Shown one piece after another: positions 1 to 64,000 of a DNA stretch of 64,000 nucleotides. This DNA comes from Burkholderiales bacterium (GTDB taxonomy: Bacteria; Pseudomonadota; Gammaproteobacteria; Burkholderiales; JAEUOS01). The stretch spans positions 7,464 to 71,463 of the forward strand of contig JAEUOR010000040.1 in NCBI GenBank assembly GCA_016790635.1. The letters are read 5' to 3'. The translations under genes were made by a program, and so were the position numbers. Positions within the stretch are counted from its first letter, which is position 1; every line of letters begins with the position of its first letter. Below the pieces are notes generated by a model that was not told the DNA's origin, did no database searches, and worked only from the letters and a program-made list of their open reading frames with translations.

Positions 1-975
1 TCATTCGATCGTGCGCTCGGCGCTCAGGCGCACCGCTTGCGGAAACGTCAGGCCGATCGCTTTTGCCGTCTTGAGGTTGAGGACCAGGTCGAAGCGGGTC
101 GGCTGTGCAACCGGCAGGTCGCCCGGCTTGGCGCCCTTCAGAATCTTGTCCACGTACTCCGCGGCACGGCGAAAGTTGTCGGCCACCGAGGCCGAATACG
201 ACATCAGCCCGCCGTCGTCGACGTACTGGGCGCCGGCGAACATGGCCGGTGCCTTCAGGCGCAGGAGATGTTCGGCGATCGCACGGCGCTGGCTGTTGGT
301 GAGCGCGTCGAAGGTCACCGCATAAGCCTGCACGCCCAGCGAAGCGCCGCGCTTGAAAACGGCCTCGAAGTCGCCCGCTTCGCGCACTTCGAGCCGCGTG
401 AGGCGCAACCCCAGTGTGGCCGCACCGGACTCGATGGCCTTGGACTGCACCAGGCTGATCTCGACGCCGGGCGCGTACACCATGCCCACGTGGACACCGG
501 CGGGATGACTCTCCTTGAGCACCTGCAGACGCTTGGGCCACAACTCGGCGGCCATGCTCGACAGGCCGGTCGCATTGCCGCCGGGTTGGCGCAGGCTGGC
601 GGCGAAGCCGCTGCCCACCGGATCGGAGGCGAAGGCAAACACGATCGGAATGGTCTTGGTGCGCTGGGCAAGGAGGCGCCCGGAACCTTCGGCAGGGAAC
701 AGCAGCAGGTCCGGCGCGCTCGCGACCAGATCGTCGGCAAGCGCAGGGCCGGATTGCATGACGCCATTGGCAAAGCGCGCATCGATCTGGTAGTCACGCC
801 CTTCCACCCAGCGCAAGGCGGCCATGCCGGCGCGAAATGCGTCGAGAAAGACCGCGTCGGCCTGCGCGGTGGCGAGCCCCAGATAGCCTATGCGCCGCAC
901 GCGCGCCTGGGCGGACGCGCCAACGGGCGCCCACAGCAGCGCAAGTCCGGTTGCCAGTGCCTGACGTCGTCTCAT
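1..975 (-). CDS. ABC transporter substrate-binding protein (ABC_sub_bind-like periplasmic binding protein)
   Basis: Complete ORF with stop at 1-3 and ATG at 973-975. Signal-like N-terminus MRRRQALATGLALLWAPVGASAQA followed by RIGYLG. Overall resemblance to this binding-protein family. Confidence 0.8.
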   Translation of the reverse strand: MRRRQALATGLALLWAPVGASAQARVRRIGYLGLATAQADAVFLDAFRAGMAALRWVEGRDYQIDARFANGVMQSGPALADDLVASAPDLLLFPAEGSGRLLAQRTKTIPIVFAFASDPVGSGFAASLRQPGGNATGLSSMAAELWPKRLQVLKESHPAGVHVGMVYAPGVEISLVQSKAIESGAATLGLRLTRLEVREAGDFEAVFKRGASLGVQAYAVTFDALTNSQRRAIAEHLLRLKAPAMFAGAQYVDDGGLMSYSASVADNFRRAAEYVDKILKGAKPGDLPVAQPTRFDLVLNLKTAKAIGLTFPQAVRLSAERTIE

Positions 976-1231
976 TTCGGTTGGTTCGGGAAACCCGCGC
1001 GCATCGTTGCAGCCGCGCTCGCAAGTCGAAGTACGATTCTATCCGGGCGCTTCATGTCGGCTCGTGACGACAGCAGATCGATCGCCAGCCCATGCCCGGC
1101 ATTGGCCAGCCGGTCGTCAATGGTCCAAAATACTTCGCAGCCGTGAAATTGCGCGCGGCATTGCGTTTCTTGCGCTCAAGCGACTGGCGCGCACGACCGA
1201 ACCCCAACGTGTAGCCTCAAGAGGAGCAGCA

Positions 1232-2902
1232 GTGACAAGCCAACCCCAACCTCGTGTCTTCGACATGCTCGCCCGCGCCTTCATGCAGGAGGACGTCGGC
1301 ACCTGCTTCGCTCTCCTGGGCGACGCCAACATGAACTGGGCGACGCGCCTCGGCGAGGCCGGCTGCCGCATGGTCTATGTGCGGCACGAACACTGCGCCG
1401 TCGCCGCCGCGATGGCCTATGCGCGCAAGACTTCCGAGGTGGGCGTGGCCACGGTCACCTGCGGCCCGGGCGTCACGCAGGTGATCACTGCGCTGCCGGC
1501 CGCGGTGCGCGCGCGCCTGCCCCTGGTCGTCTTCGCCGGCGAGTCGCCGCTCAAGATGGGCTGGTACAACCAGGCCATCGACCAGGCGCCGCTGATCACG
1601 GCAACCGGCGCCGCGTATCACAGCGCGCACCTGCCGGAGCGCATGCCGGTGCTGGTTCGCGACGCGTTCCTGCAGGCGCGCCGCGAACGGCGCCCGGTCT
1701 TCATCGGCGTTCCCTTCGACCTGCAGGATGGCCCCTGGGCCGGGCCGGACAGATTGCCCGTGCCATCGGCGCGCCTGCTACCGCGCGCCTCGCCGATGCC
1801 GCCGCATCCGGATGATGTGGCGCGCGCTGCCGCGCTGGTGGCCGCCGCGCGGCGCGTGGTGGTCATGGCAGGGCTGGGCGCTGCCGAAGCCGGGGCCGCG
1901 GCGGCCTGTCGCGCGCTGGCGGAGAGGACCGGCGGAATCCTCACCACCACCCTGCCTGCGCGCGGCCTCTTTCACGACGACCCGTTCTGCATCGGCATCA
2001 CCGGCAGTTTCTCCACCGAGGTCGGACTTGAACTCCTGGCCGAGGCCGATCTGGCCATCGTGGTCGGCGCATCGCTGGCCTTTCATGCCGGCGGCGGCGG
2101 GCAACTGTGGAAAAAGGCGCAGACCCTGCACATCGACATCGATCCGTTGGCCGTGAGCCAGGGCCAGGAGGTGGCGCGCCACCACCTGCGCGCCGACGCA
2201 CGCCTGGGCGTCGAGGCGCTAGTCGCGGCGTTGCCGGCACAGGGTTCGCCGTGGCGCTCCGAAGCGATGGCCAGGCGCATCCGCGACACCCCGCCGGACA
2301 GCCATGCCTATGAAATTCCACCCGGACGCCATGACCCGCGCGCCGTGGTGGCGGCGCTGGAAAAGGCACTGCCGGCCGACTGGGAGACGGTCAATTCCTC
2401 GGGCCACTGCTCGTGGTTCTTTGCGCAGATGCCCTCGCGAGCGCAGGAGCGCTTTCTCTCGATTCGCGAGTTCGGCGCCATCGGCAACGGCATCTCGTTT
2501 GCCATGGGTGTCGCGGCGGCGCGTCCGCAGTCCACTGTGGTGCTGTTCGACGGCGACGGCAGCCTGCTCATGCACGTGCAGGAGCTGGAAACCATCAAGC
2601 GCCATCGCATGAACATCCTGATCGTCGTCATGAACGACGGCGCCTACGGGTCGGAAGTGCACAAGATGCGCGCCGAGGGCATGGCCGAGGACGGCGCGGT
2701 GTTCGACTACTGCGACTTCGCGGCGATTGCACGCGGCTTCGGCATGGCCGGCGAGAACGTCCGGGACCTGGACGACCTGCCGCGCCTGGTCGCGGAGTTT
2801 GGCCGGCGCGGTGGCGCAGCGGTGTGGGACTTCCACGTCTCCGACAAGGTGGTCTCGCCCATCATGCGCCGCTCGCACGGCGGCGCGCACCGCAAGGCCT
2901 GA
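1232..2902 (+). CDS. Thiamine pyrophosphate-dependent enzyme (acetolactate synthase / benzoylformate decarboxylase-like)
   Basis: GTG at 1232, in frame with ORF 1007..2902, preceded by GAGGAG at 1221-1226. TPP-binding motif VLFDGDGSLLMHVQ...VVMNDGAYG near the C-terminus. The N-terminal 75 codons of the track ORF were trimmed. Confidence 0.85.
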   Translation: MTSQPQPRVFDMLARAFMQEDVGTCFALLGDANMNWATRLGEAGCRMVYVRHEHCAVAAAMAYARKTSEVGVATVTCGPGVTQVITALPAAVRARLPLVVFAGESPLKMGWYNQAIDQAPLITATGAAYHSAHLPERMPVLVRDAFLQARRERRPVFIGVPFDLQDGPWAGPDRLPVPSARLLPRASPMPPHPDDVARAAALVAAARRVVVMAGLGAAEAGAAAACRALAERTGGILTTTLPARGLFHDDPFCIGITGSFSTEVGLELLAEADLAIVVGASLAFHAGGGGQLWKKAQTLHIDIDPLAVSQGQEVARHHLRADARLGVEALVAALPAQGSPWRSEAMARRIRDTPPDSHAYEIPPGRHDPRAVVAALEKALPADWETVNSSGHCSWFFAQMPSRAQERFLSIREFGAIGNGISFAMGVAAARPQSTVVLFDGDGSLLMHVQELETIKRHRMNILIVVMNDGAYGSEVHKMRAEGMAEDGAVFDYCDFAAIARGFGMAGENVRDLDDLPRLVAEFGRRGGAAVWDFHVSDKVVSPIMRRSHGGAHRKA

Positions 2903-2914
2903 GTGCATTCCGCT

Positions 2915-2948
2915 CCGCGGCGCGGGTATTGCATCGTCCGCGCCGCGG
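2915..2948 (+). other. Perfect 11-bp GC stem-loop (CCGCGGCGCGG, 12-nt loop, CCGCGCCGCGG) 13 nt after the TPP-enzyme stop codon
   Basis: Inverted repeat read directly from the sequence. No U-tract follows, so it is not a canonical intrinsic terminator. It may be an mRNA-stabilising or partial-termination hairpin. Confidence 0.35.
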
Positions 2949-3005
2949 CGGTACCCTGCGTTCAGAAGGAGGTGGCCCGACCCATTCGATCGGGTCCAGG
3001 ACGAC

Positions 3006-3389
3006 ATGGCAGACCAGCCAGGCGGTGTCGAGCATTTCAACCGGACCATCGGCGCACTGCCGGACTCGGTCGCCACCATGCAGCGCCACGCGCCGGCCGC
3101 CTATGCCGCCTATCTCGCGGCACGCGAGAACGTCTACCGCGATCCCCCGGCGGGCAACCTCGACCGCGCCACGACCGAGCTCATCTTCATCGTCTTGGAC
3201 GTCGTCGCCGGACACGAGGAAGGCGCCCTGGCACATGCGGAAGCCGGCGTACGTGCCGGCCTGACCGTCGGGCAGATTACCGAGGCGTTGATGATCGCGG
3301 TCCTGATCAACGGCCACGCGCCCTGGGGCAAGACCGGCTACAAGGTGGTGGAGCATGCCGCCCGGGTGGCCGGGCAATCGTCCACCTGA
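3006..3389 (+). CDS. Carboxymuconolactone decarboxylase (AhpD-like) family protein
   Basis: ATG at 3006 within ORF 2727..3389, after the preceding gene ends. 127-aa protein with AhpD/CMD-like helices (ATTELIFIVLDVVAGHEEGALAHAEAGVRAGLTVGQITEAL). Confidence 0.75.
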   Translation: MADQPGGVEHFNRTIGALPDSVATMQRHAPAAYAAYLAARENVYRDPPAGNLDRATTELIFIVLDVVAGHEEGALAHAEAGVRAGLTVGQITEALMIAVLINGHAPWGKTGYKVVEHAARVAGQSST

Positions 3390-3468
3390 ACGACTGGCGG
3401 GGCATGGCAGCCGCGGCGCCGTGATCGGCCGACGCGGCACACGCGGCCCGGCACGGCGAACGACGTGA

Positions 3469-4188
3469 TCACTGCGCCGCCGCGCCCCTGACGTCGTCGG
3501 CGTCGATGATGACGAGCCCCGTGCCGGTGTCCGGCAGCGAGCGCGCGGCGGCCAGCGCGACCAGACGCGCGCTGGGAGGCTGGTAGCTCTCCGGCATCAG
3601 GCCATGCACCTGGCGCAGCAGGAAAGCCGCCAGCCGCTTGCCGAAGTTGCCCTGGTGCGCGAACTTGTCGGGCGCGGCCGGTCGCACCAGCGCGAGGGTC
3701 TCGAACCCCAGTGCGAAGAGTTCGTACTCGACCAGGTTCATGAGGTTCTTGCGAAACGCCGCGGAGTGCGCATAGATCGCCACCGGCGACACCAGCGCGA
3801 GCCGCTCGATCCCGGCTGCGCGTGCGGCAGCAGCAGCCGGCATCACTTCCGCGATGGAGAGCGCGCGATAGGCCTCGTCCCGCCGGTAGTACGAATGCCT
3901 CTCGCCGATCACGAAGAAGGCATCGCGCACCTGCGGCCAGGGTGCCTCGTGCAGTGCCCGCGTCTCGGGCACGTGGTGGGCCACCAGTTTGCGCGTGGTG
4001 CTGGGCAGCGGCAGGCGCGTGACGGCCACCACCTCGCCATAGTGCGCGCCGCCAAGCAGTTGGTTGACCAGGGCCTCGCCGGTGGCGCCGCACGCACCCA
4101 GCACCAGCGCCCGCGGTGCGGCGGGCGGGCCGGCTTCGCGTTCAGCAGCACCATCCGCCCGCAGGATATTTCCAACCAGTTGATCCAC
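3469..4188 (-). CDS. NAD(P)H-binding Rossmann-fold protein (atypical SDR-like)
   Basis: GTG start at 4188 preceded by GGGAGGGG. Glycine-rich dinucleotide motif LVLGACGATGEALV near the N-terminus. Confidence 0.7.
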   Translation of the reverse strand: MDQLVGNILRADGAAEREAGPPAAPRALVLGACGATGEALVNQLLGGAHYGEVVAVTRLPLPSTTRKLVAHHVPETRALHEAPWPQVRDAFFVIGERHSYYRRDEAYRALSIAEVMPAAAAARAAGIERLALVSPVAIYAHSAAFRKNLMNLVEYELFALGFETLALVRPAAPDKFAHQGNFGKRLAAFLLRQVHGLMPESYQPPSARLVALAAARSLPDTGTGLVIIDADDVRGAAAQ

Positions 4189-4251
4189 GCCCCTCCCGCG
4201 CGGCGGCGCCGCTCGACACTCCAGCGGCCGATTATCACGGCCACGCGCGCT

Positions 4252-4557
<306 letters not shown>

Positions 4558-4607
4558 TTACCTTGCAGGTAATGGACGCGCGAGAGCGTTGGGCTACCAT
4601 TGCGCAC

Positions 4608-5459
4608 ATGATTCCGGCCACACTGCCTGCCAACCAGACCGATCGCCAGCCCGCGCCGGCCGCGCGCAGCGTGGGCGACCTGCTGCGCTCCTGGCGCGCG
4701 CGCAGGCGCGCATCGCAACTCGACCTGGCGACCGACGCCGGCATCTCTCCCCGGCACATGAGCTTTGTCGAGACTGGCCGCTCGCAGCCGAGCCGCGAAC
4801 TGGTGCTGCGCCTGGCCGAGCGCCTGCAAATGCCTCTGCGCGAGCGCAACGCGCTGCTGCACGCGGCGGGCTTTGCGCCGCTCTACTCCGAACGCTCGCT
4901 CTCGGACCCTGCGCTGGGCCCGGCACGCGAGGCCATCGATGCGGTGCTGCGCGGCCACGAGCCCAACCCCGCGCTTGCCGTCGACCGCCGCTGGACCATG
5001 CTGGCCGCCAACCGTGCCGTGGCGCCGCTGCTCAAGGGCATCGCCCCGGACCTGCTGGCCCCGCCCTTGAACGTGCTCAAGCTCTCGCTGCATCCCGCGG
5101 GGCTGGCGCCGCGCATCGTCAACTACGCCGACTGGCGCTCGCACCTGATGGCGCGACTCAAGCGCGACATCGACCTGACCGGCGATCCCGGCATCATCGA
5201 CCTCAAGGAAGAGTTGATGCGCTACCCGGTGCCGGAGCACGCCCGCCTGCAAAAAGCGGGCTCACTGCCTGCGTCGCTGATGGTGGTGCCCCTGATGCTC
5301 GACTTCGGTGGCGCGGTCCTGTCGTTTCTTTCCACCATCACCGTCTTCGGCACGCCCGTGGACGTCACGCTGTCGGAGATCGCGATCGAGTCGTTTTTTC
5401 CGGCCGACGCGGCGACCGCGCAGGCGTTGCGCCAGTCCTTTCCAGCCACTGCCAACTGA
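4608..5459 (+). CDS. XRE-family HTH transcriptional regulator with MmyB-like C-terminal domain
   Basis: HTH segment LRSWRARRRASQLDLATDAGISPRHMSFVETGRSQPS followed by an MmyB-like region (PALAVDRRWTMLAANRA...). The start is either ATG 4608 or ATG 4572. Divergent from atpE. Confidence 0.8.
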   Translation: MIPATLPANQTDRQPAPAARSVGDLLRSWRARRRASQLDLATDAGISPRHMSFVETGRSQPSRELVLRLAERLQMPLRERNALLHAAGFAPLYSERSLSDPALGPAREAIDAVLRGHEPNPALAVDRRWTMLAANRAVAPLLKGIAPDLLAPPLNVLKLSLHPAGLAPRIVNYADWRSHLMARLKRDIDLTGDPGIIDLKEELMRYPVPEHARLQKAGSLPASLMVVPLMLDFGGAVLSFLSTITVFGTPVDVTLSEIAIESFFPADAATAQALRQSFPATAN

Positions 5460-5461
5460 AT

Positions 5462-6247
5462 TCAAGGGCGCGGTGCGACCGGTTTGCCGTCACCGGCGCC
5501 AACGCTCGCCGACCCCGTCACGCGCCGTACTCCCCAGCCGATCGGCTTTCGCGCATTGCCGGGATGCCGCGCGTCCGGCCCCCAGATCGCCTGGTAGGTG
5601 TCCAGGCAGCGTCCGGCGACCTGCAGCCGCGCCGCCACGACAAAAAGCGACAGCCACCACAGGCCGATGACGAGCCACATCCAGCGTGGCGCATCGGCCA
5701 GGGCGAGCCCGGCGACGATGGTGCACACGGCGAGGACCAGGGCCGCGTACCCCGCGGCCTTGTGCACGCGCTCGAACCAGACGCGCTGCGGCGTCATGTC
5801 GTAATGATCACCATGCAGATCGATGATCGACCCATCGGCGGCCAGGCGTGGCGCGGTCGGTCCGCCCTTGCTGCCGCGCAGGTGCGCGCCCAGCAGTTGC
5901 ACCACAGCCAACACCAGCACGCTCCAGCCGGCCAGCGTATGGATGCGAAACAGCGCGTCCGACCGCGCGCTCGCGCCCCACACCAGCCACAGGCCGAGCG
6001 CGGTGGCGGCCAGCGCGGCGTAGTTGAGCCGGCGATGACTGTGCCACCAGAACGTGTTGTCCAACTCATCGGGCCACTTCTGGCGCGGCGTCACCTTGTA
6101 AAAGCGGGCAATCAGAATTGCCAGCGGAACGGCGATGGCCCATGCCGCGACCATCAGGCGCGCGTGCCAGGCCACCGCGGGCGCAATCACGTGCTCAGTT
6201 GCGCCGCTGATCGGCGCGGCGAGCCAGGCCAGCGCCGCCTCGATCAT
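5462..6247 (-). CDS. Cytochrome b561-like multi-histidine integral membrane protein
   Basis: ATG at 6247 (MIEAALAWL...). About six hydrophobic helices with conserved-looking His residues in consecutive helices (WHARLMV, WWHSHRRL, IHTLAGW/GAHLRG, VHKAAGY). The N-terminal extension of the track ORF overlaps the upstream gene and was rejected. Confidence 0.6.
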   Translation of the reverse strand: MIEAALAWLAAPISGATEHVIAPAVAWHARLMVAAWAIAVPLAILIARFYKVTPRQKWPDELDNTFWWHSHRRLNYAALAATALGLWLVWGASARSDALFRIHTLAGWSVLVLAVVQLLGAHLRGSKGGPTAPRLAADGSIIDLHGDHYDMTPQRVWFERVHKAAGYAALVLAVCTIVAGLALADAPRWMWLVIGLWWLSLFVVAARLQVAGRCLDTYQAIWGPDARHPGNARKPIGWGVRRVTGSASVGAGDGKPVAPRP

Positions 6248-6275
6248 GCGCGCCGCCCCACGGGCGAGGTCCGCC

Positions 6276-6611
6276 TCAGGCCTGCCATACGCCGTAGCCC
6301 TTCTCGCGCAGCGCGATCGCCAGCTCGACCTCCATCTCGCACGCCGCCGCATAGGGCATGGGGTTGTAGACCTCGTAGAGTTCGGGCAGCAGGCGCACGC
6401 CATAGCGGCGCACGAAGCCATTGGCCTGGATGCCGGCCTTGTGCTTGTCGAAGCGCACGTCGGGCGACAGCCCGGTCATGCCGACGTAGACACAGGGATT
6501 GCCGTAGCAAAAATCCGGATTGGAGCGGCGAAAGCGCGGTTCATCGAGCACATCCAGGGAAAGAAGCACGACGTAGACGCTGTGGTGGTGGCGGGCTGGG
6601 CGACGCGGCAC
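6276..6611 (-). CDS. Small GIY-YIG-like domain protein
   Basis: 111 aa. VYVVLL ... CVYVGMTGLSPDVRFDKHKAG ... E-x-E-LAIALREKGY resembles the UPF0213/GIY-YIG pattern (YVY...YTGxT...R...H..G). The spacing between the first two motifs is longer than canonical. Confidence 0.5.
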   Translation of the reverse strand: MPRRPARHHHSVYVVLLSLDVLDEPRFRRSNPDFCYGNPCVYVGMTGLSPDVRFDKHKAGIQANGFVRRYGVRLLPELYEVYNPMPYAAACEMEVELAIALREKGYGVWQA

Positions 6612-6645
6612 GGCGCTCGAGGCTTGCTGGCCCGTCGGCCCGGCC

Positions 6646-7707
6646 TCAGGTGCCGCCCGCGGCCGTCATTGCCGGCCGGATGCCCAGGATCTTCTCGAAG
6701 CGCTCGCAATAGGCCGGCCACACCTGCGGATTGACCAGTCGCGGCGGACGCTCGCCACGCAGTGCGCCCACCAGTTGTTCCGCGCCCCAGGCCGCGACAT
6801 TGCGCCGCGCTTCATGCGTGACGCCCGCAGTGTGGAAAGTCGCGGTCACATTGGGCAGCGCAAGCAGCGGATGATCCTGCGGCGGCGGCTCCACCTGCCA
6901 GACGTCCAGGCCCGCGCCGCCGAGATGCCCGGAGCGGATCGCCTCGGCCAGCGCGACCTCGTCGTGCACCCCGCCGCGCGCGGTGGAGATGAGGATCGCA
7001 CCGCGGCGCATGCGCGCCAACGCTGCTGCGCCGATGAGCCCGAGGGTGGCCGGCTCGCGCGGGCAGTGCAGCGAGACGATGTCGGACTGCGCGAGCAGCT
7101 GATCGAGATCGACCGCCTCGGCGCCGCGCGCGGCGATCGTTGCAGCATCGAGAAGCGGGTCGGAGGCCAGCACGCGCAGGCCGAAGGCACGCGCCAGCGC
7201 GGCCACGCGCCGCCCGGTCTCGCCGATTCCCACCAGCCCCAGCGTCTTGCCGCGCAGCTCACGGCCGATGACATCCTCGCGCGAGAAACCGCGCTCGCTG
7301 CGCAGGCGGCGGTTGCATTCGCTGATGCGGCGCATCACGTCGAGCATCAGCCCGAGCGCCATCTCGGCCACCGAATCGGCGTTCGCGCCGGCCTGGTTCA
7401 CCACCGCCACCCCGGCGGCGGTGCAGTCGGGAACCGTGATCGTGTCGTAGCCCGCGCCGGAGGAAGAGACGATCAGCAGCTCCGGGCAACGCGCGAGCAG
7501 CCTGGCATCGACGAAGAGCGCACGCGGCAGTTCGTCCTTGGCCGCCGAGACATGGTAGGCATGCGCGCGCGACAGCATGCGCCAGTCGGTGTCCGCGCCG
7601 CCGTCGGCAAGCAAGTCGAGCCGGATGTCCGTCTCGCGCGCCAGGCGTTCGTCGAAGGCGGGGTTGATCCAGCGCGTTCCGCGCACGACATACTTGGTAG
7701 AGGGCAT
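6646..7707 (-). CDS. D-isomer-specific 2-hydroxyacid dehydrogenase family protein
   Basis: NAD-binding GLVGIGETGRRVA motif. C-terminal catalytic region with ARGG...DE..L and LDVW...EP. Confidence 0.85.
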   Translation of the reverse strand: MPSTKYVVRGTRWINPAFDERLARETDIRLDLLADGGADTDWRMLSRAHAYHVSAAKDELPRALFVDARLLARCPELLIVSSSGAGYDTITVPDCTAAGVAVVNQAGANADSVAEMALGLMLDVMRRISECNRRLRSERGFSREDVIGRELRGKTLGLVGIGETGRRVAALARAFGLRVLASDPLLDAATIAARGAEAVDLDQLLAQSDIVSLHCPREPATLGLIGAAALARMRRGAILISTARGGVHDEVALAEAIRSGHLGGAGLDVWQVEPPPQDHPLLALPNVTATFHTAGVTHEARRNVAAWGAEQLVGALRGERPPRLVNPQVWPAYCERFEKILGIRPAMTAAGGT

Positions 7708-7749
7708 GGGGTGGTGATAGGAAGAGGGTGAAGGCTGTGCGCAGCGACG

Positions 7750-8571
7750 TCAGGCTGGTGTCGCCTGCCGCGCGATGAACTCCCGGCAGGCCACGCCGCA
7801 GCGGCGGATCCATTCGGCGGCGCCGAGTTTGGCGGTACGCTTTTCATGCGGCAGTTCGGCGCAGAGGGGAATTTCGTCCGGCAACACGTCAAGGAGCGCG
7901 CGCAACGGCAGGCCTCCCTCGCCGGGCAATAGGCGCTCATGGCGCGCTGCGTGGATCAGGCCTTCGACCGTCGCGGGCGCCTCGAGCGGCCCGTCGCACA
8001 GCTGCGCGTAGTGGAGCAGGTGCCGCGGAACCGCGCGAAGTGCATCCAGGGTCACCCCGGCGCGCGCGACATGCAGGGCATCGACCAGGACGCCGCCATT
8101 GGGCTGCCCTGCCCCCTCGACGATGCGCAAGGCCGTGGCCAGGTCCGGAGCCTGCGTCCAGGGCATGAATTCGATATCGGCAGTGAGTCCCTGGCGGCGC
8201 GCGGCTTCGCACACCTGGGCAAAGTGCCCGGTGGCGCGGGCGCAGTCGTCATCGTCGATCGCAACCAGGACATGCGCCGCGCCCAGCTCGGCGCCGACCG
8301 CAAAGAGGCCCGCATGGGCGCCGACATCGAAGCGCGGCCCGATGCGCACCATCTCGAGGTCGAGGATGAAGAGCCCGGTGGCGCGCATGGCGGCCAGGGT
8401 CTCGCGCAGCAGCGCGCGATCCTCCATGAGGGGCCAGGCGAGACCGCCGGGCGCCGCCGGTGTCAGGCGCAGGCCGACGCCGTCGAAGCCGGCGGCCGCT
8501 GCCGCGTCAAGCAGGCGCGCGGGCGAGAGCGAAAGCGCGGTCAGCGGTCCCAGGGTCAGCTTGCGGCTCAT
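7750..8571 (-). CDS. Sugar phosphate isomerase/epimerase (xylose isomerase-like TIM barrel)
   Basis: 273-aa ORF with ATG at 8571. Family-level resemblance (AAAAGFDGVGLR..., ...HYAQLCD). Confidence 0.7.
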   Translation of the reverse strand: MSRKLTLGPLTALSLSPARLLDAAAAAGFDGVGLRLTPAAPGGLAWPLMEDRALLRETLAAMRATGLFILDLEMVRIGPRFDVGAHAGLFAVGAELGAAHVLVAIDDDDCARATGHFAQVCEAARRQGLTADIEFMPWTQAPDLATALRIVEGAGQPNGGVLVDALHVARAGVTLDALRAVPRHLLHYAQLCDGPLEAPATVEGLIHAARHERLLPGEGGLPLRALLDVLPDEIPLCAELPHEKRTAKLGAAEWIRRCGVACREFIARQATPA

Positions 8572-8680
8572 CGATCGGGATTGCCTGGCGGGAGAAGAGC
8601 GCCCGGATCAGCAGTACGTGGACAGGGCGGGATTCTGTCACGCCGCGGCGCGACCGCGACGGCCGGCACCTGCCGCGTCC

Positions 8681-11600
8681 TCAAGCCTCCTGCCGCTTGC
8701 GCCGCAGCGCGCGCCGAACCGTCACGGCGCCGCGCCTGGAGTAGTTGCTCCATCTGCGGTTGAACATGACATACAGGACCGGCAGCACGATCAGGGTCAG
8801 GAGGGTCGCGGAGATGAGCCCGCCGATGACCACCACCGCCAGCGGCTTTTGCGTCTCTGACCCGATGTCGGTCGACAGCGCCATCGGCAGCAGGCCCAGC
8901 ATGGCCAGGAGCCCGGTCATGAGCACGGTGCGCAGGCGCTGCATCGACCCCTCGCGCACCGCCTCGATGGGCGGCATGCCGGCATTGCGCAACTGGTTGA
9001 ACACCGTCACCATGACCACGCCGTTCAACACCGCCTGGCCGAACAGGGCGATGAAGCCGATCGCCGCCGAAACGCTCAGGTGGATGCCGGTGAAGTAGAG
9101 CGCGAAGATGCCGCCGATCAGCGCCAGCGGCACGTTGAGGATGATGAGCAGCGCGCTCTTGATCGAGTTGAACGCGTTGAAGAGCAGGATGAAGATCAGC
9201 AGCACCGAGATCGGCACGACCAGCGCCAGGCGCGCCATCGCGCGCTCCTGGTTCTCGAACTCGCCCGACCAGGTCACGTTGTAGCCCTCGGGCAGCTTGA
9301 CGTTCTTCTTCACCCTGTCCTGCATGTCGCCAACCACGCTACCCATGTCGCGATCACGGATGAATATGCCGATCGCCATCACGCGACCGCCGTTCTCGCG
9401 CGCGATGTTCATGCTGCCGCCGGCGGCACGGAAGGAGGCGAATTCGGACAGCGGCACGTAGGCGCCGCCGGTCGTCGCCAGGAGCATGTTCTGCATGCGC
9501 TCGAGCCCGCGTTCCTGCGGCGCCAGGCGCACCGCCACTGCGAAGCGACGCTCCCCCTCCCACAGGTAGGTGGCGGCCTTGCCGGCAAGCCCGACCTCGA
9601 TCGCATCCTGGATGTCGCCGATGTTGAGGCCGTAGCGCGCCGCGCGTGCTCGGTCGATCTCGACTAAGTAGTTGGGCAGTTCGCCAACGCGGTCGATCAG
9701 CGCGCGGGTCACGCCGGGCACGTCGGCGACCTGGGCCAGGATGTCGCCGGCCACGCGGCGCAGCACCGGAATGTCTTCGCCGAAGACCTTGATCACGATC
9801 TGCCCGTCGATCTGGGAGATGCTCTCCAGGATGTTGTCGCGGATGGGCTGCGAGAACGAAGGCTTGATCGAGGGCAGCGCCGCCAGCGCGCCCTCCAGTT
9901 CGGCCATGACCTCGCGCTTGGACAGGCCGCGCTTCCACTCCGCCTCCGGCTTCAGATCGACCAGGAACTCGGCCATGTTGATGAGCTTGGGGTCGGTGCC
10001 GTCCTCGGGCCGGCCGGCCTTGGAGATGACCGAATTGACTTCCGGGGTCTTGAGGACGATGCGCCGCACCTGCCCGGTGATGGACTGGGCCTCGCTGACC
10101 GACACCGAGGACGGCAGCTTGACGTTGAGCCACAGCGAACCCTCGTTGAGTTCGGGCAGGAACTCGGTGCCCAGACGCGGCAGCACCGCGATGCTGGCGA
10201 GAAGTCCGGCCAGCGCGATCGCCAGTACCTTGGCGCGATTGGCCAGGCTCCACTGCAGGACCGGCAGGTAGGCATGCTTGGCGAAACTCACCACCGCGTT
10301 GTCGTGGCTGGGCAGCTTCCTGGAGAGCCACTTGTAGCAAAGCAGGGGCACCAGGGTGAGGGACAGGATCAGCGAGCCGATGAGCGCCGCGGTGACAGAG
10401 TAGGCCATGGGCGCGAAGATGCGCCCCTCGTGACGTTCCAGGGTGAAGATCGGGATGTGCGCGGCGATGATGATGATCATCGAAAACAGGGTCGGCCGCC
10501 CGACCTCGACGGTGGCATCGATGATGGTCTGCATCCGATGGCGATCCTCGCGCGGGTCGGTCGTGTCGTCGTGGAACTCCTCTTGCATCGTCAGCCGGCG
10601 GAATACGTTCTCGACCACGATCACCGCGCCGTCGACGATGATGCCGAAGTCGAGCGCGCCCAGCGAGAGCAGGTTGGCCGGGATGCCGATGAAGGTCAGT
10701 CCGATGAAGGTCGACAGCAGGGAAAGCGGGATGACCAGGGCGACGATGGCCATGGCGCGGAAATTGGCCAGGAACAGGTAGAGCACGATCGACACCAGGA
10801 GCGCGCCCTCGACCAGATTGCGGAACACCGTGCTCAGTGTCTTGCCGATGAGCCAGGTGCGGTCGTAGAAGGGAACGATGGCCACGCCGGACGGCAGCAC
10901 CCCGTTGTTGAGTTCCGCGACCTTGCGCTTGACGTCGGCTAATACCTTGGACGGGTTTTCGCCCTTCCGCATCAGCACCACGCCGGTCACCGCCTCGTCC
11001 TCGAGGTCCTGGCCGACGGTGCCCTGCCGCGGCACGTTGCCGACCACGACGCGCGCGACGTCGCGCACCAGGACCGGCGTGCCGTTGCGCTCGGCCAGCA
11101 CGATGGTCTCGATGTCTGCAGCCTCGCGCAGGAGGCCGATGCCGCGGATCGTGTACTGCTGGCTGCCCTGCTCGACATAGCCGCCGCCGGCGTTGCTGTT
11201 GCCGCGCTCCAGCGCGCTGAAGAGATTCGCCAAAGTGAGCTTGTGCGCCCGCAGGCGCGCCATGTCGGGCTGGACTTCGTACTGCTTGATGAGGCCGCCC
11301 ATCGGCACCACGTCGGCCACGCCGTGGACGCGCTTGAGCGCGCGCTCGACGACCCAGTCCTGCAGCGTGCGCAGTTCCGTCGAGTCGCGCGCCTGCGACT
11401 TCAGGCGATAGCGGTAGACCTCGCCGATGGCGGTCGACAAGGGCGCGATGGCGGGCTCGACGCCGGCCGGCAAGGCCACGCCGCGCAGGCGTTCACCGAC
11501 CTGCTGGCGCGCCAGGTTGACGTTGGCGTCGTCATCGAAGGTGAGGATCAGGAACGACAGCCCGAACTGCGTGTGCGAGAACATGCGCACCGTGTCGGGC

Positions 11601-11827
11601 AAGCCGGACAGCGCCACCTCGAGCGGGATGGTGACCTGGCGCTCGACCTCCTCGGCCGCGCGCCCGGGGAAGAGCGTGATCACGGTGACCTGCGTGTCGG
11701 TCACATCGGGGAAGGCCTCGACCGGCAGGTTCTTGAACGCGATCAGGCCGCCGCCGACGAAGAGCGCTGTCGCCAGCAGGATGACCAGCGGCTGGTGCAG
11801 CGCGAACGAGACGACGCGCCGTATCAT
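8681..11827 (-). CDS. czcA: Heavy-metal efflux RND pump, CzcA type (HME-RND)
   Basis: 1048 aa with 12-TM RND architecture. TM4 signature DFGIIVDGAVIVVEN, typical of divalent-cation HME-RND pumps as I recall it. The ATG overlaps the czcB stop (ATGA). Confidence 0.9.
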   Translation of the reverse strand: MIRRVVSFALHQPLVILLATALFVGGGLIAFKNLPVEAFPDVTDTQVTVITLFPGRAAEEVERQVTIPLEVALSGLPDTVRMFSHTQFGLSFLILTFDDDANVNLARQQVGERLRGVALPAGVEPAIAPLSTAIGEVYRYRLKSQARDSTELRTLQDWVVERALKRVHGVADVVPMGGLIKQYEVQPDMARLRAHKLTLANLFSALERGNSNAGGGYVEQGSQQYTIRGIGLLREAADIETIVLAERNGTPVLVRDVARVVVGNVPRQGTVGQDLEDEAVTGVVLMRKGENPSKVLADVKRKVAELNNGVLPSGVAIVPFYDRTWLIGKTLSTVFRNLVEGALLVSIVLYLFLANFRAMAIVALVIPLSLLSTFIGLTFIGIPANLLSLGALDFGIIVDGAVIVVENVFRRLTMQEEFHDDTTDPREDRHRMQTIIDATVEVGRPTLFSMIIIIAAHIPIFTLERHEGRIFAPMAYSVTAALIGSLILSLTLVPLLCYKWLSRKLPSHDNAVVSFAKHAYLPVLQWSLANRAKVLAIALAGLLASIAVLPRLGTEFLPELNEGSLWLNVKLPSSVSVSEAQSITGQVRRIVLKTPEVNSVISKAGRPEDGTDPKLINMAEFLVDLKPEAEWKRGLSKREVMAELEGALAALPSIKPSFSQPIRDNILESISQIDGQIVIKVFGEDIPVLRRVAGDILAQVADVPGVTRALIDRVGELPNYLVEIDRARAARYGLNIGDIQDAIEVGLAGKAATYLWEGERRFAVAVRLAPQERGLERMQNMLLATTGGAYVPLSEFASFRAAGGSMNIARENGGRVMAIGIFIRDRDMGSVVGDMQDRVKKNVKLPEGYNVTWSGEFENQERAMARLALVVPISVLLIFILLFNAFNSIKSALLIILNVPLALIGGIFALYFTGIHLSVSAAIGFIALFGQAVLNGVVMVTVFNQLRNAGMPPIEAVREGSMQRLRTVLMTGLLAMLGLLPMALSTDIGSETQKPLAVVVIGGLISATLLTLIVLPVLYVMFNRRWSNYSRRGAVTVRRALRRKRQEA

Positions 11828-12999
11828 TCGGCCTCGAGCCTGGACCTGCCTGCCTGCATGACCTGCTGCAGCAGCAAGGCGCCGTCCGTGACCACGCGCT
11901 GCCCGCTCGAGAGGCCCTTGCGGATGACCAGTTGCCCGGCATGCTCCTCGCCGATCCGCACCTCCACGCGCTCGAAGGCGCCGTTCGCACGCTCGACGAA
12001 GGCGAACTGCCTGCCTTCGGCGAATACCACCGCCTGCGCGGGGATGCCGACGCTGCCCAGGGCCGCCGTCGAAAAGCGCGCCGTGACCAGCATCTCGCCC
12101 TTGAGCCGGCGGTCGTCGTTGGCGACCGATCCACGTGCGCGGATGACCCGCGTCTGCGGGTCGATGAAATCCGCCACCACGTCCAGGCGCGCGGTGAACA
12201 CCGTGTTTTGGTAATTGGCCGCCGTGAAGGCGAACTCGCCGCCCTTGCGCAGCACCGGCAGGTGACGTTCATGCGCGTCGATCTGTATCCACAGGCGCGA
12301 CGGGTCGGTGACGACGAACAGGGCCGGCGCGGCGCCCTGGTCGGCACGCAGTTCCTGGCCGGGATTGAGATTGCGTTCGACCACGGTTCCGGAAATCGGG
12401 CTCTTGATGGCCAGCGTCTGGTCGATGCCGGCCCCGCCTCCATAGAGGCGGACGCGCGCCTGTGCGCGCTCGAGTTCGGCACGCGCCCGGGCATGTTCGG
12501 CTTCGGCCTGCGTCAGGTCCTTGCGCGCGGCGACGCCGTTTTCATGCAGATCCTTCACTCGCGCCAGCGTCTTCTCGGCCAGGGCGAAGTCCGCGGCGCC
12601 GCGACTCGCGTCCGCCTGCGCCTGCCCCAGGTCGGGCGCGGCTACCCAGGCCAGCACCTGCCCGGCCTTGACCGTGTCGCCCGCCTGCACGCCGATGCGG
12701 GTCACCCGCCCGGCGAGCGGGGCGTAGATGCGCACGGTGCGGTTCTCGTCCCACACCAGGCGCCCGGTCATCTCCACCGGAACATTGTCCAGGTCGCGGA
12801 CCGCCGCAACCTTGAGCGCGGCCAGCTGCGGATGGCCCGCGGCGAAGGTCACCAGCCCCCCCTTGATCGCGGGCTTCGGCGGCGGCGCCGCGCCCGACGG
12901 CGCGGCCTTTTCCTTGCACCCGGCGACGGCCAAGGCGCAGGCCAGGACGACGAGCGGCCACGACAAGCCGCGCAACCGGCTCTCCCGGCTGCCGCTCAT
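11824..12999 (-). CDS. czcB: Efflux RND periplasmic adaptor (membrane fusion protein)
   Basis: Lipoprotein-like N-terminus (LACALAVAGC) and HlyD/CzcB-like barrel-sandwich and coiled-coil regions. ATGA overlaps on both sides. Confidence 0.9.
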   Translation of the reverse strand: MSGSRESRLRGLSWPLVVLACALAVAGCKEKAAPSGAAPPPKPAIKGGLVTFAAGHPQLAALKVAAVRDLDNVPVEMTGRLVWDENRTVRIYAPLAGRVTRIGVQAGDTVKAGQVLAWVAAPDLGQAQADASRGAADFALAEKTLARVKDLHENGVAARKDLTQAEAEHARARAELERAQARVRLYGGGAGIDQTLAIKSPISGTVVERNLNPGQELRADQGAAPALFVVTDPSRLWIQIDAHERHLPVLRKGGEFAFTAANYQNTVFTARLDVVADFIDPQTRVIRARGSVANDDRRLKGEMLVTARFSTAALGSVGIPAQAVVFAEGRQFAFVERANGAFERVEVRIGEEHAGQLVIRKGLSSGQRVVTDGALLLQQVMQAGRSRLEAE

Positions 13000-14309
13000 C
13001 GCAGAGCCTCCCGGTCCGGCGCCGCGCCCTCGCCGCGCCCGAGCGCGAAGGCCGCGCGTGCCTTGGCGTACTCGGCGCGCGCCGCGGCCGCCTCCGACTG
13101 GACCGCGCGCATGACCCGGCGCGCGTCCAGCAGATCCATCACCCCGCTGGCGCCATTGCGATACGCGAACTCGGCCGCCGCCATGGTGCGCGCGGCCTCG
13201 GGCAGCAGTTCCACTTCGAGCCGGCTGAGCCGGTCGCGCGCCGCCGCCAGCCCCGCGCTCGCGCGCGCGACTTCGGTGCGCGCCGTGGCCAGGACCAGCT
13301 CGAGCTGGTCGCGCGCCGCATACCAGTCGGCCTGCGCACGAGCGATCTCGCCTTCGTAGCGGTGCCGCAGGAACAAGGGCACCGACAGCGCGACGCCGAA
13401 GCTGTTGCCGGTGCCCTGGTTGTTCGCGTCAGCGCGGTTCGGCCAGTGCTCGTACTGCGCGCCGACCAGCACGTCGCGGCTTCTCGAGGCCTGCGCGAGG
13501 TCGCGCGCCTTGTCCGCGGCCGCGACCCGCGCACGCGCCGCGCGCACGTCGCCGCGCGCCTCGAGCTGCACCTCGCTCCACGACTGCCCATCGTCCCGCG
13601 GCGGCCAGGGCGACACCGCGCGCAGCAGCTGCGGGTCGGCGTCGGCGCCGATCGCGTGGGCCAGGTCGAGCCGGGCGCGCGCCGCCTCGCCCGCCGCCGC
13701 GCGCGCCTCGTTGCGCGCACGCAAGGCATCGACCCGGATGCGCGAGAGGTCCGACGCGGCGATATCGCCCGCCCGCAGACGGGTCTGCGCCGCCTCGACG
13801 GTACGATCGAAGAGCTGCGCGGCTTCCGCGGCCGCGGCCTCCTTTTCCTGCGCGGCCAAGAGGTCGTAGTAGGCGTTGCGCAGCACCAGGGTCTGCTGGC
13901 GCGTGACCTCGGCCAGGTCCTCGCCGGCCGCCGCGGCAAGGCGCTGCGCGGTCTCGACCCTGAGTTCGCTCTTGCCGCCGCGCTCGATCAGCTGGTCGAC
14001 CCGCACGATCGAGTCCACCGTGCGGCCGCGCCAGTCACCGCCGCCAATGCCTCGATTCGGGTTGATGTTCTGCACGGTGAACGACAACTGCGGGTTGGGC
14101 CGCTGCCCGGCCACCATGACCTCGGCGCGCGACTGCTCCAGGGCGCGCCGCGCCAGCGCGATCTCGCGGTTGCGGGTTGCCAGCCGTGCCTCGGCGGCCT
14201 CGAGCGTCAGGGACGACGGATCGAACGCGCCCTGCGCACGGGCGGGCAGCGTCGCTGCGACGGCCAGAACGCCGGCGGCAAAAAGGCACGAAAAAGGGCG
14301 AAATTTCAT
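12996..14309 (-). CDS. czcC: TolC-family outer membrane efflux protein
   Basis: ATG at 14309 (MKFRPFSCLFAAGVLAVAATLPARAQ signal peptide). Alanine/arginine-rich coiled-coil repeats typical of OMF proteins. Confidence 0.85.
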   Translation of the reverse strand: MKFRPFSCLFAAGVLAVAATLPARAQGAFDPSSLTLEAAEARLATRNREIALARRALEQSRAEVMVAGQRPNPQLSFTVQNINPNRGIGGGDWRGRTVDSIVRVDQLIERGGKSELRVETAQRLAAAAGEDLAEVTRQQTLVLRNAYYDLLAAQEKEAAAAEAAQLFDRTVEAAQTRLRAGDIAASDLSRIRVDALRARNEARAAAGEAARARLDLAHAIGADADPQLLRAVSPWPPRDDGQSWSEVQLEARGDVRAARARVAAADKARDLAQASRSRDVLVGAQYEHWPNRADANNQGTGNSFGVALSVPLFLRHRYEGEIARAQADWYAARDQLELVLATARTEVARASAGLAAARDRLSRLEVELLPEAARTMAAAEFAYRNGASGVMDLLDARRVMRAVQSEAAAARAEYAKARAAFALGRGEGAAPDREALR

Positions 14310-14469
14310 CGGGCACGGAGTATAGCTGCGCCGTCCCCGCCCGATCGGCCGCACTTTGTGAATTCGGGCAAACCCGATAAGAGACCGGTTCAGCAACCCG
14401 TGCCGGACCGCAGGCGCAAAACCCCGCTCGCGGCGGTGTCCGCAGCCCGACGTTACCCTCCGGCGCCCC

Positions 14470-14760
14470 TCAGTCCAGGCCCTCGATCACCAGCATGTTG
14501 AAGTCCGCCGCACCCAGTCGCCGCGTGCGCGCCGCCTGATACTCGACCGAGTGGTAGAAGGCTCGGGCGTCCGCCATGCTCCCGAAGCGGTTGATGACCA
14601 CGCGGTTGCAATCCAGGGCGCCTTCGAGGAACTCGAACTCCCCGCCACGCGCCAGGAGGCGGCTGTTGAACTGGGCGTTCACCGGAGCGGCCAGGCGCGC
14701 GTACTCGGCGTAGGCGTCGGGGTCGTTCACCTTGATGATGGCGATCACGTAGGCACTCAT
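14470..14760 (-). CDS. DUF1330 family protein
   Basis: ATG at 14760. The 96-aa MSAYVIAIIKVNDPDAYAEYARLAAP...FYHSVEYQAA pattern is characteristic of DUF1330. Confidence 0.75.
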   Translation of the reverse strand: MSAYVIAIIKVNDPDAYAEYARLAAPVNAQFNSRLLARGGEFEFLEGALDCNRVVINRFGSMADARAFYHSVEYQAARTRRLGAADFNMLVIEGLD

Positions 14761-14939
14761 GAGCGTCGCGGCGGGTTGCAAAGGCCGCCATGCTAGCGCA
14801 GGCGCCATGCGGGAATGCCGCCGCGCCTGCGAGGACCATTGCCGCCATCGCGCCGCCGCACTCTGCGATAGTGTTGAGGGGGTGGGCGCCTGGCCGACCG
14901 GGCAAGCGCGAATCCGAACCTCGAACAAAGGGAAAACCC

Positions 14940-15293
14940 ATGCATCCGAACACCCGCTTCTTGCTCACCGCCGCGATGGACGTCGATCCCGACAAGGAAG
15001 ACCTGTTCAACGAGGTCTACGACAGCGAGCACATCCCGGAACTGCTCAGGGTGCCGGGCGTGCTCGCAGTCCATCGCCTGGTGGCGGTCCCGCTGGAGAT
15101 GAGCATCGGCGGGCAGACCCGCAGCGTCGTCGCCGAAGGCGAACCCAAGTACAGCGCGGTCTACGAACTCGAGAATGCGCAGGTCCCGGCCAGCGCCGCA
15201 TGGGCCGCGGCCGTCGAGGCCGGTCGCTGGCCGGCGCAGGTGCGCCCGTACACGCGCAACCGGCGCCACACCCTGCGCGCGGTCATGCGCTAG
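14940..15293 (+). CDS. Dimeric alpha/beta-barrel (EthD/DUF4286-like) protein
   Basis: ATG at 14940 after AAAGGGAAAA. 117 aa, with a DLFNEVYDSEHIPELLRVPGV motif. Confidence 0.6.
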   Translation: MHPNTRFLLTAAMDVDPDKEDLFNEVYDSEHIPELLRVPGVLAVHRLVAVPLEMSIGGQTRSVVAEGEPKYSAVYELENAQVPASAAWAAAVEAGRWPAQVRPYTRNRRHTLRAVMR

Positions 15294-15341
15294 CGCCTCC
15301 CAGGGTGCCGCCGCGGCGCGCTCTGGCGCGCTGCACCGCCG

Positions 15342-16727
15342 TTACAGCCCGGTGGCCTCGGCGATGAGTACCTTCAGATCCTTTTGCAGTTTCGCGCGCA
15401 CCGCCGCATGCGCCGGGCTGCGGATGAGGTTCTTGAGCTCGTACGGATCCCGCTCCAAGTCGTAGAGCTCATCGAGCTCGCCGGCCGTGCCTTTGTTGAC
15501 CCAGTGGATCAATTTGTAGTTTTTGGTGCGGATGGCCTTGTAGGTCATGCCGATCAGCCACGGGTAGGCCTGCTCGGCCCAGTATTCGGCCAGCACGGCC
15601 TTGCGCCACCCGGCGCGCTTGCCCGCCAGGAGCGGCAGGAACGAGCGGCCCTGGATCTGCGGGCCGGGCTTGCCGCCTGCCAGTTCGATCAGGGTCGGCG
15701 CCAGGTCCTGGCAGATCATGAGGTCGGAGTAGCGCGCACCCGCCTTCACGCGCGCGGGATGGCGCACCACGAAGGGACAGCGGATGCCTTCCTCGTAGGC
15801 GAAGCGACGCTCCGGCCCGAGGCCGTGCTCGCCGAAGAAGTAGCCGTTGTCGCCCAGGAAGACGATGAAGGTGTCGTCGAGCATCTTCCTGGCCTCGAGG
15901 GTGGCCAGGATCTGGCCCACGCCCTCGTCGACCGCGGCCATCATGCGCGCGCGCAGCCGGATCTCCTCCTGCGTGCCGGCGTGGATGGCTGCCAGCAGCT
16001 CGCGCGACTGCTTTTTCGCGCGCAGCAAGAACGTCTCCTTCCAGGCCGGTTTTTGCTTGACGACCTCGTGCGGCGGCAGCATGTTGGGGGTCTTGGGGAA
16101 CATCGCGCCGCGATACAGGTCCTTGTGGCGCTCAGCCGGGATGTAGCCGCCCAGCTTGCCGAACGCGACCGTGCCGTCGGCGGCCTGCTCGGCGTCCGGA
16201 TGCACCGCCTTGTGGGCGAAGAAGAGCGACCAGGGCTTGCCCTTCTTCTGCTTGCCCAGGAAGTCCACCGCCAGGCCGTTCATGATGTCGGTGATGTGGC
16301 CCTGGTGCTGCACATACTTGCCGTCATGGCACAGGCGCGGGTCGAGGATGCGGCCGTGGCCGTCGTAGCTGACCCAGTAGTCGTAACCCGGACGCGGCAT
16401 GCCGTCGTTGCCCATGTGCCACTTGCCGATGTGCCCGGTGCGATAGCCGAGTTTCTGCAACTCGAGGTGGTAGTTGGGCAGGCGGTGGCTCATCGCGCCG
16501 CGCGCGACGTTGTCGATGATGCCGTGGCGGCTGGCGTACTGGCCGGTCACGATCGACGCGCGATTCGGCGAACAGATGGAAGTGGTGTGAAAGACGCGCT
16601 CGAACATCGCGCCCTCGTGCGCCAGGCGATCGATGTGCGGCGTCTTCATGTAGGGGTGGCCGCCGGCGCCGAACTCGTCGTAGCGCAGGTCGTCGATCAG
16701 GATCACCAGGATGTTGGGTTTTTTCAT
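15342..16727 (-). CDS. Cys-type sulfatase with no signal peptide (predicted cytoplasmic)
   Basis: ATG at 16727 (MKKPNILVILIDDLRYDE). Formylglycine motif C-S-P-N-R-A-S-I-V-T-G. One nt separates the upstream Bug stop from this ATG (TGACATG). Confidence 0.9.
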   Translation of the reverse strand: MKKPNILVILIDDLRYDEFGAGGHPYMKTPHIDRLAHEGAMFERVFHTTSICSPNRASIVTGQYASRHGIIDNVARGAMSHRLPNYHLELQKLGYRTGHIGKWHMGNDGMPRPGYDYWVSYDGHGRILDPRLCHDGKYVQHQGHITDIMNGLAVDFLGKQKKGKPWSLFFAHKAVHPDAEQAADGTVAFGKLGGYIPAERHKDLYRGAMFPKTPNMLPPHEVVKQKPAWKETFLLRAKKQSRELLAAIHAGTQEEIRLRARMMAAVDEGVGQILATLEARKMLDDTFIVFLGDNGYFFGEHGLGPERRFAYEEGIRCPFVVRHPARVKAGARYSDLMICQDLAPTLIELAGGKPGPQIQGRSFLPLLAGKRAGWRKAVLAEYWAEQAYPWLIGMTYKAIRTKNYKLIHWVNKGTAGELDELYDLERDPYELKNLIRSPAHAAVRAKLQKDLKVLIAEATGL

Positions 16728-16728
16728 G

Positions 16729-17688
16729 TCAGTCTTCCGCCTTGATGTTGCGTGCCTTCGCGAGCCTGGCGTAGGTCGCCTTCTCGCGCTCAAAAAATTT
16801 CATGGCATCCGCCGTGGTCAGGCCGAGCGGCTCCACACCGGCGGCGATCAGCCGCTCGCGCACCGCCGGTTCGCGCACGACCTGGCCGATCTCTGCGGCG
16901 ATGCGTTCGATGATGGGCCGCGGCGTCGCGGCCGCCATGAACACGCCGGTCCAATTGGTGAAGCTGTAGCCCTGGAAGCCCGGCAGTTCCGCCATCGCCG
17001 GGATGTCTGGCGTCGCAGCGGCTCGCTTCTCGCTCGTCACCGCGACAATCCTGATCTTGCCCGCCTTGTGCGGACCGATCACCGGCGGCATGCCGACGAT
17101 GCCGACCTCCACCTGGCCGCCCAACAGGTCCGTCACCGCGGGCGCTGCGCCGCGATAGGGAATGTGCACGATGAACGCGCCGGCGAGGGTCTTCAGCGAT
17201 TCGCCGGCGAAGTGCTGCGAACTCCCCGAGCCCGGCGTGCCGTAGGACAGCTTGCCCGGGTTCTTTTTCGCGAAATCGAGGAGTTCCCGGATACTGTTGA
17301 TCCCGGTCTTGGGATGCACCGCGATGGCAAGCGCCGTGTCGCCGATCACCGTGACCGCGGCCAGGTCCTTCTCCCAGTCATAGGCCATCCGTAGGCCCGC
17401 GACCGCGCCCACGACCGTCTCGGCGGGCGAAGCGACGATGAACGAATAGCCGTCGGCCGGCCCCTTGGCGATGCCGTCAGTGGCGATGGTGCCGGAGGCG
17501 CCGGGCCGGTTCTCGACCACGAACTGCTGCTTCAACACCTCGGACAATCGCGTGGCCACCACGCGCGCGGTGAAGTCATGCCCGCCGCCGGCCGGGTAAC
17601 CGACGATCACGCGCACCGGCTTGGCCGGCCAGGTCTGCGCAAACGCGGAACTGCAGATGACGAGCGCCGCCGCCAAAAGCATTCTCAT
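16729..17688 (-). CDS. Bug family (TctC-like) tripartite tricarboxylate transporter substrate-binding protein
   Basis: Signal peptide MRMLLAAALVICSSAFAQ followed by WPAKPVRVIVGYPAGGGHD, the hallmark Bug N-terminus. Confidence 0.9.
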   Translation of the reverse strand: MRMLLAAALVICSSAFAQTWPAKPVRVIVGYPAGGGHDFTARVVATRLSEVLKQQFVVENRPGASGTIATDGIAKGPADGYSFIVASPAETVVGAVAGLRMAYDWEKDLAAVTVIGDTALAIAVHPKTGINSIRELLDFAKKNPGKLSYGTPGSGSSQHFAGESLKTLAGAFIVHIPYRGAAPAVTDLLGGQVEVGIVGMPPVIGPHKAGKIRIVAVTSEKRAAATPDIPAMAELPGFQGYSFTNWTGVFMAAATPRPIIERIAAEIGQVVREPAVRERLIAAGVEPLGLTTADAMKFFEREKATYARLAKARNIKAED

Positions 17689-17787
17689 GATTCACCCTCC
17701 CCGGTTCGGTCCGCTTGATATCCGCGGCGCCGCCTCGCGCCTGTATTGTGCGCGGTGCGTGCATCAATTCAGTTTATCCTAGCGCCC

Positions 17788-18591
17788 ATGCCGACCATCC
17801 GTCCCCCATTTCATTTCGTCCCGCTGCCGGCCGCGCGCAGCACCAAAAAGCCGCGCAGCGACGGGCGCACCATGATCGTCGACGACGGCCTGCCGCTCGC
17901 CTATGCGCGCGACCTGGTCGCTTTAGGCGGCGCCTACATCGACCTGGCCAAGATCAAGACCGGCACCGCCCGTCTTTACCCGCGCGCGCAACTGGTCGCC
18001 AAGCTGAAGCTTTACAAGCGCAATCGCATCCAGCCCTTTCTGGGCGGACAATTCCACGAGTACGTGTTCGCCATGCAGGGCGAAGCCGCCCTGTCCAAGT
18101 ACTACGCCGAGTCGCTGGCCTTGGGCTTCGAGGCGATCGAGATCTCCGACAACACCGTCCCGCTCACCGATGCCCAAAGGCGCCGCCAGATTCGCGCCGC
18201 AGTCGCGGCGGGCCTGATCGTCTACGGCGAGGTAGGTTCCAAGGACACGTTGAGCAACCCGCGTCTCCTCATCGGGCAGGCCGAAGCCTGCTTCGAAGCC
18301 GGCGCCGCGCTGGTGCTGGTGGAGGCCGCCGAACTGGTGGTCAACGGCCGGCTGCGCACCAAGACCATCGATCTCTTGCGCAAGCACCTTGACATGTCGC
18401 GCGTCATGATCGAATTGCCCGGACCGTGGATTCCCGGGGTACGCAGTTGCGACATCGAGGACATGAAAAAGGCGCTGGTCAACGCCGTCGGCCCCAACCT
18501 GAACCTGGCGAACGTGGCGCCGTCCTCGATCATCGACACCGAGGCGACGCGTACCGGGCTGGGCACGGCCGGCCCGCCCAGGCAGGCCTGA
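17788..18591 (+). CDS. comA: Phosphosulfolactate synthase (ComA) family protein
   Basis: ATG at 17788. KPRSDGRTMIVDDGLP...YIDLAKIKTGTARLY...GFEAIEISDNTVPL matches the ComA family pattern as I recall it. Confidence 0.8.
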   Translation: MPTIRPPFHFVPLPAARSTKKPRSDGRTMIVDDGLPLAYARDLVALGGAYIDLAKIKTGTARLYPRAQLVAKLKLYKRNRIQPFLGGQFHEYVFAMQGEAALSKYYAESLALGFEAIEISDNTVPLTDAQRRRQIRAAVAAGLIVYGEVGSKDTLSNPRLLIGQAEACFEAGAALVLVEAAELVVNGRLRTKTIDLLRKHLDMSRVMIELPGPWIPGVRSCDIEDMKKALVNAVGPNLNLANVAPSSIIDTEATRTGLGTAGPPRQA

Positions 18592-18640
18592 CCCCACGCC
18601 GCTTACCCGTACGCGGGTGAGGCGGGTCGCAGCGAGCCGA

Positions 18641-19537
18641 TCAGGCCCGCGTGCAGGATGCGGCGAGCGCGCGAATCCGTGCTTCGTCGATCCGATCGCG
18701 CAGCCCGATGCATACCAGGCGACCGGCGTCAGTCGCGGGCGTGGGAGTCCACTCGACCTCCCCGGCCACCAGATGCAATGCGCTGACGACACCGGCGCCA
18801 TCCTCCAGAATGCCCTTGGCGCGCAGGATGCCGAGCGCCGGATCACGCAAGGCCGAAGCCAGAAGCGCAAGATCACAGGCGCCGAGGTCCGCGATCGACA
18901 CCGCCGTGTAAGCCGGGTGCGGTTTGCCGGCCGACCACGAGGGCTCGCGGGGGGGCGGCATGGAACCGGCCAGCAATTCCAGCGCGACCCGCCCGCGCTC
19001 GCACTCGAGCACCGGCGCGTAGTCCTCCAGCCAGGCGTGCACCCGGGCGCGCGCGGCGGCGTCGATCAGGTCGGTCTTGGTCGCAAGGATCAGCCCCGCC
19101 TCGCGCAGCTGGCGCTTGATCGTGTCGCCCAGGTAGGGGTCGGCGGCCTGCTGCAGCACCGTGCGCGCGTCGGCCAACACGACGATGCCGTCGTTGGCGT
19201 AGTCGGCGATCAGGGAGACCGTGGCCGCGATGGCGCGCGGCAGCGCGACGCCGCTCGCCTCGAGCAAGAGGCGCGCCGGCCACGGGCGGCGCTCGGCCAG
19301 TCGGCGCAGCGCCTCGACCAGGTCGCTGCCGAAGCTGCAGCACACGCAACCGCCGGCCAACGCCAGGGTGTCGCCATCGCGATTCTCGATCAAGTCTTCA
19401 TCGATAGGCAGTTCGCCAAAATCGTTGACCAGCACCGCGAGTCGACGTCCGGCGGCCTGGCGCAGCAACTGGTTGACCAGCGTCGTCTTGCCGGCGCCCA
19501 GATAGCCGCCGATCACCGTCACGGGGATGCTGCTCAC
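18641..19537 (-). CDS. COG0523 (CobW/G3E family) GTPase, putative metallochaperone
   Basis: GTG at 19537 overlaps the amidohydrolase stop (GTGA). P-loop GGYLGAGKTTLVNQLL and CxCC motif GGCVCCSFG. The long N-terminal extension in the track is out of frame with the amidohydrolase gene and was rejected. Confidence 0.85.
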   Translation of the reverse strand: MSSIPVTVIGGYLGAGKTTLVNQLLRQAAGRRLAVLVNDFGELPIDEDLIENRDGDTLALAGGCVCCSFGSDLVEALRRLAERRPWPARLLLEASGVALPRAIAATVSLIADYANDGIVVLADARTVLQQAADPYLGDTIKRQLREAGLILATKTDLIDAAARARVHAWLEDYAPVLECERGRVALELLAGSMPPPREPSWSAGKPHPAYTAVSIADLGACDLALLASALRDPALGILRAKGILEDGAGVVSALHLVAGEVEWTPTPATDAGRLVCIGLRDRIDEARIRALAASCTRA

Positions 19538-21171
19538 TGCCCTTCGGCGGGAAAGACGCGCCCGCCCTGCACCGTGCCCCAGATGCGCACGTCCTTCAGG
19601 CGCGCCGCGCCGACTTCGGCGGGATCGTCTTCCAGGACCGCGAAATCGGCGCGCTTGCCGCACTCGATCGAGCCGACCTCGCCGTCCAGTCGCAGCGTGT
19701 AGGCCGCGCCCAGCGTGATGGTGCGCAGCGCGTCGCTCACCGGGATGCGCTCGTGCTCGCCCAGGATGCGGCCCGACGCGGTCTGCCGGTTGACCGCGCA
19801 CCACGCGGTGAAGAGGGGGCCGAGCGGTGTCACCGGCGCGTCCGAGTGGATGGCCAGCGGCACACCGGCGGCAAGCGCCGTGGCGCAGGCGTTCATGCGC
19901 TCGGCTCGTTCCGGGCCGACCGTGAGCGCGTGGTGCTGGTCGCCCCAGTAGAAATGATGGTTGGGAAAGAGGTTCACGCACATGCCGAGCGCCTTCATGC
20001 GCCGGAACTGCGCCGCATCGGCAAGCTGGCAATGCTGCAGCGTGAAGCGATGGTCGGGCCAGGGGTGCGCGCGCAGCGCCTCCTCGATGCAGTCGAGCAC
20101 CAGCTCGGTGGCCTCGTCGCCGTTGGTGTGGGTGTGGATCTGCACGCCGTGGGCCAAAGCCAGGCGGTAGGCTTCGCGCAGCTGCTCGTGCGGGATGTAC
20201 CAGAGGCCGTTGGGCGCCCCGTTGTAGTAGCCGGGATGGCGCATGCGCGCCGAAAAGCCCTGGATGGAACCGTCGGCCACCAGCTTGACCAGCCCTAATC
20301 GCAAACGATCAGTACTCATGGCGCGCAGCGCAGCAGCGCGGTCGATGAGCGCCCTGCCCGTCAGCTGTTGCAGGCGCAGGAGCGACACCACGCGCACCGG
20401 ATAGGTCGCCTCGCCGGTAACGCGCAGCATCATGTCCACCGCGTTGTCGGGCAGCAGGTTGGCAAGATCGGTGACGGTGGTGACGCCCTTGCGCACGCAC
20501 AGCCTGCCGAATTGGCGCAGCCCCAGTTCGTCGGCCGCCAGCACGCTGCGGTCGAAGCCGACGTGCCCTGCGGCCATGGCCATCGCGTCCGGGCCCTTGA
20601 GCTCGCCGGTCGGCAACCCATCCCGGCCCAAGGGAACACCGGGATGGTCGATGCCCGCCCGCAAAAGCCCGGCCAGTTCGAGCGCCCGGGTGTTGACGTT
20701 GAGGATATGGGCGCTCGCATGCAACACGCCCACCGGCCGCAGCGTCGAGACGCGGTCCAGGTCGGCGCGCACCACCCTCTGGTTGTTGAAGTAGATCGGG
20801 TCGAGCGCCCATCCCGAAAGCGGCGCACGGGCATCGGCGACCGCGGCCGCCGCGGCTTGCAGCCCGGCCACCACCGCATCGATGGACTGCGCTCCGGGCC
20901 ACATGCGGCCATCGGGGTCCATGCGCTCGAAGTAGCCGCAGTAGACATAGCGCCAGAAGCTGCCTTCCATGGCATGGCTGTGTCCCTCGACCAGCCCGGG
21001 CATGAGCACCTTTTCGGCAAAGCGGTCGTCGAGATCATGCGTGCCCCAGCCGGACAGCTCCTCCAGGCCGCCGGCGCCCAGGATGCGACCGTCCCTGACG
21101 GCGACATGCGTTGCCACCGGGCGCGCCGGGTTCATCGTCAGGATGCGACGGGCGCGATAAATCGTGATCAT
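19534..21171 (-). CDS. Amidohydrolase 3 family metal-dependent hydrolase
   Basis: 545 aa. N-terminus MITIYRARRILTMNP...VAVRDGRILGAG, metal-ligand-like GLVEGHSHAMEG and later HTHTNGDEA. Confidence 0.85.
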   Translation of the reverse strand: MITIYRARRILTMNPARPVATHVAVRDGRILGAGGLEELSGWGTHDLDDRFAEKVLMPGLVEGHSHAMEGSFWRYVYCGYFERMDPDGRMWPGAQSIDAVVAGLQAAAAAVADARAPLSGWALDPIYFNNQRVVRADLDRVSTLRPVGVLHASAHILNVNTRALELAGLLRAGIDHPGVPLGRDGLPTGELKGPDAMAMAAGHVGFDRSVLAADELGLRQFGRLCVRKGVTTVTDLANLLPDNAVDMMLRVTGEATYPVRVVSLLRLQQLTGRALIDRAAALRAMSTDRLRLGLVKLVADGSIQGFSARMRHPGYYNGAPNGLWYIPHEQLREAYRLALAHGVQIHTHTNGDEATELVLDCIEEALRAHPWPDHRFTLQHCQLADAAQFRRMKALGMCVNLFPNHHFYWGDQHHALTVGPERAERMNACATALAAGVPLAIHSDAPVTPLGPLFTAWCAVNRQTASGRILGEHERIPVSDALRTITLGAAYTLRLDGEVGSIECGKRADFAVLEDDPAEVGAARLKDVRIWGTVQGGRVFPAEGQ

Positions 21172-21260
21172 GGGGTCAGGACTTCGTGGTTCGAGGCGGC
21201 CAGTATCGCCTGTCTTGTGCGCAGGCCGCCGCCTTGGGAAGGGCGCGCCGGAACAAACGC

Positions 21261-22229
21261 CTAGTCGACCTTGAGCTTGAGCGTGCGCACCAGTTCCCCC
21301 AGGCGGTCGTACTCCCCTGCCACCAGGCGCGCGAACTCAGCCGGCCCGGCGGACATGACGTTGAGCCCGATCCCCTGCATGCGTTCGATCAAGGCCGGCT
21401 GGCGCAGGAGTTCCTCGACGTCGCGATGCACCCGGTCGACGACCGCGCGCGGCGTACCGGCCGGCGCCAGGAGGCCCATCCAGGGACGCACCGCCTCGAA
21501 GCCCGGCAACAGTTCGTCGATGGTCGGCACGTCCGGCAGCTGCGCCAGGCGTCGCGGCCCGGTCACCGCCACCGCGCGCACCTTGCCGGCACGCAGGTGC
21601 GGCAGCATGGGGGTCAGCGCGTCCTGCTGCAGGTGGATGCGCCCGCCGATCAGGTCGGTGGTCACGGCGGCGACGCCCTTGTACGGCACGTGGGTCGCGA
21701 CCAGGCCGGTGCGTGCCTTGAGGGCCTCCATGTTCAAGTGCGGCACCGTGCCGCTGCCCGCCGAACCGTAGTAGAGCCCGCCGGGAGTGGTCTTGCTCAA
21801 CTGCACCAGGTCGGCCAGGCTGCCCCACTTGAGACCGACGTTGGCCACGAGCAGGCCGTCCGGGACGGCGACGCCGACAATCGGCACGAAATCCTTCTTC
21901 GGGTCGTAGCCGACGTTGGGATAGACGTGCGGATTGATGCCGAACGCGGCCATGGCCGAGAACAGCAGCGTGTAGCCGTCGGTCGGCGCCTTCGAGACCG
22001 CCTGCGCGCCCAGGCTGCCGCCCTGGCCGGGACGGTTCTCGACCACCATGGCATGTCCCCACTTCGCCGTCAGCCCGTCGGCGACCAGGCGCGCGGTCAC
22101 GTCGGCGACGTTGCCGGCCGCATACGACACCACCAGGCGCACCGGGCGTTCGGGATAGGCCGCCTGCCCGAGTGCGGCCGGGGCCGCGCAGGCTACAGCG
22201 AAGAGGGCGACGTATGCTCGCAGAATCAT
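21261..22229 (-). CDS. Bug family (TctC-like) substrate-binding protein
   Basis: Signal peptide followed by YPERPVRLVVSYAAGNVAD. C-terminal PAEFARLVAGEYDRLGELV. Confidence 0.9.
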   Translation of the reverse strand: MILRAYVALFAVACAAPAALGQAAYPERPVRLVVSYAAGNVADVTARLVADGLTAKWGHAMVVENRPGQGGSLGAQAVSKAPTDGYTLLFSAMAAFGINPHVYPNVGYDPKKDFVPIVGVAVPDGLLVANVGLKWGSLADLVQLSKTTPGGLYYGSAGSGTVPHLNMEALKARTGLVATHVPYKGVAAVTTDLIGGRIHLQQDALTPMLPHLRAGKVRAVAVTGPRRLAQLPDVPTIDELLPGFEAVRPWMGLLAPAGTPRAVVDRVHRDVEELLRQPALIERMQGIGLNVMSAGPAEFARLVAGEYDRLGELVRTLKLKVD

Positions 22230-22353
22230 GCTGGCATCTCCTTACGGGTACGGCGCAATTGGCCGCATGAAGGGGGAAGCGCCCTTCCGGCGTTCAAGCA
22301 TAGCCGAACCGTGTGGCCACGTTCCCGCTCGCGGGTACGCAGGCAAGCGACGA

Positions 22354-24555
22354 TCACGGGCGCATGCGGCGCACGCCCGTCCGGCGCCGCGCCAGCCAGA
22401 CCGGCGCATACCAGTTGCGCTTGCCCAGGAGCGTCATGCTCGCCGGCACCAAGAGCAGGCGCACCAGCGTGGCGTCGAGCAGCAGCGCCACCGCGAGCCC
22501 GAAGCCCATCTGCTGGAACATCACCAGCTGGCCCGCAGCCAGTCCGGCAAACACCGCCACCATGATGAGCGCCGCGCCGCCGACCACGCGCGCGGTGGAG
22601 CGCAACGCCTCGACCACCGCGGCCGTGTTGTCGCCGCTCATGTCGAAGTGCTCGCGCATGCGGCTCAAGAGGAAGACGTGGTAGTCCATCGACAGGCCGT
22701 AGAGCAGCGTGAAAAGAAAGAGCGGGATCCAGGCCTCGATCACCACGCCGGACTGGAACCCCAGCCACTGCGCGCCGATGCCCTGCTGGAACACCAGCAC
22801 CAGCGCGCCGTACGCGGCGCCGACCGAGAGCAGGTTGAGCACGATCGCCTTGAGCGGCACGACCAGCGAGCGAAAGGCGAGAGCCAGCAGCACGAAGCTC
22901 GACGCCAGCACCGCGGCCATGACCCACGGCGCATGGCTGGCGATGAGCGCAAAGAAATCGACGTAGCGCGCCGCCAGGCCGCCGACCTGCACCTCGAGGC
23001 CATGCGCCGCGGCGTCGGCAAAGGCCTGCGGAATCCATTGCGCGCGCAGGCGCTCGATGCCGGCCAAGACCTTGGGGTCCTCGGGCACACCCGGCATCGG
23101 CAGCCACAACAGGTGCACGCGCGCATCCGGGCCCGACCGAAGCTCGATGCGCTCGGCCACGAAGGCCGCATCGGCCGCCACGAGGCGCTTGAGGCGATCG
23201 ACGGACTGCGCCAGCGCCGCCTGCGCGGCCGCGCCGCCCGCCGCGGAATGCACCACCACCTGCGCCTCGGCCAGAGCACCGACGCGAAACGACTGCTGCA
23301 TGCGCTCGAACGCCTGCCGCGCCGGCACATCCGGAGGCAGCGTCTCGAGACCGGCAAAGCCGATCTTGAGCGAAAGCGCCGGCGTGGCCAGCGCGATGAG
23401 GAGCCCGGTGGACACGATCGCGCAGATCCAGGGTCGCCGCACCGCGAGCGGCAGGGCCCGCTGTACCGGCGCGCCCTGCCCCGCCCCGGTGCGCCCCGCA
23501 GGCCGCTGCCAACCTGCGACTTCGACGTGGCGCCCCAGCAGCATGAGCAGGGCCGGCAGCAGGGTCAGCGCGGCCAGCACCGCGGTTGCCACTGCGACGA
23601 TGGCACCCAGCGCCAGCCCGCGGAACACGTTGGTCGGCACCAGCAGCAGCCCCAGCAGCGCCAGCGCCACGGTGGCGCCGGACCACACGACCGCGCGCCC
23701 GGCGCTGCGCGCGCTGCGGAGCGCGGCGGCCGTGCCGCGGCGACCGCGCGCGCGCTCCTCGCGCCAGCGCGCCAGCATGAAAAGCGCGACGTCGTTGCCG
23801 ACCGCCATGCACATCATGACCACCATGTTGGTGACCAGGAAGTACACCGGCACCAGTTGGCCTGCCAGCACCACCGCCCCCAGCGCGATGGCCATCGCCA
23901 CGGCCGCCACCACCAGCGGCAGCAGCGCCGCGACCGGCGCGCCGAACACCGCCAGCAGCACCAGCGCCGCGGCCGGCAGGCCGATCAAGAGCTCGGCGCG
24001 CAGGTCTTCGTCGGCCAGGCGGCGATAGTCCAGCCCCACGCTGGCCTGGCCGATCAGCGTCGCGCTCACATCAGTGCCGGCGCTGGCACGCGCCAGCGCT
24101 GCGCGCAGCGCGGCGGCGTGGCGCGGCGCATCCTCGACCACCATAGGCACCAAGGCGGCATGACGGTCGGCTGACACCAGGGACTCATCGTCGTCGGTGA
24201 ACCAGCTGCGCGCACCGCGCACCACCCCCGGCACGTCGGCCTGAAGTTGCCGGGCGATCATCTGCGCCGTCACGGCATAGACCGGATCGTCGACCTTGAG
24301 CGTGGCCGAATGCAGCACGACCACCTCGTTGGGCCGGGCCGCGGCCGTTGCATGCAGCGGAAAGTGGGTGCGCAAGAGGGCCGCGGCGCGCACCGAGCCG
24401 GAGCCGTCCTGCCGCTCGACCTCGGTGGTGAAGGCGCCGGGCCCCAGGCGCCAGAGCAGGGCCGCGCCCAGGAGTGCGGCAGTAAGCCAGACGCCCAGCA
24501 CCCGGCCCGGATGGCGCACGGCCATCCGCACCAGTGGAGCGATGGTTTGTCGCAT
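22354..24555 (-). CDS. MMPL family (RND superfamily) transporter
   Basis: 733 aa with two blocks of about six TM helices separated by soluble loops. MMPL-like conserved stretches (NMVVMMCMAVGNDVALFML, LLYGLSMDYHVFLLSRMRE). Confidence 0.85.
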   Translation of the reverse strand: MRQTIAPLVRMAVRHPGRVLGVWLTAALLGAALLWRLGPGAFTTEVERQDGSGSVRAAALLRTHFPLHATAAARPNEVVVLHSATLKVDDPVYAVTAQMIARQLQADVPGVVRGARSWFTDDDESLVSADRHAALVPMVVEDAPRHAAALRAALARASAGTDVSATLIGQASVGLDYRRLADEDLRAELLIGLPAAALVLLAVFGAPVAALLPLVVAAVAMAIALGAVVLAGQLVPVYFLVTNMVVMMCMAVGNDVALFMLARWREERARGRRGTAAALRSARSAGRAVVWSGATVALALLGLLLVPTNVFRGLALGAIVAVATAVLAALTLLPALLMLLGRHVEVAGWQRPAGRTGAGQGAPVQRALPLAVRRPWICAIVSTGLLIALATPALSLKIGFAGLETLPPDVPARQAFERMQQSFRVGALAEAQVVVHSAAGGAAAQAALAQSVDRLKRLVAADAAFVAERIELRSGPDARVHLLWLPMPGVPEDPKVLAGIERLRAQWIPQAFADAAAHGLEVQVGGLAARYVDFFALIASHAPWVMAAVLASSFVLLALAFRSLVVPLKAIVLNLLSVGAAYGALVLVFQQGIGAQWLGFQSGVVIEAWIPLFLFTLLYGLSMDYHVFLLSRMREHFDMSGDNTAAVVEALRSTARVVGGAALIMVAVFAGLAAGQLVMFQQMGFGLAVALLLDATLVRLLLVPASMTLLGKRNWYAPVWLARRRTGVRRMRP

Positions 24556-24659
24556 GCGATGCCCCGGGGTTGCCCTGAAACTCGGCCCGGCGCGGGAATC
24601 CGCGCCGAGCCGCCGCCGGCTAGCGCCGGCCGCCCGAGACTACCACCGGGGCGTCGCCG

Positions 24660-26039
24660 CTAATCGAGGAAGCCGTACACGCGCGGCAGATACAGGACCA
24701 CCTCGGGGAAGATCATGCACAGCACCAGCGCCACCAGTTGCACCGCGACGAATGGCGTGATGCCCTTGTAGATGTCCATCATCGTCACCGACGGCGGCAC
24801 CGTGCCCTTCATGTAGAAGAGCGCAAAGCCGAACGGCGGCGTCAGGAAGGCGGTCTGCATGTTGACCGCGAGCAGGATCGCGAACCAGGTGAGGATGATC
24901 TGCTTGCCCTGGATGAAGGTGCCGAAGTCGAGCTTGCCGATGATGGGCGCGAAGATCGGGATCACGATCAGGCAGATCTCGATCCAGTCAAAGAAAAAGC
25001 CCATGATGAACACCAGGATCATCACGAAGCTCATCACCTCCCAGCCGGTGTTGATGCCCATCGCCTGCAGCAGTTCGGCGACGACATCGTCGCCGCCGAG
25101 CGCGCGGAACACGTAGGAGAAGAGCGTCGCGCCGAAGACGATGAAGAACACCATCGCGTTGGTCAGCGCGGAGGAGGTCATGACCTCGCGCAGCACCTTC
25201 ATCGAGAAGCGCTTGTTGGCGATCGCCAGGATGATCGCGCCGAGCCCGCCGATGCCGGAGGCCTCGGTCGGTGTCGCCCAGCCGGCGAAGATGGAACCCA
25301 GCACCAGCACGATCAGGAACGAGGGCGGGATGAAGCCCTTGAGCACCATGCCGATGGTCAGGCGTTCGTCGTCCGGCCCCAGCTTGCCCGTGACGGCCGG
25401 CGCCAGGCCCGGCTTGAGGATGCAGATCACGATGATGAAGACGACGTACAGCGCGCTCATCAGGAGGCCCGGCAGGATGGCGCCGGTGAAGAGCGTGCCG
25501 ACCGGGATGCCCATCAGGTCGCCCATGATGACCAGCATGATCGAGGGCGGGATCAGGATGCCCAGCGTGCCGGCCGAGGCGATGGTGCCGACCGAGAGCG
25601 ACTTGTCGTAGCCCTTGTTCAGCATCACCGGCAGCGCGATCAGGGTCAGCATGATCACCGAGGCGCCGACGATGCCGGTGGTGGCCGCCATGATCGTGCC
25701 CAGCAGCGTCACCGCGATCGCCAGGCCGCCGGGCACCCGGCGCAGCATCAGTTGCAGGATGTGCAGCAGCGTCTCGGCGACGCCGCTTTTCTCCAGCATG
25801 GTGCCCATGAAGACAAACATCGGGATCGCCACCAGCACCGGGTTCTGCACCGCCTGTCCATAGACGCGCGGCAGCAGGTTGGCGAACTGGTTCATGTTGA
25901 AGACGTCGAATGCGACCCCGAGGAAGCCGAAGCCGATGCCGACCGCGCCCAGGAGGAACGCCACCGGGTAGCCCAGGAACATGATCGCGACCAGGGCAAA
26001 GAACATGATCACCGCGAGGTGGTCGATGAGCCAGTCCAT
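24660..26039 (-). CDS. dctM: TRAP transporter large permease subunit
   Basis: ATG at 26039 overlaps the dctQ stop by 1 nt (TGATG). 459-aa polytopic membrane protein MDWLIDHLAVIMFFALVAIMFLGYPVAF. The track ORF's N-terminal extension was rejected. Confidence 0.9.
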   Translation of the reverse strand: MDWLIDHLAVIMFFALVAIMFLGYPVAFLLGAVGIGFGFLGVAFDVFNMNQFANLLPRVYGQAVQNPVLVAIPMFVFMGTMLEKSGVAETLLHILQLMLRRVPGGLAIAVTLLGTIMAATTGIVGASVIMLTLIALPVMLNKGYDKSLSVGTIASAGTLGILIPPSIMLVIMGDLMGIPVGTLFTGAILPGLLMSALYVVFIIVICILKPGLAPAVTGKLGPDDERLTIGMVLKGFIPPSFLIVLVLGSIFAGWATPTEASGIGGLGAIILAIANKRFSMKVLREVMTSSALTNAMVFFIVFGATLFSYVFRALGGDDVVAELLQAMGINTGWEVMSFVMILVFIMGFFFDWIEICLIVIPIFAPIIGKLDFGTFIQGKQIILTWFAILLAVNMQTAFLTPPFGFALFYMKGTVPPSVTMMDIYKGITPFVAVQLVALVLCMIFPEVVLYLPRVYGFLD

Positions 26040-26608
26040 CAGTGGTTCCCCTTTCCGGCAAACGGGGTCGGCGCCAGGCGCGCCTGCTCGGGTGTGCCGA
26101 AGAGCGCGACGATGCAGCGCGCGGCCACCGCCACGACCCCCAAAAGCACGGTGATGAAGGCCAGGTACAGGAAGCCCTTGACGATCCAGCGGTAGGCCAG
26201 GCCGGTGGGCGCCTCCGAAGACTCGCCCTGCATGTAGGAGGTGACAAAGAAGTCGTGCGCATACGGCAGCGCGACCGCCAGGTACGGCAGTGCGAACGCG
26301 ATACAGCAGAACAGCTCCAGCCAGATCTTGTTGCGCGGCTTCATGCCGCCGGTGAAGACGTCGATGCGCACGTGGCCGTTGAGGATGTAGGCATAGCCCA
26401 GCCAGGTGCAGAACAGCACCGCGTGCAGGTGCCACTCGAGTTCCTGCAGGCGGGTCGAGCCCAGTCCGGGGATCTGGAAACCCATCTTGCGGGTGATGAC
26501 GTCCAAGGTGATGGCGATGATGCAGGCGATGAACGCCCACGCGCCGGCATCGGCAATGCGTTTCAGCAACGCCTCGATCAGATTGGAAAGACGCAACAGG
26601 CCCTGCAT
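26039..26608 (-). CDS. dctQ: TRAP transporter small permease subunit
   Basis: ATG at 26608 preceded by AGGAGA. 189 aa with four TM helices. Sits directly upstream of dctM. Confidence 0.85.
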   Translation of the reverse strand: MQGLLRLSNLIEALLKRIADAGAWAFIACIIAITLDVITRKMGFQIPGLGSTRLQELEWHLHAVLFCTWLGYAYILNGHVRIDVFTGGMKPRNKIWLELFCCIAFALPYLAVALPYAHDFFVTSYMQGESSEAPTGLAYRWIVKGFLYLAFITVLLGVVAVAARCIVALFGTPEQARLAPTPFAGKGNH

Positions 26609-26634
26609 GGGTTCTCCTGCAATTGACTGGCTGT

Positions 26635-26674
26635 CAAACAAAGAAGCCGCCGCCCCTTCTCAGGGGTCGGCGGC
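26635..26674 (-). terminator. Intrinsic terminator/attenuator between dctP and dctQ
   Basis: The minus strand reads GCCGCCGACCCC-TGAGAA-GGGGCGGCGGC followed by TTCTTTGTTTG. This is a GC stem with one bulge plus a U-rich tail, about 55 nt after the dctP stop and about 25 nt before the dctQ start. Confidence 0.6.
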
Positions 26675-26729
26675 GGTGGGAGAGACGGCCCGCGCAACAG
26701 ACGTAGCGCCGCACGCGGGCCTGGGCACC

Positions 26730-27797
26730 TTAGCGCAGGTAGCCCATGTCCTTCCAGATTGCGTATTCCTTGCGGAACGCGGAATACGAGTCCCAGGCCT
26801 TCTTGAACTCGGGGCTCTTGGCCTGCTGTTCGGCAGCGACTTCGTTCCAGGCCTTCTCGAACGCGTCGAGGAAGTTCTTGGGCCACTTCTTGATCTGCAC
26901 GCCCTTGGACTGGATTTCCTTCATCGCCTGAAACTGCGTCGCTTCACCCTCGGCGAACTGCTGCAACATGGTGGCGTCACAAGCTGCCTGGATGATCGCC
27001 TTCTGGGTGCCACTGAATTCGGCCCACTTCTTCTTGGAGATGATCAGTTCATTGATCGTCGCCTGCTGGTGCCAGCCGGGAAAGTAGTAGAACTTGGCGA
27101 CCTGGTGAAAGCCCAGGGTCAGGTCCATGACCGGCATAGAGAACTCGGTGGCGTCGATGGTGCCCAGTTGCAGCGCCTGGAAGATCTCGCCGGCCTGCAG
27201 GAGCTGGGTCGAGACGCCGAGCTTCTGCATGACGTTGGCACCGAGGCCGAAGAAACGCATCTTCAGGCCCTTCAGGTCGTCGAGGGTCCTGATCTCCTTG
27301 CGGAACCAGCCCGAGGCCTCCGGCGAGATGACGCCGCAAGGAATCACCTCGACGTTGTACTTGGCGTGCAGTTCCTTCATGAGCTTCTCGCCGCCGCCGT
27401 GCTTGATCCAGGCGAGATACTCGCCGACGTCAGGGCCGAACGGCACCGATCCGTACATGGCGAAGGCGATATCCTTGCCGGTCCAGAAGCCGGACACGGT
27501 CCAGGCCATGTCGAGCGAACCGTTGCCGACCGCGTCCAGGTATTGGTTCGCGGGCACCAGCGCGCCGGGCTCGAAGCCCTTGACGTCGATACTGCCCGCG
27601 GAGAGCGTGCGCAGCATCTCGACCAGGCGCGTCTGGGTCGGTCCGAGCAAACCGGTATTGCTGGGGAACGCCCAGCCCATCTGCACGCGTACCCGCTTGT
27701 CCGGCCCGGAAGCCCCCTTCTTGTCCTGCGCGATGGCAGGGGCGGATGCCATGCCGATGGCCACGCAAGCGGCGGCCAGTGCCTTCAAAACCTTCAT
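26730..27797 (-). CDS. dctP: TRAP transporter substrate-binding protein (DctP superfamily, FcbT1-like type)
   Basis: ATG at 27797 preceded by GAGGAGAA. Signal peptide MKVLKALAAACVAIGMASAPAIAQ. Co-oriented with dctQM. Confidence 0.85.
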   Translation of the reverse strand: MKVLKALAAACVAIGMASAPAIAQDKKGASGPDKRVRVQMGWAFPSNTGLLGPTQTRLVEMLRTLSAGSIDVKGFEPGALVPANQYLDAVGNGSLDMAWTVSGFWTGKDIAFAMYGSVPFGPDVGEYLAWIKHGGGEKLMKELHAKYNVEVIPCGVISPEASGWFRKEIRTLDDLKGLKMRFFGLGANVMQKLGVSTQLLQAGEIFQALQLGTIDATEFSMPVMDLTLGFHQVAKFYYFPGWHQQATINELIISKKKWAEFSGTQKAIIQAACDATMLQQFAEGEATQFQAMKEIQSKGVQIKKWPKNFLDAFEKAWNEVAAEQQAKSPEFKKAWDSYSAFRKEYAIWKDMGYLR

Positions 27798-28124
27798 GAT
27801 TTCTCCTCGATTTGGTGAGACTTCGCGGACGGCCGCGAACCCCGGAACACCCGCCGATTTCGGGCAGGCCGCAAACTAACATGCGAGAGCAACGCGCGCA
27901 ATAACATGATCGGGTATTTGTTGGTTGCGGCGCAGCATGCGCTATGCCGGCGTCATCGGACCCTATGCACACGGTGCGGCGACGAGGCAGATTCGATGAA
28001 TAACTCGCACTGATTCGGGGCGCGCTGCGGCGCTTGCGGCTTATGCGCGCGATGACTCCACGCAGCCAGAACAGTGAAATGGCGGTGCTAGACTCGAGCG
28101 CCGTAGCGGCATCTGATCAGGGCG

Positions 28125-29357
28125 ATGGCAGGGATTCTCGACGGGATCGTGGTACTGGATCTCACGCGCTTTTTCTCGGGACCGCAGGCGACGGTGCTGC
28201 TCGCGGGCATGGGCGCCGAAGTCATCAAGATCGACGACCCGGCGACCGGCGACCCGACCGCGTTCGCACCGCCGTTCGACGGACCGGGCGGCATCGCGAT
28301 GGAGCGCCGCACGCCGCAGGACATGGGGCTTGCCTACCTGAAGCGGGCGCGCGCCAAGAAGTCGATGACCTTGAACCTCAAGTCGGCGGAGGGGCGGCGC
28401 ATCTTCCTGGCCATGGTCGCGCGCGCCGATGCCGTCGTCGAGAACTTCAGCGCCGGCGTCGCAGACCGGCTCGGCATCGGCTACGACGACCTCAAGGCCG
28501 TCAACCCGCGCATCGTCTGCTGTTCGATCACCGGCTACGGGACGACCGGCCCGGCGCGCGACGCCAAGGCCTACGACCTGATGGTGCAGGCCGCCGTCGG
28601 CTTCATGGCGATGACCGGCCACCCCGACGAGGCGCCGGTCAAGGCCGCCTCGCCCCTGTCCGACGCGATTAGCGGCGTGTTCGCGGCCAAGGGCGTCATC
28701 GCCGCGCTGCTGCATCGCGAGCGCACGGGCCACGGCCAGGCGGTCGAAGTCGCGATGGCTGATTGCCTCTTCGCGCTCGCCTTCGACGAACCGATCGACT
28801 GCTACGAGCGCCTCGACCTGGCCGCGCGGCAGGGCAACCGCATCATGCGGTTTTCGCCCTTCAATGCCTACCCGGCGGCCGACGGCTGGGTGGTGATCGG
28901 CGCGGCCACGCATGCCGAATGGGTCGCGCTGCTTGAGGCCATGGGCCGCGCCGACCTGAAGGACGACGCCGACATGATGCGCGTCGGCTGGCGCATCATG
29001 CACAACGACCAAGTCGACGCTGTCGTCTCGGCATGGACCAGGGGCCTGACCAAAGACCAGATCGCGCGCGCCCTCGATGCGGCTGGCGTGCCGTCGAGCC
29101 CGATCCGCTCGACCGACGAGGTGCTGCGCTGGGAGCAGCTGCGCGCGCGCAGCATGATCGTGCCGCTTCGCAATCCGCTCAGCGGGGCGCATGCCGCCGC
29201 CGCCGGACCCGGCTTTCCTATCAAGTTCGGCGCGACTCCCGCGGGCTACGACGCGCCCGCGCCGATTCCCGGCGCGCACACCGACGAGATGCTCGCGCGC
29301 TTTGCGGGCCTGGACGCGGACGAGCGCGCGCGCCTGCGCGCCGCGGGTGTCATCTAG
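28125..29357 (+). CDS. Type III (CaiB/BaiF family) CoA-transferase
   Basis: N-terminus MAGILDGIVVLDLTRFFSGPQATVLLAGMGAEVIKIDDP is the family hallmark. 410 aa. Confidence 0.9.
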   Translation: MAGILDGIVVLDLTRFFSGPQATVLLAGMGAEVIKIDDPATGDPTAFAPPFDGPGGIAMERRTPQDMGLAYLKRARAKKSMTLNLKSAEGRRIFLAMVARADAVVENFSAGVADRLGIGYDDLKAVNPRIVCCSITGYGTTGPARDAKAYDLMVQAAVGFMAMTGHPDEAPVKAASPLSDAISGVFAAKGVIAALLHRERTGHGQAVEVAMADCLFALAFDEPIDCYERLDLAARQGNRIMRFSPFNAYPAADGWVVIGAATHAEWVALLEAMGRADLKDDADMMRVGWRIMHNDQVDAVVSAWTRGLTKDQIARALDAAGVPSSPIRSTDEVLRWEQLRARSMIVPLRNPLSGAHAAAAGPGFPIKFGATPAGYDAPAPIPGAHTDEMLARFAGLDADERARLRAAGVI

Positions 29358-29383
29358 CATTCGCCCTGACCCGGATATCCATC

Positions 29384-30427
29384 ATGACCACAGAATCCCC
29401 CTACGCCAGCGCCGCGATCGAAGTCGACGACGCCTTCGCCGCGATCGAGCTCTACCAGGACAATGGCTGGACCGACGGCTTGCCGATCGTACCGCCGACC
29501 GCGCCCTTGATCGCGCGCTTTCTCGACGCGGCGCGGCTCGCGCCAAGCGCGGTGATCGGCGTCGAGCCGGTGCGCCGGCGCAGCATCAGCGCCGAGAAGG
29601 TCGCGATCGCCGCGGTGATGGCAGGCTGCACGCCGGCATGCATGCCGGTGGTAGTGGCGATCGTGCGCGCGATGTGCGACCCCTCCTACGCGCTGCACGG
29701 CAGCACCGCCAGCACCGGCGGCAGCGCGCCCTTCATCGTCGTCAACGGGCCGATCCGCACCGCGCTGGGCATGAACGCCACCCACAACGTGCTGGGCAAC
29801 GGCGCGCGCGCCAACGCCACCATCGGCCGCAGCGTTCGTCTCTTGCAGCAGAACGTGCTGGGCGGCGTCCCCGGGCAGCTCGATCGTTCCACCCTGGGCC
29901 ACCCCGGCAAGTTCACCTTTTGCATCGCCGAGGACGAGGAAGACAGCCCCTGGCCGTCGCTGGCGACCGAGCGCGGCATGCCGGCCGGCAGCTCGGCGGT
30001 GACGGTCATGCAGGTCGAGTCGCCGCACCAGATCATGAACGAGTGGACGCACGACCCGCGCGAGATCCTGGACACCTACGCGGCGGCCGTGCGGGCCAAC
30101 ATGCTGACCTACTCGATCTGGGAGGGCAACTACGCCTACGTGATCGCCAAGCAGCACCGCGAGATCTTCGCCGCCGCCGGCTGGAGCAAGCAGATGATCC
30201 GCGAATACACCTTCGAGGTCGCGACGGTCAAGCGCGGCGACTGGCGCTCGGTCGGCAAGGCGGCCGTCGCCGGGCGCAAGGACGAGAACAAGGTCTACCG
30301 CGCGCTGCGTTCGCCCGACGACCTGCTGATCATCGCCGCCGGCGGACCGGCGGGCGGGTTTGGTGCGATCATTCCGCCGTGGTACGGCAAGAAGTCGCTC
30401 GCGGTCACCGCCGCGATCGACGCCTGA
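29384..30427 (+). CDS. Conserved hypothetical protein (347 aa), immediately upstream of the UGSC selenoprotein gene
   Basis: ATG at 29384, in frame within ORF 29033..30427, 26 nt after the CoA-transferase stop. Host-like codon bias. I do not recognise the domain (WTDGLPIVPPT..., AVMAGCTPACMPVV...). Confidence 0.7.
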   Translation: MTTESPYASAAIEVDDAFAAIELYQDNGWTDGLPIVPPTAPLIARFLDAARLAPSAVIGVEPVRRRSISAEKVAIAAVMAGCTPACMPVVVAIVRAMCDPSYALHGSTASTGGSAPFIVVNGPIRTALGMNATHNVLGNGARANATIGRSVRLLQQNVLGGVPGQLDRSTLGHPGKFTFCIAEDEEDSPWPSLATERGMPAGSSAVTVMQVESPHQIMNEWTHDPREILDTYAAAVRANMLTYSIWEGNYAYVIAKQHREIFAAAGWSKQMIREYTFEVATVKRGDWRSVGKAAVAGRKDENKVYRALRSPDDLLIIAAGGPAGGFGAIIPPWYGKKSLAVTAAIDA

Positions 30428-30454
30428 TGCAATCGTCAAGAAAGGAAACCAGCG

Positions 30455-30985
30455 ATGTCGATTACCGTATTTGATCCGCGCCAGTCGCCGCAGGGCAGCG
30501 CACTCGCCATGGCGCCGCCACTCGCGACCCTCGAGGGCGCAGTCGTCGGCATGATCGACAACGCCAAGATCGGCACCGAGCGCCTGTTCGACTTCATCGA
30601 GGAAATCCTGCGCCGCGAGCACGGCGTGCGCGAGTTCATCCGCCGCCGCAAGCCCGACGCCTCGCGGCCGGTGCCGCCGGCGATGCTCGCGCAGATGGCC
30701 GGCGCCGACGCGATACTTGCCGCCACCGGCGACTGAGGGAGTTGCTCGTCGTGCAGTTTGCACGACGCCATCGAAGCCGAGCGGCTCGGGATCCCCGCAG
30801 TCGGGATCATGACCGATCGCTTCACCACCAGCGCGCGCCTGGTCGCCGAACTGAACGGCCTGAAGGGCTACCCGTTCGCGGTCATCCCGCATCCGATCGC
30901 CAACAACGACGACGAGGCGTTGCGGGCCAAGGCGGCGACCGCGGTCGGCGACATCGTCGCCATGCTCACGCGGCGCGCGGCCTGA
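30455..30985 (+). CDS. UGSC-family selenoprotein (GrdB C-terminal-domain-like, UxxCxxC), with TGA 30734-30736 decoded as selenocysteine
   Basis: ORFs 30455..30736 and 30758..30985 share one frame, separated only by TGA. Read-through gives ...ADAILAATGD-U-GSCSSCSLHDAIEAERLGIPAVGIMTD...VIPHPIANN. A SECIS-like hairpin starts 11 nt after the TGA. RBS AAAGGAAA lies before ATG 30455. Confidence 0.8.
30734..30766 (+). promoter_or_regulatory. Sec codon plus bacterial SECIS-like element
   Basis: TGA (30734-30736), an 11-nt spacer GGGAGTTGCTC, then a perfect inverted repeat GTCGTGCA-GTT-TGCACGAC (30748-30766) with G and U in the apical loop. The spacing matches the E. coli fdhF SECIS geometry as I recall it. 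Confidence 0.7.
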
Positions 30986-31091
30986 CCGCCGCCGCATCTC
31001 AACAACCCCAAACCTGACCGGCGCCGGCAAGAACTAGGGCGCACGGGCCTATCCACCGGGCAGACAACACATTTTCCGCGGAGACAACACC

Positions 31092-32102
31092 ATGCAGATT
31101 TCGATGACCTGGCGCCCGCTGCGGCGCGCATTTACAGCCGCCTGCACGCTCGCGGCCTGCCTTGGACTCGCTGCGCCGCAGGCCCTGGCGCAACCCTGGC
31201 CTGCGCGCACGGTCACCATCATCGTGCCGCTGGCCGCCGGCACCGGCATGGACACCTTGGTACGCATGTACGCGGAGCGCCTGTCGGCCTCGATCGGCCG
31301 TCCGGTGATCATCGACAACCGCCCGGGCGCCGCGCTGATGCTGGGCGTCACCGCCCTGGCCAAGGCGCCGCCCGACGGCTACACCCTGAGCATCGCGACC
31401 GCGCCGGCGATGGCGATCAACCCGACGCTCTACAAGCAGATGCCCTTCGATGTCGAGCGCGATTTCGTGCCGATCTCGCTGTACGTGAAATCGCCCTTCA
31501 TCCTGGTGGTGAGCCCGAACCTGGGACCGCGCAACGTGCAGGAGCTGATCCGCCACACGCGCGACAACGCCGGCAAGATGAGCTACAGCACACCCGGCAC
31601 CGGCGCGGCCCAGCACCTGGCGGTCGAGTTCATGAAGCAGAAGTTCAAGCTCGACATCACCCACGTGCCCTACAAAAGCAGCCCGCTGTCGGTCGCCGAC
31701 ATCATGGCCGGCCACGTGTCGATGGCCTTCGCCGAGGCCGGCATTTCCCTGCCGCTGATCCGCGACGGCAAGCTGCGCGCCCTGGCCGTGTCTTCGCTGG
31801 CGCGCCTGCCGGGCCTGCCGGACGTGCCGACCTTTGCCGAGGCGTCCGCCACGCCCGACTTCGAGGCGGTGTCCTGGCACGTGCTGCTCGCGCCGGCCGG
31901 CACGCCGCCGGAAATCGTCGGCCGCCTGCAGCAGGAACTGCGCCGCATCCTGGCGACGGCGGAAGTGCAGCAGCGCATCGCCAGCCTGGGGCTGATCCCG
32001 CACGACGCGCCGTCGACCGACGCAATCAACCAGTACATGCGCGCCGAGCGCGAGAAATGGAGCGCGGTGGTCAAGTCACTCGGACTGGCCGGCTCACAGT
32101 GA
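31092..32102 (+). CDS. Bug family (TctC-like) substrate-binding protein
   Basis: Signal peptide followed by WPARTVTIIVPLAAGTGMD. 336 aa. Confidence 0.9.
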   Translation: MQISMTWRPLRRAFTAACTLAACLGLAAPQALAQPWPARTVTIIVPLAAGTGMDTLVRMYAERLSASIGRPVIIDNRPGAALMLGVTALAKAPPDGYTLSIATAPAMAINPTLYKQMPFDVERDFVPISLYVKSPFILVVSPNLGPRNVQELIRHTRDNAGKMSYSTPGTGAAQHLAVEFMKQKFKLDITHVPYKSSPLSVADIMAGHVSMAFAEAGISLPLIRDGKLRALAVSSLARLPGLPDVPTFAEASATPDFEAVSWHVLLAPAGTPPEIVGRLQQELRRILATAEVQQRIASLGLIPHDAPSTDAINQYMRAEREKWSAVVKSLGLAGSQ

Positions 32103-32197
32103 AGCCGGTACGTGCGTACCGGCGGAATCGGCCCGCAGGTCGCCTCCGCGCAGTCCCGATTTTCCCGTTGCCCCTCCATCCGATATGCAGGTGAACC

Positions 32198-32662
32198 ATG
32201 ACCGTAGTCCGTGAAAAGACCACCATCAAGATGCGCATGGAAGGCACGGCGCAATCGCATTCGCGCACCGACGTCGCCATGCGCGGCCTGACCAAGATCA
32301 TCGACGAGCCGGTCGAACGCGGCGGCACCAACCTGGGCATGAGCCCGACGGAGACCTTCGCCGCATCCCTGATCGGCTGCACCAACGTCATCAGCCACAA
32401 GATCGCGCACAAGCACGGCATCGAATTCCAGGCCATGCGCATCCGCCTGGAGGCCGACTTCGACCGTCGTGGCGTCACGCTGCAGGAAGATGTCGCGGTG
32501 CCCTTCCCGGCCATGGTCCTGCACATCGACGTCACGACCCGCGCAACGCCGGAAGAGATCGCCACGGTGCAACGCGAACTGGCGATGTACTGCCCGATCG
32601 CCAAGCTGATCCGCGCCTCGGGCACGACGCTCACCGAACACTGGACCATCATCGCACCCTGA
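32198..32662 (+). CDS. OsmC/Ohr family protein (peroxiredoxin-like)
   Basis: 154 aa with the two family cysteines in LIGCTNV and MYCPIAK. Confidence 0.8.
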   Translation: MTVVREKTTIKMRMEGTAQSHSRTDVAMRGLTKIIDEPVERGGTNLGMSPTETFAASLIGCTNVISHKIAHKHGIEFQAMRIRLEADFDRRGVTLQEDVAVPFPAMVLHIDVTTRATPEEIATVQRELAMYCPIAKLIRASGTTLTEHWTIIAP

Positions 32663-32765
32663 TTCGACGCCCGGGTTGCGCCCAGGCATCCCGCCTCCTG
32701 CCCGACCCGGGTAGACTGCTCGGCTGACTCGCGGCAGAGAGTTTTCCCCTGAAAGGATTGAGCAC

Positions 32766-33476
32766 GTGAAAGACGATCTTCGCAACGCAAAGTACGCCAT
32801 CGACCTGGGTCCCCAGCCTTCGCTGCCGATCGCCGGTTCCGATCTGCGCTTCCCGGTCGGGCGCATCTACTGCGTCGGCCGCAACTACGCCGACCACGCG
32901 CGCGAGATGGGGCATGACCCCGACCGTGAGCCGCCGTTTTTCTTCATGAAGCCGGCCAATGCGATCGTGCAGAACGGCGCCACGCTCGCCTACCCCGTCG
33001 GTACCAAGGACTGCCACCACGAGATCGAGCTTGTCGTGGCCATCGGCAAGGGCGGCAAGAACATTCCGGTCGAGCGCGCGCTGGACCATGTGTGGGGCTA
33101 CGGCGTCGGACTGGACATGACGCGCCGCGACCTGCAGGGCGAGGCCAAGAAGATGGGCCGCCCCTGGGAGATGGGCAAGAGCTTCGACGAGTCCGCGCCG
33201 ATCACCGCCCTCAAGGCCGCCGCCGAGATCGGCCACCCGGCCAAGGGCACGATCCGGTTGAGAATCAACGGCGAGGTGCGCCAGGAGGGCGATCTGGCGA
33301 TGCAGATATGGAACGTCCAGGAACAGATCGCCTACCTGTCCAACCTGATCACCCTCATGCCCGGCGACCTGATCATGACCGGCACGCCTGCCGGCGTCGG
33401 TCCCATCAAGCGCGGCGACAAGCTTGAAGGCCATGTCGACGGCGTCGGTGACCTGACGGTCAGTTACGCGGCTTAA
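32766..33476 (+). CDS. Fumarylacetoacetate hydrolase (FAH) family protein
   Basis: GTG start at 32766. RIYCVGRNYADHAREMG and HEIELVVAIGKGG motifs. Confidence 0.85.
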   Translation: MKDDLRNAKYAIDLGPQPSLPIAGSDLRFPVGRIYCVGRNYADHAREMGHDPDREPPFFFMKPANAIVQNGATLAYPVGTKDCHHEIELVVAIGKGGKNIPVERALDHVWGYGVGLDMTRRDLQGEAKKMGRPWEMGKSFDESAPITALKAAAEIGHPAKGTIRLRINGEVRQEGDLAMQIWNVQEQIAYLSNLITLMPGDLIMTGTPAGVGPIKRGDKLEGHVDGVGDLTVSYAA

Positions 33477-33523
33477 GTGCAATCGGCTGGGGCAACCCGC
33501 ATGCGAGGCGCCACGGCGGACTG

Positions 33524-34747
33524 ATGGACGCGCTTGCCGGCATTCGCGTCATCGATCTCTCGCACGTGATCGCGGGGCCGACCGCCTCGCACTACCTGGC
33601 CCTGCAAGGCGCCGAGGTGATCAAGGTCGAGAACCCCTGGACCGGCGACATCCTGCGCCACGGCGTGCGCGATCGTCTCGATACGGCGATCACCGTCGGC
33701 TTCGCCGCGATCAATGGCGGCAAGAAGTCGCTTGCCATCGACCTGAAGGATGCGCGCTGCCGCGACGCGCTCATGGCGCTGGTCAGGACGGCCGACGTAT
33801 TCATAGAGAACTTCCGTCCCGGCGCGGTGGCGCGCCTGGGCTTCGACCACGCCGCGGTCGCGGCGGTCAAGCCGGACATCATCTACGCCTCGATCTCCGG
33901 TTTCGGCCAGGAGGGCGCCTGGGGCAGGCGCGCCGCCTACGACCACGTGGTGCAGTCGGCGGTCGGCATGGCGATGATGCAGGGCATCGAGGGCGGCGAC
34001 CCGATGAAGGTGGGCTTTCCGGTCATCGACACCGCCACCGGCATGATCGGCGCGCAGGCGATCCTGTCGGCGCTGATCCGCCGCCTGCGCAAAGGCGAAG
34101 GCTCTTATCTCGACATCTCGATGGCGCAGGCCGCGCTGCAGCTGATGTGGCCGGAAGCCGCGCGCGCGGCGGTGAGCGGCGGCGATGCGCCGCGCGTGGG
34201 CAATCGCGGCTTCTCGGGCAGCCCGGGAGGCTCGACCTTCCGCTGCGCCGACGGCTGGGTCTCCACCGCGGCCAATACCGCGCGCCAGTTTCGCGTCCTG
34301 TGCACCGTCGTCGGCGTGCCCGAGGTATTGCAGGACCTGACGCTGCTCGACCTCGATGCGCTGGCGCGCGGCGCCGGCTTCGTGGTCCCGGTCGACCGCG
34401 AGCGCCTGCAGGCCATCCTCGAGCAAGCGATCCTGCGCATCCCGGGCGCCGAGCTCGAAGCCAGGCTGGCGGCAGAAGACGTACCCTGCGCGCGGCTTGC
34501 GACGCTGGCCGAATTCATCAAGCGCGCAGCAAGCGAAAAGCTCTTGACCCTGCCGCTGCGACGCACGGCCTACGCAGAGGGCGCGCTCATCGACTTCGGC
34601 GCCGGCTACCGGGCCGACCGCAGCGACGGTGCCCCGCTTGCCCCTGCGCCACGCCTGGGCCAGCACACCGCCGCGCTGCTCGCCGAAGCCGGGATGTCGG
34701 CCGCGCAGGTCGAGGCACTCGCCAGCGCGGGCAAGGCCAGGCTCTGA
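33524..34747 (+). CDS. Type III (CaiB/BaiF family) CoA-transferase
   Basis: MDALAGIRVIDLSHVIAGPTASHYLALQGAEVIKVENP. 407 aa. Second paralogue in the cluster. Confidence 0.9.
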   Translation: MDALAGIRVIDLSHVIAGPTASHYLALQGAEVIKVENPWTGDILRHGVRDRLDTAITVGFAAINGGKKSLAIDLKDARCRDALMALVRTADVFIENFRPGAVARLGFDHAAVAAVKPDIIYASISGFGQEGAWGRRAAYDHVVQSAVGMAMMQGIEGGDPMKVGFPVIDTATGMIGAQAILSALIRRLRKGEGSYLDISMAQAALQLMWPEAARAAVSGGDAPRVGNRGFSGSPGGSTFRCADGWVSTAANTARQFRVLCTVVGVPEVLQDLTLLDLDALARGAGFVVPVDRERLQAILEQAILRIPGAELEARLAAEDVPCARLATLAEFIKRAASEKLLTLPLRRTAYAEGALIDFGAGYRADRSDGAPLAPAPRLGQHTAALLAEAGMSAAQVEALASAGKARL

Positions 34748-34772
34748 CAGGACGGGCGGCTCCCGCCCGCGC

Positions 34773-35747
34773 TCATTCGGCCTTGATGTTGGCGTCCTTG
34801 ATGACCTTGGCCCACTTGGCCAGGTCCGCCTTGATTTTTTCCAGCGTGCGCGCCGGGTTGGCGAAGTCGGGATCGCAGCCGGCCGCCTTGTAGTTTTCCT
34901 GCAGGCCGCGATCCTCGCCCGCTTTGAGCAGCGCCTGCGACAGGCGGTTGACCACCTCCGCAGGCATGCCCGCCGGTCCGATCAGGCCGAACCAGGCCGA
35001 CGACTCGAAGCCCTTCAGGCCCAACTCGTCGAGCGTCGGAACGTCGGGAAACGCCGCCGAGCGCTTGGCCGAGGTGACCGCGAGAGCGCGAATGCGCCCG
35101 GTCTTCACCGGTCCGACCGCCGGGCCGAGCGAAGAGAAGAGAAGCGGCACCTGCCCGCCGATCAGGTCGGTCATCGCGGGCGCCCCGCCCTTGTACGGAA
35201 CGTGCAGCAGATCGGCGCCGGTGAAGCTCTTGAAGTACTCGCCTGACATGTGGTGCGGACCGGCGATGCCCGAGGTGCCATAACTCCACTTGCCGGGTTC
35301 GCGCTTGGTCAGTGCGATCAGTTCGGCGACGGTTGTCGCCGGCACGGAAGGGTGCGCCACCAACAGGCTGGGCAGGACGCACACCGAGCCCAGGTGCGTG
35401 AACGAGGTGATGCCGTTGTAGGCCACCTTGGTCAGGTGCGGCGCGACGGTCAGCGGCCCGCTGTCGGCCAGATAAAGCGTGTAGCCGTCAGGCGCGGTCT
35501 TGGAGATCACGTCCGCCGCCACCGCGCCGGCTGCGCCAGGGCGCGGCTCGATGACGATCGGCTGGCCGAGCAGCGGCTCGAGCACCTTGGCCAGCGGACG
35601 CATCGCGCCGTCCGCGGCGCCGCCCGGCGTATAGCCGAGCAGAACGCGCACCGGCTTGTTGGGGTAGCTCTGCGCAGCCGCAGGCGGCGCGGCCGCCAGC
35701 ACCGCCGCCAGGACCGCCAAACCGTAAACGCCGTTTCGAATTGCCAT
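34773..35747 (-). CDS. Bug family (TctC-like) substrate-binding protein
   Basis: ATG at 35747 preceded by GGAGGAGA. MAIRNGVYGLAVLAAVLAAAPPAAAQSYPNKPVRVLLGYTPGGAADG. Only the C-terminal 324 codons of the 760-aa track ORF are real. Confidence 0.9.
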   Translation of the reverse strand: MAIRNGVYGLAVLAAVLAAAPPAAAQSYPNKPVRVLLGYTPGGAADGAMRPLAKVLEPLLGQPIVIEPRPGAAGAVAADVISKTAPDGYTLYLADSGPLTVAPHLTKVAYNGITSFTHLGSVCVLPSLLVAHPSVPATTVAELIALTKREPGKWSYGTSGIAGPHHMSGEYFKSFTGADLLHVPYKGGAPAMTDLIGGQVPLLFSSLGPAVGPVKTGRIRALAVTSAKRSAAFPDVPTLDELGLKGFESSAWFGLIGPAGMPAEVVNRLSQALLKAGEDRGLQENYKAAGCDPDFANPARTLEKIKADLAKWAKVIKDANIKAE

Positions 35748-35788
35748 ATCTCCTCCGCTGAGTTGTCGTCTTGTCATGCTGCCCGGCA

Positions 35789-36958
35789 TCAGGACGGCAG
35801 GTCGAGCACCTGCCGCGCCAGGATGTTGCGCTGGATCTCGTTGCTGCCGCCGTAGATGGTCGGCACGCGCGCCTTGTAGAACAGCGACAGCGCGTCGATC
35901 GCGGCCGTGCCCATCGGCACCGCGCCGGTCAGCCCGCCGCAATCGCCGGCGGTCTCGATGCCCAGGTCGGCGATGCGCTGGAAGGTCTCGGTGGCCCAGA
36001 TCTTGAGGATCGAGACATCCGGCCCGAGCGGCTCGCCGCGCACCAGCGTGGCGGCGAAGCGCTCGTACAGGTCGCCCAGGTGGGCGACGTCGAGCTGCAA
36101 GGCAGTGAACTTGTCGACAAAGAGCGGATCGTCGGCCACGCCGCGCGCCTGCGCCAGGCTCTTCAGCATCGCCAGGCCGTATTCGGGCAGCTTGGGACTG
36201 CCGATGAAGATGCGCTCGAAGCCCAGGAGCGACTTGGCGATGGTCCAGCCGCCGTTCTCCTCGCCCACCAGGTTTGCCACCGGCGTGCACACGCCGTCGA
36301 AGAACACCTCGCAGAATTCCTCGTGGCCGGCCATGTCGCGGATCGGGCGCACGGTGATGCCGGGCGAGGTGATGTCGACCAGGAGAAAGCTGATGCCCTC
36401 CTGCTTCTTGGCCTCGGTGTTGGTGCGCACCAGCACGAACATGTGCGTGGCGTCCTGCGCCAGGGTGGTCCAGATCTTGTGGCCGTCGATCACATAGTGA
36501 TCGCCGTCGCGCCGCGCGCGGGTCGACAGGCCCGCCAGGTCGGACCCGGCGCCCGGTTCGGAATAGCCCTGCGACCAGATGTTCTCGCAGGTGAGTATCT
36601 TGGGCAGGAAGCGACGCCGCTGTTCCTCGGTGCCGAAGCGCTGCAGCACCGGCCCGACCATCAGCACGCCGTGGTCCTGGAAACGCGCGATGCCCCAGCG
36701 TTCCTGCTCCTCGATGAAGATCAGGAGCTTGGCCGGCGACAGACCCATGCCACCGTACTCGGCCGGCCAGTTGGGAGCGATCCAGCCCTTCTCTGCCATG
36801 CGCAGGTACCAGTTGCCGATCTCGCTCCAGCGCAGGCGCCGCGGTGCAAAGCGCAGATGCGCCGGATAGTTGGCCTCGAAATCGGCGCGCACCACGGCGC
36901 GAAAATCGGCATCCGACAGTGCGTTCCAGTCCTGATCCTGCTTGACACCGTAGGTCAT
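35789..36958 (-). CDS. Acyl-CoA dehydrogenase family protein
   Basis: 389 aa with the ACAD fold pattern. C-terminal IYGGSNEIQRNILARQVL. The ATG overlaps the stop of the upstream ACAD gene (ATGA). Confidence 0.9.
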   Translation of the reverse strand: MTYGVKQDQDWNALSDADFRAVVRADFEANYPAHLRFAPRRLRWSEIGNWYLRMAEKGWIAPNWPAEYGGMGLSPAKLLIFIEEQERWGIARFQDHGVLMVGPVLQRFGTEEQRRRFLPKILTCENIWSQGYSEPGAGSDLAGLSTRARRDGDHYVIDGHKIWTTLAQDATHMFVLVRTNTEAKKQEGISFLLVDITSPGITVRPIRDMAGHEEFCEVFFDGVCTPVANLVGEENGGWTIAKSLLGFERIFIGSPKLPEYGLAMLKSLAQARGVADDPLFVDKFTALQLDVAHLGDLYERFAATLVRGEPLGPDVSILKIWATETFQRIADLGIETAGDCGGLTGAVPMGTAAIDALSLFYKARVPTIYGGSNEIQRNILARQVLDLPS

Positions 36959-38082
36959 GGCGTGCCTCCGTCAGCGCGCATCGCCGCGTCGAGTTGCGCG
37001 TAGCGCCGCCGCTGCGCCGCTGCATTGCCCAGCCAGGCGCACAGCACCAGCGCACGGTTGAAGTACAGGCTCAAGTCGTATTCATCGGTGAAGCCGATCG
37101 CGCCATGCAATTGCACGGCCTCCTTGCACACCTTGAGCGCGGCGTCCGCGGCACGTGCCTTGGCGCCGGCGGCAGCCAGTGAGCGCTCGGCCGGTGTCGA
37201 CTGCGGCGCGGTAAAGCGCGCAAGCGCGGCGCCGTGCGCGGCCTTGGTCAGCTCGGTCTGCATCCAGATGTCGACCGCGCGATGCTGCAGCGCCTGGAAA
37301 CTGCCGATCGCCTTGCCGAACTGCTTGCGCGTGCGCAGGTAATCGAAAGTGAGTTCGAGCACGCGTTCCATGATGCCGTTGAGTTCCGCCGCGGTGGCGA
37401 GGATGGCGGCGTCGGCGGCGTAGGCAACAACGGCATTGGCTTCGGCCGGACCTGCCACGCGGTCGGCAGCGCTGACCCGCACCCCGGAGAACGTCAGGCG
37501 GCCGCTGCTGCCGCCGTCTGCCGCCGGCTCCAGCCCGATCGCCAGGCCCGCGCGGTCACGCTCCAGCGCATATAGCGAAACGCCGTCTGCGCCGCGCGCG
37601 GCGATGAGGAACACATCGGCCGCGGCCACGCGCACAAAGCGACAAATCCCGTCGAGGCTGCCTCTGAGTTCGGTGACGCCACCTCGCTCTGCGGCAAGGT
37701 CGCCGGCGTCGTTTTGCCAGGCCAGCGTGACCACGCGCTCGCCGGACAGGAGGTTCTCGATCAAGCTGCCGGGTGCGGCGCTGCACTGCGCCAGCGCGGC
37801 AGTGGGCAGCACGCCGGCGGCAACGTAGGGTTCCGGAAATGCCGCGTAGCCCAGGCGATTGGCGATCGCGCACGCCGCCGCCATGCCGAGGCCCAGTCCG
37901 CCGGCCGATTCCGGCAACAGCACCGACAGGTAACCCTGCTCGGCCATCTGGCTCCAGATCGCTCGGTCGAACCCGGGCGTACCGGCGCGCGCGGCGCGCA
38001 CGCGCTTGCCGTCGGGCTGCGCGAACGCGGCAGCGGCGTCGACCAACATCGCGAGGGTGTCGTCTTCCATGTTCGTCTGCAT
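36955..38082 (-). CDS. Acyl-CoA dehydrogenase family protein (second subunit or paralogue)
   Basis: 375 aa. ACAD-like (FGKAIGSFQALQHRAVD, LHGAIGFTDEYDLSLYF). RBS AAAGGAGCAGC before ATG 38082. Confidence 0.85.
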   Translation of the reverse strand: MQTNMEDDTLAMLVDAAAAFAQPDGKRVRAARAGTPGFDRAIWSQMAEQGYLSVLLPESAGGLGLGMAAACAIANRLGYAAFPEPYVAAGVLPTAALAQCSAAPGSLIENLLSGERVVTLAWQNDAGDLAAERGGVTELRGSLDGICRFVRVAAADVFLIAARGADGVSLYALERDRAGLAIGLEPAADGGSSGRLTFSGVRVSAADRVAGPAEANAVVAYAADAAILATAAELNGIMERVLELTFDYLRTRKQFGKAIGSFQALQHRAVDIWMQTELTKAAHGAALARFTAPQSTPAERSLAAAGAKARAADAALKVCKEAVQLHGAIGFTDEYDLSLYFNRALVLCAWLGNAAAQRRRYAQLDAAMRADGGTP

Positions 38083-38204
38083 GCTGCTCCTTTGCGCCTG
38101 CTCCAGCGCCTGGCATTGCGGCGACGGCCCTGGCCGCCTCAGGGCCTCGTCCGCCGACCCCGCATTTTTTCACAGGCGCGGCCGGCAGCGTACCGCCACC
38201 CACG

Positions 38205-38225
38205 CCCCCCCCCCCCCCCCCCCCC
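38205..38225. repeat. Homopolymeric tract C21 (G21 on the minus/coding strand of the flanking genes)
   Basis: Counted directly: 21 consecutive C from 38205 to 38225, preceded by CACG and followed by GGGGCGCGGGGCCGGG. Confidence 0.9.
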
Positions 38226-38252
38226 GGGGCGCGGGGCCGGGTCACCCCACAG

Positions 38253-38276
38253 CCCCCCCACGCCCCCCCCCCCCCC
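38253..38276. repeat. Homopolymeric tracts C7 (38253-38259) and C14 (38263-38276), separated by ACG
   Basis: Counted directly. Lies 10 nt downstream of the MBL-hydrolase stop and about 170-195 nt upstream of the ACAD start on the minus strand. Confidence 0.9.
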
Positions 38277-38285
38277 GCACCACGG

Positions 38286-39221
38286 TCAGCGCGTCGCGTG
38301 AACCAACCAGTCCCCCTCCTGCCGCGCCACACCGCTCTTGACCAGTTCCCCGGCCAGCAACTCGGCCAGCGCCGCGTCATCGAGTCCGAAGAGTGCGCGA
38401 TTGACCTCGACCACCAGCCCCATGGCGGCCAGGCGCGCGCCCAGCGCGGCCCGCTCGATGCGGCCTTCGATCATCAGCGCATAGGCCACGGCCACCTTGG
38501 CGGCATGGCGCAACAGGCCGGCCGGATTCGCCTCGAGGCGGTCCAGTTGCGCACGGGCGCGCGCGAGCGCGGCGTCGACATCCGCAAACGGCGCACCATG
38601 ACCGGGAATCACCACGCGCGGCGCGAGGTCGTCGATGGCCGCCAGGGTGGCGCGCTGCGCGGCGACGGCGCCGGCAAGGTCACTGCTTGGCGGCAATGCG
38701 GGAAAGAGCACGCCGAACCCCTGCCCCCACAACGCGTCGGCCGAGATCAGGATGCCATCGGCAGCGCACCACAGCATGAGCGAATCCATGTCGTGGCCCG
38801 GCGAGGCGATGACTTGCCAGCGCATGCCGCCCAGCGACAACTCTTCGCCGGCATGCATGGTGTCGTCGAACGCGAATCGCTCGCACTCCTGCCCCAGGGC
38901 AGTGAGAAGCAGCGCGTCCTGGTCCCAGGCGCGCACGACCTCCGCCTCGCCTGCAGGAATGGTGATGCGCACGTCCGGATAGGCGCGCGCCAGCGCTGCG
39001 TTGCCGCCGATGTGGTCGGAATGGGCGTGCGTGTTGACGATGCGCGCAAGCGCCTGACCACCCAAGGCATGGCGCACCAGGGCCACGGTCGTATCCGCGT
39101 GCCGCGCATACCCGGTGTCGACCACCGCCGGGGCCTGGCCCAGGAAGACGATGTTGTTGGAGGAGACCCAGCCGCGTTCGATGACCTTGATCGAAGTCGG
39201 CAGATGCCGCGGGTCGGCCAT
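38286..39221 (-). CDS. MBL-fold metallo-hydrolase
   Basis: ATG at 39221. HxHxDH motif in IVNTHAHSDHIGGNAAL. 311 aa. Confidence 0.85.
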   Translation of the reverse strand: MADPRHLPTSIKVIERGWVSSNNIVFLGQAPAVVDTGYARHADTTVALVRHALGGQALARIVNTHAHSDHIGGNAALARAYPDVRITIPAGEAEVVRAWDQDALLLTALGQECERFAFDDTMHAGEELSLGGMRWQVIASPGHDMDSLMLWCAADGILISADALWGQGFGVLFPALPPSSDLAGAVAAQRATLAAIDDLAPRVVIPGHGAPFADVDAALARARAQLDRLEANPAGLLRHAAKVAVAYALMIEGRIERAALGARLAAMGLVVEVNRALFGLDDAALAELLAGELVKSGVARQEGDWLVHATR

Positions 39222-39427
39222 CAGTCGCCGGCTCCGCCGGGTTGCCGCGGCATCTGATTGACGCAACCATCTGGAACATTCCGATGCAACATCGATCACC
39301 TCTTGCGCGCGGAAGCGACGCGCGGGGTACTTATACTATCCGGCACAGCCCATGCGGGAGCGCCCATCAGTCCCGCCATGCACGGGGCGCTGCCCCAAGC
39401 AGCCATTGACGACGAATCGAGATCAGC

Positions 39428-40813
39428 ATGAGAGCAGCCCAGAACGAACGCATCACCCGCATCGGCCCCGACACCCCCTGCGGGAAGCTGATGCGCCATT
39501 ACTGGCAGCCGGTGGCGCTGGTGGACGAGTTCGACCCGAAGCTCGATCCGGTCATGGCGATCCGCCCGGTCAAGGCGGTGCGCGTGCTGGGACAGGACCT
39601 CGTGTTGTTCAGGAATGCCCAGGGCGAGTACGGGCTCCTCGATCGCAACTGCCCGCATCGCGGCGCCGACCTTTCCTTCGGCCGCAACGAAGGCGACGGC
39701 CTGCGCTGCCCGTTCCATGGCTGGAAGTTCGACGTCACGGGCCTGTGCATCGACACCCCCGCCGAACCCGCAGGCAACCGGCTGTGCGGCCGCGTCAGGC
39801 AGCGCAACTATCCCCTCATCGAGCGCAGCGGCATCCTCTTCGGCTGGTTCGGCCCCGAAGACTCCGCGCCGCCGGCGTTTCCGGCGCTGGATTGCTATAC
39901 CGCACCCGGCACCCACACCTTTGCTTTCAAGGGCATGTGGGCCTGCAACTGGCTGCAGGCCTTCGAGGTGGGTGTCGACCCGGCGCATGCCTCCTTTTTG
40001 CATCGCTTCTTTTTCGACGAGACGCTTGAAGCGTCCTACGGCCGCCAGTTTCGCGGCGCCAGCGCCGGCGACATCAACGGCGAGCGCTGGCCGATGACCA
40101 AAGTCATGCGCGAGTTCGATCAACCGAAGATCACCGCCGAGCCCATGCCCTACGGCATGCGCCTGACGGCGCTGCGCCCGATGACCGACGCGCTCACCCA
40201 CGTGCGCATCACCAACTCGATCTTTCCGCACACCTTCGTGATCCCGCTGTCGGAGACCATGACCATCACGCAGATGCACTTGCCGGTCGACGACACCCAC
40301 ACCTACTGGTATTCGGTCTTCACCAGTTTCGCCGGGCCGGTCGACAAGGAGGCCATGCGCAACCAGCGCCTGCGCGCCATCGACCTGCCGGACTACATCC
40401 CCAAGTCCGGGCGCCACAACAACTGGGGCTTCAACCCCGAAGAGCAGGTCACGCGCACCTTCCTGGGCATGGGCGAAGATGACATCAACGTGCACGACCA
40501 GTGGGCCTGCGAGAGCATGGGGGCGATCCAGGATCGCACGCGCGAGCACCTGGGCACCAGCGACGTCGCCATCATGGCCAATCGCCGCACGCTGCTCAAA
40601 GCCATCGACGACGTCGAGGCCGGCAGGCTGCCGCCGGGCGTGGCGCAGACCGCACTGGCGGCCACGCGCATCGGCCCTGACACGGTCGACGGCATCGCCC
40701 CGGCACAGGACTGGGAAGCCTGGTGGCGGCGCGAGGTCGAGCAGAAACGCGCCGGCGCGCCCTGGGACGCCGCCTTGTCCGGGCGCGCCGCCGAGCCGGC
40801 AGTCAGCACATGA
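39428..40813 (+). CDS. Rieske [2Fe-2S] non-heme iron oxygenase, alpha-subunit-only type
   Basis: Rieske motif CPHRGADLSFG...CPFHGWKF. Mononuclear iron motif NWLQAFEVGVDPAHASFLH. No beta subunit or reductase gene is adjacent. Confidence 0.9.
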   Translation: MRAAQNERITRIGPDTPCGKLMRHYWQPVALVDEFDPKLDPVMAIRPVKAVRVLGQDLVLFRNAQGEYGLLDRNCPHRGADLSFGRNEGDGLRCPFHGWKFDVTGLCIDTPAEPAGNRLCGRVRQRNYPLIERSGILFGWFGPEDSAPPAFPALDCYTAPGTHTFAFKGMWACNWLQAFEVGVDPAHASFLHRFFFDETLEASYGRQFRGASAGDINGERWPMTKVMREFDQPKITAEPMPYGMRLTALRPMTDALTHVRITNSIFPHTFVIPLSETMTITQMHLPVDDTHTYWYSVFTSFAGPVDKEAMRNQRLRAIDLPDYIPKSGRHNNWGFNPEEQVTRTFLGMGEDDINVHDQWACESMGAIQDRTREHLGTSDVAIMANRRTLLKAIDDVEAGRLPPGVAQTALAATRIGPDTVDGIAPAQDWEAWWRREVEQKRAGAPWDAALSGRAAEPAVST

Positions 40814-42273
40814 CGCAACCCGTCGAGGGCGCGCTGGAAGAAACCGCCCGCCAGATCGAGGCCAGCGGCGTCGAGCTGGTGCGTTTTGCCTGGTGCGACA
40901 TGCACGGCATGCTGCGCGGCAAGACGCTCACCCGGACCTTTGCCCTGGAAGCCTTGCGCAGCGGCGTCAGCATGGTCAGCACGTTGATGCTCAAGGGCAT
41001 CGACGACCGCACCGCATTCAAGGTCTTCGAGCCCGCCATCGCCACCGAGTTGCCCGGGTTCGAGTTTGCCAACAACCTGATGCTGCGACCGATCGCCGGC
41101 AGCTTCAAGGTCCTGCCGTGGACGGACAAGACCGGCTGGCTGCAATGCCAGGCGGGGTTTCAGGATGGCACGCCGGTACCCTTCGATACGCGCCGCCAGT
41201 TGCAGCTGGCCCTGGCACGCCTCGAAGAACTGGGACTTGGCATGGTGTGCGGTCTGGAGGTCGAATTCCATATCTACCGCCTGCGGGACCCCCTCTTCGG
41301 CGCGGACCTGCAGCCCGAGAACGCGGCGTGGCCCGGACCGGCGCCTGACGTGAGCCTGATCCACCCGGGCTACAACCTCCTGGGCGAGAACTGGATCGAC
41401 CTGGCCGATGAGCCCCTGCGCATCGTGCAGCACACCGCGCAGGCGCTCGGACTACCCGTGACTTCGCTGGAGATCGAGCTCGGCCCCAGCCAGGTCGAAG
41501 TCGTGTTTGCAGCGACCGATGCCCTCACGGCCGCCGACAACATGGTGCTTTTTCGCAGTGCCACCAAGCAGGCGCTGCGGCGCGCCGGTTACCACGCCAC
41601 CTTCATGTGCCGCCCGCCGTTTGAGAACATCATGTCCAGCGGCTGGCACCTGCACCAGTCGCTGGTGAGGAGCGACAGCGGGCAGAACGCGTTCATGCGC
41701 GACCGCCCCGCCCCCGGCACGCAGGCCCGCGACGCGGAGCACACCCTTTCCGCGCTGGGCGCGCAATACCTGGCCGGCCTGCTCGCGCACGCCAAGGGCC
41801 TGGCGGTGTGGTGCACGCCGACCGCCAACGGCTTCGGGCGCTTCCGGCCCAATGCGCTGGCACCGCAATCGGTGCTGTGGGGGCGTGACAATCGCGGCGC
41901 CATGCTGCGCGTGGTCGGCGCGGCCGGCGATGCCGCCACGCGCATCGAAAATCGCCTCGGTGAACCCGCCGCCAACCCCTATCTCTACATGGCCGCGCAG
42001 ATTCACGCCGGGCTTGACGGCATCGCGCGCAAGGCGCTGCCGCCGCCGGCGACCGACGCCCCCTATGCCGAGGAGGCGGCCGGCGTGGAGCGCATCCCCT
42101 CCTCGCTGGGTGCGGCCCTCGAGGCGCTCCAGGCGGACGCCGCGCTGCGCGCAGGCTTTGGCGAGGGCTTCGTCAGCTACTTTCACCGCATCAAGTCCGC
42201 CGAGCATGCGCGCTTTGAAGCCGCCGAAGACAAGGTCGAATTCCAGCGCCGCGAGTATTTCGGCCGCATCTGA
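40810..42273 (+). CDS. Glutamine synthetase family protein (gamma-glutamyl ligase-like)
   Basis: ATG 40810 overlaps the Rieske stop (ATGA). GS catalytic-domain stretches (GLEVEFHIY, FMCRPPFENIMSSGWHLHQSL, NRGAMLRV, RIENRLGEPAANPYL). Confidence 0.85.
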   Translation: MTQPVEGALEETARQIEASGVELVRFAWCDMHGMLRGKTLTRTFALEALRSGVSMVSTLMLKGIDDRTAFKVFEPAIATELPGFEFANNLMLRPIAGSFKVLPWTDKTGWLQCQAGFQDGTPVPFDTRRQLQLALARLEELGLGMVCGLEVEFHIYRLRDPLFGADLQPENAAWPGPAPDVSLIHPGYNLLGENWIDLADEPLRIVQHTAQALGLPVTSLEIELGPSQVEVVFAATDALTAADNMVLFRSATKQALRRAGYHATFMCRPPFENIMSSGWHLHQSLVRSDSGQNAFMRDRPAPGTQARDAEHTLSALGAQYLAGLLAHAKGLAVWCTPTANGFGRFRPNALAPQSVLWGRDNRGAMLRVVGAAGDAATRIENRLGEPAANPYLYMAAQIHAGLDGIARKALPPPATDAPYAEEAAGVERIPSSLGAALEALQADAALRAGFGEGFVSYFHRIKSAEHARFEAAEDKVEFQRREYFGRI

Positions 42274-42377
42274 AGCGGCGGTCCCGGACAGCCGGTACCG
42301 ATCACGCGTCCTGGTTTCAACACATCACGCTGCGCGACCTTCGCGCCCGCGCACCAGTCCGGGTCGGCGAAAGCGTC

Positions 42378-43055
42378 CTACAGCGACGATCCGCCGCAGA
42401 TGTGGATTTCCTGCCCGGTGATCGCCGCCGCGTCCGCAGAGAGCAGGAACTCCGCCAGGGCAGCCACCTCGTCGGCTTGAATGCGCCGGCCGATGGGCGG
42501 AAGCGGCGCGGGCGGCGTGCTGGCGCGGGCAGGGTCCTGCAACATCGCGGTGTCGGTGCTGCCGGGCGCGACCACGTTGACGGTGATGCCGCGCGGCGCC
42601 AGCTCCTTGGCCCAGGAGCGCGCCATGCCGGTCAGCGCCGACTTGGCCGCCGCGTACTGGCTTTTTTGCGCCGCGCCCAGGCTGGCGCGGCTGCCGATGA
42701 GCACGATGCGCCCGCCTTCGCGCATGCCCGGCGCGAGATGGTTGGCGAGCGCCGCCGCCGCCTCGACGTGCAGGCGCCAGAGGAAAGCACCGGCGTCGAA
42801 ATCGAGTTCGCCCAGCCTGGCGCCGCGCATCACGCCGGCGCAATGGACCAGGGCATCGGCGGCTTCCAGCCCTTCGATGGCATCGGCGCGTGCCGCGCTG
42901 TCGGCTAGGTCGACCGTGAGCGCGCGGAAGTCGGGGTGAACCAGCGTCGCCGCTGCGCGATCAAGCCCGCTCACGCGCCATCCGCCACGCAACAGGCGTT
43001 CGGCCAGCGCGCGGCCGATGCCCGAGCTGGTCCCGCTGACGACGGCGTGACGCAC
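42378..43055 (-). CDS. SDR family oxidoreductase
   Basis: GTG at 43055, 5 nt after the upstream Bug stop. VVSGTSSGIGRALAERLL cofactor motif and Y-AAAK catalytic motif (SQYAAAKSAL). Using the alternative ATG at 43109 would overlap the Bug gene. Confidence 0.8.
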   Translation of the reverse strand: MRHAVVSGTSSGIGRALAERLLRGGWRVSGLDRAAATLVHPDFRALTVDLADSAARADAIEGLEAADALVHCAGVMRGARLGELDFDAGAFLWRLHVEAAAALANHLAPGMREGGRIVLIGSRASLGAAQKSQYAAAKSALTGMARSWAKELAPRGITVNVVAPGSTDTAMLQDPARASTPPAPLPPIGRRIQADEVAALAEFLLSADAAAITGQEIHICGGSSL

Positions 43056-43059
43056 GTGC

Positions 43060-44046
43060 CTAGGTGCGCTCGAAGTTGACGCTCTTGAGCAACTCGCCGC
43101 CGCGCGCAATCTCGCTGCGGATGAAGCGGCGGCTGTCCTCGATGGTCTCGGCCACCGGCTCGAGCAGGGTGCCGGTCAGCCGCTTGACGACCTCGGGGTC
43201 GCGCATGGTCTCCTGGATCACGCCGTTGATCGCCAGCTGGATCTCGCGCGGTGTGCCCTTGGGCGCCCAGACGCCGTACCAGGAATAGGCGTCGAAGCCG
43301 GCCAGCCCGCCCTCCGCCATGGTCGGCAGGTCCGGCGCGAGCACCGAACGACGCGGCGTGGCGATGCCGACCGCGCGCACCTTGGTCGGATCCTTGGCAG
43401 CGGGCAGGAGCGCGAAGCTGGGGTCGATCAGGAGCTGCACCGCACCGCCCATGATGTCGGTCAGCGCCGGCACCGTGCCCTTGTACGGAACCATCGGAAT
43501 CTTGAGCCCGGTACGGCGCAGGAAATCGATGGTCGCCAGGTGTCCCGCCGAGCCCATCGAGGAGATCGCGAAGTTCCACTTGGCCGGCTCGGCGCGGGCC
43601 GCGGCGATGATCTCCGGCAGGGTCTTTTGCGGCAAGGCCGCCGACATGACGCACACCAGCGGCGCGACTGCGGTGCGCCCGACGAATTCGAGGTCGACTT
43701 CCGGGTTGAAGTCCGCTGCCTTGAGCACCAGCGGCATGACCGCGGTGTTGAACGCGCTGGCCAGGAGCGTGTAGCCATCCGGCTCGGCCTGGATCACCGC
43801 GCGCGTGCCGACGATGCCGGCGCCGCCGACGCGGTTTTCCGTCACGGTGGCGCCGCCGAACTTGGCGCGGATGCGCTCGGCGATGAGGCGGCCGAGGGCA
43901 TCGTTCGCCGCCCCGGGCGGCCACGGCACGATCACCCGCACCGTCTTGTCCTTGGCCGGCCAGGCCGATTGCGCCCGGGCGGGCATGCCCAGCGCGGACA
44001 GGCTCGCCGCGCCCGCCGCAGCGGTGATCATGCGTCTTCTATTCAT
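43060..44046 (-). CDS. Bug family (TctC-like) substrate-binding protein
   Basis: MNRRRMITAAAGAASLSALGMPARAQSAWPAKDKTVRVIVPWPPGAAND. Start is ATG 44046 (GGGGGAGA upstream) or ATG 44061. Confidence 0.9.
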   Translation of the reverse strand: MNRRRMITAAAGAASLSALGMPARAQSAWPAKDKTVRVIVPWPPGAANDALGRLIAERIRAKFGGATVTENRVGGAGIVGTRAVIQAEPDGYTLLASAFNTAVMPLVLKAADFNPEVDLEFVGRTAVAPLVCVMSAALPQKTLPEIIAAARAEPAKWNFAISSMGSAGHLATIDFLRRTGLKIPMVPYKGTVPALTDIMGGAVQLLIDPSFALLPAAKDPTKVRAVGIATPRRSVLAPDLPTMAEGGLAGFDAYSWYGVWAPKGTPREIQLAINGVIQETMRDPEVVKRLTGTLLEPVAETIEDSRRFIRSEIARGGELLKSVNFERT

Positions 44047-44144
44047 GTTTCTCCCCCTCATGTCGGTGCCGCTTGTTGGTATCCGGCTGCCATCGATGTT
44101 AGCAAGAAGCGCGAGCGGACATCAGCCCCGCGGCGGCCGGTATC

Positions 44145-44831
44145 ATGCACCGCATGGACCCTTCGCTGACTGCCGCCTTCAAGACTGTCTTCGTGGTTGT
44201 CGCCGCGCTGCTGCCCATCCTCAACCCGCCGGGCACCGCGCCGGTGTTCCTGGCCATGACCCACGGCGCCACGCCGGCGGTGCGTGCTGCGCTTGCGCGG
44301 CGCATCGCGCTGAACGTCCTTTGCATGCTGGTGGCGGCAATGTTCGTCGGCTCATTCGTGCTGGAGTTCTTCGGCATCTCGATCCCTGTGGTGCGGGTGG
44401 CGGGCGGGCTCCTGGTGTGCGCGACCGCGTGGCAATTGCTGACCGCGGCCGATCCGCTGGAAGCCGGCGATGCGCGCGCCGCGAGCGGCGCAAGCTTCGA
44501 CGTGCTCTCGCAGCGCGCCTTCTACCCGCTCACCTTTCCGATCACCTGCGGCCCGGGCTCGATCGCAGTCGCGATCACACTGGGCGCGACCCTGCAAAGC
44601 TCCAAGATCGCGCTCCTGCACATGAGCGCGGCGGTGCTCGGCGCGGTCTTGCTGGCGGCAACGGTGTTCGTGTGCCTGCGCTACGCCGAGCGCCTGCTGC
44701 GCCCGCTCGGCAAGACCGGCACGACCGTGTTCCTGCGGCTGATGGCGTTCGTGCTGCTCTGCATCGGCGTGCAGATCCTCTGGACCGGCGTGGCGGAACT
44801 GCTCGAGCCCTGGAAGGCCGCGCAGCGCTGA
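44145..44831 (+). CDS. MarC family (UPF0056) integral membrane protein
   Basis: 228 aa, about six TM helices. LLPILNPPGTAPVFLAMT motif typical of the MarC family. Confidence 0.8.
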   Translation: MHRMDPSLTAAFKTVFVVVAALLPILNPPGTAPVFLAMTHGATPAVRAALARRIALNVLCMLVAAMFVGSFVLEFFGISIPVVRVAGGLLVCATAWQLLTAADPLEAGDARAASGASFDVLSQRAFYPLTFPITCGPGSIAVAITLGATLQSSKIALLHMSAAVLGAVLLAATVFVCLRYAERLLRPLGKTGTTVFLRLMAFVLLCIGVQILWTGVAELLEPWKAAQR

Positions 44832-44858
44832 CGCGGAGCGCCGCGCCTTGCGCGCGAC

Positions 44859-45413
44859 CTACTTCCCGGGCGCCAGGGGTTTCAGGTTCCCGCAGTCCGC
44901 GCCGACCCATTTGCTGGTGGACTGCATGGTCATGGTCTCGGGCTTGCCGGAACGCATCTGCGTCACCTTCATGTTCATGGCGTAGGACTCGCTGCCGCTG
45001 AACACGATCGTGCCCTCGCCGCTGGAGGGCGGGTTGGTGCAGGTGAACCTTGTGCTGATGGTGTTGCCCTGGCGCGGCGACCATTCCATCTTGCAGTCGC
45101 TGCCCTGTCCCGCCGGCGGCTGGCCGCGCTCCGCCATCTCCTTTGAAATGCAGACGCGCATCGTGTTGCCCCCGGCCGACATCGACATGCCCTGCTTGGC
45201 CATCATGGCCTCGACCATCTTGCGCTGTTCGGGCGGCAGCGCGGCAAGCTCGCGCTGCGCCTGGGCCTGCGCGGCCCCGATGTCCTTGCCGCCTGACTGT
45301 CCATGCATGGACTGCGTCATCTCCCACAGGCCGGGCTTGATGTTCTGCGCGCTGGCCACGCCGCACGCCAGCGCCGCAGTCGCCATCGTCAACACAAACC
45401 GGTTCGCGATCAT
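44859..45413 (-). CDS. DUF3617 family secreted protein/lipoprotein
   Basis: Signal peptide MIANRFVLTMATAALACGVASA followed by IKPGLWEM and the Met/Gln-rich pattern with conserved Cys residues typical of DUF3617. Confidence 0.75.
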   Translation of the reverse strand: MIANRFVLTMATAALACGVASAQNIKPGLWEMTQSMHGQSGGKDIGAAQAQAQRELAALPPEQRKMVEAMMAKQGMSMSAGGNTMRVCISKEMAERGQPPAGQGSDCKMEWSPRQGNTISTRFTCTNPPSSGEGTIVFSGSESYAMNMKVTQMRSGKPETMTMQSTSKWVGADCGNLKPLAPGK

Positions 45414-45540
45414 TGTGTGCTCCTTGTTTTCCGTCGCCCCACAGGCAATTTATCCCCGAGCGGGGCGCCGCGTCAATCGAGGCGCCGCATGCACGGGCGC
45501 GGAGCGCACGGCTTAACCGTCCCGGCCCGTTGGCGCCGGG

Positions 45541-46737
45541 CTATCGATCGAGGTTTTCGATCAACGTCGCCATGCCCATCCCTGAACCCAGGCACATGCT
45601 GATGATGGCGTAGCGCCCCTTGGTGTCGGCCAGATGGTGCATCGCGGTCATGGTCATGCGCAGCCCGGTGGCACCCGGCGGGTGCCCGATCGAGATGCCG
45701 CCGCCGTACAGGTTGGTGATCGCGCGCGGAATGCCAAGCTGCTTCTCGGCGTGCAGGTTGACGACCGCAAAGGCCTCGTTGATCTCGAAGTAGTCGATGT
45801 CGGACACCTTGAGCTTGACCCGCTCGAGAAGCTTGGCGATCGCCGGCACCGGCCCGGCCCCCATGATCTCGGGCGGCACGCCGGCAACCGCATAGTCGAT
45901 CAGGCGCGCCTCGGGGCGGATGCCGAGGCGCTCTGCCTCGCCGCGCGCCGCCACCACGAGGGCGGCCGCACCGTCGGTGACGCCGCTGGAATTGCCCGCC
46001 GTCACGCGTCCTTTGCCGTCCTTGCGGAACGCGGGCTTCAGGGTGGCGAGCTTTTCGCGGGTGATAGACGGGCGCGGAAACTCGTCGACCGCGAAAGAAC
46101 GCGCGGCCTTGCCCTCCGGCACGTCGAGCGGCGCGATCTGGCGCGCAAGAAAGCCCGACTCGATGCCGCCCCTGGCGCGCATCTGGCTCATGTAACCCCA
46201 GTCGTCCATGTCCTCGCGCGCGTAGTCGTGCAAGGCGGTCAAGTTCTCGGCGGTGTCGCCCATCAGCTCGCGCGAGAACGGGCAGCGGTAAATGTAGTCC
46301 AGTCCGTCGACCATGGTGACCGGCCCGCGCCCGGCCCCCCAGCGCATTTCGTGGACCAGATGGGGAACGCGGCTGTAGTTCTCGCCGCCGGCCGCCACCG
46401 CCACCTTGCTGTGGCCGGTGAGGATCTGCTCGGCCGCGCTGATGATCGCCTGCGAACCGGTGCCGCAGGCGCGCACGACGCCGAGCGACGCGCTCTCCAC
46501 CGGCAGGCCCGCCATGAGGGCGACCTTGCGGCTGACGAACAGACCGTCGTGATCCACCGGCGCAGTGTTGCCGAACACCAGATGATCCACGTCGCGCACG
46601 TCGAGCCCGGCGCGCGCAAGCGAAGCCCGCACGACATGCGCGCCGAGCGTCGCGAGCGGCACATCCTTGAGCGATTTGCCGAAATCGCCGAACGGCGTGC
46701 GCGCACCGGCGGCAAGAATCACGTCTCTGAATGGCAT
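45541..46737 (-). CDS. Acetyl-CoA C-acyltransferase (thiolase)
   Basis: MPFRDVILAAGARTPFG. Active-site Cys in VRACGTGSQAI. C-terminal NLYGGGISIGHPPGATG and MCLGSGMGMA. Confidence 0.9.
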   Translation of the reverse strand: MPFRDVILAAGARTPFGDFGKSLKDVPLATLGAHVVRASLARAGLDVRDVDHLVFGNTAPVDHDGLFVSRKVALMAGLPVESASLGVVRACGTGSQAIISAAEQILTGHSKVAVAAGGENYSRVPHLVHEMRWGAGRGPVTMVDGLDYIYRCPFSRELMGDTAENLTALHDYAREDMDDWGYMSQMRARGGIESGFLARQIAPLDVPEGKAARSFAVDEFPRPSITREKLATLKPAFRKDGKGRVTAGNSSGVTDGAAALVVAARGEAERLGIRPEARLIDYAVAGVPPEIMGAGPVPAIAKLLERVKLKVSDIDYFEINEAFAVVNLHAEKQLGIPRAITNLYGGGISIGHPPGATGLRMTMTAMHHLADTKGRYAIISMCLGSGMGMATLIENLDR

Positions 46738-46857
46738 GCCATGCCTCGCGGAAGGGAGTCCGGGGTCGAACGCCGGATGGATTGGCAGTATAGGGGCGCG
46801 ACGCTCGCGGCCGCGACGGCAACTTTGCAGAATGCGGCACTGCTAGACTAGGTACCC

Positions 46858-48054
46858 ATGAAGATCCTCGACGCGTTCGCCGACATCGATCGGTTCGTTG
46901 CCATCCGCCGCGACATCCACGCCCACCCCGAGTTGGGCTTTGAAGAGCACCGCACCGCCGCGCTGGTGGCGCGACTGTTGGGCGAATGGGGCATCGAGGT
47001 CCATACCGGCATCGCTTCGACCGGCGTGGTCGGGGTGCTCAAGGGGCGCCCGGGGTCGCACACCATCGGGCTGCGCGCCGACCTGGATGCGCTACCCCTG
47101 ACCGAGGCCAACCAGTTCGCGCACCGTTCCACCATCGCCGGCCGCATGCACGCCTGCGGCCACGACGGCCACACCACGATGCTCCTGGCCGCGGCCTGGC
47201 ACCTGGCGCAGACGCGCGATTTCCCCGGCACGGTCAACTTCATCTTCCAGCCCGCCGAGGAGATGGGCAAGGCGGGCGCGAAGAAGATGATCGACGAGGG
47301 CCTGTTCGAGCGCTTTCCCTGCGAGGCGGTGTTCGGGCTGCACAACTTCCCGGTCGGGCAGGTCGGCAAGTTCGCGCTCAACCGCGGCGCGCTGATGGCC
47401 TCGTCCAATACCTGGCGGGTGACGGTGCGAGGGCGCGGCACCCACGCCTCGATGCCGCACACCGGCATCGACCCGGTGGCGGCGGTGCTCGAGCTGGGCC
47501 AGCACTTGCAGGGCCTGGTGGCGCGGGTGGTCGATTCACGCGAGCGCGCGCTTTTCGCGGTGACGCAACTGACCGGTTCGGACGCGCCCAATGTGATTCC
47601 GGACCTGGCATCGGTCGGCGGCACGATACGCACCTTTTCGGTCGCCGCCACGGATGCGATCGAAGCCGCGCTGCGGCGCGCGGCCGAGGGCATCGCAGCA
47701 GCGCACGGCTGCACGGCAGAGGTTTTCTTTCGCCGTGCCTCGCCGCCCCTGACCAATCATGCGGCGGAAGCCGATTTCGCCGCCGGCGTCATGCGCGAGA
47801 TCGTCGGCGACGCCATGGTCGACGCCGATTTTCCGGCGGTCATGGGCGCCGAGGATTTCGCGCACATGCTCCTGGCCAAGCCGGGTTGCTACGCATTCCT
47901 GGGCAACGGCGACGGCGCGCATCGCGCGGCCGGGCACGGCGCCGGACCCTGCATCGTGCACAGTACCTCGTTCGACTTCAACGACGAGATCATCCCGATC
48001 GGCGCCAGCTACTTCGTGCGCCTGGCCGAGCGCTGGCTCGCCCGCCCCACCTGA
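46858..48054 (+). CDS. M20D family amidohydrolase (hippurate hydrolase / N-acyl-amino acid amidohydrolase-like)
   Basis: IHAHPELGFEEHRTAALV, ADLDALPL and MHACGHDGHTTMLL motifs. Confidence 0.9.
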   Translation: MKILDAFADIDRFVAIRRDIHAHPELGFEEHRTAALVARLLGEWGIEVHTGIASTGVVGVLKGRPGSHTIGLRADLDALPLTEANQFAHRSTIAGRMHACGHDGHTTMLLAAAWHLAQTRDFPGTVNFIFQPAEEMGKAGAKKMIDEGLFERFPCEAVFGLHNFPVGQVGKFALNRGALMASSNTWRVTVRGRGTHASMPHTGIDPVAAVLELGQHLQGLVARVVDSRERALFAVTQLTGSDAPNVIPDLASVGGTIRTFSVAATDAIEAALRRAAEGIAAAHGCTAEVFFRRASPPLTNHAAEADFAAGVMREIVGDAMVDADFPAVMGAEDFAHMLLAKPGCYAFLGNGDGAHRAAGHGAGPCIVHSTSFDFNDEIIPIGASYFVRLAERWLARPT

Positions 48055-48085
48055 CCGGCAGGACCTGAACTCCAAGGAGAACTCC

Positions 48086-49048
48086 ATGCACTCCCGCTTG
48101 CGCGCCCTGACCGGCGCTCTGCTCATCGCACTATTGTTGCCGGCCACCTCTGCCCACGCGCAACGCGTGATCCGACTGATCGTCCCGTTCGGCCCGGGAG
48201 CGGTGCAGGACGCAGTGGCACGCACCTTCAACAACGAGATGGGGCAGTTCCTGGGCGCCAGCGTGGTGATCGAGAACCGCGCGGGCGCCGGCGGCACCAT
48301 CGGCGCCCTCGCGGTGGCCAAGGCCCCGGCCGACGGCAACACCCTGATCCTGGCCGGGTCGAGCCACCACATCGGCGGCCACATGTACAAGCAGCTGGCC
48401 TACGATCCCTTGAAGGACTTTGTCGGCGTCACGTCCTTGGGCACGGCCGGCTATGTCATCACCGTCCCGCCCAATCTCGGCGTCAACACGCTGGCCGATT
48501 TCGTGCGCGAGGTGAAGTCCAAGCCGGGCAAGCTCAACTTTGCCTCGGCCGGCAACGGCAGCGCCACGCATCTCGGCATGGCCGCCTTCAACGCCCGCGC
48601 CGGCCTGGACATGCTGCACATCCCCATGAAATCCACCGGCGACGCGGTCAACGAGGTGCTGGCCGGGCGCGTGCAGGCGGTCGCAGCGGCCACCGCCGGC
48701 GTGGTCGGCTTCAAGGGCGACGTGCGCCTGCGCATGCTGGCCTTCACCGGCAAGAACCGCACCCAGTATCTGCCGGACATCCCGACCGTCGCCGAGGCCG
48801 GATATCCCGGCTTTCAGTACGAGGCCTGGGTCGGCATGCTGGCCCCGGCGGGCACGCCGCGCGCCGAGGTCGAGCGCATCAACGCCGCCGCACAAAAAGC
48901 GCTGGCCCTGCCGGCGGTGCAGGAGCGAATGAATCGGCTCGGCTCGGAGTTCGCGGTCATGACGCCGGAGCAGTTCCAGGCGGTGCTGCGCGCCGACTGG
49001 GAGAGCATGGGCAACATCGTCAAGATCTCGGGCGCCAAGATCGAGTAG
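48086..49048 (+). CDS. Bug family (TctC-like) substrate-binding protein
   Basis: ATG at 48086 preceded by AAGGAGA. MHSRLRALTGALLIALLLPATSAHAQRVIRLIVPFGPGAVQD. Confidence 0.9.
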   Translation: MHSRLRALTGALLIALLLPATSAHAQRVIRLIVPFGPGAVQDAVARTFNNEMGQFLGASVVIENRAGAGGTIGALAVAKAPADGNTLILAGSSHHIGGHMYKQLAYDPLKDFVGVTSLGTAGYVITVPPNLGVNTLADFVREVKSKPGKLNFASAGNGSATHLGMAAFNARAGLDMLHIPMKSTGDAVNEVLAGRVQAVAAATAGVVGFKGDVRLRMLAFTGKNRTQYLPDIPTVAEAGYPGFQYEAWVGMLAPAGTPRAEVERINAAAQKALALPAVQERMNRLGSEFAVMTPEQFQAVLRADWESMGNIVKISGAKIE

Positions 49049-49056
49049 GTCCTGCC

Positions 49057-50007
49057 ATGACCATCCCCTTCCAGCCCGACGGCGCAATCCCGGCCGCGAT
49101 CCTGCCCTTTCACGAGGATTATTCGATCGACGAGGCGTCCTTTCGCGCCCACCTGAACGATCTGGCCGGCACCATTGGGGTGACCGCGATCACCGTCAAC
49201 GGCCATGCTTCAGAGGTGGCATCGTGCACCTTCGACGAACAGGCGCGCGTGCTCGACATCGCCGCCGACGCCGTCGGCACGCGCCTGCCGCTGGTTTCCG
49301 GCGTCTATACCGAAAGCTCGCTCGAAGCCGCCCGCCTGGCGCGCATGGCCGAGGCGCACGGCGCCGCGGCGCTGCTGGTGTTTCCGCCCGCTCTCTTCAC
49401 CCTGGGCCAGCGCGACGAGATGGTGCTCGCGCACTTTCGTCACATCGCCGCCGCCTCGGCCCTGCCGATCGTGGTGTTCCAGTACCCGCTGGGACCGGGC
49501 CAGGGCTATCGCCTGGACCTGCTCAGCCGGCTGTGCGACGAGATCCCCTCGATCGTCGCGATCAAGGACTGGAGCGCCGACCCGCAATTGCACGAGCGCC
49601 ACATCCGGACGCTGCAGTCGCGCGCGCGGCCGGTGGCAGTGCTGTCCACGCACAGCGCATGGCTGATGGCCTCGCTGGTGCTGGGATGCAGGGGCCTGCT
49701 GTCGGGGGCCGGCAGCGTCATCGCCGGCCTGCAGGCCGAGCTTCTCGCCGCCTGCCGCGACAACGACCTCGCGCGTGCGCGCCAGGTCAACGAACGCATC
49801 CACCCGCTCACGGAGGTCTTCTACAGCCCGCCGTGGGTCGACATGCACAATCGCATGAAGGAGGCGCTGGTGATGCTGGGCAAGCTGCCGCGCAACGTCG
49901 TGCGCCCGCCGCTGATGCCGCTGCCGGCAGAGGAAAAGCAGCGACTGCGGCGCGCACTCATTGCCGCCGGCCTACTGGCCGGCAGCGCGCCGCGCCTGGC
50001 GGCCTGA
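49057..50007 (+). CDS. Dihydrodipicolinate synthase/N-acetylneuraminate lyase (DapA) family protein
   Basis: 316 aa class I aldolase pattern with the Schiff-base lysine context IVAIKDWS. Confidence 0.85.
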   Translation: MTIPFQPDGAIPAAILPFHEDYSIDEASFRAHLNDLAGTIGVTAITVNGHASEVASCTFDEQARVLDIAADAVGTRLPLVSGVYTESSLEAARLARMAEAHGAAALLVFPPALFTLGQRDEMVLAHFRHIAAASALPIVVFQYPLGPGQGYRLDLLSRLCDEIPSIVAIKDWSADPQLHERHIRTLQSRARPVAVLSTHSAWLMASLVLGCRGLLSGAGSVIAGLQAELLAACRDNDLARARQVNERIHPLTEVFYSPPWVDMHNRMKEALVMLGKLPRNVVRPPLMPLPAEEKQRLRRALIAAGLLAGSAPRLAA

Positions 50008-50040
50008 ACGGGCGCTCCGCCCGCATCCCGGCTGAACGAC

Positions 50041-50457
50041 ATGACCCTCAACGAACCGCGCATCGCCCGCCTGGCGGAGGCGAATGACCTGGACTTCGGC
50101 CCGCTCTCGACCTACCGGAGCCTGCTCGGCGGGACCGGCATGCCGGTCTTCACCGGCGTGCAGACCTGTGCGCCCGGCTATCGCACCCCGTTGCATTCCC
50201 ACCCCTACGTCGAGCTGCTGTTCATCCTCGAGGGTGAGGCGGCGGTGTACTTCGAGGGCGACACGGCGCCCGCGCACACCTTGGGCCCCGGCGACATCGT
50301 CGCCCTGCCCGCGGAATTGCCACACGCCTTCGGCACGGCAGGAACGGTGACGATGCGCCTGTTGGGCATTCACGCCAACCCGGAGCGCATCGTCGAAGTC
50401 CACGGCGACACGCCGCAGGACACGCACGGCGTCGCGCTCGCGCGCCACCCCGGTTAG
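50041..50457 (+). CDS. Cupin domain protein
   Basis: 138 aa. Cupin motifs PLHSHPYVELLFILEGEA and PAELPHAF. Confidence 0.8.
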   Translation: MTLNEPRIARLAEANDLDFGPLSTYRSLLGGTGMPVFTGVQTCAPGYRTPLHSHPYVELLFILEGEAAVYFEGDTAPAHTLGPGDIVALPAELPHAFGTAGTVTMRLLGIHANPERIVEVHGDTPQDTHGVALARHPG

Positions 50458-50527
50458 GGCCGCAAGCGGACTTGGGGCTTACGGCGCCGGCCCGCGGCGG
50501 CGCGTTCGAGCCTGCTGCGCAGCGCCC

Positions 50528-52195
50528 TCACGCGCCCCGGACCGTATCGATGATGCGCTGCGCGTCGTCGCAGCGATCGCCGCGCCACGCCACCATCATG
50601 TCGGGACGCACCAGGACAAGGGCGCGGTCCCCATACAGGCGGCGAATCTCGGCATCGTCCAGGCGAACCACCGCCAGGGGCATGCCGCGCTCGCCTGCCG
50701 CGCGGGCGAGCGCCGCTGCACAGGTCACGGTGCCGTCGAAGTCAAGCAAGGTGAACCAGGGGCCGAAGGTGTCGAGAACGGACTTGCCGGCATGTTCGCC
50801 GCGGGCGATCCAGGCGTGCGGCGCGCGATGGCCGGGTCGCGCCACCGGCGTATAGGTCTGCGGATCGTCGGGCGGCGGCGGCGACCCGTCGGGGACGCAG
50901 ATCGGCGAATCCTCGTAGCGGTAGCCAAGCAGGACGCCGGAAGACTTGAGGAGCTTCTCCTGGCGTTCGAGGTCGTCCTTGAGGGCCTGCCGCAATCGAT
51001 CGCCGGCCGGGCCCTCGGCGTCGAGTTCGTCCCCGCTTTGCATGACTGCGTAAAGTCGGTCGAAGTTGTCGGCAGCTTCGGCGGTGTTGCGCCGGCCGAC
51101 CGGGCGCCGCTCGCTGCCATAGCTCGCGAGCAACCCAGGTCCGCCCCAGCCTTGCAAGCAGGCATGGAGCTTCCACGCGAGATCGATCGCGTCGGATACG
51201 CCGGTGTTCATGCCCAACCCGCCGGTCGGCGTGAACAGGTGCGCGGCATCGCCGGCCAGGAACACGCGCCCGCCTTCGCTCCGGTAGCGATCGGCAGTCA
51301 GCGCATGCGCTGTCCAGGGCTGCACCGAGAGCACTTCGATCGGCGTCTTGCGTGCGATCAGCGCCTCGATGGCCGCGACCGGATCGATCTTGGTCCAGTC
51401 GGCGCCTTCGTCGAGGATCAGGTGGTAGGTCCAGGTCCGGCCCGTGTCCCAGTTGAGCAGGAACCCGCGGTGGCCGACGTGCAGGGGAAAGAAAATGTTG
51501 GCCGGCCCGAACGCATGGCAATCCATGAACTCTGGCGCCTTGAAGAAGATCGAGACGAACCTGGCCAGGTTGCCGCGACCCGACAGGCCGATGCCGAGCT
51601 TCTCGCGCACCAGCGAGCGCCCGCCGTCGCAGGCCACGAGCCAGTCGGCCTCGACCTGCGCGGTCCGGTCTGTCCCTTCCTCGCGCAAGGTGGCGACGAC
51701 CGTCGCGGGGTGCTCCTCGAAGTCCTCCAGGCGCCAGCCGTAGCGCGCGTCGACCGAGGGCCGCGTGGCCAGGTGCTCGCGCAGCACGCGATCGACTGCG
51801 TGCTGCCCGACGATGGTCTTGAGATACGGTGACCAATGCAGCTCGGCGCGCGGGTCGACACTGCTGCGGGCCCGCATGCGTTCGAGCTCCGCATGCCCGG
51901 GCAGCACCAGACGGTGGATCTCGCGGCCATGCAGGGTCGACACCCAGAAGTAGGCGGCCGGATAGTCGGCCGGCACCCCGGCGCCGACCAGCGCCTGATC
52001 GATGCCCCAGCGCCGGAAATACTCCATGGTCCGGTTGGCGACGGCGTTGGCGCGCGGATGCGGATTCGGTTCGGTGCGCGGCTCGACCAGCATGCAGGGC
52101 GCGCCGCGCCAGCCGAGTTCGCCGGCGAGCGTGAGCCCGACCGAGCCGCCACCGGCGATCAGGATCGGGACATGCGGCATCGACGTCGCGGCCAT
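50528..52195 (-). CDS. FAD-dependent aromatic-ring monooxygenase (PheA/TfdB-like)
   Basis: Dinucleotide motif ILIAGGGSVGLTLAGELG, a later GDAAHLFTPTGGLGMNTG motif, and a C-terminal thioredoxin-like extension. Confidence 0.85.
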   Translation of the reverse strand: MAATSMPHVPILIAGGGSVGLTLAGELGWRGAPCMLVEPRTEPNPHPRANAVANRTMEYFRRWGIDQALVGAGVPADYPAAYFWVSTLHGREIHRLVLPGHAELERMRARSSVDPRAELHWSPYLKTIVGQHAVDRVLREHLATRPSVDARYGWRLEDFEEHPATVVATLREEGTDRTAQVEADWLVACDGGRSLVREKLGIGLSGRGNLARFVSIFFKAPEFMDCHAFGPANIFFPLHVGHRGFLLNWDTGRTWTYHLILDEGADWTKIDPVAAIEALIARKTPIEVLSVQPWTAHALTADRYRSEGGRVFLAGDAAHLFTPTGGLGMNTGVSDAIDLAWKLHACLQGWGGPGLLASYGSERRPVGRRNTAEAADNFDRLYAVMQSGDELDAEGPAGDRLRQALKDDLERQEKLLKSSGVLLGYRYEDSPICVPDGSPPPPDDPQTYTPVARPGHRAPHAWIARGEHAGKSVLDTFGPWFTLLDFDGTVTCAAALARAAGERGMPLAVVRLDDAEIRRLYGDRALVLVRPDMMVAWRGDRCDDAQRIIDTVRGA

Positions 52196-52204
52196 GATGC
52201 GTTG

Positions 52205-52786
52205 CTAGCCTGCCCGACGGCCGGCGGGCCGGCGCCGCACTGAAGCTGACACACCGGCCGCGGGCAATTCCGGCCTGTCAGGGCCGGGGGCGACCGGGTC
52301 GGCCGGGATCGGACAGTTGCTGCAGACGCGGCCATCACACAGGCGACAAAGCGCGCGACGTTCCACTTCCGTCGTTTTCATCGATGACAGCATTTTGTGC
52401 AGCAGCGCGGCGAACGTCTTTTGTTCGGCGCCGGTCAAGGGGGCCAACAGCGGCGCGATGACGGCAAGGCGTTCAGCGAGGAATTCCTCGCGCATGGCCA
52501 TGCCCCGCCTGCTCAGATGAAGCGCGATCGCCCGCCTGTCGCGCGCCTCGCGGCGCTCGACCAGGCCATCGGCGACCAGGCGGTCGACCAGTCGCACCGT
52601 TCCCGGATGGGACAGGCCCAGGATGCGGCTCAAGCGGTCGATGGAGGGGCCGCTGCCATAGCCGATCACGACCAGCGCCGCGGGCGTTTCGCCGGCATGG
52701 GCCAGGATGTCGCGCGCCCGTGCGTCGACACGGTCGGCGATGGCCAAGCCGAGGACGCCGAGCAGATTGGCGGTGCGCTTGCTCAT
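52205..52786 (-). CDS. MarR family transcriptional regulator with Cys-rich C-terminal tail
   Basis: Winged-helix region IDRLSRILGLSHPGTVRLVDRLVADGLVERR. The tail contains CRLCDGRVCSNC. Its stop lies 9 nt upstream of the monooxygenase start. Confidence 0.85.
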   Translation of the reverse strand: MSKRTANLLGVLGLAIADRVDARARDILAHAGETPAALVVIGYGSGPSIDRLSRILGLSHPGTVRLVDRLVADGLVERREARDRRAIALHLSRRGMAMREEFLAERLAVIAPLLAPLTGAEQKTFAALLHKMLSSMKTTEVERRALCRLCDGRVCSNCPIPADPVAPGPDRPELPAAGVSASVRRRPAGRRAG

Positions 52787-52822
52787 GCAAGCAGTATACG
52801 TGCGCAGCGCATACTTTTGCTG

Positions 52823-52850
52823 TTGACAATATGTGCGTTACGCATATAAT
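52823..52850 (+). promoter_or_regulatory. Consensus sigma70-type promoter (TTGACA, 16-nt spacer, TATAAT) with an embedded near-palindromic operator
   Basis: TTGACA at 52823-52828 and TATAAT at 52845-52850, 70 nt upstream of ATG 52921. The 17-bp near-palindrome ATGTGCGTTACGCATAT (52831-52847, 7 of 8 pairs) fills the spacer. A related TGCGC-A-GCGCA lies at 52801-52811. Confidence 0.55.
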
Positions 52851-52920
52851 TAATTGACGCGGCCACATGCGGACGTGACCGGGCACCATGAACCGATTGT
52901 GATCGGACCAGGAAGCACAC

Positions 52921-53742
52921 ATGAGCACACAGATCGAGAAGTCCCGCGCCTTCGCCGCGCTGCACGCGCGACCGGGCGCCTTCGTCATCGCCAACGCCTG
53001 GGATGCCGGTTCGGCACGCATGCTCGCGGCCCTGGGCTTCGAGGCGCTGGCGACCTCCAGCGGTGCCGCGGCGGGCGTCCTCGGGCGCCGTGACGGACGC
53101 ATCACGCGCGCGGAAGCGCTGGCGCACTGCCAGGCGATCGTGGCAGCGGTCCCCCTACCGGTATCGGCCGACCTCGAGAAGGGCTTCGGCGACAGTCCCG
53201 ACGACGCGGCTGCGACCATCCAGGCGGCGGCGGCGATCGGGCTGGCCGGCGGTTCGATCGAGGACGCCACCGGGGACGCGGCGCAGCCGCTCTACGACAT
53301 CACGCACGCGACGCGACGCATCGAGGCGGCGGTCGCGGCCGCGCGTGCGGCGCCGGTGCCTTTTCTACTGACGGCACGTGCAGAGAACTTCCTGCGCGGC
53401 AATCCCGACCTGGACGACACGATCCGCCGCCTGCAGGCTTTCGAGGCGGCCGGCGCCGACGTGCTCATGGCGCCGGGGCTGCCCGACCTTGAGGCCGCAC
53501 GCCAGGTGTGCGCCAGCCTCAAGAAGCCGTTCAACTTCATGGCCGGCATCAAGGGCCGGTCCTTCAGCGTGGCAGAACTCGCCGCAGCGGGCGTCAAGCG
53601 CATCAGTCTTGCCACTTCGCTCTATCGCGCCGCGATGACCGGGCTCGAAACGGCTGCGCGCGAGGTGCGCGACAACGGCACGTTCAACTACCTCGACACC
53701 ACCCTCGCCACTCCCGACATCAACAAGTATTTCGGCGGGTAA
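52921..53742 (+). CDS. Isocitrate lyase/PEP mutase family protein (2-methylisocitrate lyase-like)
   Basis: FAALHARPGAFVIANAWDAGSARMLAALGFEALATSS is the family N-terminal hallmark. 273 aa. Confidence 0.85.
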   Translation: MSTQIEKSRAFAALHARPGAFVIANAWDAGSARMLAALGFEALATSSGAAAGVLGRRDGRITRAEALAHCQAIVAAVPLPVSADLEKGFGDSPDDAAATIQAAAAIGLAGGSIEDATGDAAQPLYDITHATRRIEAAVAAARAAPVPFLLTARAENFLRGNPDLDDTIRRLQAFEAAGADVLMAPGLPDLEAARQVCASLKKPFNFMAGIKGRSFSVAELAAAGVKRISLATSLYRAAMTGLETAAREVRDNGTFNYLDTTLATPDINKYFGG

Positions 53743-53763
53743 ACGCCGAAACGAAAGGCAGGC

Positions 53764-54228
53764 ATGCAAGACGGTTCCGCATCCAGCACGCTCGAGACGC
53801 TGCGCCGGCTCAACGCGCGCTTCATCCACAACTACGTCACCAACGACGTGGCCGGACACGACGCGATCCTGCACCCCGAATTCGTGTGCGTGAATTCAAA
53901 CGGCTCGCGCACCGATCGCGCGGCTTATCTCAAGCGCTGGGCGACGGGCTTCCATCCCGATGTCGTGACGTACTGGGACGTACGCGACGAGAACATCACG
54001 TTGATCGGCGACGTGGCGCTGGTGCGTTCGACCAACAAGCACACGATCCACAGGGACGGCCGCGACACGACCGGCATGACCACTTACACCGACACTTATC
54101 TGCGTGACGATGGCCGGTGGCTGTGCATCCAGGCGCAATTGACCCCGGTCGTGCCAGGCTACGAACCCGGCGATGACACTATCGTCAGCGTCTACTTGCG
54201 CGGGGTCAAGCAGGTGCGCCAGTCCTGA
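53764..54228 (+). CDS. NTF2-like (SnoaL/DUF4440) domain protein
   Basis: 154 aa with the pattern LNARFIHNYVTNDVAGHDAILHPEF...TDTYLRDDGRWLCIQAQ. Confidence 0.7.
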   Translation: MQDGSASSTLETLRRLNARFIHNYVTNDVAGHDAILHPEFVCVNSNGSRTDRAAYLKRWATGFHPDVVTYWDVRDENITLIGDVALVRSTNKHTIHRDGRDTTGMTTYTDTYLRDDGRWLCIQAQLTPVVPGYEPGDDTIVSVYLRGVKQVRQS

Positions 54229-54311
54229 GCGAACGCATCGCAGTTCGAACTCGCCTGCCAGCTTGTCGCTGAAGACCACATGCGTATGGCAATCAATGCG
54301 CGGTCGTCGCA

Positions 54312-55295
54312 TCACTCTGGCTGAATGTTCGCGCGGCGCACGACGGCGCCCCACTTCGCGGCCTCGGCCTTCACGAAGGCGCCAAACGCCTCCGGCGTGC
54401 CACCTTGCGGCTCGCTGGCATGCGCGGCGATGGCCTCACGCACCGCGGGCATCTGCAGGATGGCGTTCAGCTCCTTGTTCAACTGCTGCACGATTGCGGC
54501 CGGTGTGCCCCTGGGTGCAATGATCCCCTGCCAGTTGTAGGACTCGAAGCCGGCGAGGCCGGCCTCGGCCATCGTGGGCACGTCCTTCAGCAGCGGGATG
54601 CGTCGGCTGCTCGTCACGGCCAGCGGGCGCACCCTGCCACCCTGGATCGAAGGCAGGGCCGCGTAGCCCATTTCGAACATCATCGCGATGTGGCCCCCTG
54701 CGAGGTCAGACGCCGCGGCGCTGCCACCCTTGTACGGCACGTGGGTGAGGTCGATGCCGGCCAGGTGCTCGAGCATCGCCCCGGAGAGGTGGTGCGCGCC
54801 GCCGATGCCGCTGCTGCCATAGGTGAGCTTGCCCGGCTCCGCACGCGCCTTGGCCACCAGTGCGCCCAGCGTCGTGACGCCTTGTGCCGGATGCACGGAA
54901 AGGATCAATGGCGCCCGCTCCAGCAGGATCACCGGTTCGAAGTCGGCATCGGGGTCGTAGGGCAGCTTCTTCATCAGCGAGCGGTTCACCGCAAGTGGCG
55001 CCAGGTTGCCCATGCCGATCGTGTACCCGTCAGGTGCGGCGCGGGCAATCAGCAACGTACCCGTCACGCCTCCGGCCCCGGGGTGGTTGTTGACGACGAC
55101 TTGCTGGCCGAGCACCTTGCCCAGGCGCTCGGCTACCTGGCGGGCGCGGATGTCGCCAAAGCCTCCGGCAGCGTAGGGCACGATCAGCATCACCGGCCGC
55201 GTCGGCCAGGCACCCTGCGCCATAGCGGGCAACGAGGCGGCGGTCGTGGCAATACCGACCAGAAGCGCGGTCAGCCAGCGGGTCAATCGGTTCAT
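54312..55295 (-). CDS. Bug family (TctC-like) substrate-binding protein
   Basis: ATG at 55295 with GAGGA upstream. MNRLTRWLTALLVGIATTAASLPAMAQGAWPTRPVMLIVPYAAGGFGD. Confidence 0.9.
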   Translation of the reverse strand: MNRLTRWLTALLVGIATTAASLPAMAQGAWPTRPVMLIVPYAAGGFGDIRARQVAERLGKVLGQQVVVNNHPGAGGVTGTLLIARAAPDGYTIGMGNLAPLAVNRSLMKKLPYDPDADFEPVILLERAPLILSVHPAQGVTTLGALVAKARAEPGKLTYGSSGIGGAHHLSGAMLEHLAGIDLTHVPYKGGSAAASDLAGGHIAMMFEMGYAALPSIQGGRVRPLAVTSSRRIPLLKDVPTMAEAGLAGFESYNWQGIIAPRGTPAAIVQQLNKELNAILQMPAVREAIAAHASEPQGGTPEAFGAFVKAEAAKWGAVVRRANIQPE

Positions 55296-55473
55296 CGGCA
55301 AATCCTCGGATGAAAACAAAATATGCGAGCGACGCGGTCTGACGTCGATGGCATCGAATGCGCGGCCAGCGTGCCTTGTGCACGAATCATGGTACCAGCG
55401 CCCAGCGGACCATCAGGCGCGGTGCCGATCGGCTCACGACCACCGCTGTGCCGGTGTTCGCAGGCAGTCAGGC

Positions 55474-56106
55474 CTAGAGCTTGAACGCCGGCCGCTTGGC
55501 GAGCGCTGCTCGCCAGCGCAGCAGATTCGCGTGCTGCTCGCCCGGTTTGACGCGCACGATGCGTGCGAAGTCGACGGCGACACAGGCGGTGATGTCGGCG
55601 ACGCTCAATTTCCCGCCGGCGATGAAGTCGCGCCCGGCCAGGCGCTCGTCGAGTGTCGTCATGAATACCTGCAGGCGCGCGAGTCCACGCGCGGCCAGTT
55701 CGGGTATCTGCGCGTAGTCGACCGGACCGGGCAAGGCGCGATTGGCCATCGCCGGCACGCTGTTGCGCAGCGCTTCGGCGACCGCCAGCAGGCCCTCGAA
55801 TTCGGCACGCCAGTTCCAGCTGGCGATCTCGGCCTTCTCGAGCGGTGTCGTTCCGAGCATCGGCGGGTCAGGGAAGCGGGCCTCGAGGTAGGCGGTGATC
55901 GCCGCGTTGTCGGTGAGAATCGGTCCTTCCTCGGTGCGCAGCGCCGGCACCGTGCAGGCCGGGTTGATGGCGCGGAAGGCTTCGCCGAGCTGCTCGCCAC
56001 TGCGCAGGTCAACCTGCACGGTATCGTGGGCCACGCCCTTCTCGGCGAGCAGGATGCGCGCGCGGCGCGGGCTGGGGGCGGTGGCACAGTCGTAGAGGGT
56101 GATCAT
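55474..56106 (-). CDS. Glutathione S-transferase
   Basis: MITLYDCATAPSPRRARILLAEKG...VPAL...ITAYLE N-terminal thioredoxin-like GST domain. 210 aa. Confidence 0.85.
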   Translation of the reverse strand: MITLYDCATAPSPRRARILLAEKGVAHDTVQVDLRSGEQLGEAFRAINPACTVPALRTEEGPILTDNAAITAYLEARFPDPPMLGTTPLEKAEIASWNWRAEFEGLLAVAEALRNSVPAMANRALPGPVDYAQIPELAARGLARLQVFMTTLDERLAGRDFIAGGKLSVADITACVAVDFARIVRVKPGEQHANLLRWRAALAKRPAFKL

Positions 56107-56172
56107 GGCATTGTCTCCGTGGCGGTGTTGCTTTGGCGCGTCTGTAGTCTTGGCGGGCGGCAGGCGCGGTGA

Positions 56173-57540
56173 TCAGCCTGCGTCCCACAACGAGTGCATT
56201 GCCGCGACGAAAGCCGCGCTGGGGTCGGACCCCGCCGGCTGTTGTGCACGCAGCGCCCAGCGGCCGGCGACCAGCACGTCGCGGAATGGCATCGCGGCGC
56301 CCGAGAAGATCAGCGCGTCTAGTTGCCGTTCGACCGGAATGCCCATCAGTCCGGGTTCGGCCGCATCGAGCACCAGCAGGTCGGCGCGCGCACCCTTGAC
56401 GAGGCCCCACTGCGCGAATCCGGCGGCGCTGCCGCCTGCCTTGAGCGCACGCTCGAAGAGCCGCGCTGCTGTCGCGGGTTCGCCCTCTTCCGGCGCGGCG
56501 CAGACATTGCGGCGGCGCTGCAGCAGGCGCTGCCCGTATTCCAGCCAGCGCAGTTCCTCGGGCCAGGCGCGGATCACATGACTGTCCGAGCCGACGGCCA
56601 GCGGCACGCCCGCGGCCAGCCAGCCCGGAACGTCGGTGAAGCCGTCGCCCAGGTTGGCCTCGGTCGAGGGGCAGATCACGATGCCGGCGCCGCTGCGTGC
56701 GACTGCGTCGATCTCCCCCGGCAGCGCATGCGTGGCGTGCACCAGCTGCCAGCGCGCATCCAGCGGCGTGTGCCGCGCCAGCCATTCGATCGGCCGCATG
56801 CCGGTCGCCTTGAGGCAGTCCTCCACTTCGGCGGTCTGTTCGGCCACGTGCACATGCACCGGCATGTCGCCCAGCCCGTCGAGCAACCGACCGATGGCCG
56901 CGGGTTCGGCCGCGCGCAGCGAGTGGATCGCCACCCCGGAATTCAGGAGTGACCGGCCGCTCGCCACCAGGTCGCGCTGCATGGCCCGCACCAGGTCGGC
57001 GTCGGTGGCGAAGCGGCGCTGGTCTTGACGCAACGCGGACTGTGCGAAGCCGGCGCGCTGGTACAGCACCGGCAGCATGGTGAGGCCGATGCCGGCGTCG
57101 GCCGCGGCGTCGGCCAGCGCCCAGGAAAGGCACAGCGGGTCGTCGTAGGGTCGCCCGTCCGGCGCATGCTGCAGGTAGTGGAACTCGCAGACCTGGGTGT
57201 ATCCGCCTCGCAGCAACTCGCTGTACAACATCGCAGCAACCGCGCGCAATTGCTCCGACGTGATGCGCAAGGCGACGCCGTACATGCGATCGCGCCAGGA
57301 CCAGAAATCGTCACTCTGCGCCTCGCGCCGCTCGGTGAGGCCTGCAAAGGCGCGCTGAAAGGCATGGCTGTGGGCGTCGACCAGCCCGGGCAGCACCGCG
57401 CCTGCCAGTCGTTCGGCGTGTTCCGGCGCGGCAACGCCGGTAGCGATCTCTGCCCAGCAGCCGTCCTCACCGGCGCGCAGCAGCACGCTCTCGGCCCAGC
57501 GACCGCCGACCCAGGCGTGGGGCGCCCAGAAGCTCTTCAC
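56173..57540 (-). CDS. hutF: Formimidoylglutamate deiminase
   Basis: GTG at 57540 overlaps the hutI stop (GTGA). [15 protein letters not shown]...[16 protein letters not shown]. Amidohydrolase-superfamily deiminase within a hut cluster. Confidence 0.85.
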
Positions 57541-58757
57541 GCGTTCGCCTCCACCCCCGCGACGACGCGCCGCCGACAGGGGTTGCGGCCGAACCAGTAC
57601 GACAACTCGTTGGGATGGTCCAGGTCCCAGGCGACGAAATCGGCGCGCTGGCCCTCTGCGAGCGCACCGCGGTCGGCCAGGCCCAGGGCGCGCGCGCCAT
57701 GCAGCGTCACGCCACAGAGCGCTTCTTCCGGCGTCATACGGAACAGGGTGCAGGCCATGTTGAGCATCAGGAGCAGCGACAGCCCTGGCGAGCTGCCGGG
57801 GTTGTGGTCGCTGGCCAGCGCGATCGGCACGCCGGCATCGCGCAGCGCCTGCACGGGCGGCAGCCTGGTCTCGCGCAAAAAATAGAAGGCGCCGGGCAGC
57901 AGCACAGCCACCGTTCCGGCTGCCGCCATTGCCCGTACCCCGTCCTGCGACAACCATTCCAGATGGTCGCACGACAGCGCGCCGAAGGACGCTGCCAGCG
58001 CCGCACCACCCTGGTCGCTCAGCTGCTCGGCATGCAGTTTCACGGGCAAGCCCAGGGCCCGGGCCGCGGCGAAGACGCGCCGCGTCTGCGCCGGGCTGAA
58101 GGCGATGGACTCGCAAAAGGCATCGACCGCATCGACCAGGCCTTCGGCATGGAGTTGCGGCAACCAGGCGATGACCGCATCGACATAGGCGTCGGCGCGG
58201 CCGTCGAACTCCGGCGGCAGTGCGTGCGCCGACAGGCAGGTGGTGCGCACGGCAAGCGGCAGTTCGCGGCCCAACCGGCGCGCGACGCGCAGGCAGCGCG
58301 CCTCGTGCTCGGCGCTCAAGCCATAACCGGACTTGATTTCCATGGTCGTGACGCCTTCGTGCATCAGCGTCCTGGCGCGCTCGCGCGCCTGCGTGAAGAG
58401 CAACTCGTCACCGGCCGCACGCGTCGCTGCGACGGTGGAACGGATGCCGCCGCCGGCGCGCGCGATTTCCTCGTAGCTGGCGCCCTGGAGACGCAACTCG
58501 AATTCGCGCGCGCGCTGCCCGCCGTAGACCAAATGCGTGTGGCAATCGACCAGCCCGGGGGTCACGAGCAGCCCGTCGAGGTCGACCTCCGCATCGGCGC
58601 GCAAGCCTGCCGGCAGCGCGCTGTTCGAGCCGACCCAGCGGATCGTGTCGCCCTCGGTCAGGAGCGCGCCATGCTCGATCAGGCCCCAGGGCTCGCCGCC
58701 GGCCAGCGTGGCCAGCCGGGCGTTGCGCCAGAGAGTCGCCCGCGTACCGACCGTCAT
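57537..58757 (-). CDS. hutI: Imidazolonepropionase
   Basis: ATG at 58757 overlaps the hutC stop (ATGA). [17 protein letters not shown]...[11 protein letters not shown] motifs. Confidence 0.9.
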
Positions 58758-59479
58758 GGTTTGAATTCGCCCTGCAGAAGATAGCGTGAGCCCGGGTGCG
58801 TGAGCCGCGCCACGGTGATCGGCCCTTCCCGGCTCACGGTGCGGCGCGCGACCACCAGGCAAGGTTCATCGCGACGAATGCCGAGGAGCCTGGCTTCCTG
58901 CGCGGTCGGGAGCGCGGATTCGATCGAATACTGCGCCTCCCACAAGGGCGCCACCTGCAACAGGTATTGCGTTGGCGTGATCTGCGTGAAATCGTTGTCC
59001 AGATATCCGGGCGCGGCGGCAGGGTTGACGTGGCGATCCTCGCATTGCAGGGCGACGCCATCCTCGAAGTGCACGATCAGCGTGTGAAACACCTCCGTCC
59101 CGGCGGCGACACCCAACCATTGCGCCACGCCGTCGCTGGCGCGCTCGCGCCGCGCCAGGCGCACCTGGGCAGTGTGGCGGTGGCCGCGCTCGGTGATCTC
59201 CTCGTGCAGGTCGCGGATGCGCAGGGTGCTGGACACGCGAAACAGGTGTGCGGCGAAGGTGCCGACGCCCTGTACGCGCTCGACCAGGCCTTCGCTGCGC
59301 AACTCGTTCAAGGCTCGGGTCACGGTCATGCGCGAGACGCCGAACTGCGCCACCAGGTCGGCGTCCGAGGGCATCGCTGCGCCGGGGGTCCAGCGCCCCC
59401 GCCCCAGCTCACCCTTGAGGAACTGCTTGATGCGGGCGTAGGGGGCGAGCGCCGGGCCGGGCGGGGCTTTCGAGTTCAT
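58754..59479 (-). CDS. hutC: Histidine utilisation repressor (GntR/HutC family)
   Basis: ATG at 59479. [45 protein letters not shown] plus a UTRA-like C-terminal domain. Divergent from hutU. Confidence 0.9.
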
Positions 59480-59490
59480 GGGGCAAAATT

Positions 59491-59520
59491 CTACTTGCAT
59501 ATGGTTGTCTAGTCAAGTAG
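59491..59520. promoter_or_regulatory. Putative HutC operator in the hutC/hutU divergent intergenic region
   Basis: Inverted repeat CTACTTG (59491-59497) / CAAGTAG (59514-59520), overlapping the near-palindrome TTGTCTAGTCAA (59505-59516, 10 of 12 symmetric). It resembles the GntR/HutC TTGT-N-ACAA type sites as I recall them. Confidence 0.5.
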
Positions 59521-59586
59521 ACTTCGGCCTGTTGAACTGCCCCCGCCCCGATCAACCCCCCTCCCCCTGACGCCAGAGAGGCCCCC

Positions 59587-61290
59587 ATGTCCGACCTTTC
59601 CACCCTCCAGCAAATCTCCCAGGCGCGCGTGGTGCGCTCACCGCGCGGCAGCGAGCTCAGCTGCAAGAACTGGCTCATCGAGGCCGCCTACCGCATGCTG
59701 CAGAACAACCTCGACCCCGAGGTGGCCGAGAACCCGGATGCGCTGGTGGTCTACGGCGGCATCGGCAAGGCGGCGCGCGACTGGAACTGCTTCGACGCGA
59801 TCTGCAAGTCGCTGCGCGAATTGAACGAGGACGAGACGCTCCTGATCCAGAGCGGCAAGCCGGTCGGCGTGTTCCGCACGCATGCCGATGCGCCGCGCGT
59901 GCTCATCGCCAACAGCAACCTGGTACCCAAGTGGTCGACCTGGGAATACTTTCACGAACTGGACCGCAAGGGCCTCATGATGTATGGCCAGATGACGGCC
60001 GGCAGCTGGATCTACATCGGCAGCCAGGGCATCGTGCAGGGCACCTACGAGACCTTCGTCGAGGCCGGCCGCCAGCACTACGGCGGGAGCCTCAAGGGCA
60101 AGTGGATCCTGACCGCCGGTCTGGGCGGCATGGGCGGCGCCCAGCCGCTGGCGGCCACGTTTGCCGGTGCGTGCAGCCTGATCGTCGAATGCCAGCAGTC
60201 GCGCATCGACTTCCGCCTGCGCTCGAAGTATCTCGATGAGCAGGCCCACGACCTCGACGACGCGTTGGCGCGCATCCGCCGCTACACGGCCGAAGGCAAG
60301 GCGATTTCCATCGGCCTCCTGGGCAACGCGGCGCAGGTCATGCCCGAACTGGTCAAGCGCGCCCGAGCAGGCGGCCTCAAACCCGACCTGGTGACAGACC
60401 AGACCAGCGCGCACGACCTGGTCAACGGTTACCTGCCCGCCGGCTGGAGCGTGGAGTCGTGGAAGGCCGCGCAGCTCGACGGCAGCCAGCATGCGGCGCT
60501 GCGCGACGCGGCGGCCAGGAGTTGCGCGCAGCACGTGCAGGCCATGCTCGACTTCCAGGCCATGGGCATTCCCACAGTGGACTACGGCAACAACCTGCGC
60601 CAGGTCGCTTTCGACGCCGGCGTTGCGCGCGCCTTCGACTTCCCCGGTTTCGTGCCCGCGTACGTGCGTCCGCTGTTCTGCCGCGGCAAGGGTCCGTTCC
60701 GCTGGGTGGCATTGAGCGGCGATCCGGAAGACATCCGCAAGACCGACGCCAAGTTGAAGGAACTCTTCCCGGAAGATGCGCACCTGCACCGCTGGCTGGA
60801 CATGGCCGGCGAGCGCATCGCTTTCCAGGGCCTGCCGGCGCGCATCTGCTGGATCGGCCTGGGCGAACGGCACCGCGCCGGGCTGGCTTTCAACGCCATG
60901 GTCAAGTCGGGTGAACTCAAGGGCCCGATCGTCATCGGCCGCGATCACCTGGATAGCGGCAGCGTCGCCAGCCCCAACCGCGAGACCGAGAGCATGAAGG
61001 ACGGCAGCGACGCGGTGTCGGACTGGCCGCTCTTGAACGCCATGCTCAACACCGCCGGCGGCGCCACCTGGGTCAGCCTGCACCATGGCGGCGGCGTCGG
61101 CATCGGCTACAGCCAGCATGCCGGCGTGGTCATCGTCTGCGACGGTACCGACGCGGCCGCGAAGCGCATCGAGCGCGTGCTGTGGAACGACCCGGGCACC
61201 GGTGTCATGCGCCACGCCGACGCGGGCTACGAGGAGGCGGTGGCGTGCGCCAGGGAGCAGGGCCTCAAACTGCCGATGATCGGTGCCTGA
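59587..61290 (+). CDS. hutU: Urocanate hydratase
   Basis: 567 aa. NAD-binding [16 protein letters not shown] and the highly conserved urocanase sequence throughout. Confidence 0.95.
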
Positions 61291-62829
61291 ATGCTGATCC
61301 GGCCCGGACATTTCACGCTCGAGGAGCTGCACGCTGTCCACCGCGGCGGCGTCACGCTCGAGATCGACGACGCGGCGCGCGCGTCCATCGCGGCCAGCGC
61401 GGCCGTGGTGCAGCGCGCCGCAGCCGGCAAGGCGCCGGTGTACGGCGTCAACACCGGCTTTGGCAAGCTCGCCTCCACGCGCATCAGCGAGTCCGACCTT
61501 GCCACGCTGCAATTGAACCTGATCCGCTCGCACTCGGTCGGCGTGGGTGAACCGCTCGCGCCCGCGGTGGTACGCCTGGTGCTGGCGTGCAAGGCCGGCT
61601 CGCTGGCGCGCGGCGCTTCCGGCGTGCGCGCCGAGGTGGTGGAAGCCTTGCTCGCTGTCTTCAACGCCGGCCTGGTGCCGTTCATCCCCAGCCAGGGCTC
61701 GGTCGGCGCCTCGGGTGACCTGGCGCCGCTGGCGCACATGACCTTGGCCCTCATGGGCGAAGGCGAGTTCCTGGTCGATGGCCAGCGCCGCTTGGCCGCC
61801 GCAGTTCTGCGCGAACACGGCCTGCAGCCGCTCACGCTGCAGGCCAAGGAAGGCCTGGCCCTCATCAATGGCACGCAGGTCTCGACCGCACTGGCGCTGC
61901 ACGGCCTCTTCGCCTTCGAGCCGGTGCTGGAATCGGCGCTGGTCATCGGCGCGCTCACCGTGGACGCCGCGCGCGGCAGCGACGGCCCCTTCGACCCGCG
62001 CATCCACGCGCTGCGCGGCCAGCCGGGGCAGATCGACGTCGCCCAGTACTACCGCGCGCTGCTCTCAGGCAGCGCGATCCGCGCATCGCATACCGAAGGC
62101 GACGACCGCGTGCAGGACCCCTATTGCCTGCGCTGCCAGCCGCAGGTCGTCGGCGCCTGCCTCGACCAGCTGCGCCACGCCGCGCTCGTGCTGCTGCGCG
62201 AGGCCAATGCGGTGACCGACAACCCGCTCGTCTTCGCCGACGACGGAACGATGATCTCCGGCGGCAACTTCCACGCCGAGCCGGTGGCGCTCGCCGCCGA
62301 CGCGATGGCCTGCGCGATCGCCGAGGTCGGGGCGATCGCCGAGCGGCGCATCGCCATGCTCATCGACTCGGGCGTCTCGCGCCTGCCGCCCTTCCTGACG
62401 GCCGACCCGGGGCTGAACAGCGGCTTCATGATCGCCCACGTCACCGCCGCCGCGCTGGCGAGCGAGAACAAGAGCCTGGCCCATCCGGCAAGCGTCGATT
62501 CGCTGCCGACGAGCGCGAACCAGGAAGACCATGTGTCGATGGCGACCTTCGCCGCGCGCCGCCTGCAGCCGATGATCGCCAACGTCGCCCACATCCTGGC
62601 GATCGAGTTCCTCGCGGCGGCCGAAGGCATCGAGTTCCTGCGGCCTTTGTCCAGCAGCGCGCCGCTCGAAGCCGCGCATGCGCTGCTGCGCGAGCGCGTG
62701 GCCAGCCTCGCGCAAGACCGCTTCTTCGCTCCCGAGATCGAGCGCGCCTCGGCGCTGGTGCGCGAAGGCACGCTGGCGCGCACCTTCCGCGCGCTGCCCG
62801 GCTTGCCGGCACTGTGGACGCCGGTCTGA
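61291..62829 (+). CDS. hutH: Histidine ammonia-lyase
   Basis: The ATG immediately follows the hutU stop. MIO-forming Ala-Ser-Gly in [14 protein letters not shown]. 512 aa. Confidence 0.95.
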
Positions 62830-62869
62830 ATCCCCCCTCCTCCTCCCCCCTGCCCTTAAGGAACGCACC

Positions 62870-63823
62870 ATGAAGAAGACCTTGATCGCCGCCGCCATCG
62901 CGCTGGCCGCCGTGGCCGCCCAGGCCCAGAACACCCCGGTCACGATCGCGATGTCGGGCTGGACCGGCTTTGCCCCGCTGACGCTGGCCAAGGAGGCCGG
63001 CCTCTTCGCCAAGCGCGGCCTGGACGTGACGATCAAGAAGATCCCGCAGAAGGATCGCCACCTCGCCATCGCCTCGGGCGACGTGCAGTGCGCGGCGACC
63101 ACCGTCGAGACCTGGATCGCGTGGAACGCCGCGGGGGTCGCGACGACGCAGATCTTCCAGCTCGACAAGAGCTTCGGCGCGGACGGCATGGTCGTCAAGC
63201 CGACCATCGTGCGCATCGCCGATCTCAAGGGCAAGACCGTCGCCGCCGATGCTCCGGGCACGGCAAGCTACTTCACGCTCGCCTGGATGCTGAAGAAGAA
63301 CGGCCTGACGCTCAAGGACGTGAAGGTCGTGAATCTCTCGCCGCAGGCCGCCGCCAACGCGATGATCGCCGGCAACACCGACATCGACGCCGGCATGACC
63401 TACGAGCCCTACCTCGGCGCGGTGCGCGCCAAGCCCGAGGCCGGCAAGATCATCGCCACGACGCTGGACTACCCGATGATCATGGACACCTTCGGCTGCA
63501 CGCCCAAGTTCCTGGCCGACAACCCCAAGGCCGCGCAGGCGCTGACCGACGCGTATTTCGACGCGCTGGAGATGATCAAGAGGGATCCGAAGAAAAGCTT
63601 CGAGATCATGGGCGCCGACGTCAAGCAGACCGGCGAGGCCTTCGAGACGTCGCAGAAGTACCTGCGCTGGCAGGACAAGGCTGCCAACCAGAAGTTCTTC
63701 GCCGGCGGCGAGCACGCCGCGTTCAGCAAGGAGGCTGCCGAGCTCATGCTCGAGGCCGGGATCATCAAGCAGCTGCCCGACATGAGCAAACTCGCCGACC
63801 CGCGCTTCATCAACACCAAGTAG
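62870..63823 (+). CDS. ABC transporter substrate-binding protein (NMT1/THI5-like, NitT/TauT family)
   Basis: ATG at 62870 preceded by AAGGAA. Signal peptide MKKTLIAAAIALAAVAAQAQ. Follows hutH in the same orientation. Confidence 0.8.
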   Translation: MKKTLIAAAIALAAVAAQAQNTPVTIAMSGWTGFAPLTLAKEAGLFAKRGLDVTIKKIPQKDRHLAIASGDVQCAATTVETWIAWNAAGVATTQIFQLDKSFGADGMVVKPTIVRIADLKGKTVAADAPGTASYFTLAWMLKKNGLTLKDVKVVNLSPQAAANAMIAGNTDIDAGMTYEPYLGAVRAKPEAGKIIATTLDYPMIMDTFGCTPKFLADNPKAAQALTDAYFDALEMIKRDPKKSFEIMGADVKQTGEAFETSQKYLRWQDKAANQKFFAGGEHAAFSKEAAELMLEAGIIKQLPDMSKLADPRFINTK

Positions 63824-63838
63824 CCGAAGGGGAACCCG

Positions 63839-64000
63839 ATGAGCGCCAGCCCCACCGTCGTCGCGGCCCCGGCCGCGGCCCCGCCATCCCCCGGCGCCGC
63901 CGACAAGCGCGCCGGCCTGTTCGGCATGAAGCCCTTGACGCCGGTGGCGCCGGCGACGCGCACGGCGCTCGGGATCGCCTTCTTCGTGCTTTTCTTCGCC
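63839..64000 (+). CDS. ABC transporter permease, 5' partial (runs off the window end)
   Basis: ATG at 63839 preceded by GAAGGGGAA. An open frame runs to the window edge: Ala/Pro-rich N-terminus, then hydrophobic LGIAFFVLFFA. Called from context after the binding-protein gene. Confidence 0.5.
   Translation, partial: MSASPTVVAAPAAAPPSPGAADKRAGLFGMKPLTPVAPATRTALGIAFFVLFFA

Follow-up and report, generated by a model that had tools for sequence, protein, structure and literature searches.

A UGSC-family selenoprotein gene and its PX partner in a Burkholderiales acyl-CoA gene cluster

The gene described in this work lies within a co-directional cluster found in a stretch of 64,000 nucleotides, which was analysed as a whole and is referred to here as the window. 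Its immediate neighbours are genes for CoA-transferases, a transporter binding protein and an uncharacterised protein named here PX (Table 1). The cluster was initially described as a betaproteobacterial acyl-CoA context, and both the Pfam annotation of the neighbours and the loci of related genomes show this to be correct. The product of the first gene scores below all NCBIfam equivalog cutoffs. A promoter and terminator scan of the cluster was uninformative, with no terminator-like sites on the plus strand between 27700 and 34900.

Table 1. Features of the UGSC locus; positions refer to the window.
Feature	Position	Strand	Remarks
Family III CoA-transferase, at the head of the co-directional cluster	28125..29357	+	PF02515, 358 bits
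Partner protein PX, 347 aa, conserved Cys82 and Cys180	29384..30427	+	no Pfam, NCBIfam or PDB match; adjoins the UGSC gene
Shine-Dalgarno-like AAGGA	30442..30446	+	8 nt 5' of the ATG; read from the sequence
UGSC family selenoprotein gene	30455..30985	+	176 aa including Sec94; ATG 30455, stop TGA 30983-30985; NF041046, 133.9 bits
In-frame UGA, Sec codon 94 (U94-G-S-C97)	30734..30736	+	Cys (TGC) in homologues; TGA in 85/89 loci
Putative SECIS hairpin CGUCGUGCA-GUU-UGCACGACG	30747..30767	+	perfect 9-bp stem, 30747-30755/30759-30767; -13.3 kcal/mol
TctC-type tripartite tricarboxylate transporter binding protein, next downstream	31092..32102	+	PF03401, 214.7 bits
OsmC-like protein, FAH-family hydrolase, second CoA-transferase III	32198..34747	+	Pfam matches

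The TGA at codon 94 is the sole break in the frame that runs from the ATG to the terminal TGA. As the preliminary description had stated, the open reading frames 30455..30736 and 30758..30985 share one frame and are split by this codon only, and read-through reproduces the 176-aa product quoted there, …AATGD-U-GSCSSCSLHDAIEAERLGIPAVGIMTDRF…AVIPHPIANN…, in which the predicted Sec-containing stretch reads GD-U-GSCSSCSLHDAIEAER. The TTG at 30758, annotated as the start of the second frame, is merely the first start-like codon past the TGA, and neither a ribosome-binding site nor a conserved start for a separate second frame was found at the locus. The third codon position has coding-type GC content on either side of the TGA (0.84 in the upstream half and 0.91 in the downstream half). 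Gene callers do split the gene, as had been noted: public calls for the same sequence consist of a 93-aa protein and a second one of 58 or 75 aa, and the orthologue group is represented in public protein sets almost wholly by 93-aa truncated fragments. No further selenoproteins were found among the same-frame pairs of open reading frames in the window, and four such pairs (4251/4252, 7749/7750, 53742/53743 and 61290/61291) were rejected as ordinary neighbours with spacers and their own starts. A second copy of the UGSC gene was likewise not found in the window.

The read-through protein belongs to the UGSC family. It matches NF041046 with 133.9 bits (cutoff 125) over positions 2-147 of the 147 in the model, and PF24696 with 171.6 bits (cutoff 25) over positions 1-171 of 172. 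The earlier suggestion of a 'UGSC family (seleno)protein' without assigned function therefore fits, as both scores exceed the curated cutoffs. In an alignment of 12 very divergent family members, the columns of U94, G95, S96 and C97 are at least 90% conserved. The proposed motif UxxCxxC stands only in its first part, U-x-x-C, whereas its third residue, C100, is not conserved across the family. In some members, P0228 and P0209 among them, the second Cys is missing, or both redox residues are, so a U/CxxC cycle is impossible in members of that type.

Conservation around the TGA is equally informative. Cys, encoded by TGC, lies opposite the TGA in five natural homologues and in two further loci, which is the alignment that the preliminary description had proposed to look for, and these Cys homologues are single polypeptides. 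The TGA is retained in all 80 related genome loci, which represent distinct species, and occupies the Sec position in 85 of 89 loci overall; one orthologue is 89% identical to the window protein. Cultured carriers include Sheuella amnicola NBD-18 and Paracandidimonas lactea Q2-2. In the downstream half, 73% amino-acid identity is accompanied by 39% synonymous codon turnover, and its constraint equals that of the upstream half. The possibility that homologues end at the TGA with an unconserved frame beyond it, raised earlier as a refutation, thus finds no counterpart in the data. Taken together, it is nearly certain that 30455-30985 is a selenoprotein gene of the UGSC family.

Directly downstream of the TGA lies a hairpin that was previously given as a perfect 8-bp repeat (30748-30766) starting 11 nt past the TGA. 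The hairpin is real, but its stem is actually of 9 bp and begins 10 nt past the TGA; the loop, GUU, begins with G-U and lies 19 nt from the UGA. Recourse to covariance models, also proposed earlier, gave nothing: Rfam searches of the whole window (gathering thresholds) and of 30400-31100 (E<=10) returned no SECIS family, only chance miRNA and sRNA matches. As a fitting general model of bacterial SECIS elements is missing from Rfam, the published bSECIS consensus was applied by hand, namely a loop of 3-9 nt with G in the first two loop positions, a stem of 4-16 bp, a UGA-to-loop distance of 16-37 nt, and a minimum free energy of -7.5 kcal/mol or lower. The hairpin agrees with all four published criteria. 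The window contains just 7 hairpins whose stem is perfect over 9 bp or more and whose loop measures 3-8 nt, and the chance that one starts in a 7-nt slot past a given codon is about 8e-4.

The RNA itself is under constraint at this site. The loop Ser is encoded by AGT in 81/81 loci, while AGT makes up only 3% of the Ser codons in the genome, and the stem codons TCG/TCG/TGC are fixed among loci (TCG in 81/81). Outside these frozen codons, Ser at +2 and Glu at +15 vary freely. Synonymous change is 0.16 within the hairpin versus 0.46 in the flanks. The Cys forms encode the same peptide and have no hairpin, and in the Acidovorax copy and the fused paralogues the stem differs but keeps the 10-11 nt spacing and a G-U loop. 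As for the decoding machinery, no tRNA, and thus no tRNA-Sec, was found in the window, nor were SelA or SelB by tblastn, which is why Sec decoding in this genome is argued from conservation. Among 49 large related loci, 12 have selB no more than 8 kb away from the orthologous gene, and 10 have selA.

PX matched nothing in Pfam, NCBIfam or the PDB, even with the threshold relaxed to E<=10. It nevertheless represents a large family, comprising more than 5,000 clusters at 90% identity and 4,887 clusters at 50% identity, with the conserved signature DGLP..PPT, AGC82xP, GP, RANAxIGR and C180xxE. PX adjoins UGSC in 81 of 82 orthologous loci (a scripted count placed it immediately upstream in 75, and of the seven other loci six proved to have the two genes adjacent as well), as well as in all eight distant bacterial and archaeal loci, three of them haloarchaeal. 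In-frame UGSC-PX fusions occur in five of the related loci, in Acidovorax, and in P0209, P0228 and P0273, and in four other proteins PX is fused to an AhpC-TSA/Redoxin domain that stands in place of UGSC. The structure model of PX is poor (pLDDT 57.5), and its fold search gave no meaningful match (best E = 0.11). No second PX copy was found in the window. Judged from gene order and fusions, an obligate functional partnership between UGSC and PX is very probable.

Other neighbours are less constant. In 23 of the 49 large related loci the PX gene is directly preceded by an orthologue of the CoA-transferase (about 70% identity), and a TctC gene is present within the locus in 40. The TctC family is very common in Burkholderiales, with seven copies in this window, and such abundance gives the adjacency of a TctC gene little weight. 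The rest of the cluster is hardly conserved beside UGSC elsewhere (OsmC-like 0/49, FAH 1/49, and the second CoA-transferase III at paralogue level only). The consistent neighbours of UGSC and PX in relatives are CoA-transferases or ligases, CoA ester lyase, transporters and IclR/LysR regulators. A gene for a thioredoxin reductase (TrxR)-like protein is found in 14 of the 49 loci (about 29%); its product has SHCADCDGP conserved in 7/7 sequences, with TIGR01292 as best model (189 bits), and also resembles AhpF (167 bits). In one locus, selA, selB, the TrxR-like gene and the genes for CoA-transferase, PX and UGSC all lie on one strand, while the order is trxB-trxA-PX-UGSC in Arthrobacter and trxB-TctC-SDR-PX-UGSC in Variovorax. 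The TrxR-like gene is missing from the window and from the vicinity of the pair in 35/49 relatives, which means that linkage to the reductant is not obligatory.

The fold was modelled on a natural Cys homologue (P0005), which is 57% identical to the window protein. The model (pLDDT 86.2, pTM 0.82) is built of five beta-alpha units in succession, and the motif follows strand 3. Its best PDB matches in Foldseek are flavodoxin-like (MsuE, WrbA and flavodiiron flavodoxin domains), although weak, with TM values of 0.4-0.55, and no thioredoxin-like fold is among the top matches. Sequence searches of the PDB with the UGSC protein and a UGSC profile found nothing, and neither these nor the fold search brought up a structure of GrdB or PrdB. 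The predicted fold is therefore flavodoxin-like, and the thioredoxin fold assumed for UGSC in the literature does not agree with the model.

The reading that best explains the whole, to which we give a probability of about 0.6, is a two-protein system, encoded in an organic-acid/CoA operon, in which UGSC is the redox subunit and U-x-x-C its centre. The UGA would be read as Sec94 because the hairpin in the mRNA would act as a bacterial SECIS element for SelB and Sec-tRNA. The protein is predicted to be a single flavodoxin-like alpha/beta domain, in which U94-G-S-C97 would follow strand 3 and precede the N-terminus of helix 3, where a redox-active CxxC is usually found, and U94 and C97 most likely cycle between selenol/thiol and selenenylsulfide. 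This small subunit would act together with PX and its conserved Cys82 and Cys180, possibly in a complex. In relatives, the oxidised UxxC is probably re-reduced by the dedicated TrxR-like flavoprotein with its CADC motif or by adjacent TrxB/TrxA, with electrons presumably flowing from the reductase to UGSC; in this genome such a reductase would have to lie outside the window. For a redox relay fed by TrxR, we consider the odds to be about even. The pair occurs in operons that appear to handle an organic acid, with TctC or TRAP genes for its uptake and a family III CoA-transferase or acyl-CoA ligase for its activation with CoA, and therefore the step is probably thiol/selenol-dependent, and likely reductive, on a carboxylate or acyl-CoA. 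An acyl-CoA or organic acid as the actual substrate class is a tentative proposal, favoured by gene context and more doubtful than the relay.

The preliminary description also likened the protein to GrdB, the selenoprotein B of glycine/sarcosine/betaine reductase. What stands is a weak, in-register HMM signal at the Sec segment; family membership does not, as TIGR01917 gives 18.7 bits (E = 6.5e-4, cutoff 602) and TIGR01918 gives 13.5 bits (cutoff 65.45). UGSC could still be a true distant homologue of the GrdB/PrdB Sec domain, in which Sec94 would attack a substrate carbon covalently for Stickland-type C-N/C-X cleavage, PX would be a GrdE/PrdA-like activator, and thioredoxin would resolve the selenide-sulfide. 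Such matches recur in register in 7 of 10 diverse UGSC members (TIGR01917, TIGR01918, NF040794, NF040795 and TIGR04483) and cover exactly the Sec segment, at GrdB 335-410 and PrdB 129-180. U-x-x-C is common to both, a larger partner protein is always present, and trxB-trxA share the operon in Arthrobacter. Clostridial grd operons likewise carry trxB-trxA. Against this, the scores are 11-19 bits where cutoffs are 65-800, and the search with Pfam GRDB (PF07355) that had been suggested for the read-through protein gave no match at E<=10. Eight diverse PX proteins, considered as the N-terminal part of a split GrdB, as GrdE or as PrdA, showed no similarity at E<=10. Among the genes of 19.5-39.3 kb, annotated with Pfam and NCBIfam, there was none for GrdA, GrdC, GrdD, GrdE or PrdA, and a profile search with the diverse UGSC alignment had no GRDB-annotated protein among the 120 matches listed. 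Moreover, the hosts are aerobic Burkholderiales and haloarchaea. As a peroxiredoxin/redoxin domain can replace UGSC, an electron-relay role fits better than covalent substrate chemistry, and we regard the homology as improbable.

Slightly less probable still is that UGSC and PX form an antioxidant or detoxification system, in which UGSC would be a peroxidase- or reductase-type selenol protein, with PX either as its target or as a partner that processes electrophiles or peroxides. The AhpC-TSA/Redoxin-PX fusions in other organisms, the AhpF resemblance of the TrxR-like neighbour and the OsmC-like gene two genes downstream in the window would suit such a role, as would the fact that most UxxC selenoproteins are classed in the literature as thiol oxidoreductases. 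The OsmC gene, however, does not accompany the pair in relatives, the consistent neighbours are typical of substrate-inducible catabolic operons, and the predicted fold is neither peroxiredoxin- nor thioredoxin-like. Finally, the view that translation really ends at the TGA, or passes it without the use of selenium, so that the locus would yield 93 residues, perhaps plus a separate downstream peptide, or be a decaying pseudogene, can draw on the split annotation and the lack of Sec machinery in the window, but is already close to refuted by the TGA and downstream frame kept in 80/80 species under protein-level purifying selection, the single-polypeptide Cys homologues, the one Pfam domain that spans both halves end to end, the second frame without ribosome-binding site or conserved start, the RNA-level constraint coinciding exactly with the SECIS-type hairpin, and the physical linkage of selA/selB to the orthologous operon in relatives.

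The UGSC-containing protein was described by Zhang and Gladyshev (2007, 2008), with unassigned function, a likely Trx-like fold and one fusion to Unknown_1. In the GOS survey, UGSC proteins ranked fifth in abundance among selenoprotein families, and as late as 2026 a review places them with prokaryotic selenoproteins of largely uncharacterised function. The selenoprotein call is thus real and not novel, because the family, now covered by NCBIfam and Pfam models, has been in the literature since 2007-2008 without a known function. As a finding, the gene itself is of small import, being a correct call of a catalogued family (NCBI pipeline model NF041046), and it illustrates the practical problem of an orthologue group stored almost entirely as fragments. 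New relative to the published description are the apparently obligate PX partner in Bacteria and Archaea, the UGSC-PX fusions, the redoxin substitution, the adjacency to TrxR-like and sel genes, and the predicted flavodoxin-like fold. This linkage provides a testable handle on an orphan family and a concrete lead to its function, since constant pairing or fusion with PX, replacement by a peroxiredoxin-type domain and a private TrxR paralogue outline a defined two- or three-component system open to reconstitution. A bolder proposal, which we consider possible yet unlikely, is that UGSC and PX constitute an undescribed two-component (seleno)thiol enzyme, spread from haloarchaea to Burkholderiales, and fed by a dedicated TrxR paralogue. 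Its substrates would be organic acids activated with CoA, which would make it a counterpart of GrdB/PrdB in aerobic, non-Stickland metabolism. If true, this would assign a biochemical function to an orphan selenoprotein family that ranks among the most abundant of its kind in aquatic metagenomes, and would explain why selA/selB are kept beside the operon in some Burkholderiales, possibly with UGSC as the main Sec client.

Several known systems can be compared with this locus. Like the E. coli fdhF-type SECIS and the bSECIS consensus, the hairpin is an intra-ORF stem-loop 10-11 nt past the UGA with a small loop starting with G-U; unlike fdhF, it has a perfect 9-bp stem, no bulged U and a 3-nt loop, and no Rfam match. 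Its stem core, GCA-GUY-UGC, presumably resembles the fdhF upper stem. The thioredoxin fold, a beta-alpha-beta-alpha-beta-beta-alpha mixed sheet with CxxC after strand 1, differs from the model of the Cys homologue. GrdB/GrdF/GrdH (TIGR01917/TIGR01918) and PrdB (TIGR04483) share with UGSC the U-x-x-C, weak similarity over about 70 residues around Sec, a second, larger protein and, at some UGSC loci, a nearby thioredoxin system; in contrast, UGSC lacks the N-terminal part of about 330 residues, PX is unrelated to any Grd/Prd protein, and the context is one of CoA-transferases and transporters in aerobes, not Stickland fermentation. TrxB/TrxA and AhpF/AhpC pairs likewise encode a low-Mr TrxR-type CxxC flavoprotein beside a small (U/C)xxC protein, and a peroxiredoxin-type domain can take the UGSC position on PX, whereas UGSC is predicted to lack the thioredoxin fold, its putative acceptor PX belongs to an uncharacterised family, and the reductase is adjacent in only some 29% of loci. 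The closest likeness is to the UGSC family itself (NF041046/PF24696), with which the protein shares the full-length HMM match, the U-G-S-C motif, the Sec/Cys dimorphism, a SECIS-type element directly downstream and a host among aquatic or soil proteobacteria, and of which it is a member without essential difference.

Its sequence features indicate that 30455-30985 is a real selenoprotein gene, rightly interpreted as such in the preliminary description. The two same-frame ORFs noticed there form a single frame running from the ATG at 30455 to the TGA at 30983-30985, whose sole interruption is the TGA at 30734-30736, corresponding to codon 94. Read-through gives a product of 176 aa with …AATGD-U-GSCSSCSLHDAIEAERLGIPAVGIMTDRF…AVIPHPIANN…, and GC3 is 0.84 in the upstream half and 0.91 in the downstream half, both at the level of real genes (window GC 68.7%). 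With U written as C, the protein scored 133.9 bits in the proposed family search against the NCBIfam model 'UGSC family (seleno)protein' (NF041046, cutoff 125) and 171.6 bits against the entire Pfam model PF24696, 'UGSC'. The name 'UGSC-containing protein' dates from 2007, when it was given to a selenoprotein without a known function; the GOS survey, with 255 Sec and 21 Cys forms, ranked the family fifth in abundance among selenoproteins and found it commonest in non-marine samples. Reviews of 2022 and 2026 still give no function for the family, which the preliminary description also named as having none assigned, and distant members carry the RefSeq label 'UGSC family (seleno)protein'. The family has thus been known for nearly two decades, and the present result correctly assigns the gene to a family already described; it is no discovery.

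Homologues of UGSC fall into two groups: full-length proteins of about 175 aa, which read GD-C-GSCSSC and so place the anticipated Cys at the TGA position, and many fragments of about 93-106 aa ending exactly at …GD, which are Sec forms cut short by gene callers. When one genome per species was scanned, 172 relatives came to light; among the best 80, TGA occupies the Sec position in 80/80 loci and is directly followed by a nearly invariant GSCSSCSLHDAIEAERLG. Nearly all of these loci belong to Burkholderiales or other Betaproteobacteria, among them Sheuella amnicola and Paracandidimonas lactea, both cultured. Amino-acid identity is 73% after the TGA and 76% before it, and a synonymous codon differs at 39% of conserved residues, equally in both halves; the post-TGA segment is constrained as strongly as the pre-TGA one. 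This conservation essentially excludes a true stop codon or a pseudogene. The identical sequence occurs in several metagenome runs, gene-called as pieces of 93 aa plus 58 or 75 aa. In public protein collections the orthologue group consists almost wholly of N-terminal pieces of 93 aa that stop at the UGA (P0323-P0408, with P0327 from the window itself), a systematic mis-annotation of Sec forms.

Features of the window and of related loci
Feature	Sequence	Position	Strand	Remark
Partner gene	window	29384-30427	+	347 aa, directly upstream of UGSC
UGSC gene	window	30455-30985	+	Sec94
Hairpin stem	window	30747-30755 / 30759-30767	+	perfect 9 bp, loop GUU, starts 10 nt past TGA
All other perfect hairpins (stem >=9 bp, loop 3-8 nt)	window	starts 28974, 45906, 47449, 51781, 61820, 62314		
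OsmC-like gene	window	32198-32662	+	two genes downstream of UGSC
TctC ('Bug'-type) binding-protein paralogues	window	16780-17676, 21273-22157, 34794-35672, 43072-43962, 54336-55286	-	
TctC ('Bug'-type) binding-protein paralogues	window	31092-32102, 48164-48943	+	
Fused UGSC-partner copy	L017	~1410-3150		
Fused UGSC-partner copy	L032	~4700-6400		
Fused UGSC-partner copy	L042	~3340-5000		
Sec-UGSC + partner fusion	L096, Acidovorax sp. T1 IncP plasmid p2-T1, NZ_CP021650.1	4992 to ~7490		gene table lists only a 96-aa hypothetical protein
UGSC, 271 aa	L097, Arthrobacter sp. ERGS1:01 plasmid	5001-5816		
Partner-UGSC-partner	L098, Halorientalis plasmid	3917-6579		
Partner-UGSC-partner	L102, Halalkalicoccus plasmid	3858-6557		

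The SECIS-like inverted repeat described earlier stands, with its stem of 8 bp at 11 nt revised in length and spacing. It falls within every criterion of the bacterial SECIS consensus set out in a 2026 review of prokaryotic selenoproteomes: an apical loop of 3-9 nt (here 3 nt), an upper stem of 4-16 bp (9 bp), usually G then G or U in the first two loop positions (G then U), a UGA-to-loop distance of 16-37 nt (19 nt) and an MFE of -7.5 kcal/mol or lower (-13.3 kcal/mol). No Rfam model matched the hairpin. Perfect hairpins of such quality number seven in the whole window, and the chance of one lying in the post-TGA slot is about 8e-4.

Because the hairpin overlies conserved amino acids, synonymous sites were tested across 81 non-redundant Sec loci. 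The loop Ser is encoded by AGT in 81/81, a codon that makes up 3% of Ser codons in window genes, and the stem codons are fixed as TCG (76/81), TCG (81/81) and TGC (81/81); outside the hairpin, the Ser two codons past the UGA uses five different codons, and a nearby Glu splits 41:40 between two. Hairpin codons show a synonymous divergence of 0.16, versus 0.46 on either flank. Stem substitutions are G-U wobbles, plus one compensatory change of G-C to A-U in a single locus (L064). Genes of the Cys form specify an identical peptide through different codons and have no hairpin, and divergent Sec forms have different hairpins with the same 10-11 nt spacing and G-U in each loop, such as GUCGUGGA-GUG-UCCACGAC in the Acidovorax plasmid copy and GCCCGC-CGUGUU-GCGGGC, atop a longer lower stem, in fused paralogues.

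Neither a tRNA gene nor a SelA or SelB homologue was found in the window. In relatives, Sec machinery is physically linked to the orthologous gene: selB lies within 8 kb in 12 of 49 large loci and selA in 10, while one locus (L014) carries selA, selB, a thioredoxin-reductase-like (TrxR-like) gene, a CoA-transferase gene, the partner and UGSC on one strand.

Neither the partner nor, with the limit relaxed to E<=10, eight diverse members of its family matched anything in Pfam, NCBIfam or PDB. The family is very common, with >5,000 clusters at the 90% identity level and 4,887 at the 50% level. A crude script found the partner to precede UGSC directly and in the same orientation in 75 of 82 orthologous loci; once inspected, six of the seven exceptions proved likewise adjacent, and in the seventh (L068) the partner lies 2.5 kb off on the other strand. 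UGSC identity falls to 25-36% in eight distant loci, those of Natrinema, Halorientalis, Halalkalicoccus, Arthrobacter, Embleya, Paracoccus, Acidovorax and Variovorax; in every one of them a partner homologue adjoins UGSC (34-45% identity, E 1e-50 to 1e-87). Among 69 divergent members, the partner keeps the signature DGLP..PPT, AGC82xP, GP, RANAxIGR and C180xxE, with Cys82 conserved at 94% and Cys180 at 97%.

In five loci (L017, L032, L042, L049 and L054) a second copy is a single ORF joining a UGSC domain (…GMGC-U-GSCTPAV…), which has a SECIS of its own, to a partner domain, so those genomes hold both a split and a fused system; this copy is about 30-35% identical, and its SECIS-like hairpin lies 11 nt past the UGA. 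The same fusion occurs in the Acidovorax plasmid gene and in the Cys-form proteins P0209, P0228 and P0273. It is probably the 'UGSC/Unknown_1' fusion of 2008, the GOS survey paper having reported UGSC fused in some reads to a domain 'Unknown_1'. The Acidovorax plasmid is conjugative, and the frame of its fusion appears to run into IS91-like transposase-related sequence and may be disrupted. Six proteins of about 710-740 aa (P0151, P0152, P0158, P0161, P0165, P0180) have two partner-domain matches each and are therefore tandem duplications inside a single chain, and the partner-UGSC-partner order of two haloarchaeal plasmids suggests a heteromeric partner there. The Arthrobacter UGSC protein bears a C-terminal extension of about 95 residues with a further CxxC (…GAACSDCVMP…), which may be an additional domain for redox chemistry or metal binding.

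The UGSC-partner pair has a flavoprotein of about 300 aa as its neighbour in 14/49 large loci; the best model for this flavoprotein is thioredoxin-disulfide reductase TIGR01292 (189 bits, under the cutoff of 343), followed by AhpF, and the dithiol site SHCADCDGP is kept in all seven flavoproteins examined. Gene order is trxB-trxA-partner-UGSC on the Arthrobacter plasmid and trxB-TctC-SDR-partner-UGSC in Variovorax SRS16; no TrxR-like gene was found in the 64-kb window. A structure model of the natural Cys homologue P0005, 57% identical to the window protein, is confident (pLDDT 86.2, pTM 0.82) and shows five beta-alpha units with U/C-G-S-C between strand 3 and helix 3. As modelled, the position of the redox centre at a helix N-terminus would fit a selenol/thiol couple. 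The PDB matches of this model are generic flavodoxin-like folds (FMN reductase MsuE, WrbA, flavodiiron flavodoxin domains; TM 0.4-0.55) with no thioredoxin fold among them, and therefore do not support the fold given as 'likely a Trx-like fold' in the survey paper. Only U/C94 and C97 are conserved across divergent members; of the UxxCxxC motif first described, the variable third Cys, C100, does not hold.

Given the observed frame, family, SECIS, partnership and gene neighbourhoods, the best-supported account is a two-protein system in which UGSC would act in complex with the partner as a small U-x-x-C redox subunit, with a TrxR-type flavoprotein or a thioredoxin system as its reductant. The pair would serve a catabolic step of an organic acid taken up via TctC or TRAP transport and activated by a CoA-transferase or ligase; in this account the complex, its redox cycle, the route of the electrons and the class of substrate are all inferred. 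GrdB/PrdB-style covalent catalysis by UGSC, to which a weak HMM signal and the trx linkage point, is less well supported. An antioxidant role draws support from an AhpC-TSA/Redoxin domain replacing UGSC on the partner (P0190, P0199, P0208, P0258), but is contradicted by the consistently catabolic neighbourhoods.

Alcaligenaceae and Burkholderiales typically have an expanded TctC family, and seven paralogues of this tripartite tricarboxylate binding protein within 64 kb weaken any inference from its adjacency to UGSC. Genes annotated as phosphosulfolactate synthase (Natrinema locus L095; Arthrobacter) and isocitrate lyase/PEP mutase family (L095; Acidovorax) lie near the module, a possible clue to the class of substrate used by those lineages. 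The match of the OsmC-like protein to NF041052, 'OsmC-related (seleno)protein', is weak (62.6 bits, cutoff 95). At the family's Sec position the protein carries Cys (…LIGCTNV…) and is therefore a Cys-form relative, and no such gene adjoins UGSC in the 49 loci. The evidence on the partner, the fusions and the TrxR-like gene opens this abundant orphan family of selenoproteins to functional experiments.

The likeness to GrdB noted in the preliminary description survives as weak in-register similarity and not as family membership. TIGR01917 (GrdB) matched at 18.7 bits (E = 6.5e-4), residues 82-156 aligning with the Sec-bearing segment of the model (positions 335-403), and TIGR01918 and GrdF matched more weakly. 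Seven of ten diverse UGSC domains gave similar in-register matches (E 6e-4 to 0.12), one of them to PrdB (positions 129-180 of 238). Membership in GrdB/PrdB was rejected, the scores being far under cutoffs of 65-800 bits; the window protein had no match to Pfam GRDB, no GRDB protein was among the matches listed in the final UGSC profile search, and no Grd or Prd companion genes were found among annotated genes of the cluster region. These alignments suggest that the Sec-containing subdomain of UGSC is distantly homologous to GrdB/PrdB, the likeness to GrdB being confined to that segment.
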